Numbered from the whole stretch's first letter, positions 1 to 63,990 are shown. The stretch is 63,990 bases of DNA, filler included, from Fonticula-like sp. SCN 57-25 (GCA_001724245.1; 3 parts of 3 records of this genome joined end to end with filler, not necessarily neighbours in it), one strand, 5' to 3'. Program-made: numbers and translations. The notes: generated by a model not told the origin, from the sequence alone.

Positions 1-1626
1 GAGTCGACCTCGACGTCGCTGTCGATCAGCTGGACCGCCTCTGCCCTCGCCGAGATGTACAACGTCTACTACCGCCCCCTGACTGGCGCGCGCAATGTCA
101 GTGCTGGCTACACATTCGACTCTCACGTCGACGCTGGTGCGTACTTTTTTTTGCTTTGTTTTGCCTAACAATTGCTGCTGTAGATTCGTCGAGCACGACT
201 ATCGAGGACCTGGAGCCCGGCGCGGCGTACGAGATTCTCATCCTCGCCGTTCGCGACGGTCAGGAGGAGCAGGTCGGCTCGCGCCTCGTGCTCACCACGC
301 GCTCTGTCAACGAGAACATTATCGAAGGTTTGCCTACCCTTTTCCTTTCATTGCTGTTCTCACACGTGCATTGATAGACCCTGGCCTTGGCACGAACGGC
401 TCCATTATTGCCGGTGCAACTGTGGGCGGCGTCGTGTTGCTCATGATCATTCTCATCGTTGTCCTTGTTGTGATGCGCCGCCGCCGGAGGTCCACCAAGG
501 CGCGCCTCGAAAAGTTTGGCGGCCAATCAGCTGTGGAGGCGCTCCGCGACTACCGCCTCACTTTGTCGCAGTCGCGCTCGAGTCTCAAGCACGCCGAATC
601 GACGACTCACCTCTCGTACGCTGACAAGACCGTCGTCAACACAGTGATGGAAATGTCGCTGCCTGGTTTCTTGCTCGTCGACTATGCAACATCCGTTCAG
701 CCGGGCCCGGTCATCGAGGTGCGCCCACTTTTGATATTTATTCTTTGCGTGCTTACTGCCTTTAGACGGCTGCGAATGAGACGGCGTACCTTGGCACGCT
801 GATTGACTCTCGTCTCGCGAGCAACTTTGGCAGCAATGAAGTGGCGCTTATTGACTACAATGCCATCGAGAGCATTTCCGAGCACGACAACATGGAGCGC
901 TTCCACCGCGAAGTCAGCGTGCTGTGGTCGCTTTCGTTCCACCCGTCCATCGTGAAGCTGCTGGCGTACTCTGACGAGCCGCGCACCATTTTCACGCGCA
1001 AGTACATGATGAGCCTGCCTTCTTTGCTGGCCGGCCCCGGCTCGCTCTCGTGGGAACAGCGCCTCAACTTTGCTATGGATGTCGCCGCCGCCGTCTCTGC
1101 TGTGCACTCGCTCGTTGTGGCGCACCGCAATGTGCAGACCGCCAGCGTTCTTATTGACAAGGACGTTCACGGCATGATGATTGCCGTTCTCGCTGGCTTT
1201 GGACACTGCCGCGTTCCGTACGCGCCCTATTAAAGTATTTTTTTGTATGCTGACTGTGCTGTTAGTGCTGATGAACACTGTGTGCCCTCTATGATGGATG
1301 TGCGCTACATGTCGCCCGAGGCTGCCCAGCGCTCGATGGGCTCGCTCGCAGGTGAGCCTACAATTGAGGACGACATTGCTTCCGACGTGTACTCGCTCGG
1401 CGTTGTTCTGTGGGAGATTTACCACGGCTCGCGTCCTTATGGTGACGTGTCGGATGACAGCGCACTGCGCACCATTGCAAGCGGCAAGATGCTCAAGTAC
1501 ATGGACGACAGCCCCGACGCGTCGCTTAATACGATTCAAAGGGCTGGTGAGCGCGCGTGTGCTCCGAGCCCTGAGGGGCGTCCTACGGCTGCTGTCATTA
1601 GTGGCATGCTTTCGAATATGTGCTAA
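1..1626 (+). CDS. 3' part of a single-pass receptor pseudokinase (FN3 - TM - degenerate kinase domain), 5' truncated by the window edge
   Basis: Exons ~1-136, 184-327, 378-718, 766-1217 and 1266-1626 with GT-AG introns. FN3 (SISWTAS...LEPGAAYEILILAVRDG), TM (IIAGATVGGVVLLMIILIVVLVVM-RRRRR), kinase-fold motifs HPSIVKLL, HRNV, YMSPE, SDVYSLGVVLWEI, RPTA. Confidence 0.85.
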
Positions 1627-2112
1627 AAGTGGCTTTCCTTTAGTGACGAGTGCTTTTACTGCAGTTTGAGAATAGATGTATGCCTCTCTTTCTCATCCGT
1701 ATATCAACCTCTATCTCTAGACCCCGCAATAAACTGTGCCGCCAATGATATGTGATGCCTCTTTGAAAAAAGGCTAATATTGATAGTTTTCAGTACTTTC
1801 GTAACTGTCAATCGCAAGGAGATGCAGTTAAAAGGAAACATGATACCCTATACAGTAGATGAAATTCACAACCCTGCCACAGCATAGTGACAGTTGGGGC
1901 CGAGTGAGGCAAGTAAAAAGGCACTGTATTGAAAGGTAAGCTAATTGCGAGAGTATTGAAAAGACAAAGAAATGTATCATGGTCAAATCGGAAAGAGGGA
2001 TAAACAAAGACACCATTGATACAAAAGATATAATAGCTCGTTGCTTGCTGCCGCATTGCAGACATAAGAAAAAGAAATTAAAAAATTTACGAAAGAACAA
2101 GAGAAAGTGGCA

Positions 2113-4233
2113 CTAGACAGCTTGATTGTCAATGGCGCTTGTGCCGGTCCACTTTGACACCCACGTGGCCTTATCGCCGTCCACTTCCTTTCGCATTTGA
2201 CGAATTAATCCAATGAACTTTACTGCGTCGGTTGCCTTGAGTGCTCCATTCGATGCTTCAACAACATGTGGGGGCGAAAGTGAACACAAAGCAGCACCAT
2301 TCCAACCAACAGAGGAAAGAGAAGAAAAAGGAGGATTAAGTGACTCAATCCAGTTTGCAGTTTGCACTTCGTCCCATGACAGGACAGTATCAGTCGGCGG
2401 TGCAAATGCGCTGTCATCACTCAGCTTGAAATGCGCAATGTAGCCGCGTAGTTGAAGAGCAGCAGCATCATTGAAGGTGACGTCATACTCCATCACGTGT
2501 TCAGCGTTGAGCATAGTCAAAGTAGCGCCATCAGCATCTTTCAAAGCAGTTTGCAGTTTGCTCATCCCAATGTCGCACAGCCACTCTTTAAAAGTATCAC
2601 CACGAAGGTCCTCCAATCCGGAAACAGATAGACAGTCTGTCAAGCTGTCAAGTGTCTGCGTGCAGACATTGATGATGCCAAGTAGTAAATCACGACGCTC
2701 CTTCAGCTTGATCAAGTCACGTGATTCTGCAATATACTCGGGAGTTTGCATTTCTTCAAGTTTTTTTTTCTCGCTCGCCACTAAGACAATGTTAGTACAT
2801 TGGCCACGTAATATCAAGTGCGCACATTTAGCCTCGAGGTCGGCAATTGAGCGCTTCAGTTCCTGCTCACGTGACATTTGCTGACGTAATCCATTTTCTG
2901 TCTTTTCAATTGATGCCTCAATGTCCTTCACTTGTGCCTGCGCCTCTGCCAGCCGCTGGCGGACGCATTGATGCGCAGGCACGTGGCCAAGAGGATCATA
3001 TAGATACATTTCCACGTGACCATCACGAAAACCAACTGCGATGTTGCCAGACGCAGCATGATATGACAATGAACACAACTGATAGCAAAATGGGTGAGCA
3101 ATATAAATAGACAAGCAAGTGACATACATGTCCACCACATTGGTAGTTTGCAGTTTGCACTCCATCAGAGGTGCGCCAAACATGGAGATATTCATCATTT
3201 GACCCAGTGATCACGTGCGACTCCTCGTTGTGAAAGGCGCCGCCCCAGACATATTCCGTATGTCCCTCGAATGTCACGTAAGGAGTGGATGGCCACGTGG
3301 TATCTGATGGAACATTCCATATGGAAGCAGTATAGTCACTAGTTGTGACCAATAGCATGCGGCCAGAGGGGCTGAAGCAGAGGGAGCGAATCTAGTAATA
3401 ATTAGTAATGAGAATAATACGAATAGTATCATACTTGTTCAGAATGATGCTTGAGAACTGATACTTGCGCCCAGTTGCCATTGGTCAATCCATAAATGTA
3501 CACGTGGCCATCAACACATCCCGCGGCAAGAATATTCCCATCGGGGGAAAAGGCGACACGCTCCACCTGACACATTTTTGTGAGCAACAGCAAGTATTCA
3601 TTCATTCTCGCACCCAGTGAGACAATCCTGTCAATGTTTGAACAACTGAATAATTGTTGGATGGATCCAAGAGTGTCAATTCACGCTCATGTCCACCGAC
3701 GGCAAGGATTCCACTGGGGCTGAACGCGCATCCACGCAACTAAACAAGGGATGAGCAAAGAAAAGCAGCAAGCATGATGCATACATATATGTTGGTTTGG
3801 TACACAATCGAGTGCGAATTGTTGTTTGTGATTTCAATGACAACGCCCTTAACGTCGCTGGGAACACCATCTATATTAACCGTGGCGACCAGGCGCGTCC
3901 CGTCGGGCGACCACGCGACATGCGACACTGTGCGGCCCTTTAATGACAGTTAAAACAAAAAGCAATAAAAGTGCTCGTACCCGGCCCTCCAAAGCATGCT
4001 TGACAGTGTGCACCTTTTCCTGCGTGGCGATATTCGTGATGCAAATTGTCTGGTCACCACAGCCCGATGCCACTAAAGTGCCGTCGGGGGAAATTGCAGA
4101 CACGACGTGTGACCCAACATACTGTGAAATCATTTTCCGCGTCAGACCATGAGCACACAATGAGCAAACACAACAAACATACACCAGTTTTGTGTAATTT
4201 AAGACTCGCCTTCTTGATGAACTGATGCGCCAT
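2113..4233 (-). CDS. WD40-repeat protein with coiled coil and two C-terminal SAM-like domains
   Basis: Multi-exon. WD motifs (AISPDGTLVASG, VAWSPDG, FEGHTEYVWG..ITGSND..LHVW), heptad region, then EWLCDIGMSKL..DGATLTML and LSWDEVQTANWIESL..NGAALCSL. The start at MAHQFIKK is inferred. Confidence 0.7.
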
Positions 4234-4803
4234 TGCGAACACTGTCTTCCTCTTTCCTTTCCGGCAGACAAAAGGAAATGGCTGCAAAGCCATCACGTGA
4301 TCATTATGAATGTATGGTCACGTGATAATTCATAGCGCGCCCATGCCTCGCAGGAGCGGCACTCCGCTATACCGCATCGCTATTGGCACTTCAGGCGGCC
4401 TCATGTCGTTAAAATGGCGGAATATGAGCACTTTTAATGATACTTGTAGTGAGTCATGTGAATGATTCTTGAATACCTGGCCTTTTTCATCTGCATCCCC
4501 TGATGGCATCGCGTTCGAATCACTCGGCCACATCTGTTTCGCGCCCATCAGATGAGCTCACCAATCACGGCCAGGAGTTTCTATTTCTTTAATTATTCCT
4601 CTTTTATGATGATGATCTTTGCTCATCTCACTTTACCGTCAAACATCATCTTCATCCCACCCTCATCATCGTCATCACCATCACCCCTTTACATCGCGCA
4701 TCAGACTTTTTCTTCCTACATTGAAAATACAATAAACGTATTAAATAAAGATTCGGACGCCCGCGCCACCTCCCTATGATACACGCTTGCACCCCTCGCC
4801 CCT

Positions 4804-7800
4804 CTACTCCTCCACCTTGTCGAGCACGCTCTCGGTGAACGATGTCGCGAGCGTCGGCGTCGACGCAAATGACGCAACCGATGACGCAACCAAATTGACG
4901 CTGACGTCATCAACGTTCTGATTGGTGGAGAACTCGGAAGAGAGGGAGACGACGGACGGGCGGCGGCGCCGGTTGGACGGCTCGATCACGTACGACTCGT
5001 CGGTGAGTTCCTCTTCTTCCTTGTGGGGGACCATCTCGCAATAGTGGTGAAGGGCTGGGAAAAGAAAGAGGAAATAAGTCAGCAAAAGTAACGCAGAAAA
5101 GATCGGCAAAGATCGGTAAGGTCACGTAAGATGGTGGCCATCTCTCGACAAAACACTATGATCACGTGATCACAAACTACTCGAACCCATATGCGCATAT
5201 GGGTTCAAGGAAGTATTCCCGCCAAACACACACGTGACCACACTAACATATATATATCACGTGACACAATACCCAAAATGAATTCGCCCTCGACCACTCT
5301 GACATGCCGATGAGCATTGCCGATGAGCATGAGCATCAGATGAGCATCTGATCCCCATGACCACCACCCTTTCCCCTCTTCCCTCTCTTTCCCCTCCCCT
5401 AATCCCCCCCATCAACGTACGTTCGATAGGCACAAAGTCATACTTGCTCTGCTGCGACACTCTGATCGCCATGATCTTGCCCATCACGGTCCTCAGCTTT
5501 TCAAAGTTGATCAGATCATTACCCAGCACCGTCTGATTTCCGTCATTCATAAACGTCAGGTCCTTCATATAGAGCCCAAAGAACGGAATGAGCGGCGGCT
5601 TGGCCTCGTCCTCGAGCGCGCGGTACGCCTTGTAGTTGTTCTCGGGCGACATCTTGCTCTCCAGCTCGCGGAACGTCGCAAGGCTCTTTTGGGAAATGCC
5701 CTAAAATGATCACGTGAGTAAATGTACAGTCATTGTATGATCACGTGATCACATACCGCCCATGTCTTCTTGAGGCGATAAACGGGAATAGTGTTGAGGC
5801 CCGACAGCAGCGCCATGACGTCATTAAAGTTTTGCAGGCGGTAGCAGTACTATATAAGACTGTGAGCACTGGAAAAAGAGAAAAAAAGTGCAAAAAAAAG
5901 ACACAATATGATCACGTGATCACACACTATTAAACTACTACACACAATGTACCTACCATACACTATCAACCTACCATACACTATCACCTTCCATACAGTA
6001 TCATGTAACCATACAGTGTTGGATACACTATCACATAACCCATACATCATCATCACGTGACCACACACCATACCACACACCATCATGTATCCACACACCA
6101 TACCATACAACACACTATCATAAACATACAACATACTCTATACCATACACTCACACAACATACTCTATATCATACAACATACACTATCATACAACATACA
6201 CTATCATATACCATACACTATAACACACTACATACACAATTATACTATCCCCTTATCTTCCCTCTTCCCTTCTGTACCTTTGCAATAGAAATAAACTTTT
6301 CCATGACCATTATCCTCTTCCTAATATCAGCCACCGCACAAATCTCGGTCGCCACCCAATACCCCATCGCATTAAACCTATCAATAAACCGCGTCAAATT
6401 CTGCGTCATAACTGCTTTACTATCCTTTTTTGCCCATAAATGGAGCACGAATTCATCGGGTAGAATTCGTTGGAATAGGCGGAGAGAAGAGAGGGTCAGT
6501 TGTTGGGACATTTCTTTGGGTGAGGTGAGGGAGATGTCGACGGAGGAGAGGGCGGGGGGGGAGGTGGTGGGAAGGGCGGAGAGGGAGGCCCACGTGGAGG
6601 ACTGGGGATGGGTTAGTATAAGGAAGAAAGATATGAGATATGTAGTATGTAACATAGTAGTATGTAGTATGTGGTAACATGGTATCATAGTACATGTATC
6701 ATGTATCATTCACATGCACATAGTATCATACACACACTATCATACACAGTGTCACATATGATCACGTGACACATAGTATCATCACACTCATACACACACA
6801 TACAAGTATCATACACACATACTCATAGTATCATACTCATACACACAGTATCATACACACATACTCACAGTGTCAATGACACATATGATAATGTTACATG
6901 ACAAGCATGTCCATATGATCACGTGACACACAAGTACTTTCATCACTCACACACACAGTATCACACACACAGTATCACACACACACTATCATACACATAC
7001 ACAGTATCAACACTCATACATGATGATCACTCACACTCATACATTATCATACACACACTATCATACACACACTATCATAACCAACACCCTTTACTCTTTC
7101 CCTTCCCTTCCCACTCTTCTCTTCGTACGTGTTTCTTGTATGATGCCTCGATCTGATTGGCAATTGTGGTCAAGCTCTCCTTCTTCATCCTATCAATGAG
7201 CATCTCGAGGCGCTGCTTCATCTCGTCAGAGTCAAAGTCGTACCAGTGGCGCTCTGACCACTTTTTGTACACGGACGATACTCTGTAAAGGGAGGAGAAG
7301 GTGTTAGTAGAGGAGTAATAGAAGGAGATAGAAGGAATATGACATTAGATCATGTATGGGAATATGGACAAAAGTATCATATATGATCATGTATCATGTA
7401 CGACACATAGTCATGTATGGTCATGGTACATACACAGTATCACACTCATACACACAGTATCAACTACCATATGATCACGTGACACACACAGTATCATACA
7501 TACACATACACACACACACACTACCATACATCATCATACCATACACTCATACACTACCATACATACATACACACACACATACATACATACATACATACAT
7601 ACATACATACATACATACATACATACAATATACTATCACACAGTATCACTCATACACTACTATCACACATACAGTATCATACATACATACACACATACAC
7701 TATCATACACTATCATACACTATCATACACTATTCACTCTTTCCCTTCTCTTCCCTCTTCTTCTCCCTCACCCCTCCCACTCTCCCCATTTCGCACCTGA

Positions 7801-10800
7801 CCCTTATGATCGCCGCCGTCTCCTTGTCATACACCTTGACCCCATCATCCTCATGCTTCTTCTTCTCCTTCTCCAACTTGTCCTTGTCATCCACAATGAC
7901 CATGGACTTGTAGGTGAAGCGGTCGTAGAGCTTGTCAAAGAGGGAGGGGGGGGAGAGGTAGTTGCGGAAGGTGAGAAGAAAGTCGTCAATGTACAGGGAA
8001 TCTGTTGAAGGAGGAAGGGGAAGGGAGAGGGAAGGGAATGGTTAGTGAAGGAAAGGGAGGAAAAGAGAGGAAAAAACATAAAAAGAGAAGAAAAGAGAGA
8101 GAAAAAACAAAAAAAGAGAGAAAAGAGAGAAAAAGAGAGAAAAGATCTCTACATATACACTGTACAATATACTGCACAATACACTGTGTATCTCACTGTA
8201 CACTCTGTACACACTATAGTGTAGTGTATACCATACACTATCATACATCATACTATACCATACATACTACAACATACTACACAATCTACACTGCAAATAC
8301 ACAGTACAATCACCAGTATAATCTACACACTACATTCCAGTCTACACCATATGGCATACAGTATATACTATACCATACACTATACACTATACACTATACA
8401 TCATACATCATACTATACCATACACACCATACACACTACACTACAAGTACACTGTACAATCCCCAGTATAATCTACATCATTCCTACAGTGTACACATAC
8501 ACTGTATGTCACATACCATACAGTGTATACTATACACCATACCATACCATACATCATACATCATACCATACATACTATACCATACATACTCATACATACT
8601 ATACCATACATCATACACTCTACTCTACAACTACACCCTACTTTACCCTATTATCCCCCTATTCTCCCCCCCTTCTTCCCACGCACCCGGAGCACTCTCA
8701 TCCGCCAATGCCTCCACCAACGCCTCCACCGTCCCCGCCGTAATCTGATACTTTCCCTCACTCATCGTCCTCACAATCACCGTCCTGCCCCCCTCACTCC
8801 TCGTACTCGTCGCAGGCATCAGGTCGGGATTCCATACTTGATAGATGCTCATGCGACGCATCTTGTCGGGAAGTTCACTTGGTGCCCCATTCATACTGCC
8901 GGTCATAGTGCTATTGGAGCCAAGTGATCCCGTGCTGCTTATGGAGGAGAGCGAGGCAGAGGCAGATGCTTTGCCTTTTTTGCGGCCAAGTGTCTTGCCA
9001 AAGTCGGAGAAAAAGTCGGGTAAAGTAAGCCTTATACTTCCACTCTTGCCCATCGTCCCACCACCATTACTATTTCCACCAGTACTGCTTCCACTATTAC
9101 TTCCACTAGAGAGGTTGTTGACACTGGATGTGCGAGAAGAACGCGACTTTTCATTCGATGATGACGTCACCGATGACGTCACAGCCTGTTTCGAACCATC
9201 ACCCGACGCCTGGTCTTCTGCCAGGGAAGGGACAGAGAGGGAGCGGCGGTCGTCGTGGACAGAGTATCGGTAGGCACGGCGGCCGTCGGGGGAGGGGCGA
9301 GTGCGCAGAGTGCCGTCGCCGAGTTCGCGGTAGCGGCGGTATTGTTCTTCGAGGTAGTTTTTGGTGGCGGATGACTTGCTTAGGGTGCCTGTCGGGGGGG
9401 GAGAAGGGAAGAGAAAGGAAGAGGGTTAGTATGGTGATTATACATGATACATGATACATAATACACTATACATGATACATGATAGAAGATACATAATACT
9501 ATACTATACTATACTATACTATACATGATACATGATACATGATACTATACTATACACTATACTATACTATACACCACTATACTATACTACACTATACACT
9601 TCACTATACACCACACTAAACTATACACCCTATACACTACACCACTATATACCACAGTACAACACTGTCACAGTATTGTACATAATACTCTAATAACATC
9701 ACTTAAATACCCTTGGGTTTACCCTTTACAATAACACTAACCCTTGGTTTTACTCCTTCACAACAACAATAACCCTTTCTTTTTGCCTTCCCTACAACCC
9801 CGCCACAACAATGTCCACTTACAACCCTGCCACAACAATGTGTTCTTCCCCTCTTGCGTACCCTCCGAGATCTCTTCTCCGCTCTGCGTCGGCTGCGTGG
9901 GCGTGCTCGGCGCCGCCTGCGTGGCCGCCGTCTCTGCACCCTGCGGCGCCGGCGGCACAAACAGCGACGTCAGGCGACCCGCAGCGCCGCCGCCGCTCTG
10001 CGCGTGGTGGTGGTGGTGGCCGCCGTGCATCATCATCCCGTCGCCATCGCCCGACACGGGGCTGCCGGGGCTCGTGGGCGATGCGCCATCCTCATCGCCT
10101 TCGGGAAGTGCGCCGGCGAGGGGCGAGGGAAGGCGGTACTTTTTCTCAAAGTAGGACTTGGCGCGCGAGGAGCGGCGGAGCGTGTCCTGAGAGTGGCCGC
10201 CGCCGGTGAGCATGCTCGCGGGCATCGGCATGCCGCCGCCCGATGACGATCCTGATCCCGATCCCGATCCGGATGAGCCCGATGTGACGATGATCGGGGG
10301 CGGCGGGGGGGGCGTGGTGCCCATGAGGGCGCTGCTGCTGCCCGATCCCGGCGAGCTGCTCAGGATCGCCTGCGGCAGCGGCGGCGGCGGCTTGGCGGTC
10401 ACGATCGGAATCGCATGCGATTTTTGGGGAGTCGCTTGAGGGGCAGGCTGAGTGGGCTCTGCGAGGCTCTCGCGGGACGAGTTGTTGGAGGAGGGCATCG
10501 AGGCGGGGCGGTCGCTGCCAGAGGCCGCGCTGGGGGAGGCGATCTCGGGAGAGCTCTTCTTGAGCTGCGACTTTAGCTTGATCACGATCGCGATGGCGCT
10601 GCCGAGGTACTGATGCATCTCGAAAAAGTCGGGCGAGATGAACTTGTGCGTCACAAAGTAGCGGCCTTCCTCAAGATAGCTAAAGGAAAAGGTCTGCTGC
10701 TGCTGCGAATAGGAATACTGAAGAATTTGCTCAATATCAAACTGGTTAATGGTCGACTGGAAGGGGGGAAAAAAAGTCAGCGCGGATCCAACAAGGAACA

Positions 10801-11167
10801 AGAGGCATACCTCGGACTTGCGATCGAGAAGGCGGATCCCAGACAGGTTAATGTTGACGATGATGTCGCGCGTCTCGCCCGACGCGCTGCCAGTGACGAG
10901 CTGGCACGTGTAGCGCTCGCCCTTGAGGAGCGCCTGCCAATCGTCATTCTCGATGCGGGCCACATCAACCGACTGAAGGTTCACGCTGGTCGTCTGATTG
11001 CTCTGGGGGTAAAGTGGGCGGAAAGTCAGCAAAAAATAGCGAAAAAGAGGGAGAAAAAGAGCTTAAAGCGAAAAGAAACGCACTTTGCGAGCAGCAACGG
11101 TCAAGTACTGCATCGAAGTCGCGCGGCGGGACGACTTCTTGTCGCCGCCATCCTCGCCGTCGCCCAT
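4804..11167 (-). CDS. Ras guanine-nucleotide exchange factor (N-terminal PH/FERM-C-like domain, low-complexity linker, REM and CDC25 domains)
   Basis: Exons encode ITAGTVEALVEALAD/YIDDFLLTFR (REM), FIDRFNAMGYWVATEI, NYKAYRALE..PPLIPFFGLYMKDLTFMNDGN..INFEK (CDC25) and terminal EELTDESYVIEP. ATG at 11165-11167 followed by a GT-AG intron. Confidence 0.9.
5930..9700. repeat. Low-complexity CA/TAC-rich simple repeats filling the enlarged RasGEF introns, including an (ACAT)n run at ~7576-7627
   Basis: Long tracts built of tatcatacacac / ctatac / acat units lie between the exons. Confidence 0.85.
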
Positions 11168-11366
11168 GGCTAGATTACTTGTCCGTTAAAAGGAAAATAC
11201 CACAGCAAGCTGCTCTCGCTACAGAGAAAAGTTTCCTTTTGTGGCGCTGTCTCCTCGGCCGCTTCCAAAGTAACAAAAGCAAAAGAGGGGCGCGCAAGGT
11301 CGGCGGGTGCACGGCGCTGCAACGTCGCAAGGCGAAACAACCCAAACAGACAAATCAGCCTGATCC

Positions 11367-11435
11367 TGATTGGTCGATTTTCCTGTTTGTTTACGTGTGA
11401 TTGGTCGCGCAGGCCGGCCGTCGATGGCTGATTGG
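11367..11435. promoter_or_regulatory. Three CCAAT boxes (TGATTGGTC) upstream of RasGEF
   Basis: TGATTGGTC at 11367, 11398 and 11429. Confidence 0.55.
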
Positions 11436-11773
11436 TCAGATTTGATGCATTCCGGTTCAACATCGAGTCAACGACGGGCATCGTGGGCGCCGCAACCTGG
11501 CAACGTCACCCGATCAAAAAAGACAAAAATACGGCGCCAGCCCACGTCCACGCCTACACAATGGCCGGGGTGGTGATCAGGTCCCGCATGCCTTTAGTAG
11601 CATCTTTGGCGCCGGTCACCATCGGCCGCCGGCGTGGTATGCGACCCACCCCAGACTCTGCCCGCGATTCAACGGTCCACCTGTGACTCTGCCCCTGATT
11701 TCCACAGAATCTCAGATCGGTCGCGGAGCGCAGCGGTCAGTGGCCCAAACGGGGCCGCGGCTATTCTCGTGCA

Positions 11774-12610
11774 ATGACGATGAGCGCGCCTGGGAAGGCG
11801 ACGTTGAACAGAATGAACACGGGGAGGTCGAAAAGCCTTTCTTCTGCTGACCCTCTTCGTACGTATTGTTTTTATTTGTTAAGAATGCTGGCTAAACATG
11901 GCTGGGCATCTCTCTTTGCCCCGTGATGATGATTAGCCAAAAAATCTGGGTTCACGTGGTTTCGGAAGCGCGGCAAGGCGGCGGCGCTCGCCATCGTAGA
12001 GGAGGACACGCCGACGCCCGACATCCAGGACGTTCTTTTTGGCGATGACGGGCATGCGGAAGAGTCATTTTCCAACCCGCTCTACGATGATGCCGACGGC
12101 AAGGATGAGGACGTAAAGGATGACGCAAAGGAAGAAGATACGGAAGAAGACGAGGATGAACTCGCCACCATCGAAGAACTAAAATCAGAGCCCGTCGCGG
12201 CCATCCCCTCGCGCCACAGCCGTACGATCCCCTTCTTTTTCCCTTGCCTTTTCCCTATCCACATGCCCATTGCCCATGCCCAATCCCGCCTACGCCTACG
12301 CCATGCCATCCCGCCATCGCTAACCCCCATCCCCACAGGGCATCACTCGCTCGACGACAAGCGGTTATTACCGCGCTCGGCGTGGTCGCCCGCGGGCGCC
12401 GCCAAGGGCGCATCTCATGGCGCCACGCTGCAGCCAAAGTCGCCGTTCGCCATCGTCCCGACATCGCCGATCCCGATCGACTTTGGCGACGATGCCGAGT
12501 ACGCCACGTTCCGCAGCGAGCTCAAGATGCGGCTCGCGACCGTGCAGGACTTTGCGCTCGACCCGATGGCCATCGCCAACCCAAGTGCGCGCACGCTGCG
12601 CCCCTTTTGA
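11774..12610 (+). CDS. Small acidic protein of unknown function (3 exons)
   Basis: ATG at 11774, introns ~11859-11936 and ~12222-12338 with GT..AG ends. Acidic middle exon with GC3-biased codons. Confidence 0.55.
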
Positions 12611-13194
12611 GATGCGATGCCGGCGATCTTCTTTTCGCTCTATATATGCACATATTCATTCTGATTGTACATTCGTCTGCTGTTTCCTTTCGTTTCCTTT
12701 ACAATATGCGTAATAAGCGTGATTTTGCTCGTTTACTTTCCTGCCCTGCCATATGTACATATTAGCGTCAGCTACCTGCACCTCTTTGCCGTTGCCTCTC
12801 ACCTAATATATTGCAACCTGATCGTGATCATAGTGAAAAGGGGAAATGTGCATGTTCTATATTCTATGGGTACAGTAGACGGTCACGTGTCGTCTATATG
12901 CCATTGGGAAGAATTGAAGGAAAGGAAAGGAATATGAAGGGAAAAGGGAATATGAGAAGAGGATATAATGAGTAGATAGAAGAGCAGAGAGCAGACAAGA
13001 GAAAGAGATCAGTTTGCAGATTGCAACAAGACACAAAAGTATCAGTTTGCACTTTGCAACAACAGAAAAAATATCTGTTTGCAACACACAAAAAGAATCT
13101 ATCTATGCCTTGTACAGATACCCACAGCATCACTGCACATGAAACTGCAATTTGCATTTTGCACTCTCTCCTTCAGTTTGCAGTTTGCACCACT

Positions 13195-14740
13195 TCAGAT
13201 GTGATCCTTGAACGGATCGTGGATGGAAGTTGACTGCGGCCCAAACAGCTCCCACTGCAGCTGCCCATCTTCACTCTCGCCCGTGATGCACACAATATCC
13301 TCAATGCGAACACCGCCGACACCCTCAATATACACGCCGGGCTCGACCGAAAAGCACAGCCCGACTGCCAGCGGGTAGTCGTTGCCCTTGACCATGTACA
13401 CCTCCTCGTGGCCCTGCAGCCCGATCCCGTGGCCGAGACGATGCGTAAAGGTGTCATAGTCGTTCGCGTCGTTGACTTCGCGGCGAGCGGCGGCGTCGAG
13501 GTCGCCGGCGGTGGCGCCTTTGACAATGGCGGCGAGCGCTTTTTCCTGTGCGCGGCGGACCGTGTTCCACATCGCCTCCTGATCCGCGGATGGCATCCCA
13601 GATGCAAGATCGCGGCGAGCGAATTGGGTCGGATCGCGATCCATGATGGAATTCTGATCGCGATCGAGGTCGTGGGGGCGATCGCGGCGGCGATGCTGAT
13701 GCGCATCGCCATCGCTGCGGGCATCCTGCTGATGCTGCTGCTGCTGATCCTGCGAAAAGACGAATGTGCGGGAAATGTCGCTCTGGTAGCCGTAGAGGTC
13801 GCCGCCGGCGTCGATGAGGATCATCATGCCGTCGGTGAGCGTCACGCGGTTGGCCGTGCCGTGGGGGTACGCAGCGTTCGGGCCAAAGAGCACGAGCGCC
13901 CAGCGATCGCTCAGACCGGCCGCGGAAAGAGCGGCGTCAATGTGGGCAAAGGTGTCGTCTTCGGACATGCCGAGCTTGAGGCGCTGCGCGACGGTAGCGA
14001 TGGCGGCCTTGGTGGCGCGATTCGCGCAGCGCATAATGTCCATCTCGGCGGATGATTTCGTGGCGCGGACAAGGCGGAGAAGATCGAGGCCGCTCACGAC
14101 TTCCCGCGAGGCGGCGAGACCAAAGTAGATGAAGCTGCGCGTGTCGGGATCGAGCGCGATCGAGCCGGCAGATCCGAGATGCGCATCAACAAGATCATAG
14201 GGCGACTCGTCCTCCTGCCAGAGGTACAGGACAGCGTCGGGGCCAATAGACTCGCGCGCAGTGCCGTTCTCAAAGGCGGGCGCAATGTAAAAGGGCGTCG
14301 CGTCCGCGGGGACGACGAGAAGGAAGGGGCGCTCGCTCAGCTTCCACGAGGCATCGCCAAAGTAGAGCATCGAAGCACCGGGCTCCATCACGTACGCGGC
14401 ATGGCCAGATGTGGCCACAAGGGAGGAGAGGCGCGAAAGGCGAGAGGCATAGTCGGCCGAAGTGATGGGCGGGATGGAGGAGCAGTAGCCGGAAAGCGAC
14501 GCGTAGTCGGCGGGCGACACGGCCGCATCGGACTTGTTGGTAAGCGACACGTAGGTGAGGCCGGCGGCCAGGCCGACGGAAGCGATGACGAAAAAGGCAA
14601 GAAAAGTCTTTAGAAGAGTCTGAAAGAAAGGATGTAAGCAAAAAAGGGAAAACAAAACATGGAGAGCGTACAACAGACTTGCGCGACGGGCCGTCATTCA
14701 AAAGGAACGGCGTGCCGTCATCGGCATCATCGTCCAGCAT
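13195..14740 (-). CDS. Xaa-Pro dipeptidase/aminopeptidase (M24B) with N-terminal membrane anchor
   Basis: Metal-binding motifs ILIDAG..YQSDISRT, HRLGHGIGLQGHE, FSVEPGVY, GVRIEDIV; creatinase-like N domain; TM near the N-terminus; one intron ~14622-14676. Confidence 0.9.
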
Positions 14741-15727
14741 CGTGTGGGGCACTTTGTGAGGACAAGTTTGTAAATTTTCGATGTGATTTGATTGGTCGAT
14801 AAAGAGGGGTGACGATTGTGATTGGTGGAGTTGAGGATTAAGAGTGGTTAAAGAGGGCAAAGGAAAAGGACGTGTATTCAGACGAAAGTGAGCATATTTT
14901 TATTGAAATATGTCTGGCAATGAGTTGCGCACATGTTGAAGTTGTTGACTTTTGCCGTATGGTTCAATTCAGCGAATTTCAAGTTGTCCTCATTTTTGAA
15001 TCACTTTACCATCGCTGATTCATTGAGAACCCTGCTGCTCATTTGGTTCATTTCAAGTATTGCAAAATCGAAAACAGCTTTAAGTGAACTGGGCAAAATA
15101 CGACCAAGAGGAAAGAAGACACTAATGTGGAAATGAGCGCTTTTTGTTGCCAAAGATGCCTGCATGCGCGACAATACCGCAAAATGTGCTAAATTTCCTT
15201 TTCGAAACACAATTTCCTTTTATGGAAACATTGCCTTATTAAGCAATCGTCGATCTTTGCCGTATGCGACCATCTGATATGCGCTGGCCGTGCACGTCGG
15301 CGCATCTACACAGCATCTATAGTGCCCATAGCCACTGCAGCGCCGCCCAAATGCATATTTAAAAACAACAATATTGCCAATATAGTCCAGTTAAAGACCC
15401 GCTTCCTATGCATTGCGCTCCCCGGCCATTAATTGTAAAGTTGCGTCAGATTCTTATTTCCTCCGTCAAATACACGTGGTCTTGAATCGCTCTACAAAAT
15501 CAAGCTCACTGGTATTAAGATTCGGCACGATCCATTTGGCGCGGGTGCGTACCTCGTCATCCCCATCGGCATCGCGCCCCTTCCCGCACTGTTCTCTTTC
15601 CCTTCTTGTTACTCTCCCTTTCAACTGCTTGCGAGCATCATTTTGGTGCCGCCGCGACACTTTTCGTCTTACTTTTGCCCGATTCCGCCCCGGCCGCCGT
15701 CCGCCCAATTGACGGCCACGTAACCAC

Positions 15728-17139
15728 ATGCAGCGCACACGCCTTTTCGACCTGCCTCTGTCGATTGGGACGCTCCCCCCGACGGCATCGGCGTCGATCC
15801 CGCCCGAGTCAAAGTACTCTCGTGATCCTCTTTTGAAAGGCGACGGCTCTGTTCCCCTTTCCGCGCACGCGCATCCGTCTTATTCGTCTTTGGACGATCG
15901 CCGCCGGTCATCGAGCGCGCTGGTGGACCGTCGTCATCATCAACATCAGCCCTCTGCCATGACGAGCGATGCGCCGTCATCTAGCGCTGGCGTGCGCGTG
16001 GGATCCCGCCGCGTGATCGAGCACACTGTTTTGGCGAGCGACACACTCGAAGGCATCGCGATCACGTACGGCATCCGCCCCGATGTCCTCAAGCGCGTCA
16101 ACAAGCTTTTCAGCGCGTCGAGCCTGCACATGCGCCGCACGCTGCAGATCCCGCTCGAGCACTGCTCAATGACGCCGGCGATACTTCGCCTGCAGCAGGA
16201 GGAAGCCGACAGCAGCGCCGCCGCCGCCGCCTCTTCCTCCAATCCCGACCCGCTCGGCATGTGGGCCGATTCGCGGCGGCGATCGCTGACCGCGCCGTCA
16301 TCGCCCATGTCGCATCGGATCGGGTCCGCCGACGGGTACTTTGCGGGGGCGTCGCCGGGAAAGAGCCCCGCCGTGAGGGATGCGGACGACTACGCGTCGC
16401 TGCTGGCAAAGGTGGACGAGCAGCTGAGCGTGGTCAAGGCGGAGCTGAACGATGCCGAGGCATCACTGTACGCACAAGGGGAAAGTGAATTTGAATTGGG
16501 AAGATAAAGGAATAGGGAACAAATTTATATTGGGAAGAAAGAACAAGGGAAAGTGGAAAGGGAATTCATATTGGGATATAATTCGTATTGGGAACAGTGT
16601 TCATATTGGGTTGTGTGATAGACAGTGTTCATATGGTGATAGTCAAGTATTCATATTGGGATAGACAGTATTCATATTGGAATGCATTCATGTTGCGATA
16701 GACAGTATTCATATTGGGCTGTATTCATATTAGTCAGTATTCATATTGGGATGTATTCATAGTAGTCAGTATTCGTCTTGGGCTGTTTTCATATTGGGCA
16801 GTGTATTGGGCAGTATTCATAATTCACTTTGGGTATCTCACGTGAACACATACTAACCACGTGACCAGCCCTCCCCCTCCCCAACCACGTGGCCACACTG
16901 CCCAAAACGTGTTCGTCGCCGGCCGCCCCTCCTCCCGCAGCGCCACCGTCCTTTCCTTTGACAACCCGCCTACGTCATCAACTACGTCACCGATGACGTC
17001 ATCACTTTACACTGGCGGTCTTTATAGTCAAACTGTGGCCACGGTGGCGCGCGTATATAGCGCTGTTAACCCCGACGCGTGGCGGGAAGCAGAGCTGAGA
17101 AAGAATGACGAGGCGTACGATTCAATGTTTGAACTATGA
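15728..17139 (+). CDS. LysM-domain protein (2 exons)
   Basis: HTVLASDTLEGIAITYGIRPDVLKRVNKL..TLQIP is a LysM motif. Intron 16468-16868 (GTACGC...CTAAC...CAG) joins in frame to the 16869-17139 exon. Confidence 0.85.
16560..16825. repeat. Degenerate tandem repeat (CAGTATTCATATTGGG) within the LysM gene intron
   Basis: About a dozen variants of gtattcatattggg are visible. Confidence 0.8.
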
Positions 17140-17634
17140 TCACGTGATGGTGTCACGTGGATGGTCACGTGGTGGTTGTCACGTGTGTTTTGGGTGGGTC
17201 TTTGGGCCGATAGAGTTTTGGTGTTTTGAAGAGATACACTGTTATAATACACAATTGGACATGAATGACGTACATACGTAGTTGACCCTTTGGTTATGGG
17301 ATGGTCACGTGAGTGACATTATGACATATTTGGCAGAGATATCAAAAGAGTACACAATGGTACACGTGGACGCAAAGTAGTTTAAATTGATATGACACCC
17401 ATATGGCCAATTATTGTACACTTGATAGTGACAACTGATAGTGACAATTTTGATAGTGACAGTGACCAACTGATAGTGACAATTGATAGTGACTTGATGT
17501 CAATCCATATAGTCTTCCACATGATATCAAATGATACTATACTGTCTATACTCCCCTCTACTACCCACTACTATCCATATCATTGTGCCAATGTGAAATG
17601 CATTATACTTTTAAATACCCTTTACACCCCCCCC

Positions 17635-19402
17635 CTACATGACAATACTCGGCTCAGCGATCGACTCGCCAATCGCCTTGTGCGGCAGAATCTTGCCGCC
17701 ATTGATATAGAGCTCGTCCATAATCTGCACGTCTTCGCCCAGCACGCTCACGCCGTCGAGCCGCACCCACCGACCAACCACAGAGCTCCATCCGACAATA
17801 GAGCTCGACACCCACGCGTTGGCGCGAACGACGGCGTTGTCGAAAATGACGCACTTGCTGAGTCGAACGCCGTCTTCGATGACCACGTGGGCGCCGATGA
17901 CGACATTGGGGCCGATCTTGCAGCCGGCGCCGATCCGCGCGGTGGGATCGACAAGGACATTGCCGACAAAGATCGCCGACGGATCGGCATTCGGGAGACT
18001 GCCACTGCGCGCAAGGGCCACGTGGGTAGATGTCACGTGGGCAGATGTGTCCTTTTCGGTAATATTTTCGTCCTTTTGCTCGATATTTCCGTCTTTCCCG
18101 CCATTTTCCACCGTCTTTCCCGCCGCTTTCCCGCCCTTTTCCGTGGCTGTTTCCGCGACATAAGCCAAATAGAGCCCCGTTCCGGTCAAATAGTCCTTTG
18201 GCTGCCCGACGTCCATCCAGAAACCGTCGAGTTCCATGGCAAACAAATTCCCGCTCGCCGCCATGGCGGGAAAAACCTCCTTTTCAATGGACGTCGGCCG
18301 CACCTCGATGCGATCGAGCACGGCGGGGCTGAAAATGTACAGACCCGCGTTGATCTTGTTTGACACAAAAACTTGCGGCTTTTCCACAAAGCGCTCGATG
18401 GCGTCGGTGCCCGCGCGCGTGACGATGACGCCGTACTTGCTCGGCTCGTCGACGCGCGTGACGACGATCGTGCCTTCGCGGCCGTGCGCGGCGTGGAAGG
18501 CGGCCATGGCGGAGAAGGGGTAGGGGCAGATAATGTCGCTGTTGAGAACGAAAAAGGGAGAGTCGTCCTTGGTGAGAATGTCGCGCGCGAGGGCCAAAGG
18601 ACCGGCTGAGAAAGGGGTTAAAAGGGCGGAAAAAGGGTGCAAAATGGAAGAGTTTGCATAGAATAGAAAAGAGGCACGAGTGACATAGGAACATTATGCA
18701 AACTAGAGTGAGTTTGCACATACACATGTGGCACAAGAGACACAGTAGCCACAATAGCCACACAGAGTATGTGCAATCTGGGATGAGATTGCATAAACAG
18801 AGGTGAAACAAGCACAATAGGGCACAGCAAAGTAGCAATGACGCATGCGGCGATGTAAAGCATAACATAACCAAGAATAAAGCACGAAATATGATGCGCG
18901 GCAAGATCGAGCAGTGCATGATACGTGCATGATTCATCAACAGCACCCAAATATATAAACAAGGCATTGCCCATCCCTAACTGCCTCGATCCCGTGCCCG
19001 ATCCTCGTTCCGTGCGGCGTACCGGTACCGAGCGGCTCCGTCTCGACGCTAAAGTGCACCTTTACGTTGTACTCCTTCTCGTACTTTTCTAGCTGCGTCA
19101 TCATGGCCTCGGGGCGGTAGTTAACCGCCAGCACGATGTCGGTCACGCCCGCCTTGGCGAGCGCGGCGATCTGGTGCTCGATCATGGGCTTGTTCGCAAA
19201 AGGGACGAGCGGCTTGGGAAGAGTGAGCGTCAGCGGGCGGAGGCGCGTGCCAAAGCCTGTCGGGCATCGTGGTCAGTGATCGGCATCGGGGCAAAGAGAG
19301 GCGGAGGCCGAGCGACGCAAGAGATCGGGATCGGCAAGGAAAGAGCGGATTGGCAAGGGATGGCGCGAACGGCGTACCGCCGACAAGAATTAACGCCTTC
19401 AT
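17635..19402 (-). CDS. GMPPB: Mannose-1-phosphate guanylyltransferase (GDP-mannose pyrophosphorylase)
   Basis: [53 protein letters not shown], hexapeptide repeats, ILPHK; two introns. Confidence 0.95.
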
Positions 19403-20000
19403 ATTGAGTGCGCGTGTGGGGTTCGCGGGCGTCGAGAGGCAGCGGCAGCAGCAGGCAGGCAGGTACACTCGCGCTGCTCGAAAGAAGGAGATCCGCCGTC
19501 ACTCGTCCGCAAAACGTCACGTTTTTACCCACTTGGCTCCGCCACACTTATAGGTTAAATACCCACAATACTGTCACAGGGGGTAATGTGGGTTGTTTAT
19601 GCTTTTCGGAAACAATCTGAAAATTTGAATTGACCAACGGGAGCCGTTGTGTATCTAGATCCGACCAATCAATGTGCGCCATCTGTTTGTGACGGGCGGT
19701 CTTTTCGCGCAGCACGGACAAAGGCGGACGCGGCATTTCCGGCGCAATGTAAACATCTATCCGAAAAGCGTTGCCAAAGCACAACACAATATGACTATTG
19801 TATAGAAATGTGCCGCAAAGTGTGTCGTTTTACCGCATCGTGATATTTTACATTGTGTGCACCATGGCATCTGCCTATACTGCAATATTGTCCAGTTTGC
19901 ACTATTTTGTACTGCACTCGTACGGCACTCTGTATTCATGTCCAATATCTCGATAGTTCAGTTTGCATTGTATTATTGTATAGCCATAAAAGGAACTTTC

Positions 20001-21368
20001 CTACTCGTGCTCAGCCGCCGCCTTGCCCGACGTCTCCGCGGGCTGGTCGTAGTAGATTGACGACCTGTAGTGCCTGAGGAACGCGATGGCGACGTCGCTG
20101 AGCTGCGTTGGGTGCACACCGACGGCCTCGAGGCCAGCCGCGCCCGGCGTGACGACCTCGTCAATCTCCATGCGGACAATGTCGTCGGGGCAGAGCGGCG
20201 GCGACGGCGGGATAAACTTCATCGCTTTCGTGATCGCCTTGAGCACGTCGGCGGGGTAGTCAATCTCGGTGAGCACCTGGCGCGTCGTCGTGCTGTACAG
20301 CTGCAGAAGGTCAGAGTAGGTGTACGCGCGGGGGCCGACAAACTCGAGGGCCTGGCCGGCGGTGGACACGTTCGTGGCGGCGTTGAAGATGCCGAGGGCG
20401 ACATCGCCGACGTAGACGGGGAGGAGGACCTGGCGGCCTTCATTGATGGTCATGTCGCCGGGGATGAGCACGGAAGAGTGCAGGTCTAAAGGGGGGTTAG
20501 AAAGGAAAGTGGGTAAAATAGGAAAAAGTAGGAAAAAGTGACACAAAAATGACGAAAAGTGATACGAAAAGACACCGACAACCGCCAAATCAACCAAAAA
20601 TGCCCCCAAACTCCCAAAAATAAAATGCGTACATGCGATGCGGTGCAAGAGGCGATCCTCGTGACCGTACATGCGGGCGGGCCTGATGATGGTGGCCTCG
20701 GGGAATGCAGCCATGGTAGCCTGCTCTCCGAGCGCCTTTGTGGCGAGGAAGCGCGAGGGCGAGTCGGTGGCGGCTCCGAGGGCGGACACGTGCAGGTAGC
20801 GGGTGACGCCCGCGGCCTTGCTCGCCTTGGCGATCGTCTCGGCGGCGTCAATGTGAACCTCCTCGTAGGAAAAGTTGGCCGTCTCGTAGTCGCGGCCAAT
20901 CATGTTGATGACAACGTCGGACTGCTCAACGAGGCGCGAAATGCGCTCGGGGTCGCGCGTGGAGAAGAAGGCGGACACGATCCGGCCAGCATCGCCCATG
21001 ACCTTGAGGTGGCGCGTGTCGTACTCGTCGCCGCGGAACGGGACAATCACCTGCGAGCCGACGCGGCCAAAGCGGTTCACAACATAGCGACCGAGAAAGC
21101 CGCTGTTGCCAAACACAGTCACGGTGAGGCCGTTGACCGACGCGCGGCCAGCAGTCCCGCTGCGAAGCTTGGTGTCAAGCTTGTTCTGGGCGCGATCCGA
21201 CGCGGACAGCGTGGTGGGAGCGCCGCCAGCAACAGCAAGCGAACGGACGCCGCTAAAACGGGCGGCTAAAAGACATAAAAGAGGAAAAAAATAAAACAAT
21301 GAGCAAACGCGCAAGGAAATGAAATCGCCAAGAGGCGTACCCGGCGCCGCACGCATCGCGGCCAACAT
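20001..21368 (-). CDS. NDUFA9: NADH dehydrogenase (ubiquinone) 39-kDa subunit
   Basis: GRASVNGLTVTVFGNSGFLGRYVVNRFGRVGSQVIVPFRGDEYD, VINMIGRDYETANF, IIRPARMYGHEDR; introns ~21266-21338 and ~20486-20631. Confidence 0.95.
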   Translation of the reverse strand: MLAAMRAAPGTPLGDFISLRVCSLFYFFPLLCLLAARFSGVRSLAVAGGAPTTLSASDRAQNKLDTKLRSGTAGRASVNGLTVTVFGNSGFLGRYVVNRFGRVGSQVIVPFRGDEYDTRHLKVMGDAGRIVSAFFSTRDPERISRLVEQSDVVINMIGRDYETANFSYEEVHIDAAETIAKASKAAGVTRYLHVSALGAATDSPSRFLATKALGEQATMAAFPEATIIRPARMYGHEDRLLHRIACTHFIFGSLGAFLVDLAVVGVFSYHFSSFLCHFFLLFPILPTFLSNPPLDLHSSVLIPGDMTINEGRQVLLPVYVGDVALGIFNAATNVSTAGQALEFVGPRAYTYSDLLQLYSTTTRQVLTEIDYPADVLKAITKAMKFIPPSPPLCPDDIVRMEIDEVVTPGAAGLEAVGVHPTQLSDVAIAFLRHYRSSIYYDQPAETSGKAAAEHE

Positions 21369-21534
21369 CGCAGGCAGAGAGAGAGGAAAAACCACCGAAA
21401 CCTGTCAAATTTGCAAATTTGTAGCAACCAATCAGATCATCGGAATCACATTTCATTTGGCCACGCGGCACTGCTGCAGTGTTTGACCTACCCTACCTCC
21501 CCCCCCCATTCGTCTCGGAAGCCGGCGAATAACC

Positions 21535-23604
21535 ATGACTGACGCGGGCGCCTCCCTTCGCGCCAAGAGCTCTGACCTTGACTGGAAGTGCGTGAACACC
21601 ATCCGCCTTCTCGGCGCGGATATGGTGCAGGCGGCCAACAGCGGTCATCCCGGCGCGCCCATGGGCATGGCGCCGATGGCGCATGTGCTGTTCTCGCGCT
21701 TCTACGAGGGCAACCCGAAGAACCCCAAGTTTGCCGCTCGCGACCGCTTTGTGCTCTCGAACGGCCACGCTTGCGCTCTGCAGTACTCGATGCTCCACCT
21801 CCTCGGCTATGATCTCTCGCTTGATGACCTCAAGGCCTTCCGCAAGCTCGACAGCCGCACGCCCGGCCACCCCGAGAACTTCCAGACTCCCGGTATCGAG
21901 GTGACGACCGGCCCGCTCGGCCAGGGCTTTGCCAACGCTGTCGGTCTCGCCATTGCCGAGAGCCACCTCGCGGCGCGCTTCAACCGCGATGGCTTCAAGC
22001 TCTTTGACAACTACACGTACGTCTTTGTCGGCGACGGCTGCCTCCAGGAGGGTGTCTGCGCCGAGGCCGCTTCGCTCGCGGGCCACCTCGGCCTCGGCAA
22101 GCTCATCGTCCTCTACGACGCCAACAACATCCAGATCGACGGCTCGACCGACCTCGCCTTCACCGAGAACGTCCTCGACCGCTTCAAGTCGTACGGCTGG
22201 CACACGGATGTCGTCGCCGATGGCGACAATGACCTCGTCGATCTCGAGCGCGCGATCGCCGCTGCGCGCCTCGTGACGGACGCCCCCTCGATCATCCGCG
22301 TGACGACCACGATCGGCTATGGCAGCAAGTCGGCCGCCACCGAGAAGGTCCACGGCGCCCCCCTCGGCGCTGCCGACCTCGCCCACGCCAAGACTGCGCT
22401 CGGCTTTGCCCCCGACGCCTCGTTTGTTGTCCCCGACGCCGTCCGCGAGCACTATGCGGCGTTTGCGACGCGCGGCGCCGCCAAGGAGGCCGCCTTTGAC
22501 GCCCTCGTCGCCTCGTACCGCGCGGCTCACCCCGAGCTCGCCGCCGAGCTTGAGCGCCGCCTGTCGGGCGCGCTCCCCGCCGACTGGAAGTCGGTTCTGC
22601 CCCGCTACGCCGCCGGCGACGCGCCCGCCGCGACGCGCAAGTTTTCGCAGAAGGTGCTCAACAAGCTCGCCGAGGCGATCCCCGAGCTTGTCGGCGGCAG
22701 CGCCGACCTTACGCACTCGAACCTGACGTGGCTCGACTGCTCGCACGACTACCAGAAGGCGACGCCGACCGGGCGGTACCTCCGCTTTGGTGTGCGCGAG
22801 CACGCCATGGCGGCCATCTGCAACGGCCTCGCCGCGTACGGCGTCGGCTTTGTGCCGTTCTGCTCGACCTTTTTGACGTTTATCGGCTACGCGCAGGGCG
22901 CGTACCGCCTTAGCGCGCTGTCGCACCACGGCGTGCTGTACATCATGACGCACGACTCGATTGGTCTCGGCGAGGACGGCCCGACGCACCAGCCGATTGA
23001 GGCGCTCGCTTCGCTGCGCGCGACGCCCAACGTGTTTGTTGTTCGCCCGGCCGACGGCAATGAGACGTCGGGCGCCTACGCGGTCGCCATCGAGGCGCGC
23101 TCGACGCCGACGGTGCTGTCGCTCACGCGCCAGAACCTGCCCAACCTTGAGGGCTCGTCGGTGGAGAAGGTGGCGCTCGGCGGTTACGTCCTCCAGGAGG
23201 CGCAGGGCGGCGCTCAGGCCGCCAAGGTGATTTTCGTCGCGACGGGGTCCGAGGTCGCGCTCGCCGTCGACGCGGCCAAGATTCTCGCCGCCGAGGGCGT
23301 CGCCGCGCGCGTCGTTTCGATGCCGTGCACGCAGCTCTTTGATGCGCAGAGCGCCGAGTACCGCCGCTCCGTGCTCCTCGATGGCGTCCCGACGATCAGC
23401 GTCGAGGCCGGCATCGCGCTCGGGTGGGCTTCATACGCCCATGCCCACATTGCCATGCCGTCGTTTGGCGCGTCGGGGCCCGCCTCCGACATCTTTAAAA
23501 AGTTTGGGTTCACCCCGGCCGCCGTTGCTGACAGCGCGCGCAAGGTGATCGCCGCGTACAAGGACGAGAAGCCGCACAGGATCGTTCGCGAGATCGCCTT
23601 GTAA
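21535..23604 (+). CDS. TKL1: Transketolase (intronless)
   Basis: ANSGHPGAPMG, RDRFVLSNGH, TTGPLGQG, GDGCLQEG, FGVREHAM, THDSIGLGEDGPTHQP. Confidence 0.97.
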   Translation: MTDAGASLRAKSSDLDWKCVNTIRLLGADMVQAANSGHPGAPMGMAPMAHVLFSRFYEGNPKNPKFAARDRFVLSNGHACALQYSMLHLLGYDLSLDDLKAFRKLDSRTPGHPENFQTPGIEVTTGPLGQGFANAVGLAIAESHLAARFNRDGFKLFDNYTYVFVGDGCLQEGVCAEAASLAGHLGLGKLIVLYDANNIQIDGSTDLAFTENVLDRFKSYGWHTDVVADGDNDLVDLERAIAAARLVTDAPSIIRVTTTIGYGSKSAATEKVHGAPLGAADLAHAKTALGFAPDASFVVPDAVREHYAAFATRGAAKEAAFDALVASYRAAHPELAAELERRLSGALPADWKSVLPRYAAGDAPAATRKFSQKVLNKLAEAIPELVGGSADLTHSNLTWLDCSHDYQKATPTGRYLRFGVREHAMAAICNGLAAYGVGFVPFCSTFLTFIGYAQGAYRLSALSHHGVLYIMTHDSIGLGEDGPTHQPIEALASLRATPNVFVVRPADGNETSGAYAVAIEARSTPTVLSLTRQNLPNLEGSSVEKVALGGYVLQEAQGGAQAAKVIFVATGSEVALAVDAAKILAAEGVAARVVSMPCTQLFDAQSAEYRRSVLLDGVPTISVEAGIALGWASYAHAHIAMPSFGASGPASDIFKKFGFTPAAVADSARKVIAAYKDEKPHRIVREIAL

Positions 23605-23718
23605 TACTCCTCGATCGAGGGCGGCTTTTAGATATTGAATGAATAAAAGTGTCTTTAGTTTTTAAATAGTGCACGGTGTGTCAAATGGGGGCTTATATTA
23701 ATAATCAATTAGAATAGT

Positions 23719-24216
23719 TTAGGTGTCACACAAGCCTAGCCTGTTATACAAACTGTTGACGAGAGTTTCAAAAGGGTTTCTTTGGTCGTCTGGCAACAAG
23801 GCCACGAGCGCGCGGGCATCCTCGACGGCTGGCAATGAAGCATGCACACTGTCGCCATCGAAAGAGTGGGAAAGGCTTGCCCATTCGGCAGAAGTAAGAC
23901 CGAATAACTGTTTAACAGCAGCGTCGAGTGATGGCTGGTTCTGACGGACTTTTTTCCACAGAGTGCCATAGTTGCGCGAATCGACTTGTTGGCTCGTCAC
24001 CACCTTGATGACCTCGCAGCGTCCCTCAAAGATGATTGTCCCAAGCTGCAAAAGTGCATCCTTGCGCTCAAGTGCGTCAAGGCGGTCCTTGACGCCCTTC
24101 AGCTCTGTCGCCATGGCCTTGATATCTACGAAAGGGTCAGCATCGAGCGGCCAGGGTGATAAAGTGCGAGCGAACGTTGGTCCATCTTGACCTTTGCTTC
24201 GCTCCGAATGCTGCAC
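23719..24216 (-). CDS. Hypothetical protein (short coiled coil followed by a helical domain)
   Basis: Open 165-aa frame with protein-like composition; no recognisable family; start uncertain. Confidence 0.4.
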   Translation of the reverse strand: MQHSERSKGQDGPTFARTLSPWPLDADPFVDIKAMATELKGVKDRLDALERKDALLQLGTIIFEGRCEVIKVVTSQQVDSRNYGTLWKKVRQNQPSLDAAVKQLFGLTSAEWASLSHSFDGDSVHASLPAVEDARALVALLPDDQRNPFETLVNSLYNRLGLCDT

Positions 24217-25080
24217 GGGGATCGCAATCCTTGGTTCTCAAAAATCTGCTCAGCAAGTTTAAAGCCAAGAGCAGTAGTGTAAAAGCACTTGTGTCCTTCA
24301 CGGCGGCAAGGACAGCACGGGCTCGCCGTGACAGGTTGCTGACATGCTGACCGGCAAGCTGATAAGCAACAGACAACAGACGGTTTTAAACCGACTATCA
24401 CTTGGTTTCAAACAGACCACGATCTGGCGGGCGGCCGCGCCTCAGGCGCATGGGACATTCCTGGGACATTCAACGCATCATTATGGGACCGCCAAGCGTA
24501 GAAGAGCCTTTACGATGGTTGTACTTTTCTTGTTTTGATCTCGAGTAATGGTTTACTACGAGTTGATTTGCTGCATCTTTTCTCAGCTTCAAAAGTTTGT
24601 ATTCCACAGTGATCTGCACGGCGCACGCCAGCACGCCACAGTTGGCCTGCGAACGAACGGCACTGTGTACTATGAGATGCGATAGCTAAAGGTAAATGCA
24701 CCAAAGGGAGGAAAGCAAGAGCTTACGAAATCCGACAATCATTGTCGAGCGACTCGTACCGATGCTTTGCGTGAGAGTCACTCCCGGAAACGCTCTTTTC
24801 GTTCCCACCATTTCCTCCCACCATTTTACTCTAATTGTGTACCAGGTAAAAACTCGGCAAATGAGCCGTTCATTTATGGGCTATGCTTCTGCAAATTGCT
24901 GCAGGGTTTTGCTTTCCGTGGTGCTTTGGGGAGGACCTTCCTAAAACGAAAGGCCCGCTTTCATTGGTCACCGAGCACGTAATCCACGAATGAGCAACCG
25001 AGGCACGCGCATTTTAAACCAATGAGCAGGAACGTTCTTTTCGATTGCCGAACGCGCAGAAAGAAGGAAAGGTCTTACCC

Positions 25081-26654
25081 ATGGCGCGGTGGAGGGCCGC
25101 GCTGGCCGTGCTGGCAGCGGTTCTACTATGCGGTGCGAATTGCGCAAGCCTTTGCCCTTCCTCCAACTGACAGTCGTACTTGACTCTTTTGGCGTCGCAG
25201 TAAGCAGCGTGAACGACAGCAGGGCGTACGAGTTCGCAGGGGACTATACGTCCATTCACGTGAAGGGAGATAACTTTGGACCCCACAGTACGTCGGCGGT
25301 CGATTAATAGAGATGGCCAAGTTGACGAGTTTATAGAGAACACATACTACTTCAACATGGGATCCGGATCCTCGGCGTCTCTCTACCACTACCTCCAATT
25401 CAACTTTGCGACGATTGCGGTACGCTCTTTGGAGAATCATCCCGTGTTTGCCGTGGCGATGATGATTTCAGCGACCTAATAAATCTTGTGCCCCTTTCTT
25501 TCATGATCGCAGCCAACACCGTCGCGTTTTTGCGCCTATGGTACTCCGACCTTCAACATAATGCCCGTAGCAGCAACTACTTTGGATCAAACCTTTAAAG
25601 AACTCCGCGTCGATGCGCCGACGGCAACATGGTGCGCGCTCCCAGACTATTACCAACGAGCGGACAGCTGATCAAGTTGCGTCGCCGTATTAGGACTCAC
25701 AAGAGTATTACATACAACAACCAGCCCTCGATTACTGCACGCCTGGGTGCATTGGCCACCGCGACCAAGTACATCAAGAATGGGAGGTATGCGCCTGAAA
25801 GCGTTGTTGCTCTTCGTTGCTAAACGAATTGTTTTTTTTCCCTGATAGCTTTGGCGGTGTCCAGATCACTAGAGCCACTCTGAACGCAGCCGTCCGACTT
25901 TCCAACAGCAAGGTGCGAGGTGACCATGCGGCCGTTATGTTTGCTAATGATCCTGTTATAGACTGGCTTCCGCCACACATACATTGACAATTACCTGCTT
26001 TCCTATTATAGCTATTTTTCAGGAACGTCGTATCGTAATTTCATTGCGTTTGATTACCTCACGTGCGACCCGAACGCGACCTGCAACCAAAGCGCCGGCA
26101 CGTGTACCTGCAACTCTGGGTACACCGGCTCGGGCACCTCCTGCCGCCGTACGCTCTGATCAATATTGATCAGCTGATGGCGTTTCATTGACGTTTGCAT
26201 AGTTTTCAACAAATGCGCTGCCACGACGATCAGCAACGCGGCATTCCCGCTTACCAACCACGCAGCTACTGGCAGCGGCACATGCGTCACGACCTTTACT
26301 GGCGCGCCAAAGTCGCTGTGTACCGACGGAACCTTTGGCGCATTGACAGGAACGCAGTGCACCAGTACGACCATTGGATACGAGTGATCCCCGTAATGCT
26401 GACGTCACCATTTCAGAAATTACATGTGCGGCTTTGTCTTCGGGGCCGGGCAGCGCTTCGTACCCCTTGTCCAACGCCGGGACCACCGCCACCGGAACCT
26501 GCGTGTCTGGCTGGTATGGTACACCCAAGTTGGCTTGCGGCAATACCGGAGTCTGGGCGACGACTGCATCGCCGGGATGTACCCGTACGCCAATTTCTCT
26601 TTCTCGATCTGTGCTCACAAGATCCCGCACGCGATCCCCACAGAACATGTCTGT
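25081..26654 (+). CDS. 5' part of a secreted/receptor protein paralogous to 42199-48365 (signal peptide, N-domain, EGF, first 4-Cys repeats), truncated at the gap
   Basis: Signal peptide MARWRAALAVLAAVLLC, shared PTPSRFCA exon start, EGF LTCDPNATCNQSAGTCTCNSGYTGSGTSC, repeat CAALSSGPGSASYPLSNAGTTATGTCVSGWYGTPKLACGNTGVW. Confidence 0.8.
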
Positions 26655-26754
26655 NNNNNNNNNNNNNNNNNNNNNNNNNNNNNNNNNNNNNNNNNNNNTT
26701 AATTAATTAANNNNNNNNNNNNNNNNNNNNNNNNNNNNNNNNNNNNNNNNNNNN
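26655..26754. other. Artificial assembly/concatenation spacer
   Basis: Exactly 100 nt of N with a central TTAATTAATTAA (stop codons in all six frames). Confidence 0.95.
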
Positions 26755-27672
26755 CGCCGCTCGATTTGATCTTGCGCATCGTCCGGCGGTCAGCCACGCC
26801 GTTCGGTGCCGCGAAGGATCTGACAAGCGGAGCACCTTTTTATTGTTGCCTAGTGGTCGTGCAGCTGCTAGAACCTTGAACTTGGGTCAAGTTTACTGAC
26901 TGAACCTTTTGCAGTCTTTACCACATCGGGGATCTTCGTGTCCTCACCATCCTTATCCGTGCACGCGGCATCCACTCCTCGCGCAAGCTTGGAGATCTTC
27001 CGTGGACTTGTTTCACGACATCTTATGGGCTTCGGCTCGACCTCTTTCGGCTGCGCGATTAAGCTTCGCATAACTGGAGTGGCTTTCGTCATTTCAGCAT
27101 CTACTGCTCGGCAGATCTTTTCCAACTTTCGTCGCATGACCTCTTTTGTAGTGTGTGTCGATTGTGAGCTCTTTGTAAAGGTCATTGACCTTGGGATTAA
27201 TAACAATTACCAACCTAAGGCATTCCTCCTGACAGGTTGGACTGTACCAACCCTACCCTCCTGAACACCCCCCCCTATAGCAGCTGTGCAATACTAATAT
27301 TACCTATAGATTTTTACAATGAGTTTTTGCCAGTTTTTTTAACTATAGAATTTTTCCATGTATTTTCGCCACTTTTTTATCCTATAGAAGATTTTTCGAA
27401 GAAAAATCGCCCCGCAAAAAAACATAATCGAAAAATCCGGGACAGTTGGATATCCGATCCGTTAGAAAGAAAAGTTTATTGGTTGACACAGGCATAAAAC
27501 GTTTTTCAGATTTGTACACCCAAAAACGTTTTTCAAACCGAACGTAGCCTCACACTTTTACAGTCAAGACCTCTGAGGTGTATCGGAAGTTTGAGTTGTG
27601 GCTGTTGGAGGGGCGCGGTGGCCGCAAGCTCCGCGACACCACCGTTAAGCCGGTGCTGGCGCGATCAACGAC

Positions 27673-28203
27673 GTGGACACCTTCATTAAGAAGGTGTCCT
27701 CGCCGTTGTCGTTCCTGAAGCTGTTCAGCCAGGAGAAGCTCAGCTTCTGGCTGCAGCTGCTCTCGGTCGACACCACCATTGTGAGCGGGGGGATGAGGGA
27801 TCGGCTGGTGAATCCCGATGAATCCCCCATTGGGTCGCTCCGCCGGTACATTATTGTCAATGAGACGGGCATGTATGTGGAATACATGGCCAGCCTCGTC
27901 GCACCGGGTACGACTGCATATATCGTTACGCATATTGCCGGCCATCTCAACTACATCGAGAAAGAGTGGCTAAACGAGCGGCTTAACGATTCCTGGACGG
28001 CAACAGGCATCCAGCATGCCGCCATGCTGCTGTCGGTTGCTCCCGCTGACGTTCCGCGCACGAACAACATAAGCGAGGGGTTCGCGGGACTGCTAAAAAA
28101 CTACGGGCTTGCGTCCATTCTGCGCAGCGTCCTCAGACGAATTACAGTGCTGGTTGCCGACATCAGCGTGGCATCGAGGCCTGTGTGGCAACGCAAAAAG
28201 TAG
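27673..28203 (+). mobile_element. Degenerate Mutator-like (MULE) transposase fragment
   Basis: LNYIEKEWL...W...PRTNNISEGFAGLLK matches the MULE-type Y..W..W..RTNN..E catalytic-Glu region. The upstream frame is closed by a stop. Confidence 0.55.
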
Positions 28204-28421
28204 ATCTGGTAGCGCCCTGTAGATCCCAAGCAGAGCTATAATTGAGGATATTAACACGTAAGGAGTCGCAAGAGTCCTTTCGCTACACACGGCTACTGCA
28301 ATAGGCGACAGGCGCCCGATTTCGCCGACGCATGGTCGAGCAGCAAGGAAAGAAAGGACGGCGCACGTCGTCCTTTTTTGATTGGTCATTGGATCGCCCA
28401 CTTTGATTGGTCGTCGTGGCG

Positions 28422-29160
28422 ATGTCGCACGACGTCGCGCATCTGTGGGACGCGGCGCACGCATGCCTCCCCGTATCGGCCGCTGTTTCGTGTCACCTTA
28501 TGACGGACTTGTTGCTGCGGGTGCAGGCTGAAAAGATTCCACTTTCGCGGTCAGTTGCGCGACAGTTTTGCTCGTCCTGCGGCACCATTCTGAGTGCGAT
28601 GAGCGCCAACATCCGTGTCAGGCGAGGGAAGGGAGTCGCGCTCGCGTGGGACGAAGGCGCTAGGGCGGACCGCTCCATAAAGAAACTGGTATGCTGGCCG
28701 ACCCTTTATTTCTTTGAGTCTTACTTTACATAGGTAATCTCGTGCGCGGCGTGTGGCTGCGCCTTTGGTGCCGCGGGGGCATCCGCTACACATATGCGCG
28801 ATTCGAAGAAATCTTTTCGTGAGGCAAAGGCTTCGCTCATCGCCAGATCCGCAGGTATGCCGAGTGCGTCTCCAGCGATTGTTACGAAACAGATTGCGAG
28901 TGCAAGCCCTGCAAGCTCCTCCAAGGCCTTGAGTGCTAGCCCTGCGAGCTCCAAGGCGCTGGACTCGTCGATCAAATCTAGCCCTGCTTTTCCAAAGTTC
29001 GTAGTTCGATATTGCAGCTGTTAACTAGTATCTCATGCGTTGGTTTAGGAAGAAGCTCAGTCGTCAGGAACAGCTCAAGCGGCTGCTCAAGACACCTACA
29101 CCTACGAAACCAGAATCGCCAGCCTACAGCCTCTCTGATTTCCTCACAAAATTAAACTAG
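28422..29160 (+). CDS. RNase P/MRP subunit of the Rpr2/Rpp21/Snm1 family
   Basis: HLWDAAH...RQFCSSCGTIL...IRVR...VISCAACG zinc ribbon; introns 28689-28733 and ~29001-29048. Confidence 0.8.
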
Positions 29161-29577
29161 AAAACTTTTTGTTGTATTTGTATACCTTTATGTACTCTGT
29201 ACCATTGTCTGTCTTCTATAATAGAATTTTTGAACCTTTTTTTTCTGTCTAGCTTTGATGATGGGCGACAGGGCGCGACCGCCATCGCATCATCGGGTGG
29301 TAAAGTCTGCCCCAGATTCATCCCTGGAATCGATCCCTGACCTGTCAGCCGTTGCTGTCTGGCACGACGAGTCGGCGCGCGCGCCCCTCTCGCCCGGTTC
29401 TCTTTCTCCCTCTGCCTCTCTTTTTCTTTGTTTGTGTGAGCAGCTCGGTGTGCTTTTACTTGCGCGACCATGCAATCTGAGCCTTCCGGGTACCAGCCAT
29501 CTGGTAGCGTGCTAATGTCTGGTGCGTATCCGCATCGTGTTGTTTTGGATCACTAAACGCGGCTCGTGTCATTTGTA

Positions 29578-30573
29578 ATGGTTCTAGACATGGACAAGAT
29601 GGTCGTGGACGGGACAGAGACAAAGTCGTCTCTCCCCCCCGGCTTGTCTGTTCCCTCGTCGGTGACTGGCGGGAACGTCTCATCCGTCCCTTCTGCGTCG
29701 CAGAGCGGCGTTGTGTCCTCGTCGTCGACGGATCGCACGAGCCTCGCATGGTGGACGCCCGATGAGACGCATCTTTTGCTTTCCCTCCGCGGCGAGCCCG
29801 AGTTTGTCGCCAAGTTTGCCGCCATGAAGCGGAATCGGCCTGTTTGGAACGAGCTTGCGAGCCGCATGCGCCAGCGCGGCTTCAACCGCACGGCGCGCCA
29901 GTGCGCGATCCGCTTCAAGAACCTCATCGTTCAGTACAAGACTGCCCGCCAGATGCACCTTCACCACGGCGGTGCCCCTCACGCTCTTGCCAAGTCGCCT
30001 TCCAGTGGTGCGGCCGGCGGTGATGCCGACGGTTTTTCTTTTTTCCCGCAGATGGACCAGATCATCAACCCAAAGTTGCCGCTCGGCGCCAGCGGCGGCA
30101 TGGGCGGCGCTGGCGACGTCTCTGGCGGCGCGGACGCGAGTGGTGTCGGGCACGGTTCGGACGGCAACTCGTCGAGCAGTGAAGCGGGCTCGCCGACCCC
30201 CGGCGGCGGGCTCCACGAGGGCGCTGACGTGCTTCACGGCGGGCCAGCCATGACGCCCATGCGTCCCTCAAAGCGCAGACGGTTTGCCAACGACGTGGCG
30301 GCGATGTCGGCTGCCTCGTCCAGCGCCAATCTCGGCAACTTTAACAATTCCGACGCGTATGCTGAGGCGGCCATCCCGACGTCGCTCCAGACAACACTCC
30401 ACGCCTTCATAAAGTACATGGACTTTTCGCAGCGGTCAATGGACGTGCTTGTCAAGCGCATTGAGCAGAGAGACGACATCATCAATATCCTCTACAGCAG
30501 GCTCGCGGGCGGCGGGGCCGTCCTCCCATCAAGCGGATCGGCCCAGCAGGGCGACGGCTCGGGCAGCATGTAG
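29578..30573 (+). CDS. Myb/SANT-like trihelix DNA-binding transcription factor
   Basis: WTPDETHLLL...WNELASRMRQRGFNRTARQCAIRFKNLIVQYK...FSFFPQMDQII plus a C-terminal coiled coil; intronless. Confidence 0.88.
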   Translation: MVLDMDKMVVDGTETKSSLPPGLSVPSSVTGGNVSSVPSASQSGVVSSSSTDRTSLAWWTPDETHLLLSLRGEPEFVAKFAAMKRNRPVWNELASRMRQRGFNRTARQCAIRFKNLIVQYKTARQMHLHHGGAPHALAKSPSSGAAGGDADGFSFFPQMDQIINPKLPLGASGGMGGAGDVSGGADASGVGHGSDGNSSSSEAGSPTPGGGLHEGADVLHGGPAMTPMRPSKRRRFANDVAAMSAASSSANLGNFNNSDAYAEAAIPTSLQTTLHAFIKYMDFSQRSMDVLVKRIEQRDDIINILYSRLAGGGAVLPSSGSAQQGDGSGSM

Positions 30574-30957
30574 CTTGCCGTGCACTCTTCGTTTCCTTTG
30601 CGTTGTTTTGTTATTCTTTGTGTTTCCGATAAAAACTAGTTTCAATAGCAGTCAATTGAAAAGTATCAAGGTAACTATATTATTTCTCCCGCAAAGGTGT
30701 CGGTACACGCACGGTGCACCATACTCATATAACCACAAGGCTGCGCGTGGGCAGCAAACATTCGCCGCCCTAAAGAAACAGCGACAACAAAGAAACAACA
30801 GGCGCGATAGTCCTAAACGCGAATGGGTTACCAGCCCCATCCGCAGCCCCCCTCGGCTAATCATATAGGTACAACTCTGAATCGAGCGAGCAACTCGACT
30901 GCAACTTGATCGATCAAAAACAACAACAAAACAAGGAAACGGGGTAAAAGTCTAAAC

Positions 30958-32496
30958 CTAATTGATGACATTGGAGATGCGCAGCGCCTCTGTCCTGTTC
31001 TGCTGCAGCGCGGGCATGTGGAGCTGGAGGTAGAGCTGCGCGGCCCTCTCGAGGTAAAGCCGCAGCAGCTGCGGCGACACGTCCCGAAGCTCGGCCTGCG
31101 CCTCCCACCTAAACTTTTTGCGCACTTCGTTGGACGAGTCGTCCAGCACGCGGCGCAGGAACGTGTACATTTTACTCTGCATCTGCCTGCTAGTCAGATT
31201 CCTCGTGCGGGAGTCGTCGAGCGACGGCGAGTAGGTCGGGCAGTCTGTCGTGCAGCGGTGCCGGTTGACGACCGTTGCAATGTGCCGCTCAATGTCCTGC
31301 TGAATCGCGCGGTATGACTCTTGCGACCCGGGAAAGACATTTCTCGACGACTCTTTGATGACGTGCACGCACCCGCGCAGGATCGCGACATGGTCAGCGT
31401 TGTCAAACTTGAAGCGCACAATGTCCTCGAGGAGACGCTTGCCAAACACATTCTCAAACAAAAAGGACAGGTTCTGGCGCTGCAGCTGCCGGCTCTTATG
31501 CTCAATCTCGGTCCGCCGGCGGCGCTGGTCAAACTTGCCAGAGGACGCGTCGGCGCTATTCGGAGAGCCGTGCAAAAAGCCGTTACGAGCGGGCGCGTCC
31601 GGCGCCGACGAACTCGACGACGACAACGAAGAGGACGACGACCCGCGCGACTCGCTCGCCAGCGCCGGCCCGGGCGCATTATACGACACGGCGCCACCAA
31701 ACGTCATCGCACCGCTGCCGCTGCCGCTGCCACCGGCTGGGCCGCCAATTGAGTGGAGCGAAGGAGTCATGCCAACGAGGCTGGCTGGGTCAAAGTACGA
31801 TCCCGCCCCGCTCATCATCAAAAAGTCGCGAAGCTGATAGTAATTCTGCATAAGACTTGCGTTGTCGTGCACGTTCGGGACACTCGTGAAACCACGCTGC
31901 TGCTGCTGCTGCTGCTGCTGCGTCGGCAGTTGCTGCGGGAACTTGACGTCGATGGGGTGCGGCGTTGGCGACACCTGGAGCTGCTGCTGTTGCTGCGGCT
32001 GCGGCTGCTGTTGTTGTGGCTGCTGGCCCTTCTGCTGCTGCTGTTGAAGTTTTTGCTGCTGTTGAAGATGCTGCTGGAGCTGGTGTTGATGATTCGCCAT
32101 CTGCTGCTGCTGCTGCTGCTGCCGCTGCGGAGGATCGTACTGTCGACCCGCGGGGCTGTACACCGTGGGCGGCGCGCCAAATTGGGGCAAGCCGCCTAAC
32201 GACATGGAAAAACCGTGCTGCTGCTGCATCATCTGCTGCTGCTGCTGTTGCTGCTTTTGCTGCTGCTGCAGTTGCTGCTGCTGCTGCATCAAAAGAAACT
32301 CGACGGCCTGCTGCCCGCTCGGCGACGATTTGTCATCGCCATCGGGAAACCACGGACGTTCGTACACCAAGTGCCCTGGCGCTCCTGTAGTCGAAGCACT
32401 GCCGAGCAATTGGATTCCGGCACCAGCGGGCCCAGCGCCTCCGCTTGCGCTCACAGGCGGCGGCCCGCCCGACTGAATGGTCGCGGTTGACGCCAT
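30958..32496 (-). CDS. PolyQ-rich putative transcription factor with a duplicated divergent bHLH-like domain
   Basis: 512-aa ORF with long CAG tracts; RRRRTEIEHKSRQLQRQNL...DHVAILRGCVHVIKE and a related second copy. Confidence 0.7.
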   Translation of the reverse strand: MASTATIQSGGPPPVSASGGAGPAGAGIQLLGSASTTGAPGHLVYERPWFPDGDDKSSPSGQQAVEFLLMQQQQQLQQQQKQQQQQQQMMQQQHGFSMSLGGLPQFGAPPTVYSPAGRQYDPPQRQQQQQQQMANHQHQLQQHLQQQQKLQQQQQKGQQPQQQQPQPQQQQQLQVSPTPHPIDVKFPQQLPTQQQQQQQQRGFTSVPNVHDNASLMQNYYQLRDFLMMSGAGSYFDPASLVGMTPSLHSIGGPAGGSGSGSGAMTFGGAVSYNAPGPALASESRGSSSSSLSSSSSSAPDAPARNGFLHGSPNSADASSGKFDQRRRRTEIEHKSRQLQRQNLSFLFENVFGKRLLEDIVRFKFDNADHVAILRGCVHVIKESSRNVFPGSQESYRAIQQDIERHIATVVNRHRCTTDCPTYSPSLDDSRTRNLTSRQMQSKMYTFLRRVLDDSSNEVRKKFRWEAQAELRDVSPQLLRLYLERAAQLYLQLHMPALQQNRTEALRISNVIN

Positions 32497-33171
32497 CGCA
32501 AAAACCGCTCACAAACGGGCGAGGAAAACAGCAAAAGGTGTTCTCGCTCGCTTTGCTTGACACACCGCGCTCCTTAATAGGGAGGCGCGCTCGGACAGCA
32601 CCTCTGCTCGCCCGGGCGACCGAAGCTCTCTGCGCGGCCCACTGAACGGACCGGCTGCGGAGGAGCAAGAAAGACCAAAATACGACCGGTTTGATGACGA
32701 TCAGCGCAATCGTTCATGATCATGAGCAACGATTCCTGCTCCCTCATTGGTCGCCCCTTGCCTCTTCGAATAGTAACCTGATCCGATGACGCAACTATTC
32801 GAAAGAGCCCCCATTCCTGTGGCAGGTTGCGATGGCACGCAGCCCGCAACGGGCTAGGATTGTTTACGCGCCAAGGGTTTCGCCCGCGCAACAACAAAAG
32901 GGAACAGGAATGGCCCGTGAAACGCTGTAAACTATGGAAAAGGGCTCTTTCAGACCACCGCAAACAAGTTGCGCGCCGGGTAATCGGCTGCCCGGCGGCT
33001 GTTAGGCGGCCAACAATGTGCGTTCAAAAAATGTATTTCGTTTCTACAAAATGCGCTACTCTTTATGTACACCAAACGACTGGGAAAAGATGATAAAAGG
33101 GGGCAAGATATACGGCAGCAATATACCAGAGACGCGCGCGCAGAGGGATCGAAACAGCCAGCTAGGTGACT

Positions 33172-35134
33172 CTAAAACATATCATCAAGCGACTTGGAGC
33201 GGCGCTTGTAGAACGCGTCGTCCGCACCGCGGTCGTCTCCCCGGCGACCGCCAAAGCGGCCCTCGTCGCGCGAAAAGTGGCCGCCATCGAATCGGTCGCG
33301 CTGGCCATTGCCGCGGCCACCGCGGCGCCTGTCGCCGCCAAAGTTGTCGTCAAAGCGCATGTTGCCGCCACGGTCGCCACGGCGGTCGCCGCCGCGGTCG
33401 CCCCTCCTGTCGCCGCCGCGGTCACCCCGCCTGTCGCCACCACGGCGCTCGCCAAACCCACCGCGGTCGCCGCGGTCGCCTCGGCCAGACGAGCGGCGGT
33501 CAAACGAAAAGTCATCACGCGGCGCGTGCGTGTGGGTGCGCACGACGCGCTTGGTCGCGCCCGAGAGCATGACGAGCGCAGAAGCGAGCGTCTCGGGAAG
33601 GTTCGGGTCAGCCGCCATCTCATTGGCGGCGTCCATGAAGAGCGCGCGGTCCTCCGCGGGCACCTTGGCCATGCGCTCGCGGATGCGAACGAGGCTGGCA
33701 GCCATCACCTCGGCGTACGTCGGGGGCGACACAGGCTAAAAGCATATGTGTGAGCGACCAGGCGGCGAGCGACAGAGGTTCGCGTACCGAAAGCTTGACG
33801 AGGCGGTGAAGCATGTTGGCGGTCGAGCGGACCTTGTCGCCCGGCGAGTAGACGGTGACGGCGGTGCCCGAGCGGCCCGCGCGACCCGTACGGCCAGTGC
33901 GGTGCACGTAGCTCTCAGGGACCATCGCCGGGAACTCAACGTTGACGACGAGGTCGCAGTCCGGGATGTCGATGCCGCGCGACGCAACGTCGGTGGCAAC
34001 GAGGACGCGAAGCTCGCCGGCGCGGAACCGCTTCATGTAGTACTCGCGAATGTCCTGCGACAGGTCAGAGTGAAGCGGCGCGACCTTGATGCCAATCTTG
34101 GTCAGGTGCTCCGTCGTCTGCGCTACCTTGAGGCGCGTGTTGCAAAACACAATCGCGCGCGGCGCGTCCGACTTTAGGAGAACGTCGGCAACGACCGGCA
34201 CAACGTCGTCCGCGCGGTTGACTGCGATGGCCTGGTGAGCCACCTTGGACGGCATGTCCTCGCCAAGCTGGACGGTCTCGGGGTTCTTCATGAAGCGCGC
34301 GGCGAGCGTGCGCGCGGCCTGGGGGACCGTCGCGCTGAACAAGAGCATCTGGCGCTCCTTGTGCGTCGAATCGAGAATCTGCATCACATCGTCAAAAAAG
34401 CCAGCGCTCAGCATCTCGTCGGCCTCATCAAGAGCTACGGAATCGGGTCAGCGCGCGAGATTATAAACATGCAAACACGTACCGGCAATGTTGACCTGCG
34501 AAAGGTCCAGGCCGCTGTTCTGCATGTGGTCAATAAGGCGACCGGGCGTGCCGATGAGGAGATCGCAGCCGTTGCGGAGCTGCTGCTTCTGGTAATTGAT
34601 AGGGGCGCCGCCATACACGCACACCGACTTGAGGCCGAGCGCGGGGCAGAGGCGATCAGCCTGCGTCTGGATCTGCAGAGCGAGCTCACGCGTCGGCGCG
34701 AGCACAAGCGCCAAAGGAGAACCAGAGCCGTCCAGCATCGAGTACGGGCGGCCGCTGCCGCTGTTCTTGCGGAGCTCGTGGATGCGGTGAATGATCGGCA
34801 CGAGGAAAGCGAGCGTCTTGCCGCTGCCCGTCTGCGCCTTGCCGAGAATGTCGCGGCCCTCAAGCGCAAGCTTCAGCGTCTGCTCCTGGATACCAAACGT
34901 CTGGTCGTAGCTGTGCTCCTTGAGACGCTCGACGAGCGCCGCCGGAAGCGTAAAGTCGCCAAAGCGCGCACCGGAACGGCCCGAGGCACCCTCGGGAGCC
35001 TCGGATTCTTCATTGGGAACAGCCGCGGCAGCCTCCATGGAGAGGTTCCTCAGCGCCGAGCCGCTAGAAACGGACAACGACGCCACATTTCGCCGCAACG
35101 AGCTCACCGACGTGCGGCTCAACCGCAGCAACAT
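33172..35134 (-). CDS. DEAD-box RNA helicase, probably mitochondrial, with an RGG/DRRG-rich tail
   Basis: AQTGSGKT, LAPTRELA, GTPGRL, DEAD, FSAT, VATDVASRGIDIP, YVHRTGRTGRAG; presequence-like N-terminus MLLRLSRTSVSSLRR; two introns. Confidence 0.92.
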
Positions 35135-35433
35135 GGTAAGGATCGCGGTCAGAGACGAATGTCAGCGTGCGCGCTACCACGTGTTATAGAGTTATATCCT
35201 TCTCTGTGAGAATGGACCGCTGATTCGTGTATTTTTACTTGTGATCTTTCGGTAATGGTCGATTTGAACCCGACTTTGAAAAGCATGGAGAACTGCGGCG
35301 GGATATTTGAACTCCTCGGTCGTCGCCCATTGCTACTGCATTACCCTGAATTGATCACCACAACAAGCTGATATCAGTTTTTATTATAGTGGTTTACAAT
35401 AAAGCTCCTCCTCCTCGGTAGTCAAAGTTCATA

Positions 35434-37580
<2,147 letters not shown>

Positions 37581-37728
37581 GCCGGCTGCTCTTTGTTCGT
37601 GACATTAGTCTCTCGTTGAAGCAAAATATGTAAATTCTCGGCAAAGCTCGGATTTACTGCGGCAGCACGCTGCTTGTACAAATGCAAAATATAATATGAT
37701 GTGCTTTGGAAAATAGCAATAACTTTCC

Positions 37729-38541
37729 TTATTCGTTCTCCGTGCGCGCCCTCTTGGTATCTGGCCCCGCGCCGAGCTCGTCAAACGACTTTACGACGCG
37801 GTACTTTTCGGCGTCCTCGTCCGAAAGGGGCGCGTTGCCCGGCCTGTCCGCCACGGCGACCTGCATTCCCGCCTCGGTCGCCGCCGCCGCCTCCTTGACA
37901 TTGTCGGTCACAAAGAGAACGCCCTCTGCCTTTTGCTTGATCTCGTCGAGGATCTTGGTGTAGCTCGACGCGTCCGTCTTTGGCCCCGTGGTCGTGTCAA
38001 AGTGGCCGCTGAGGAGGTCGAGGAGATCGCCGCCCTCCGTGTGGCCAAAGAGAAGCTGCTGGGCGACAATGCTACCAGATGAGTAGATGTACACGGGCAC
38101 GCCAGCAGACTTCCATGCGCGCAGCGCCACCGGGACATCGTCAAACACGATAGACCGAAGCGAGCCCGAGGCATAACCGCTCTTCCAGAGAAGGCCCTGG
38201 ATGCCCTTGAGCGCAGTGCTCTTGCGGTCGCTCTTCATCAAATACATACAGTAGCCAATCACGGCATTCTGCACCGTCGTCAGCGTCGCGCTGCTCTCCT
38301 CGGGGATGAGGGCAGGCTGGCTGTCGGCAACGGCATCGGCGCCCAGCGACGACACCTCGCTCGAAGCCTCGCTGCGAAGGAGATTAACATACTCGAGAAG
38401 AGCCGGCTGCTTCCACTCGTTCGCGATATACTCTTTCAAATGCTTGCGAGCATAAGGAAACAGCACATCGTGCACAAAGCTGATGGGCGTCGTCGTCCCT
38501 TCAATGTCCAGGACGACCGCCGACACTGCCGCCGCCGCCAT
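37729..38541 (-). CDS. ENOPH1: Enolase-phosphatase E1 (methionine salvage)
   Basis: VLDIEGTTTPISFVHDVLFPYA, DRKSTALKGIQG, YIYSSGSIVAQQLLF, LFVTDNVKE, RPGNAPL. Confidence 0.95.
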   Translation of the reverse strand: MAAAAVSAVVLDIEGTTTPISFVHDVLFPYARKHLKEYIANEWKQPALLEYVNLLRSEASSEVSSLGADAVADSQPALIPEESSATLTTVQNAVIGYCMYLMKSDRKSTALKGIQGLLWKSGYASGSLRSIVFDDVPVALRAWKSAGVPVYIYSSGSIVAQQLLFGHTEGGDLLDLLSGHFDTTTGPKTDASSYTKILDEIKQKAEGVLFVTDNVKEAAAATEAGMQVAVADRPGNAPLSDEDAEKYRVVKSFDELGAGPDTKRARTENE

Positions 38542-39246
38542 GACACACCCGCCAAAAATGAAACGTCACGTGATGATGGCAGTGGTGTGACATGCTTGTA
38601 TTGCGTCAGCCCACGTGATAGGGTACAGTGCTGCCACAATGCTGCCAGACGGTGCATGTGAATGCAACGCCGACGTCGGACCGTCAACAATTGCCCCTCC
38701 CCCGTTGCCTACTCTGAGCCGGTTTCCGTTTTCAAGGGTCACTAGGTTTTGCATGTGTACAGCGCATGCGTGGTTTTCGAGAGGAAAGGTAGAGAGATGT
38801 TGGCGCGCAGCGTGAGCAGGGTTGCGAGGACGGCGGACGACCGTGCCGCGGGCGAGTCACTTCGACAGATTGCCCTCGCACTGATGGAATGCCCGTTTTT
38901 GACAGTTCACGAGCGTTCGCAATTGCGGACGCTCTGCTCCAAGCCGCCGCTGCAGGCGGCATCAGCCACGTCGGCCAAGAACATCATCGCCAGGCTCACT
39001 CGGCCGTGATGGGAAGGTCTCTGCATTTGTAAAGCTGTATCTAGTTAAACTGTTGTAGGAATATATAAATAAAGAAGAATAGCACATGTGCATTTTAGAA
39101 ACCTTTTCCGCATTTTTGGGGGGCAATTAGGCACAGCTCAGACCCGCCGAGCCATATGGTCGGCCCGCCAGCGACCTGTTGTTTTCGATGCATGTCACCA
39201 GATTGCATGCCAGTTTGCATCGACCGTTCGTGCAAGGATCCCCAGC

Positions 39247-41937
39247 ATGGACCTGACCTTTCGCAAGCCCAAGGCGCGCCAGCTGCGCAAGCGCGACGAG
39301 TCCGAGCAGCCCGAGGAAGACACGGCCATTCCGTCTTCCTCGGCCGTGAACACGCCGACCCCGTCCATCAAGCGGCCAACATCGACGCCGGGGACGCCCG
39401 TCACCGCAAAGGCCGCGCCGTCGGGCCCGGCGCGCGTTCTCAGCTTTGCCGACGATGACGAAGAAGCGGAAACGAGCGACGTTGTTGTGTTGAAAAAGTC
39501 GGCTGCGAGCAAGCGCATGTCGGCCGGCGGCGCGGCAGCAGCCCTCCAGATCCCCGCGTTGTCGACGCCGCCGCCGGCCGCCGCCTCGGAATCGTCAGCA
39601 CGCTCGTACTCGTCCGAGGCACTTCGTGCGCTGCGCGCCTCGACGCCAGTACGACTGTCCGCCAGCAAGGATGACGACGAGAGCGGTTGGTGTACGAGAG
39701 CGAAATTTTTTTTTGGTAATCGAACTGACGCCATGCCGCGTAGCGAATAACGGCAGGATACCCGACGCGGCCACCATCCACGCCATGCGAAAGCGCCGCG
39801 AGCAGCTTCGTAAGCTAAAGTCGATGAACGTCATTCCGCTCGAAGACGTCGATCCCGTACGCAAGCCATTTAGTCTTTCTTTATCATTTACCTTTTTTCC
39901 GTGCGCTAGGATGACAAGTACAGCGGCCGCCTGCAGCGCGAGGAGGACGAGATGGACGACGGCGACATTGACGATGCGGCGGACGGCTCGACCGTCGCGT
40001 TTGGCACTCAGTCGGCTCAAAAGGCTGCGCGCGACCGTCGCAAGGCGATCAAGGACACGCTCGAACTGTGCGCCCGCCTGCTTCTGCAAACAACCACTAA
40101 CGCAAGCTCGGTAGGGACCCGCTGGCGGTGTCGGACGAGGACAACTCGGATGCCGAGTGGGAGGAGACGCTCATTCGACGCGGCGCTATCACTGAAGAGG
40201 CGCTCAAGCCTTTGCAGCAGGCGACGTCCGACGGCAGCGTCCTCGGCAACGCCATTGAGGAGGCACGCCGCTCCGCGTCCATCGTGAACGCCGCGCAGGC
40301 CCTCAAAAGTTCGCATTTTGGCCTCTTTATTTCTGCTTTTTGCTTACGTTTTCTTGCCAGTTCCCGCCGTTGGCACGCTCCCGCAAGTGTCTGACGTCCA
40401 AATGTCGCTCGAGCGGGCGCTGCGTGACGCACGCCAGCAGCACGAGCGGCACTCTGCGCACCTCAAGGCGGCCCGTGAACAGGCGGCAAATGGCGAGCGC
40501 GTGCAGGCCGAGATTCGGCAAAAGATGGCGGCAACGTCGGCGCACCTCGCATACTACCGGCAGATTCGCGACTATCTCGAGACGCTGGGCGAGTGCCTTG
40601 ACGAAAAGATGCGCGCACTGTCGACCCACGAGGACACGATGCTGCGCCTGGATGTCGAGCGGACGCGCGCGGCCGTGGAGCGCCGCGAGTCGCAGCACGC
40701 GCGCTTCATGGCCGAGGTCGACGCCGCGATGCGGTGCGTCGTGGCGCCCGAAGCGGCTGAATCGGCGGCCGCGGCGCTGCCCAGCGACGACAACAGCGAT
40801 GCGGACAACGAAGGAGTCGCCGAGGAGGCGGAGGAGGAAACGCTGCAGGCGGCTGCGCGGCTCTTTGACGACGTTCCGGATGACCTCCGCGACGTCACTG
40901 TCGTTAGGGCGCGACTAGAGGCGTGGAAGCACCAGACAACGGATGTGCGGCTCTTTTTCTGTCGCTTGCGTTCACCGTCTAACTCCCCGCGGTAGACGGT
41001 GTACTCGGATAGCTACGTGGCGCTCTCGCTGCGTGACGTGTTTGCGCCGTTTGTCCGCTATGAGACCATTGCATGGCGGCCGCTTCGCGTACGCGGCAGT
41101 CTCATTTTTTCTCATATGATCTGACGCTTGCTTCTGTAGACACATGTGGCGTTCGAGTCTATGGCGTGGTTCAGCGCCCTGGATGGTTACGGCACCGGTG
41201 GCGCTGCGGCGGTGGAGCCTGCGGAGGAGGAACTTATTCAGCGTCTGCTCGAGCGCGTGCTGCTCCCAAAGCTGACCGCGTGCGTGACGTATGCGCTTGA
41301 CGTGATCTCGGTGCGGCAGAATATGCGGGCGCTGCAGGCGCTCGAGCAGCTAATGGACTATGACGTGAGCAAGGAGCGCGACGGGTACAAGGCGCTCGTT
41401 GCTGCCGTAGCGCAGCGACTCGGCGATGCGGTTGAGGCGGTGATGCGCACGAGCGCTGTGACGATTCCGCAGCGGCTCGACGATGCTCGCCTCGTGGCGC
41501 TGTACAACGCGGCGCAGCAGCGCATCTTTTGGCGCGCATTTCGTCTTTTCCGCGTCGTTTTGCTGTGGCACAGGCACCTCCCGCAGGACACCGTCACCCA
41601 GCTTGCCTACGACCGGCTCGCCCAGCATGTGCTCCTGCCCGCGATGGCGCGCCTCGAGACGGGCGGCGTGCAGGCGCCCGTCGGGCTGGAAGCCGCGGGC
41701 ATGCTCGAAAGGATAGTGGCGAGCACGCCAAACCGGCTGCTGAGCGGGGCCGCGGACGCAGTGCCCGCCTTCCTCCGACCCATAGAGGAGAAGGCGGTGC
41801 AGATGTCGGAGCGGGTCGCAATGGGCGGACCCGATGCGGAAGCGGCGCTGGCGAGGATCGCAGAGGTGCTCGCAAAGTTGAAAAGTTTTGAGGCCGCCGC
41901 GTCCATTTCTATGAAGATGGCCGCCAGCCGATTGTAA
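39247..41937 (+). CDS. GCFC2/PAXBP1/Ntr2-like spliceosome-disassembly factor
   Basis: LSFADDDEE, YSSEALRALRASTP, IPDAATIHAMRKRRE, EWEETLIRRG, YLETLGECLDEK, LFDDVPDDL..V..RLEAWK..YSDSYV, FESMAWF. Confidence 0.85.
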
Positions 41938-42198
41938 GATACGCACGCATTGTGTAAAAATATATAATGGTTCCGTACGATAGTATGCGATGGTGGTACA
42001 TTTGGTATGATACTGGTTCATACCTAGTATGGTGGGTCACCTTGACGATTGTCACGGTAATCTGACGGTAATCTTATCAAGAAATCCATCGAGCCAATCA
42101 GGAGCCTTGCGGGCCAATAGGAGCCAATGGCGTTCGGCTTCTCCGATTGCTTTTTTCTTCTATGGTCTGCAGGCCTGCAGGGCAGCAGGGGAAAGAGG

Positions 42199-45100
42199 AT
42201 GCGCGCGGGGGATCGGCTGCCCTCGTGCCTCCTCATCACCGCAGCACTGCTGTTGGGCCTGCTGGCGAGGGGAACAGGTGCGCTACTTTGGCTGTTTGTA
42301 TTTGCGCAAGGCGATGCTAAGAAAGGTGACCGTCGATTAACAGCGGCCCAGAACACCAAGGTTTTGGCGGCACAATCAACATCGACAAACTATGCAAGCA
42401 CAGGGACAAACTATCTCACCGGCTCCACGTACACTGTGCGGGTTTGCTTATTTTACTGCTGGGAGGAGACCTACACCAGGTCTTATTCGTACACCCTAGG
42501 GACTGGGACAACAGGCGTGACGCTGGTGGCTTACTACTCATTCAACCTTACAACGCAAGCGGTGCGTCAGGATCCCGCGATCTTGCGCGCGCTTTAACTT
42601 GCTAGGGATCCCCATAGCCAACACCTTCTCGCTTTTGCGCAACCGGCGTCCCCAAGCTGTACCTCAGCTATGGCTCCAACAGCAACACTCCCTCTTTCAC
42701 CACAACGAGTACTGCGGATGTTCCTTCGAGTCAAGTGTACGCATTGGCATTCCGATGAATCCCTGCTGACACCCGCCCAGCAACTTTCATACATTGACGT
42801 GGACTAACCAGCCCTCCCTGTCTACTTTCACGGCTCGCACGTCGCACACCAGCTATACCACAGCAGGAACTAGGTGGGTTTATCTTCCTCTCACGCCTAA
42901 CCTTCTCAACGCCGCCGTCCGGCAGTCAAACGCGGCGGTACATCATTTTTTTTCTCCGCCCTTCGCTTGGTCTGATTAAGAATTCTTACAGACGTTCATT
43001 CGCAATTTTCACTTGGCAAATACTGAAGTGCGTTGGGAGTCGCATGTGCAGCACAGCGGGGCGTACAGGCCATACCTGCTTTTCGACTACATTACATGCG
43101 ACCTGAATGCCTCCTGCTCCGGTGGCGCTTGCTATTGTAACCTATACTATTCCGGGTCAGGGACCTCGTGCACCTGTGCGCCACTGCCGTACCCATCGCT
43201 GCACATATTGATCATGTAATAGATTCCGCGTGCGCGGCAAGAACGTCTGGCAACGCTGCTTTTACGATCACAGCCACGGGCGTCACTGCCAGTGGTGCTT
43301 GCGTTGCAGGATACAATACGAGTAGCGGCATTCCCAAGGCTGTGTGCAGTAATACCGTTTGGAGCGCTGTATCGAACCCGTGCACTCGTACGATTGTACT
43401 CTTTCATCGGCTGGAATCTCACGTGGCCACTAGCATCCGCTTGTCTGGCTGACAATACTGGATCTATCGGTAATGCCAATTATCCTCTTACCAACGCCGG
43501 CCAGACTGCCACGGGCACCTGTATCACGGGCTACCTTGGTGCGGCGACGCGTCTGTGCCAGAGCAACGGCGCGTGGGCCGGTTCCGCGACGGTCTCGTGC
43601 ACTCGCCTTACCTGCCCCGCCACGACAATGGACAACGCCAACTTTGCGCTCACCAACAGCATGACGACCGGCCATGGCACCTGCCTCAACGGGTACTCCG
43701 GCTCCCCTTCAAGCGCCTGCTCTAATGCGGGCACCTGGGGCGTTGTCTCCGGTGCTTGTACTCGTACGCACACTACATAATAATTGGATGATTTGCTTAC
43801 AAACATTTGTAGGTGACACGTGCGCTGCGTTCTTGGACGACACGAACAACGTGCAGTGGCCCCAAACAAACTCGCTGACGACCTCGGTCGGCTCGTGCAT
43901 TGCGGGCTTCCAGGGCTCGCCGCAGCGGTCGTGCCAGGCCAGCGGAAGCTGGGCGTCGACCATCACCGGCAGCTGCCTTCCGATCAAGTGCGCTGCCGAG
44001 TCGCTCTTCCAGAATGCTGCATGGCCCGCGACGAACGCTGGCTCAAACGGGATGGGCTCATGCATTACCGGCTACAGCGGGACGCCCGTGCGCCCGTGCT
44101 CGATCGCCGGCGTTTGGGCTTCGTCTGTTTCGCCTGCGTGCTCGCGCAACCTCTGCTCGGTGGCGACCTTTGGTAACGCGAACTGGCCGGCCAACACCCA
44201 TTCAATGACGACGGCAACCGGCACGTGCGTTGCTGGCTACTCGGGAACCCCCTCTCGCGCCTGCCACGCCGATGGCACATGGTCCGAGGCGATCACGAAC
44301 CCGTGCGTGCAGCTGTTCTGCCCGTCAACCCAACTGAACGATGCCAACTGGTCGCACACCGCCGCGGGTACCACCTCTGTGGCGGGCGAGTGCGTCGCCG
44401 GCTACAGCGGCACGCCTACGCGCGGCTGCGACCTCACCGGCAACTGGCAGACTGTGGCTGTACCGTGCACCCGCAACCGCTGCATCGGTGTGACGGAGGG
44501 CTTTGCCGACTGGGCTGCCACCGATTCGCTCACGACGGTTTCCACGACGTGCCGGGTCGGCTACCACGGCAGCCCGAGCCGCACCTGCGGCGCCGACGGT
44601 ACCTTTGGCGAGATCATCAACCCCTGCCAGCCCATAATTTGTAGCGCACACAACCAGGATAACGCGTTATGGTCAAACGCCGATTCCGGCTCGAACGCCA
44701 CTGGTGTTTGTGGCCTCGGTTGGGCCGGCTCGCCGACGAGGGAGTGCAGCATCACGGGAACGTGGGGTGCCATTTCGTCTCCTTGCACGCGCATCACCTG
44801 CGCTGCCACCAACGACTCATCGGCCCTGGCGCTTTTCCCCGCGGCCAATGGTGGTAGTAAAGATGTGCCTGGGACATGCTACGACAACTCGTATGGTTTC
44901 CCGGCGCGCGACTGTTTCTACAACGGGACGTGGTCGGAGGTGAGGAACCCGTGCAGCTCCAACCCGTGCCCGGCCCTGCGCAACAACGGCCACGCTGATT
45001 GGGAGAGCCCTATGGCCCCCGGCATGCTTGTGACAGGCACGTGTGTGGCCGGCTACGATACGACGCTACCGCCGCCGCAGCGCATGTGCAAGGGCAACGG

Positions 45101-48100
45101 CCAGTGGGACGCAGAGATCACCAACCCTTGCCAGCCGATTTACTGCACCAAGACATCGGGAAGTTACTCTCCATTCAACGCTGATTGGCCCAACTCGGTA
45201 CAGGCCGGCTTTTCAGCCACAGGCACATGTGTTGCTGGCTACACAGGCACACCGACGCGTACTTGCTCGATTACAGGTGAGTGGGGTACTCCATCGCCCG
45301 TCTGCCAGGCGATCCGCTGCGCTGCGATCGGCAACGACGGTGCGCACAGCTCGTGGCCGCAAATGCAAGCTGGCCAGAGCGCCTCGGGCACATGCCTCGC
45401 GGGTTACGAGGGCACGCCTACGCGCACATGCAGCCTCAATGGCCAGTGGGAGGCTCTTTTGTCTCCCTGTACTCAGAAGAAGTGCCCTGCCGGCACGACG
45501 TCCAACAGCGCGTGGGAGGAGACGCTCGGTGGCCTTACGGCCACTGGCACCTGCGTGCCTGGCACGACCGGCTCGGTTACGCGCACGTGCTCATCGGACG
45601 GGGTCTGGGGCCAGATCGATGGCGCGTGCTCTGGCGTCATGTGCCCGGCCGAGACTACTGACAATGCGGAGTGGCTGGATACCCCGCAGAGCAACGTCGC
45701 CTCGGGCTCGTGCGTGACCGGCTACGGCCCCGACCCGGCGCCTACCCGCTCGTGCCTTGAGAGCGGCGTCTGGGGACCCGTAAGCGGAGCCTGCGTGCGC
45801 CTTGCCTGCCCCGGAGCAACGTTTGAGAACGCTGTTTGGCCGACGGAGAACTCAATGACGGAGGGCGTGCGTGGCACGTGCGTCGCCGGCTGGGTTGGCG
45901 CCCCGCTGCGCAACTGCTCGGTGACTGGCCAGTACTCTGCCGTGGCCAATCCATGCGTTCGTATTACATGCGCGGCCCTTGACAGCGAGACCGGCGCGTG
46001 GGCGTTGACCAACGCAGGAACGACCGGCGTACAAGGTATCTGCCCCGTCAGCACTGATGGGTCGCCCGTCCGCGACTGCGGAATGAACGGCACGTGGAGC
46101 GGGATCCTGGGCGGCGAGTGCGTTGCGCGGTTGTGCTCTGCCGAGTCGTCCGGCCTCATTGACTGGCCCGCCACGACTGCGGGCAGCGCGGTTCCCGGAA
46201 CATGCCCGACCGGCTACTTGGGAAGCCCGTCGCGCGCGTGCCTGTCCACTGGAGTGTGGGGTCCAATTGCAAACCCGTGCGTGCAGAACGTCTGCCCTGC
46301 CGTGTTTGACGGCCACGTGGCGTGGCCTACGACGCTGTCGCTGTCAGCGCCCGTTGATGGCGATTGCGAGACCGGCTACTTTGGCGCCCCATCGCGGCTG
46401 TGCGGCGACGACGGCATCTGGGGCGCGATTGAGAATCCGTGCGCTGCGCTGCTTTGCCCTGCCGTGCTTGACGGAAACGCCGACTGGTTTGCCACAAGCG
46501 CTGGGGCCGAGACGGTCGGCCAGTGCATTTCTGGCTACCATGGAACGCCTCGTCGGCAATGCCTTCTTTCGGGGGCCTGGAGCGCCAACATTAGCGACGC
46601 GTGCACGATCAAGTACGATGACTGCCCAAGCAGCACTGTCGGGATGACATTCTTTTCGCCAGCCTCGCCGGGTACAGCGAGCGAAGGCAACTGCGCCACT
46701 GGCTACGAGTTTGCCCCTGAAGGCCCACCGACACGCTACTGCCATGCCAACGGCACATGGGAAGCGACCTTTTCTCGTCCCTGTACTTTTAGTGCGCTGG
46801 TTTTGTTGTGAATTTTTCTTGCGCTAACGTTGTTTCTGCAGCCCCTATTGTCGGCGGCCAGCTGAGGAACCTGCATTGGACGAGCAAGACGTCGCATTCC
46901 GTTTCTCTTGCGTGGACGGCGGTGAATGCGACGGCCAACACGACGTTCCGGGTCGAGGTGGCGACGCTAACTGGGTCGTTTGTCGTGGCCAACATGGGCG
47001 GTACGTGGCCACCATGCATGACTTATGCGCACTTACATCATCATCAGGTGCCGTGAACATTGTCGAGCGACAGGTGGTCATTCTTGGCCTCACTCCAAAT
47101 ACCGGGTATCAGTTCCGTGTCACCCTCGGTGAAAGCTACGACTATACCGACATTGGCGCGGTGGTCATTCAAACCAAGACGTATATTCAGCGTATGACAG
47201 TTTACCGCATAACTATTGCCTTGATTGCTGACCTGCATATGATCAGCGGCGGCCTCTTTCCGGCTGGAGGTTGGGTCGCACAACTCGCTTCGCGTGAGCT
47301 GGACCGCCTCGCCTCAAGGCGCCTATTACGAGCTGTGGTACCGCACGCTGGCGACCCGCGCGGCGTCGGACGGTTTTACTTTATTCAGTCAGCTCGGAAG
47401 CGGTGCGCTTTTTGTGTGCTACTTGCCTGCGTTTCTAACGAGTCGCGTAGCTTCAACCGAGGCAACGATAACCGGGCTTTCAGCCTCGCAGTCGTACGAG
47501 CTGTTGCTGCTTGCGGGCCGCGACGGCGAGACGGAGCAAGTCGGCGTGCGCATGACGGCGACCACATCACCATCAGAGAACACTGCCGACAATAATGGTG
47601 CGATATCCAATTTTGTTGACGTGAATCCGTGCGCTCATGTGGGTTGCTAGGTAACACCTTGAACGGCGAAGTGTCAATTGGTCTGATTGTCGGCGCTGTT
47701 GTGGGCGGTCTTGCCCTCATTGTCATCATTATTGTGCTGGTGCTGTACGTGCGCGGCCGCGACCATGTGGTGGACCGCTCCAAGGCGGGTGTCTTTGGCA
47801 GCATGATGGCTCTGGTGCGATTTCATATTCAATGGACACGTTTGCTCACCTCTGTTGTATGCAGAATATGCTCAGATCGTACAGCGATGGCCCGGGGTCA
47901 GGCGACATTGGCGGGAATTTGGATGCCTCTTTGGATGCTTCTTTGGAATCATTTTCTGCTGTGGTACCCGCCTCGGCCTCCTATGCGTCGCGCGCATATG
48001 TCCCGCATAGTGCTCTCGCGCAGGAGGAGCAGGATCAGCCTCCCGAATACGACTATGTTGCTGCCGGCCCTGTCGACACCAAAGGCGATGGCAAAACTGG

Positions 48101-48365
48101 CCTGCCTTCCAGCCACGTGGGAGAGAAAGAAGCCATGGAGAAAGAATGGCAATCTGCAACGTTGCAGCCGGATTCGCGCATGACAACCACCGCTTCGTTG
48201 ATGCCGACGACTGATCTTTATCCGTTTTATTCTGCTGACGACGCGTCGCCTTCGTCGGCACAACCGGCAAGTTCGTCGACAATGGCGCGGAGCAACACGC
48301 GATCGGGCGCAAGTGGAGTTAAATTACATAGCTCCGACAAAGGCGCAACATTTGATCGCAAGTAG
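42199..48365 (+). CDS. Large type-I membrane protein: signal peptide, N-domain, EGF, 21 tandem 4-Cys HRM/sushi-like repeats, 2 FN3, TM, low-complexity cytoplasmic tail with PPxY
   Basis: Multi-exon model with GT-AG introns. Repeat consensus C-x(8-12)-W-P-x-T-x-A-G-x4-G-x-C-x2-G-Y-x-G-x-P-x-R-x-C-x3-G-x-W-x(6-8)-C; TM IGLIVGAVVGGLALIVIIIVLVLYV; tail ends TFDRK*. Confidence 0.88.
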
Positions 48366-48445
48366 ATGACGGCATCAAACTTGGTCTTTATTGACGCTGA
48401 AAGTATGACTATTGCCAGTAGTTTAACGAGACCACCCTTATATAT

Positions 48446-48690
48446 TGTTTGTATTGGTAATGACGTTTGCTCTTCTTTCGTTTATATCGACGTGGTGATG
48501 ATTAAATCTCACTCACTCAGTGATGATACTAATATGTGAATTATATCTGGCCGACTATAGGCCTTTTGTATTTTTTTGTATTGGTAAAGACATTGCTCGT
48601 CTTTCGTTTTATACTATCGTGGTGATGAAATATTCCACCCACTCAGTGTTGATATATTAATAAATGCATTATATCTGGCCGACTTTAGGA
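48446..48690. repeat. Diverged tandem duplication of a ~125-bp unit
   Basis: Both copies share GTATTGGTAA, TCTTTCGTTTATA, CGTGGTGATGA, CACTCAGTG and ATTATATCTGGCCGACT. Confidence 0.8.
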
Positions 48691-48840
48691 TGCAAACTTT
48701 TTGCCACTGCAATGGAGCCAGTACTGTGCCGACCTTCCAACGACCAATGAGACATCAGCCATATCAAGAGAGTAAAACACAGCGTCAAACGACAAAAGTT
48801 CTAATTTTATGTTTACCATTGCCATATAATACAGAGTTGT

Positions 48841-51163
48841 TCATGCGTCATTCTTCCTCTTTCTCTTTGCCTGCGGCCTCGCGTTCGCCGCCCCCTTATC
48901 CCCCTCCTGCCCCCTCCTCTCCATCCCCCTCAGCACCGCCCTCACCGCCAGCGGCACGGACAGGGTCGCCCCCAGCACTGCGTTCACCGTCTCGGCCGTG
49001 CCCGCCGGCGGCTCCTCACCAGCCGCAAAGAACGCCTCGCACGTGACCGCCCCGCCGCGCGCCACGCGCACCTGCAGCGACACGAACGCGTCGCCGAACG
49101 GGTGGCAAAACGTCACGCTGAGCAGCGACGGCGCATCGCCACACACCTCAATCGCGGCCATGTGGTCGTGGGCGGGCTCTTGTTCGGTGGCGGCGGCAAA
49201 GCACGACCGCACGAGCTCGTTGTAGGCGAGCTGCTGGCGAAGCAGCGACAGGATGCCGTGCACGTGGGCGGGCGATGAAAAGGGGACGCGCGCCACGGTC
49301 AGGGCAGGCGATGCGTCGCCGCCGAGAAAGTACACGTGGCCGACTGACGAGCCGGGGACGAACGTCGCGTACCGACGACCGCGACGCTACGAAAAGTAAG
49401 AAAAAATGTCCACGTGGTGAAAATCGTCGTACGATGTGCGGCAGGATGAGCTGCTCGAGGGTGGCGCCGCTCGCGGCCATGTGGGCGTCGACGAGCGGCA
49501 CGCCGCGCAGCTGAGCCGCTAGAGACGCCGAAACGCCGACGGGGGGCGACAGCTCGAGCACGAAAGAAAGCGGCGCGGATGGCCACGTGGGGAGGGGCGT
49601 GATGAAGGTGACGCCGGCGGGGAGCGCGTCCGTCCGGACCGTCTCTGTCGCGACATTCGCGCTGAAATGGTACATGTGAGACGATTTGTAAAAGTGAAAG
49701 AGCTGCGTACGTCTTGAGCGCCGCCGTGTTGCTGTCTGTGTCGAGAAAAGATGACGACCCGGCCTGAGAAAAAGGTTACTGAAAAGCTAATTAAAGTGAA
49801 AGGGCGTACGACGAGCGGGTCAACAAAGTGTGTCGGCGAGTCCGTCTCTTGTACACCAACAAAGTAATAGAAAACGCCGTCGGCCGCCTTATCAAACACT
49901 ATTACCGATCCTTAGCCGCATGTACAAAAACAAATGATGCGCACATTTGTCTGTGCGCGTCGCCCTTGGAGCCGCAAAGTACGCAAAGCAGAGCGACGCG
50001 CGGTCGTCGCAGTCGACCAGCACGCCGTGCCCGCTTCGCCGCAGCGCATCGCCATTGCCCGCCGCCGCCTCCGTCTCGCGCCGCGACACTTCCCGCATGT
50101 CCTGCGACAGCGAGAAAAAGACGTCTGTCGCGTCGACCTGCGGCCACAAACGCGGCGCGCGGTCCAGCAGCTCAATCAAGCCAAGTGTCGCACGCAGGTC
50201 GCTCGTGTCGCGCGCGCTATTTGGAATGCAGTGAGTCCAACGAGAAAATGAAAAGGAGCGTACCTTGCGGATGAGGCGAGCGCAGTTTCGAGCTTGTGCA
50301 TCCGCTGTGAAAGGGGCGGTCAGCAAGAATGAAAAAGTAGGAAATATGGCGTACGCCGTCGTCGGGGGCGGCGGTGCCGTTCGGAAAAGTGGCAGCGACC
50401 TTGACGGTCGTCGCGCGGCCGCTCTCGTCAACCGTGAACTGCATCAAGGGTGGATGAGACGAATGGTACACGAAGTAAAATGGAATACGACAAAAATGTG
50501 ACAATTACGGGACAGTGCGCGTACAACAATCAACAAATATCGTCAAAGAGCCATACATTTGTATACTCAATAACAAGCAAAAATATTAAATAGAACGTAC
50601 GTCCATGACCCATTGATTTCCCGCTAGCGTCACCATGGCCGAGTCCAGATCGACGTAGCAGCTGAGCCTAACAAGCACAACGCGCGTCAGATATGTATAA
50701 TAACTTAAATAATGCGCACTTGAGGTCGTTTGCAATGTTTTGGAGGACGCTGGCGGTGCGTTGAAATGACGCGGCATCGGATGCCGTGCCCCGCTCCAGG
50801 GCCGTCCGCGCGGCCTCAATGTGGCGACGCACGCTTGCCAACTGCCACTGTAGCGAGCCGTGGTCGCGCTGAAGCTTGAGAAAACGGCGGACCTGCTGAG
50901 GCTGAGGCTCCTGCGTGATGACGCCCATCAGATCGGTGAGGATCTTGCGCACAGATGCCAGGGGACTGGCAAACTGGCGGCGAAGGAGCGTCAAGTTGAG
51001 ACGACCAAGCGGGCTCAGTTCTGCAGATGAAAGAATGAAATCAGTTAAATAAGATATTAAAATGCAATTACATACCGCTGGGCGCCTCGTTGACGACGCT
51101 CGACAGCTCGGCGAGCACGCGCCGCGCATCCCCCAGCGCCTGCCGCACCGAATCCGCCTCCAT
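48841..51163 (-). CDS. MED1: Mediator complex subunit 1
   Basis: Multi-exon. VPFSSPAHVHGILSLLRQQLAYNELVRSCF, SFVLELSPPV and SVTFCHP match the Med1 domain. Confidence 0.8.
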
Positions 51164-51239
51164 TTTCGGCCGCGAAATCAGATGCTGACTGCGCAAAAAT
51201 GTCGAAATGATGACAGTGCAAAGTTGACACGTCTGCAAG

Positions 51240-52900
51240 ATGCTGCGTTCCGTGCTGCCGGATGTGCTCCTTGCGGCGGTCGTGGTGGCGCACGTGCTGC
51301 TCGCGCCTTACAATAAGGTAGAGGAGAGCTTTGCGACGCAGGCCACGCACGACATTATCTACAACGGCCTTGACATTGAGAGCGTACGATTGTGATGGCG
51401 CAAAGAATGCCCGCTGATCCCCTGCGCTAGTATGATCACCTCGAGTTCCCCGGCGTGGTACCGCGCTCCTTCCTCGGCCCGCTCTTCCTCTGCGCGTTCA
51501 CTTCCCCTATTGTCCACCTGTTTGGCGTGAGCAAGTTTGTTGCGGGCCTCCTTGTGCGCATCACGCTCGGCCTCCTGTTTGTGTTTGCCATGGCGCTCTA
51601 CCGCCGCACCCTTGCACCGACAGCATCCGTCATGCTGGTCATCATCACCGCTCTCCAGTTCCACATTCCTTTCTATGCGAGCAGGCTTCTTCCCAACTCG
51701 TTTGCGCTCGTAAGCGTCGTGCTTTCGCTGGCGGCGGCCAACACTGGCCGCTGGCCGCTCTTTGTGACGCTCGCGACCGGTACATTCGTCGTGTTCAGGA
51801 GCGACGCGGCCATCTTTTACGCGCCATACGTGCTGCATATGTGGATCAGCCGCAAGATGCCCGTGTACATGTCGGTCGTGGCGGCGCTTATCGCGACCTT
51901 CTTCTGGCTCGGTACGCTATGTGATTCATCATGCGCGCTTTCGACGCTGTCGTTATCTATATGGATTTGGCGCTCTATTTCCGCGATGTTTCTCGTTTTC
52001 TGATGCACTTTTCAGCCCTTTCGGTGAGCTTTGACTCTTTCTTTTGGAACCATCTTCTCTGGCCTGAAGGCGAGGTGCTCTACTTTAACGCGTACCTCAA
52101 CCGCAGCCACGAGTGGGGCACCGCGCCCTGGCACTGGTACTTTACGAGCGCCCTCCCGCGCGCCCTCGGCCCCGCGCTCCCGCTCGCCCTCATTTCGCCC
52201 TTTGTGGCGCGCACGCGCCCCGTTCTTATCGCGCCGCTCGCCTTTGTCGCGCTGTATTCGTTCCTCCCGCACAAGGAGGTCCGCTTCATCTTCATGGCCA
52301 TCCCGCTGTTCAACACGGCGGCGGCCAACGTGGCGGCCCGCGCGTGGTCGAGCGGCAAGGCGATGAGGGCGGTGCTTCTCGCGGCGGCGGTGGCGGCGGC
52401 GGCGATGACCGCGGTAGGGACCATTCGCGCGCACTACAACTACCCGGGAGGCGATGCGCTCATGCAGCTGCACAGCGCGCACGCGAGCCAGAATGGTACG
52501 CGAAAGGGGCAGTGTGTGTGCAATTTGTGTACATTTTTGTGTGTTTTTCTCAATGTGTATGTTTATGAGTGTTTTGTTGACGTGTTTTGGTTTCCTGTAC
52601 TGACATTCCATAGGCATTCGCGTCCATATTGACGTTGCCTCGGCGATGACGGGCGTGTCCCGCTTTGGCCAGGCGCGCGATGGCGACTGGATCTACAACA
52701 AGACCGAGAACCTCTCCGTGCAGGACCGCGTGGACATGTTTGATGTGCTGCTGGAGGCCGACGCGACGCCATTCGCCGACACGCATACGATCGAGTATAC
52801 GACGTCGGGCCGCGCCCAGGCGATTAGCCAATGGGGGCAGTGGGCCGATCCCGGCGCCAGCGAGATCTCTGTTCTGTGGAAGAAACAGAAGAGCATGTAA
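51240..52900 (+). CDS. ALG12: Dol-P-Man alpha-1,6-mannosyltransferase (GT22)
   Basis: APYNKVEESF, YDHLEFPGVVPRSFLGPL, FYASRLLPNSFA, WPEGEVLYFN..NRSHEWGT, YSFLPHKEVRFI, NYPGGDAL, MTGVSRFGQ. Confidence 0.95.
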
Positions 52901-53124
52901 CAAGTATAATATGTAAACCATTGCGCATATGAAATGCACGCTGTGTAAAAAATGAAGAGACTACCCTTCGATGACCAATCCCGACCGGTGGAGGTAAACA
53001 GGCGAGATCGAAAAGGCCGGCGACGCGCGCACCACAAAAGCGTACAAGTCAATTGTTTTATTTAAAGAGTCCAAAAAGGCATTCTCTTTCTAATTATAAA
53101 TGGCGAGGGAAAGCCGGTGCGGAG

Positions 53125-53336
53125 CTAGTGGTGCTCGCCCTTGGCGGCGGCGCGGGCGGCATCCTGCTCGTGCTCTGCAGGGCAAGTGAGTATAACTGAG
53201 AGAAAGAGTCAAAAAACGCACTGAGGTGAGGGTACTCAATAAGGTAGCCGAGGCCACCAACAAGCAGCATCGTGTGGATAACGGGCTGGGCCTTGCCCGC
53301 CTTGCCAAAGTACGCCTTGGCGTACCGCTGCATCAT
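53125..53336 (-). CDS. ATP17: Mitochondrial ATP synthase subunit f (fungal ATP17 type)
   Basis: RYAKAYFGKAGKAQPVIH..GYLIEYPHL/KHE..EHH after removing one intron (~53175-53221). The N-terminus appears short. Confidence 0.8.
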
Positions 53337-53855
53337 CTTGACACCGACTGGACACAAATCAAACAGCAACAAACTCATCTACGTCATCAGTGACGTCACC
53401 GTAATCTTTGGGCACGGTTTGGGCATTGCTGCATACGGAATGCAGCCAAGAGACACTTTAAATGCGGCGAAAAGCAAGCACGGCGTAGTAGACCAATACG
53501 TATGGTCATTTGGAACTATGTTAACTACAAGTTTCCTTTGATAAAGTACCAATATATGATCTATCCCTGGAATATGCCTTTAAAGAGATAATACAAGAAG
53601 CTGAAACGCCCCATATGTGACTGGCACATGGCGCCATATCAAATAGCACATATAAATAGTCATTTACTACCCATTTGCCGTTTGTATGGGGTCCGTGAAT
53701 GGCTTCTCCAGCCAAATACCAGCCGAAGCCCAAAGTCGCACGTGAATCGCATGCGATTTTCGGATCTTTACAAAATTGTTTTGAAAAGGTTTTGATCCGC
53801 TATTTTGAGAGGGCGTCGACGGTGAGATCGTCCCCTCGCTCATCGCTGCAGAAAG

Positions 53856-54103
53856 ATGCTGCCCGTGCGGACAGCGTCTGTGGCGCTTCTCCTCCTCTCC
53901 CTAAGCGTATGCGCTTTCTCTGTGGAGACGAGCCTCAACGCGTTCATCTACTCTGATGCGACGTCGCTTCCGTGCGTTCGCCTGCTGAATCAGGAGGGCA
54001 CGCTTGGCTGCCAGGCACAGGCCACCGGCGGCATCCTCTACTCGGTCAACACGTCGAGCCAGCTGGACACCTTCCTGAGCGACCCGTCGCTCAATGGGCG
54101 CTT
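53856..54103 (+). CDS. NCSTN: Nicastrin (gamma-secretase subunit) N-terminus, truncated at the gap
   Basis: Signal peptide followed by IYS....PCVRLLNQEGTLGCQ, the nicastrin small-lobe signature CVRLLN...GCQ. Confidence 0.8.
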
Positions 54104-54203
54104 NNNNNNNNNNNNNNNNNNNNNNNNNNNNNNNNNNNNNNNNNNNNTTAATTAATTAANNNNNNNNNNNNNNNNNNNNNNNNNNNNNNNNNNNNNNNNN
54201 NNN
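54104..54203. other. Artificial assembly/concatenation spacer
   Basis: 100 nt of N with a central TTAATTAATTAA. Confidence 0.95.
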
Positions 54204-54324
54204 GGATTGCGTTTTGATAGTGCAGGGATTGCAAACGGGAGGTGGGTGATTAGCGAAAGATTCTCTTATTTGTGATACACAGGGGTGGAGTCTACCCTTA
54301 AGGAAATCCGGGATTTCAGCCATG

Positions 54325-57300
54325 TATCAATTCCCTTCAAAATTCACGATGCCTATCAAATCCAATAAAGAACGTGATTACAATCTTACGTACAGACCAA
54401 GGAATCCTCTTCAAAAATCTCGACGCATATCAAACCTAATAAAGAACAGGGTTATGATTATTATCACAGTCCAGAATAATCCTCTTGAAAAATCAAAACG
54501 CCTTTCAAATCCAATAAAATAGGGGGATTATGGGATTACGACAGTCCATTAAATTTTGGTTTCGAAATCCGGATTTCAACTCTTCAACAATCCCCTTTAA
54601 AAATCAAAAGGCCTTTCAAATCCAATAAAGAACGGGTTTATATTTTTACGTACAGACCAACAATTCCCTTCAAAAATCAAATTGCCTTTCTAATCGAATA
54701 AACAACTTGATTACTTTTTTAGCCAATGTTATTTCCAGTATGGAGGACACACTTGCCATTGATACAGGCCCTCATAAACCATAAATGACTATGAAAAGGA
54801 ATACCGGTAAAAGACATGGATACATTCTTCGGGACAGACCCTCAATAAATCAAATTGCCTTTCAATTTGAATAAAGTCGGGCTTTCTACCAAACCTTAGG
54901 GACAGACTAACTCTCTCCAACCTGGCACCGACCCAACACCCGTCGGTCGCGGATGACCCCTCTTTGTCGGCGGATAATATGGAACTGAGTGATACCAAAC
55001 GATTACTAAGCCTCTTCTGCGCTCGCCGACAAATGGCTCACCCGAACTAATGCTTTTTGAGCGCAGGAGAGGTCTTGGAACACAGGTACCTCAAATCGAG
55101 GATACAAAGTGTACCATACAATCCAATCACTTGGATCCAAGCGACCGAACATAGGTGCCCTCCAGTGTTTTTGACTTTAGGGCTAAACGATCCTGCTCAA
55201 AAATACAATCTTGCTATTGATCACGATTTTCAGAAGAGATTAGGAGGAATTTGGGTTCCCGTAACCCAACCCGTAACCCAGATTCGCAACCCAGATGCCA
55301 AGACATAGCAACCATAAATATGTCATACGGGACAACGCATGTTGCAAGGAATACCAAACGGCATAGTATGGCCACAACGCAAGAGCCGCTACTTTAGAAC
55401 AAGAGAATGGGGTCTGCAAAGTATGCGATCACCATCTGGCATCCGACTCGACGCGGATGATTTCCGTCGGTCGCGGATGATCCCACATTGTTGGCAGAAT
55501 ATATGAAATTGAGTGGTACCAAACAACTATTGGGCCTCTGCTGCGCCCGCCTACAAATGGCCCACCCGAATTAACGCCTTTTGAGCGCAGGAGAGGACTT
55601 GGAAGACAGGTACTCCAAAACAAGGGTACAAAGTGTACTATACGCTCCATATCACTTGGATCCAAGACACCGAACATAGGTGATCTGCCCGTAGTGTCGA
55701 CTTTAGGGCCAAACAATCCTACTCAAAAATACGATCTTGTTATCGATTACTATTTTCAAGTGAGATTAGGCAATTGTGGTTCCCGTAAGGGAATCCCGTA
55801 ACCCAGATTCGCAACCCAGATGTCGTACAGTCCAAGTCCATTAATATGTCATACAGTATTGGACAACGCTTGCAGATATTACCAAATGGCATAGTACGGC
55901 CATAAAGCGAGAGCGCTTACTTTGCAGACCCAATATTCTTTCTCTAAAGCCAAGCGATCACCATCGGGCATCCGACGCGACACGGATGATTTCCGTCGGT
56001 CGCGGATGATCCCACATTGTCGGCGGATAATATGGGATTGAGTGGTACAGAGCGACTCCTGGGCCTCTGCTGCGCTTGCCTACAAATGGCCCACTCGAAT
56101 TAACGTCTTTTGAGTGCAGGAGAGGTCTTGAAACATAGGTACCCCAAACGAGGGTACAGTGTGTACTATGCACTCCATATCACTTGGATCCAAGTGGTCA
56201 AAGTCCACATTTTAACTCCTAACAATCCCCGTCAAAAATCAAAACGCCTTTCAAATCCAATAATGAACGGGTTTATATTTTTACGTACAGACCAAGCAAC
56301 TCACTTCAAAAATCACGATGCCTTTCAAATCCAATTAGTATCGGGTTTACTTTTTTACGTACAGACCAAACAATTCCCTTCAAAAATCAAAATGCCTTTC
56401 TAATCGAATAAACAACATGGTTACTTTTAGCCAATGTTATTTCCAGGAGGACCCGTCAAGGACAAACTTGCCAATAAATACAGGCCCTCGAAAATGAAAA
56501 CTGACTATGAAAAGGAATAAAAACGTGGTTACATTTTCCGCGACAGTCCACTCAATAAATCAAGTTACCTTTCGAACTGAATAAAGTCGGGCTTTCCGCC
56601 CATCCTTTCGGACAGACTAACTCGGACTTGAGCCAATCACAGGTCTTGGATTCAAGTCGGTTCTAGTCGGTTTTGTTGAAATAAATAGCCGAATCGGCTT
56701 GAAAAATCAAGTTGCCTTTCAAACCGAATAAAACCCAGAAATGTGAAACTTTTTCATTTTTGATCCCGAGCACCGACTCGCCTCGTAAAATAGACATTTT
56801 CAATGGAGCGCATTTTGAACGAGGTTTCTTTTTCGTGAGGAGGAATATATTCTTTCACAATCCTCTTCAAAAATCAAATTTGCCTTTCAAACGAATAATT
56901 GATGTGGTTTAATATTTGTTTTGGATTACAAACACAGCCTAAAAATCTCCGTGAAAAATCAGAATTCCCATCAAATCGAATAATGTCTGCGATTATGTCA
57001 CATCGCCAGCCTCCTCGCTCATATGAGACCAATGGTCGATATCTGGTCGATATCAGCGCAAGAAATAACAAAGCCGAATAAAGAGATCCAAGAGATCACA
57101 ATGCGTTTGGTCATATAAATAGCCCCTGGTGCTTAAGAGATTTGTTTAACAATGATTTTGCCCATCAGGAATGCTCACCATCCGAGCACAGCGGCGATGC
57201 GCGATATCGCTGCGATATCAGTTCGATATCGCGCGGGAAATGGTATAGCCGAGTAAAGAGATCCTAGAGATCACCTTGCATGTGGTCATTTAATGGCCTT

Positions 57301-57482
57301 TTGGTGCCCGAGAGACTCGTTTGACGACGATTCTGTCCATCTGGAGCGCCCAACATCCGCGTCACGGCCTCGTGGACGCGACCCCAATTGACCGTGGACG
57401 ATATCAGGATGATATCAGGTCGATATACGGCGGACAATAGTAAAGAGATCCGAGAGATCACCTTGCATTTGGCCATTTAACC
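54325..57482. repeat. Non-coding nested repeat block (~73-bp, ~525-bp and ~180-bp units)
   Basis: AAAATCAA..GCCTTTC.AA.C.AATAAA core ~13 times; CCGTCGGTCGCGGATGA at 54940, 55464 and 55993; AAAGAGATCC.AGAGATCAC at 57080, 57255 and 57442. Confidence 0.85.
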
Positions 57483-57641
57483 GCTGTTTATTGCTCGAGA
57501 AACTTCGATCAGCACTTGCAATGAAAATGATATATATTGTACTCATTGTACTCTTATAATGCCATACAAAGATGTTTCCAACAATTCAAACAAATGCGAC
57601 GAATATATATGCACAACTCTAGCCGAAATGCGGCCAATCAT

Positions 57642-60631
57642 CTACGTAAAGTCCCAGCTCTTGCTGTGCTCGACCGACTCGACCGACGACGTGTCGTCGT
57701 TATCCTTGGAGTCGCCGTGCGTGGCGAGCCACTGCTGGTACCTCGCGATCACCTCCGTAAGAATGCTCGTGTCGCCCGCGCGCTTAATGAACGGGTGCTC
57801 GAGCAGCTGGCGGGCCGTGGCGCGCTTCTTGGGGTCCTTTGACAGGCACTGCGCAATAAAATCCTTAAAGTTGGCCGAGTGCCCAGGCGACTGCAGCGAC
57901 GGCGCGGGGTTGCTCACAATGAGGTACAGCATGCGCATCGGGTGCATCTGCGCGTTGGGCGGCACGCCGTCCGCGCACTCGATCGCAGTGATGCCGAGCG
58001 ACCAAATGTCGGCGCGCATGTCGTAGCCGTGGTTCAGGATGATCTCGGGCGCCATCCACGCGGGCGTGCCGGTGAAGGTGTTCTTGCGCGTGAGAGAGTC
58101 GGTGAGCTGACCGGCAACGCCAAAGTCGCACAGCTTGACATCGCCGCGCTCGGAAAGCAAAATATTGGCGGCTAAAATAGGGAAAAAAGACGCGTTTTGG
58201 TTAGCTCTCTGCATCAAAATTCATGTTTCTGCGCGTATTTTCGTACCTTTAATGTCGCGGTGCAGCTTGCGCTGGCCGTGCAGATAGTCGAGCCCCTTGA
58301 GCACCTCGCGCATAATAATTGCAATGCACCTCTCATCGAGCGGCCCGCTCTTTAAAATATCAAAGATTGACCCGCCCGCCAGATGTTCCATAATGATCCA
58401 CAGCTGGCGCTCAACAATATACGACCCGAAATAGCGCGTAATGTGCGTCGACACAAACTGCGCCATGAACGCAATCTCCATCTGCAGCTCCATCAAATCA
58501 TCCTTGCGGTCTTCCAAATCAATAATCTTGATTGCGACAATCTCGCCCGTCTCCTGATCGAGCGCCTTGTACACTTCACCAAACGACCCGCTGCCAATCC
58601 TCTCAATCTTGCGGTACTTTTGCTTGATATTTATGCGCGACATTGTGCGCCTGAAAAACTGCAGCTGCTCATCCGACGCGCTCCTCTTGCGCCGCAGCGC
58701 CGCGAGCACCTGGCCGCGCACGACCGCCGCCTCCTCGAGCTGCTTCTTGTCCGCCGCCGGGCCGGCATTCCTCACGAGCGTCATGTGCGCAAAGTCAGCC
58801 GCCATCTGGTCCGCCTCGCGCGGGTTGGCGCTAAACGTCGCGTCAAACGAGCGCTGAACTTCGGGCGACAGAATTGCGCGATTGGGGCCTTCGAGGACAA
58901 CGTCCTGCTCGTAAAAGATGCCTTCGGCGCCCTCGCAGCGGCCGAGGTACTTGCCGTTGCCGCGGCGCTCGAGGATCGTGATCAGCTCGCCTTGAAGGAA
59001 CATGAGCTCATTGTCGTTCTCGGCAATGTGGTCGCGGATCGCCACGGCGGTTGCGGCTTCATCCTTTCTCGCGGGCAGCTTCACGGTCGTGTCGGGGCGC
59101 TTGGCTTTCCGGCGCGCCTTGCGCTCGGCTTCGTCTTCCTTGGAGGAGATCGAGCTGTCGTCGTCTTTTTTGGAGGAGGAAGAAGTGTCTTCCTTTTCAG
59201 ACTTGGTGCGCTTGTGCTTTTTCTTCTTGTCAGCGTCGTCCTTGTCGGCCTCTTTTTCCTTTTCTTTTTCCTTTTCCTTGCTGCTCTTGTCCTTGGATTT
59301 CTCTTCCTTGTCCTTGGATTTTTCTTCCTTGTCCTTGGATTTTTCCTTGTCCTTTGAGCGGCTTTCCTTGTCTTTCGACTTTGTCTCCTTTTCCTCCTTG
59401 TCTTTAGACTTGGATTCCTTCTCGTCCTTGTCTTTCGACTTGGATTCCTTTTCCTCCTTGTCTTTCGACTTGGACTCCTTTTCCTCCTTGTCTTTTGACC
59501 TGCTCTCCTTGTCCTCCTTGTCTTTCGATTTACTCTCCTTCTCCTCCTTTTCCTTGCGCTCCTTCTTGCCGCACGAGCTGTCCTTTAGCGGCTCGACCGT
59601 ATCCTTTAGCTCCTTTGACTTTTTCGACGCCTTTTCCTCCTTGGCCTCCTTGTCCTTTGACTTTTCCTTGACCTTTTCCTCCTTGGCCTCCTTCTCCTTG
59701 CTCGACTTTTTCGTCAGCACCTCGCTGTCGCCCGACTCTGCGCGCTTCTCCGCCGCCGCCGCGGCCGCCGCCGAGCCCGAGCGCAGAATTGTGCCTGTGT
59801 CCTGCGCCATGGACCGCTTCGTGGGCGTCTCGACCTCGATGACGGTGTCGCGGTTGGCGCCGCGCCTGCTCGACGACGGCTCGCGCATCATGACAGGGAC
59901 GGTGTCGTCCTTGGGCGCCGACTTGCGCTCCTTTTTCTCCTTGCTGCTCTCGACGGCGGCGTCGTACATCGGCGCGCGCTCGTAGGAGAGCGGGCCCGGG
60001 TTGACGACGTAGCGGTGCCGCTCCTCGTCCTCCATCTGCGCGCGCGCCCGCGACGTGATGATGCGGTTCTTGGGGCTGCTGCTGACGCGCGAGGCGCTGG
60101 AAGAGGAGCCGTCGAGCGCGTGCAGGAGGGGGGAGGAGGACGTGGAGGCGCTCGCCTTGCCGGCGTGCGAGGGGATTGGGATCGGCGCGGTCTGCGGCGA
60201 CGTCCGCTCCCACCAGGGGATCGACAGAAAACGGATAGAGTCGCCGTGAAGGGTGCCGGCAAAGCCCTGGCACTCGCCCTTGAACATGTTGTTGGGCAGG
60301 CGGCCGAGGATCGTCACCACGTCATCCTTGAGAAACATCAGCTCCTTGGGGGTGCTGGCAACGTGATCGCGAAGCGCGATGGCTTCTAAAAGGCCATCTG
60401 GAAAGAGGGAAAAAGAGGAAAAAAGAAAGGAAAAAGTAAGAAACCAGGAATGCAGCAAGGGGATCCCGCATGCGGCGTACCATTGGAGGGATCGTAGCAC
60501 TCGTCGCTCGCAAAGGGACCGAGCACGCGCGCCACCTTTAGGCGGTATCCCTTTCGCGTGATCTCGCCGTTGGTATACTCGCGGCGAAGGGCCTCAAGCT
60601 GCTGCCTAGCGAACGGGGGAAGAGCCGCCAT
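57642..60631 (-). CDS. STE20/GCK-family Ser/Thr kinase with N-terminal DMAP1-binding-like domain, two SH3 domains and a Lys/Glu-rich repeat
   Basis: IGSGSFGEVYK, VAIKIIDLE, HRDIK/AANILL, VKLCDFGVAGQL, TFTGTPAWMAPE; SH3 AIRDHIAENDNELMFLQGELITIL..G.CEG..GIF; introns 60398-60480 and ~58172-58246. Confidence 0.92.
59285..59560 (-). repeat. Coding tandem repeat (mostly 30-bp units) encoding KDKEEKESKS
   Basis: Repeated ccttgtctttcgacttggattccttttcct units on the + strand. Confidence 0.85.
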
Positions 60632-61427
60632 CTCTGGATCCAAGACCTCCACGGCCGTGCTGCTTAACCGCGGCGCCGTTGACACTTTCAACGATTGTAT
60701 AGTGTCCTATGAAGCCGGGCGGCCGAACGTACCGAGGCACACAGGGCTGCACCAAAGAAAATTCCTGCGCTGTCAACGCAAGAGTGTTGTATGGATGTGT
60801 AGAACACGCAGTTTACCGAACCACACTAGGTCGTCTAGAGATGCCACAAACAACAATAAGCACAACAGCGCAACCATGCAACCGAGGCGGAGATCAGTAA
60901 AGACGCGCGTACCGGCTAATAAAAAAGCTAGCTTTTCAACAAGACACTGCACAGAGCGTCGTAAAATAGCTTGTGCCGCGTCTGCGTCTGCCTTGGGTCC
61001 GCGTTCCACCGTTTGGTCAATGCGTCGTGGCCCGTCCGCCACGTTTCAGACTAAACAGGTCGAGTCGATGCGCGTTTGATGCCGCACCGTCCTCGGTTTC
61101 GCAGAGCAATTCCTCGCCTGGCGTCGTCGTCAAGCAGAAAGCGCGACGTCGCACAGGTTTGTGTATACTAAATGCCACTGCACGTGCTTTGACGCCGACA
61201 CACACACAACACACGCTTCGCTGCACGCCCCAGCCTGCTACCAAATATGATCGGGGGATTAATTGGTTCCGTTCGGCGATTGTGATTGGCTGATACATAC
61301 ATCGGCGTCCCAGTTTGATTGCGTGCAACAATGCTGCGGCAGGTGTATTGGAGCGGGGAGGCCACCCCGGGAGGTTTCGGGGTAGCATCCGTTGGTATTA
61401 CCTGTCGGTAACTGAGGCGGCGGCGAC

Positions 61428-63990
61428 ATGGCGACGACGGTGACGCCGTCGTCCGTTGATATGGATGATGTCGGCGAAAGGGACGAGATAGAGACGGCGC
61501 GCGATGCTGTCATCGAGTTGAAGCTATCTCAGCTAAAGTGCGCCGCATTTTCTGGTTAAATTGCTCTTGCTCATGTTTGGGGTCTAGGCAAGTCCGCGCG
61601 CGGCACGCAGCCCTGGTAGAGGACCTCTACTTTATGGAGAATGCGAGCTCGGTATTCATGTGGCCGCTGGATCGGACATTGATATCGGTGCCTGATGTTC
61701 AGAGCGCCGCTCAACAGTTTATTAGCGAGCGTTCCCTTCCGGGAAGGTGCGGATCTCGCGGATCTTGTCTGTCTGCTCACGCCCCGAGCAGCTCGTTCCT
61801 GGACACGACCGAGCCGACGCCCCCCGCCGCGGCGGAAGAGGAGCAGGCCGTGGAGTTGAAGCGCGAGGTGACCGAGCCGCCAGAAGGGTCAGAAGCCCCC
61901 GCTGCTTCCACCGACGCGGCCGACGTTTCGGAATCTGCCGATATTTCGGAAGGCGGTGCGCAGGTCGATTCGGCGGACGCCGTGCCGGTCCGCGCGCTGC
62001 TCGCGCCCTCGCCTGGCGCCGGCTTTGGCCAGGGCAAGGTGCTTGATACCACGCCGTTCTTCCAGGGCTGGAAGGCGCTGTCCGTGCACCACTCTCAGTT
62101 TGTGCTCCTTCGCGGCTCCAAGCGCATCGTCACTACCGACGACTGGCTAGCCGCGCGGCAGGAGCGCAAGACAACTTACATCGTGCAGCGCATTGAGGAG
62201 CTGCGGAAAGCGAACGCGTGGTCGCTGCGCCAGCTGAAGCGCTGGACGCAGCCGCCGCGCTACAAGTCGCCGTGGGACAATGTGCTGGAAGAGGCGGTGC
62301 GTGAATTTTCATATTTAAAGCGTGGCACTGACGCGAATGACCGTGTAGGAATGGCTGGCGGTTGACATGTACGAGGAGCGCCGCTGGAAGATGGCGGCCG
62401 CGTGCGTCTGCGCGCACCTCTGCCTGCGCTACTTTGCCGTCCAGAACAAGCGCGAAGTGCTCAAGCCGGTACGTCTGCCACTTTTTTGTTGCGTTTTTTT
62501 AACACGCATCGCTCGTGCAGTTCCGCATTCCGGGGACCAAAAAGAACAGTTTCCACGTCTCGCGGCTGATCACGTCGCCCATCGACGCCGCCCCGCTCGA
62601 CATTACCTTCCCCGAATGGTGGCAGGGCGTCGACTGGGACAACATTGAAGTTGATCTTTTCTGCGCCGCCGAAGACTTTGACGCAGTCGAAGGCAGCGTG
62701 CTCGCGCCGCCCGCCCCGCTTGAGCCCGAGGACGTTGCCCGCGCGGACCAGCACGGCTACATGCCCATCGTGCACGCGTCGCGCATCAGCGAGCGCGTGT
62801 GGAACGAGCTGTGCGCGAAGCGGCCGCACGAGGCGTCGCCCGAGCCCATCGCAAAGCGTATCAAGGCCATCACCGAGGAGCCATGTACGTTGCATTTGCG
62901 TTTTTTTTCGTTGTTTGCTGATAAAAATGCGTTCTTTTCAGCCATGTTTGACTCTGAAGCAGCGGACGGCGACTCGCAGGTGGACGCGAGCGAGGCCGAG
63001 GAGATTGAAAAGCTTGCTCACCCCTCTTCTTCTTCTTCGACCGCTGGCGCGCCCGAGCCCTCGCCGGCCCCCGCCGCCCCCCCGCGCCTCCGCAAACCCG
63101 AGGTCGACTGGACGCCGCTCGAGGACCAGCGCCTGCTCGAGTACTCGACGGCGTTTGGCATGCAGTGGAACCTCGTGGCGCAGTCGCTGAACCGCACGGC
63201 GGAAAACTGCCGCGAGCGCTTCAACCGCATTCAGAGCCGCGACAGCGATGCCAAGGTGCTCGAGGACATGTCGCTGTCGTTCTGGCACGACCCCGAGCCG
63301 CGCGGGCCGTTCACGGACGGCGGCTTGGCGTCGCTGCAGTCGACGTCGCTCAGCACGCCGGTTGCCGGCGGGCTCGGACACAAGGAGCTCGCAAACAAGT
63401 ACCTCTCGTCGTTTGAATTTTTCATCCAAAAGGCAAACAAGACGGGGACGGCGGCGAACAAGAGCGTCGGGTGGTCGTCGGGGACCGCCGCGTCGGCGCA
63501 GGGAGGGTCAAGGCCGACAAGAAAGATTTCGCTTGCCGCGCACGACTCGCACGCGGCGGTCATTGCAGAGATTGGGTACAACCCGGCAAAGCCGCTGCAG
63601 CCGGCAGAGCTCGCGCAGAGACGCCTCGCAGCAATTGCGAAGGTGCGTTTTTGCATATTTTTGGCATGAGTCAATTTTGGAGTCATTTTAGAGTCATTTT
63701 TGAGACATTTTTGCATTTTTTTCTGCCTTTTTATACCTTTTTTCACACTGTTTCTCGCGTCACTCACGCCATATTCTCCTTTAGAAACAAGCTGCTGCCG
63801 CTGCCGCCGCGAATGAGAGCGCAGCCGCTGCTGCCGCCGCCGCTGCTGCGAACCCCGCCCCCCACGCCGCCGCAATGGCCGCCGCCGCCGCCGCTGCCGC
63901 TCAGCCTCGCCCGTTCAAGCCTGGCGGTCTGATCCCGCCGCACGGCCAGCCGATGGTCGGCGGCGTCATTGGCCGCCCCGTTCAGCGCCC
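61428..63990 (+). CDS. EAF1: NuA4 scaffold subunit EAF1/VID21-like (HSA + SANT/Myb), 3' truncated
   Basis: RIEELRKANAWSLRQLKR..P...KSPWDNVLEEA/EWLAVDMYEERRWKMAAA (HSA); WTPLEDQRLLEY...WNLVAQSLNRTAENCRERF (SANT); AHDSH. Confidence 0.88.

Follow-up and report, generated by a model that had tools for sequence, protein, structure and literature searches.

The window analysed here, a stretch of 63,990 nucleotides with filler included, holds on its + strand a gene that runs from an ATG at 42199 to a TAG stop codon at 48363-48365. In our 14-exon model, derived by splice logic, a single in-frame coding sequence of 5,520 nt is made up of exons 1-4 (42199-42277, 42326-42561, 42618-42736 and 42781-42937), exons 5-8 (42992-43175, 43223-43387, 43434-43763 and 43813-46791), exons 9-12 (46842-47000, 47048-47191, 47247-47402 and 47451-47597) and exons 13-14 (47651-47814 and 47865-48365). 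An earlier note on this DNA had given the position and content of the gene correctly. The 13 introns are 44 to 56 nt long and have CTNAC-like branch sites; their donor sites read GT[AG][CT]G in 12 cases and GTACAT in the remaining one. The predicted product is a type-I membrane protein of 1,839 residues with, in this order, a signal peptide, an N-domain of ~195 residues, an EGF-like unit with five Cys, 21 modules, two FN3 domains, a TM helix and a tail of 187 residues. Judged by its sequence, the gene is intact, and we count its structure and domain order as established.

Exon 1 (42199..42277, +) carries the start codon and a signal-peptide-like N-terminus, MRAGDRLPSCLLITAALLLGLLARGT, identified by reading the sequence. 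An equivalent first exon is present in a paralog located in the same window (paralog B, see below), where its end, at the corresponding position, is marked by a phase-1 donor, GTGCGA. An alternative in-frame ATG is found at 42127, and intron 1 (42278-42325) preserves the frame, so that read-through is also possible; read-through of intron 4 leads to a stop codon. We considered an additional intron at 42436-42479 and rejected it, as the resulting frame is poorly protein-like and paralog B favours the unspliced reading. A Med1-like gene starts ~480 nt downstream on the opposite strand.

The neighbouring genes have housekeeping functions, and a transketolase tree places the source organism beside Nuclearia. 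By these sequences, the source is a nucleariid-like opisthokont protist of the fungal side of the opisthokonts (i.e. a holomycotan), and the opisthokont protist origin proposed in the earlier note holds. As the scaffold contains four short N gaps, we considered an artefact, such as a pseudogene, wrong assembly of a repeat or contamination with animal DNA. An artefact of this kind is hardly credible: the coding sequence of 5.5 kb is unbroken and has kept 84 of 84 Cys, there is no DNA-level repeat liable to collapse in assembly, the short introns share their GTRCG type with those of a neighbouring gene of the same family, and both the housekeeping neighbours and the grouping of the transketolase with Nuclearia argue against foreign DNA.

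The N-domain (42326..43096, +; exons 2-5, with 42992-43096 as the part from exon 5) was delimited by splice logic and conservation. Its reading frames are backed by conservation in paralog B and by P0170, another paralog, in which the equivalents of exons 4 and 5 are contiguous (E 6.4e-7 for P0170 versus exon 5 of the target). This domain had been described as unrecognised and split across many short exons. The short exons, four to five in number, are there, but the domain can be recognised in part, its C-terminal half being similar to CBM96/DNRLRE. Exon 4 of the target scored 14.7 bits (E 0.028) against CBM96 (PF24517) in Pfam; P0170 scored 24.7 bits (E 2.3e-5, cut-off 26) against the same family, at profile positions corresponding to those of target exon 4, and 17.5 bits (E 0.0034, cut-off 34) against DNRLRE_dom (NF033679) in NCBIfam, and its top named cluster in the Atlas was CBM96 with a score of 0.95; the CBM96 signals all lie under the curated cut-offs, are confined to the C-terminal half of the N-domain and are strongest in the paralog P0170, not in the target.

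Exon 2, which encodes the N-terminal part of the head, had no match in Pfam or the Atlas. When the N-domain exons were scanned singly, no Pfam family other than CBM96 on exon 4 was matched. In particular, none of these exons matched the ephrin-binding domain Ephrin_lbd (PF01404) or Lectin_C, for which the control protein P0039 scored 54.6 bits. No match to the N-domain exons of the target was found in NCBIfam, and phmmer of P0170 against PDB sequences gave 0 matches at E<=10. A profile of an N-domain-related alignment returned only weak EGF-type matches in the PDB, e.g. NELL and reelin. The AF2 model of the P0170 fragment, with a pLDDT of 36.7, is unusable as fold evidence. The sequence likeness of the head to CBM96/DNRLRE is weak but consistent, and the head is probably a carbohydrate-binding beta-sandwich of this type.

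The head is followed by an EGF-like unit (43097..43171, +), recognised by its Cys pattern, C-x5-C-x4-C-x-C-x10-C. The Cys pattern and the near-threshold EGF_3 scores of the equivalent units in P0169 and P0174 (27-28 bits, cut-off 28.5) agree with the EGF domain announced in the earlier note. However, the unit has five Cys rather than six and is sub-threshold in the target, with no Pfam match at E<=1.

Most of the ectodomain consists of exactly 21 consecutive modules with four Cys each, 84 in total, and this count agrees with the number first proposed. Module 1 (43231..43383, +) has its four Cys without the W motif and matched no Pfam family at E<=10. Modules 2-3 (43442..43759, +), defined by their Cys pattern and a per-module scan, are encoded by exon 7, and modules 4-21 (43821..46784, +) by one exon of 2,979 nt (43813-46791) within an open frame of 1048 residues. 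Eighteen modules are therefore found in a single exon and the other three on two short ones. The modules are ~50 residues long, with a Cys spacing of C-x22-27-C-x11-15-C-x11-13-C and a mean pairwise identity of 38% (range 24-57%). All but one of the 20 linkers between them comprise four residues; the exception has six. Because no DNA-level tandem array was found within the gene, we take the module copies to be old and to have been kept.

The consensus initially proposed for the modules is approximately right. An Arg in the R-x-C3 arrangement is present in 19 of the 21 modules, C3-x3-G-x-W in 18 and a Trp between C1 and C2 in 16, but WP occurs in only eight; the pattern [WFY]xxT is found in 14. 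A W...R-x-C...G-x-W core is a hallmark of HRM domains, and this conserved Trp, Arg-x-Cys and Gly-x-Trp core is present in the modules. They also display the features of Sushi/CCP domains, namely four Cys, a Trp between C3 and C4 and a tandem arrangement with short linkers.

In Pfam searches, the large exon scored 112.7 bits for HRM (10 stretches), versus 55.9 bits for Ephrin_CRD and 52.3 bits for Sushi (4 stretches). With single modules as queries, HRM was the best family for 13/21 and Ephrin_CRD for 5/21, and HRM was listed at E<=10 for 15/21. The gathering score of HRM (26.2 bits) was reached by two of the 21 single modules, m18 (28.9 bits) and m21 (27.4 bits), and that of Sushi (PF00084; 20.7 bits) by three. 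No module reached the cut-off of 27 for Ephrin_CRD, the best score being 23.9. Four animal CCP arrays used as controls gave the reverse picture, with 295-1035 bits for Sushi (~30 bits per module) versus 0-44 for HRM. HRM scored higher than Sushi in all eight family members scanned, whereas Sushi scored far higher than HRM in all four animal CCP arrays. The HRM-type signature that the earlier note had distinguished from that of ordinary CCPs is borne out by these comparisons.

The AF2 model of modules 18-19 (pLDDT 97.1, pTM 0.77) is all-beta and contains no helix. Foldseek searches of the PDB with this model yielded 12 matches at E<=1e-3, the leading ones being beta2-glycoprotein I, the EphA2 CRD, CCPs of C2/factor B and SCRs of E-selectin. 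No class-B GPCR ectodomain was present among the best 50 Foldseek matches, but VIA-align did find them. With the latter, the best match to a single module was the sushi domain of the EphA2 CRD (Z 8.0, 1.3 Å over 55 residues, 27% identity), and the corresponding domain of EphB2 gave Z 6.9. HRM ectodomains (VIPR2, GHRHR, PTH2R, CTR, GCGR, PAC1R and CRFR1) and HormR domains (Gpr126, GPR110 and CELSR1) superposed on one module with Z 5.0-6.3 and rmsd values of 1.9-2.7 Å over 48-55 residues, at 18-30% identity. Single classical CCPs gave Z 4.5-4.6. Two-module superpositions reached Z 5.9-7.0 on beta2-glycoprotein I, CD46, SPICE and factor H, with Z 7.0 for beta2-glycoprotein I across both modules (108 aligned residues). 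In the model, the modules have the four-Cys sushi fold, and by these superpositions, they are closest to the sushi domain of the Eph-receptor CRD and then to the HRM domain.

We weighed the possibility that the target is an ordinary CCP/sushi protein, with divergent complement-control-type repeats whose HRM scores are cross-matches within one fold. Such cross-matches do occur in animal CCP arrays (44 bits for P0039 and 31 bits for P0009), and the four-Cys pattern, the Trp before C4, the four-residue linkers, the tandem CCP proteins at the top of the Foldseek list and the two-module superpositions all fit this view. In contrast, the Sushi score of only 52 bits over 18 modules, with 3/21 at the cut-off, is far from the scores of the animal arrays, and single classical CCPs superpose less well than the Eph or HRM domains. 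We consider this explanation unlikely: the modules represent an HRM/Eph-like subtype of sushi domains and are not ordinary CCPs. The names of the HRM and Sushi profiles may mislead for domains of the sushi fold unless such controls are run.

The opposite view would be that of a true HRM array, each module being a peptide-binding unit of a multivalent receptor that would be a forerunner of class-B/adhesion GPCR ectodomains. The HRM domains of class-B GPCR ectodomains have six Cys forming three disulfides and an N-terminal helix; in class-B receptors, the groove that takes up the peptide is formed in part by this helix and the additional disulfide. The likeness to HRM claimed in the earlier note is real as regards the signature with its retained core, the top Pfam family for the large exon and for 13 modules, and the superposition of HRM ectodomains. 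It does not extend to the N-terminal helix or to the third disulfide, as the modules have four Cys and the model shows no helix. The structural comparison of the repeats suggested in that note did retrieve HRM ectodomains with VIA-align, but the fold is that of sushi domains and the Eph CRD, not HRM, is the best match. With the HRM gathering score reached in only two modules and neither a 7TM nor a GAIN domain detected in the target by Pfam, a true HRM array appears improbable.

The modules are followed by FN3 domain 1 (46842..47191, +; exons 9 and 10, intron 47001-47047) and FN3 domain 2 (47247..47597, +; exons 11 and 12, intron 47403-47450). The former matched fn3 with E 0.02 per half exon, and its halves share 62% and 33% identity with residues 1003-1108 of P0015, a relative of the target. 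The latter was identified by homology to P0015 (37% identity with residues 1098-1203); Pfam gave no match on its own half exons. The two FN3 domains postulated initially are supported by these 33-62% identities to the FN3 pair of P0015/P0016 (Pfam fn3 37 bits, 2 stretches). The predicted TM helix, IGLIVGAVVGGLALIVIIIVLVLYV, followed by RGRD (47677..47751, +), was identified by sequence reading, with only weak matches to TM-region families. With one TM and no 7TM match, the single-pass topology stated before is upheld. The cytoplasmic tail (47752..48365, +; 187 residues and the stop codon, intron 47815-47864) is probably disordered. It contains seven Tyr, including that of PPEYDYVAAG, but such motifs are short and may occur by chance. 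Pfam detected no family and no kinase in the tail, and when the kinase part of P0015/P0016 was searched in the window, it matched only at 769-1623, with nothing near 48 kb.

The target has kinase-bearing relatives: kinase Pfam families were detected in seven of its 28 non-self relatives, and relatives in databases combine up to 18 or more modules with FN3 domains, a TM helix and a kinase-like domain. P0015 harbours 12 HRM stretches, two fn3 domains and a kinase domain, and no SAM domain was found in the relatives. The genes of P0015 and P0016 are intronless. Over the ectodomain, the target shares 66-69% identity with these two kinase-bearing proteins, whereas its tail shows no relationship to the juxtamembrane region that they have. 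The 'ena' relatives are 63-72% identical to the target and are either paralogs from the same genome or orthologs from elsewhere. The window itself contains two other family members. Paralog A (16..1623, +), found by tblastn with P0015/P0016, has its 5' end outside the window and comprises an FN3-2 domain, a TM and a juxtamembrane region, followed by a kinase-like domain that scored 37 bits for Pkinase on 766-1230. Paralog B (25081..26654, +), identified by tblastn of the target N-domain, ORFs and module matches, comprises a signal peptide, the N-domain exons, an EGF-like unit and two modules up to an assembly gap at 26655. By sequence, we classify the target as a kinase-less member of a much-expanded receptor family, in which other members have a kinase-like domain where the target has its tail.

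The kinase-like domains of P0015 and P0016 lack the Asp of DFG. In paralog A, the motifs are degenerate, with the Lys of VAIK replaced by Ile, HRD by HRN and DFG by GFG. The sequences thus indicate that the kinase-like domain of these relatives is divergent and probably inactive or atypical. We considered that a kinase-less copy might act as a decoy or dominant-negative receptor, soaking up ligand or pairing with kinase-bearing paralogs and damping their signalling. The close similarity of the ectodomains combined with an unrelated tail would be consistent with such a role. However, as the kinase domains of the paralogs look inactive, there would be little catalytic signalling left to damp, and the tail is long and has Tyr motifs. 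We therefore give little credence to this explanation.

The target could alternatively be a homolog of animal Eph receptors, with a kinase lost in this copy. The sushi domains of the EphA2 and EphB2 CRDs are its best fold matches, five modules match Ephrin_CRD best in Pfam, and the relatives have an FN3 pair, a TM and a kinase-like domain. The PDB entries that match the kinase domain of P0015 best include Eph kinases (E ~1e-9), but this domain is equally near to CTR1 (TKL) and Src, all with E ~1e-10 to 1e-9, and the kinase motifs of the family are degenerate. In Eph receptors, the sushi domain precedes the EGF; here, the order is reversed. Furthermore, there is no SAM domain, Ephrin_CRD never reaches its cut-off, and the N-domain exons, scanned singly, give no Ephrin_lbd signal, the head pointing instead to CBM96. 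PMC6993872 reports a 'central Eph architecture' as far down as Filasterea, whereas PMC4342544 reports that tyrosine kinases are absent from Nuclearia and Fonticula. Taken together, we regard the target as improbable as a proto-Eph receptor.

The explanation that we consider best, and hold with modest confidence, is that of an intact gene for a type-I membrane glycoprotein, a selectin-like adhesion or recognition receptor and kinase-less member of this expanded family. By analogy, its mode of action would most likely be that of a selectin. The 21 modules and the two FN3 domains would form a long, fairly stiff stalk. As CCPs are 3-4 nm long each, this stalk might measure ~70-80 nm and raise the head above the cell coat; a sugar-binding head is thus probably held far from the cell surface. 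The head would bind a glycan-bearing ligand on prey, a substrate or another cell, and a signal or uptake might then proceed via the tail, with its YxxPhi-like YDYV motif, or via kinase-bearing paralogs that pair laterally with the protein. These features point to a receptor with a lectin head on a stalk in a phagotrophic amoeba and suggest a candidate role in the recognition of prey or substrates.

It is common to regard the HRM domain and receptors of the Eph design as innovations of animals and of the unicellular lineages nearest to them. We tentatively propose, as a rather improbable reading, that the modules are survivors of an ancestral sushi-type module that gave rise to HRM in class-B/adhesion GPCRs as well as to the sushi domain in the Eph CRD. 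If so, the presence of an Eph-like family architecture in a Nuclearia-like holomycotan would imply that this design, like HRM, predates the split between animals and fungi. HRM and the Eph-like design would then not have been born in Holozoa and would have been lost later from Fungi. The Nuclearia-like window provides three family members, i.e. the 21-module array, a second copy that shares its head and a third one that has a kinase-like domain. This sequence-defined family offers material for testing whether a single pre-holozoan ancestor lies behind the HRM, Eph-CRD sushi and CCP modules.

Several known systems resemble the target in part. With the HRM/HormR domain (PF02793) of class-B and adhesion GPCRs, it shares the W(P)xT...G..C...R-x-C...G-x-W...C signature, HRM as the best-scoring Pfam family and a fold match, but its modules have four Cys instead of six, lack the N-terminal helix, are ~50 residues long and occur in 21 copies, with no GAIN or 7TM domain. 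The sushi domain of the Eph CRD (PF25599) is the best structural match, and as in Eph receptors, an FN3 pair and a TM follow, with kinase-like domains in relatives. The target differs by a 21-fold multiplication of the sushi domain, an EGF-like unit before rather than after it, the absence of SAM and, in this copy, of a kinase, and the lack of an ephrin-binding domain signal on single exons. Classical CCP/SCR arrays (factor H, CR1, beta2-glycoprotein I and SVEP1) have the same fold, four-Cys pattern, short linkers and head-to-tail rod arrangement; in contrast, the Sushi scores of the target are very low, and its modules are shorter, contain W(P)xT and have an Arg preceding C3.

Our literature searches on tandem HRM arrays and on sushi/HRM receptors in nucleariids led only to a count in Fonticula alba, the one organism in which we found HRM-bearing non-GPCR membrane proteins noted before: PMC12716839 gives five HRM-containing non-GPCR transmembrane proteins in the text and six in a legend. 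As far as that brief description goes, these proteins are like the target in their nucleariid lineage, their HRM-scoring domains and the absence of 7TM.

The closest parallel to the whole design is found in animal selectins. Selectins have a lectin head, an EGF-like unit, a stalk of two to nine sushi/CCP modules, a single TM and a short non-catalytic tail. P-, E- and L-selectin and the target are alike in this order of head, EGF-like unit, sushi stalk, TM and non-catalytic tail, and P-selectin-like and E-selectin entries were among the matches (P0039 by sequence and 4c16 by fold). In contrast with selectins, the head of the target is not a C-type lectin but weakly CBM96-like, the stalk has 21 modules of the HRM/Eph-like subtype, two FN3 domains are added, and the protein comes from a protist and from a family with kinase-like members. 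We interpret the parallel with selectins as a likeness of design.

The gene for the 21-module protein lies at 42199-48365 on the + strand. Its core is an open frame of 1048 codons (43665-46811, +), with many short open stretches on both sides. Confident homology-guided junctions 3' of the large exon 8 (43813-46791) provided an intron pattern: a GT[AG]CG donor, a CTNAC-like branch site and a length of ~50 nt. We applied it together with frame continuity 5' of that exon. The resulting 14-exon model has 13 predicted introns, each of 44-56 nt, and a CDS of 5,520 nt that opens with the ATG at 42199, ends with the TAG at 48363-48365 and has no internal stop, for a predicted product of 1,839 aa. An artefact is a very unlikely alternative. 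The intron style recurs in a family gene at the start of the window (paralog A), and a crude count of the intron pattern over the whole window yielded 51 candidates, against 31.8 +/- 5.4 in 20 shuffles. The finding is real. Introns are uniformly tiny, with such donors and branch sites, at 42278-47864 and 141-1265.

Within this sequence-based model, confidence is lowest for the N-terminal exons. They are backed by another family gene (paralog B), in which the counterparts of exons 2-5 are conserved and a phase-1 GTGCGA donor immediately follows the signal peptide, and by the database protein P0170, in which no interruption separates the equivalents of exons 4 and 5 (35% and 46% identical to those exons, respectively). 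Being in frame, the first intron could be retained. All eight introns that separate exons 5 to 13 are in phase 1, which is typical of shuffled extracellular modules of animals. Modules 4-21 share a single exon.

The predicted protein comprises a signal-peptide-like start, an N-domain of ~195 aa, an EGF-like unit with five Cys, the modules, two FN3 domains, a TM helix of 25 residues followed by RGRD, and a cytoplasmic tail of 187 aa with seven Tyr. The earlier note had announced 21 tandem four-Cys modules, and we counted exactly 21, with 84 Cys. Their Cys spacing is C-x22-27-C-x11-15-C-x11-13-C, and the linkers are of four residues each, except one of six. The consensus proposed in that note is roughly right for the Trp (16/21 modules), the R-x-C3 (19/21) and the G-x-W (18/21) motifs, but its WP is present in just eight modules. 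Pairwise identity between modules averages 38% (range 24-57%), and Tandem Repeats Finder detected no array within the DNA of the gene; thus, the copies are old, and each has been maintained on its own.

We then compared the modules with Pfam families. For the large exon, HRM scored 112.7 bits (10 stretches), Ephrin_CRD 55.9 and Sushi 52.3. Taken singly, 13 of the 21 modules had HRM as their best family, five Ephrin_CRD and one Sushi, with no family for the other two; gathering scores were reached by two modules for HRM, three for Sushi and none for Ephrin_CRD. HRM exceeded Sushi in all eight scanned members of the family (HRM/Sushi bits: the present exon, 113/52; P0013, 130/39; P0014, 119/49; P0015, 149/35; P0019, 202/98; P0020, 155/57; P0031, 105/40; P0035, 61/50). 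In contrast, four animal CCP arrays found by the same searches and scanned as controls gave the opposite order: Sushi scored 387 bits and HRM 44 for P0039 (P-selectin-like), and 419 and 31 for P0009, while SVEP1 (P0007, Sushi 1035 bits) and P0011 (Sushi 295 bits) had no HRM match at E<=0.01. By these profiles the repeats are therefore not clear-cut CCP domains, the outcome that the earlier note had named as counting against it. An ordinary CCP protein is an unlikely alternative.

The input for structure prediction was 18 aligned pairs of tandem modules, all from the window. The AlphaFold2 model of modules 18-19 is all-beta (mean pLDDT 97.1, pTM 0.77). Foldseek returned 12 PDB matches at E<=1e-3 for this two-module model. 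Beta2-glycoprotein I, the EphA2 CRD, C2/factor B CCPs and E-selectin SCRs ranked highest; CD46, CR1 and DAF came next. VIA-align, which is independent of Foldseek and tells one-module from two-module matches, ranked the EphA2 CRD sushi domain first for one module (Z 8.0; 1.3 A over 55 residues; 27% identity), then EphB2 (Z 6.9; 1.8 A over 53 residues), HRM/HormR domains (Z 5.0-6.3; 1.9-2.7 A over 48-55 residues; Gpr126, VIPR2, GHRHR, PTH2R, CTR, GCGR, GPR110, PAC1R, CRFR1 and CELSR1) and the classical CCPs of factor H CCP10-11 and IL-15R-alpha (Z 4.5-4.6; 2.2-2.4 A over 52-55 residues). Tandem CCP pairs of beta2-GPI, CD46, E-selectin, SPICE and factor H matched both modules (Z 5.9-7.0; 3.1-4.5 A over 103-108 residues). 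By the standards of VIA-align itself these are middling Z values, but their rank order matches the profile scores.

In class-B GPCR ectodomains, an HRM domain contains an N-terminal helix and six Cys. Each module here has four Cys and no helix, and its four Cys align with the HRM Cys equivalent to the two sushi disulfides. Our reading is therefore that the modules form a compact sushi-fold subtype with the Trp/Arg/Trp core of HRM, nearest the Eph-CRD sushi domain, and are not strict members of HRM. The HRM-likeness is real but partial. A true HRM array binding peptides is an unlikely alternative.

Identity to the closest database proteins is 63-72% across the module exon. PF02793 is in the precomputed annotation of all 29 matches listed, and kinase families are in seven of the 28 non-self matches listed. 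NCBI-named matches are animal SVEP1/P-selectin-type proteins only (22-28% identity). In P0015 (1588 aa) and P0016 (1549 aa), modules, two FN3 domains, a TM helix and a kinase-like domain follow one another uninterrupted. That domain scored 82.6 bits for PK_Tyr_Ser-Thr and 76.6 for Pkinase; VAVK/VVVK and HRDLRSSN are kept, and the DFG Asp is absent. Longer relatives (2,727-4,100 aa, 32-34% identity) contain Ephrin_rec_like repeats in addition. The kinase-like domain is far from all solved kinases; its matches to CTR1, Src, Lck and Eph lie between E 1e-10 and 1e-9. A proto-Eph receptor is a further, unlikely alternative. The relevant sections of Suga et al. state that tyrosine kinases were not found in Nuclearia or Fonticula (PMC4342544), and those of Arcas et al. 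trace the 'central Eph architecture' back as far as Filasterea (PMC6993872).

The kinase part of P0015/P0016 matches the window at its start only. There, paralog A (16-1623, +), cut at the window start, encodes the 3' end of a family gene: the second FN3 domain, TM helix, juxtamembrane region and kinase-like domain. Its VAIK Lys is replaced by Ile, HRD by HRN and DFG by GFG, and by these motifs it is likely a receptor pseudokinase. Paralog B (25081-26654, +) opens with a signal peptide and a homologous N-domain, here spread over more exons; an EGF-like unit and two modules follow, at which point the sequence ends (26654). The tail of the 21-module protein contains no kinase and no Pfam family and is unrelated to the juxtamembrane region of the paralogs. 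A decoy is a further, unlikely alternative. A Med1-like gene lies on the opposite strand, ~480 nt or less 3' of the gene. Just 3' of the stop codon, a 126-bp intergenic unit occurs twice (48448-48702, 77% match).

The other genes of the window, including those for prolidase, GMPPB, transketolase, a DEAD-box helicase, TGS1, Med1 and Alg9, are eukaryotic housekeeping genes. The transketolase gene (21535-23598, +) is intronless; among named relatives, a Nuclearia transcript is closest to it (68% identity). Identity is 58-64% with chytrid, blastocladian and mucoromycote sequences and 61% with both Parvularia and Capsaspora. In an ML tree of 28 rows, it forms a clade with Nuclearia and one unnamed JGI protein (94/94 support), adjoining Parvularia plus Fungi. 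This single gene supports a nucleariid-like holomycotan, and the architecture would come from the fungal side of the opisthokonts. The searched collection contained no transketolase relatives between 68% and 100% identity. From this gap we infer that the 63-72% identical 'ena' family members are more likely paralogs of the same assembly than orthologs.

Elsewhere in the window, an AT-rich stretch with C-over-G skew (5900-9800) contains many degenerate CA/TA-type micro- and minisatellites, including CATA x56 at 7495-7729, which give rise to spurious long His/Thr-rich open frames. Four 44-N runs (26655-26698, 26711-26754, 54104-54147 and 54160-54203) form two pairs with 12 bases inside each, at the positions of the joining filler. 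Related 73-74-bp tandem units (54585-54721 and 56221-56428, ~1.6 kb apart) lie in a low-GC region adjoining the second pair. A gene at 57645-60593 (-) codes for SH3 domains and, after them, a protein kinase domain that is split between two or more exons, and its 21-42-bp tandem repeats encode a charged low-complexity region.

The passages on HRM in a GPCR survey (eLife 2025; PMC12716839) report it as absent in all analysed non-holozoans except Fonticula alba, with five non-GPCR transmembrane proteins containing it (six in one legend) and an origin left between homology, transfer and convergence. In part of the text of the Nuclearia thermophila genome preprint (10.1101/2023.12.07.570557), HRM, sushi, fn3, EGF and kinases go unmentioned. 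Our literature search found no account of tandem HRM-like arrays on single-pass proteins, nor of this family. The architecture is new in detail, although the kinds of protein that it represents are known: stalk receptors of sushi fold and families of receptor pseudokinases.

Single N-domain exons had no significant Pfam match; exon 4 alone reached E 0.028 with CBM96 (profile positions 88-128). A phmmer search with exon 5 of 1.84 billion representatives found just 14 proteins at E<=1e-3. P0170, with uninterrupted equivalents of exons 4-5, matches exon 5 at E 6.4e-7, CBM96 at E 2.3e-5 (24.7 bits, cut-off 26; profile positions 86-154) and NCBIfam DNRLRE_dom at E 0.0034. Its best named ESM-Atlas match is a CBM96 cluster (score 0.95), with eight of 30 matches in that set. 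Exon 2 had no family match in Pfam or ESM-Atlas, the head sequences had no informative match among PDB sequences, and the AF2 model of P0170 (pLDDT 36.7) was not usable. Since these last three gave no support, a CBM96-like head is a consistent lead and not a result, possible if somewhat improbable. The founding study of CBM96 reportedly described an alginate-binding module.

As a sushi module is ~3-4 nm long, the stalk would span ~70-80 nm. We propose that it would hold a putative glycan-binding head past the cell coat of a phagotrophic amoeba, within reach of prey, substrate or other cells to which the head could bind. The tail, with its YxxPhi-like YDYV, or kinase-bearing family members would then mediate uptake or signalling. 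In selectins, a lectin-like head is followed by an EGF-like unit, a sushi stalk, a TM helix and a short non-catalytic tail. The protein described here has the same domain order, with a far longer stalk and an additional FN3 pair next to the membrane.
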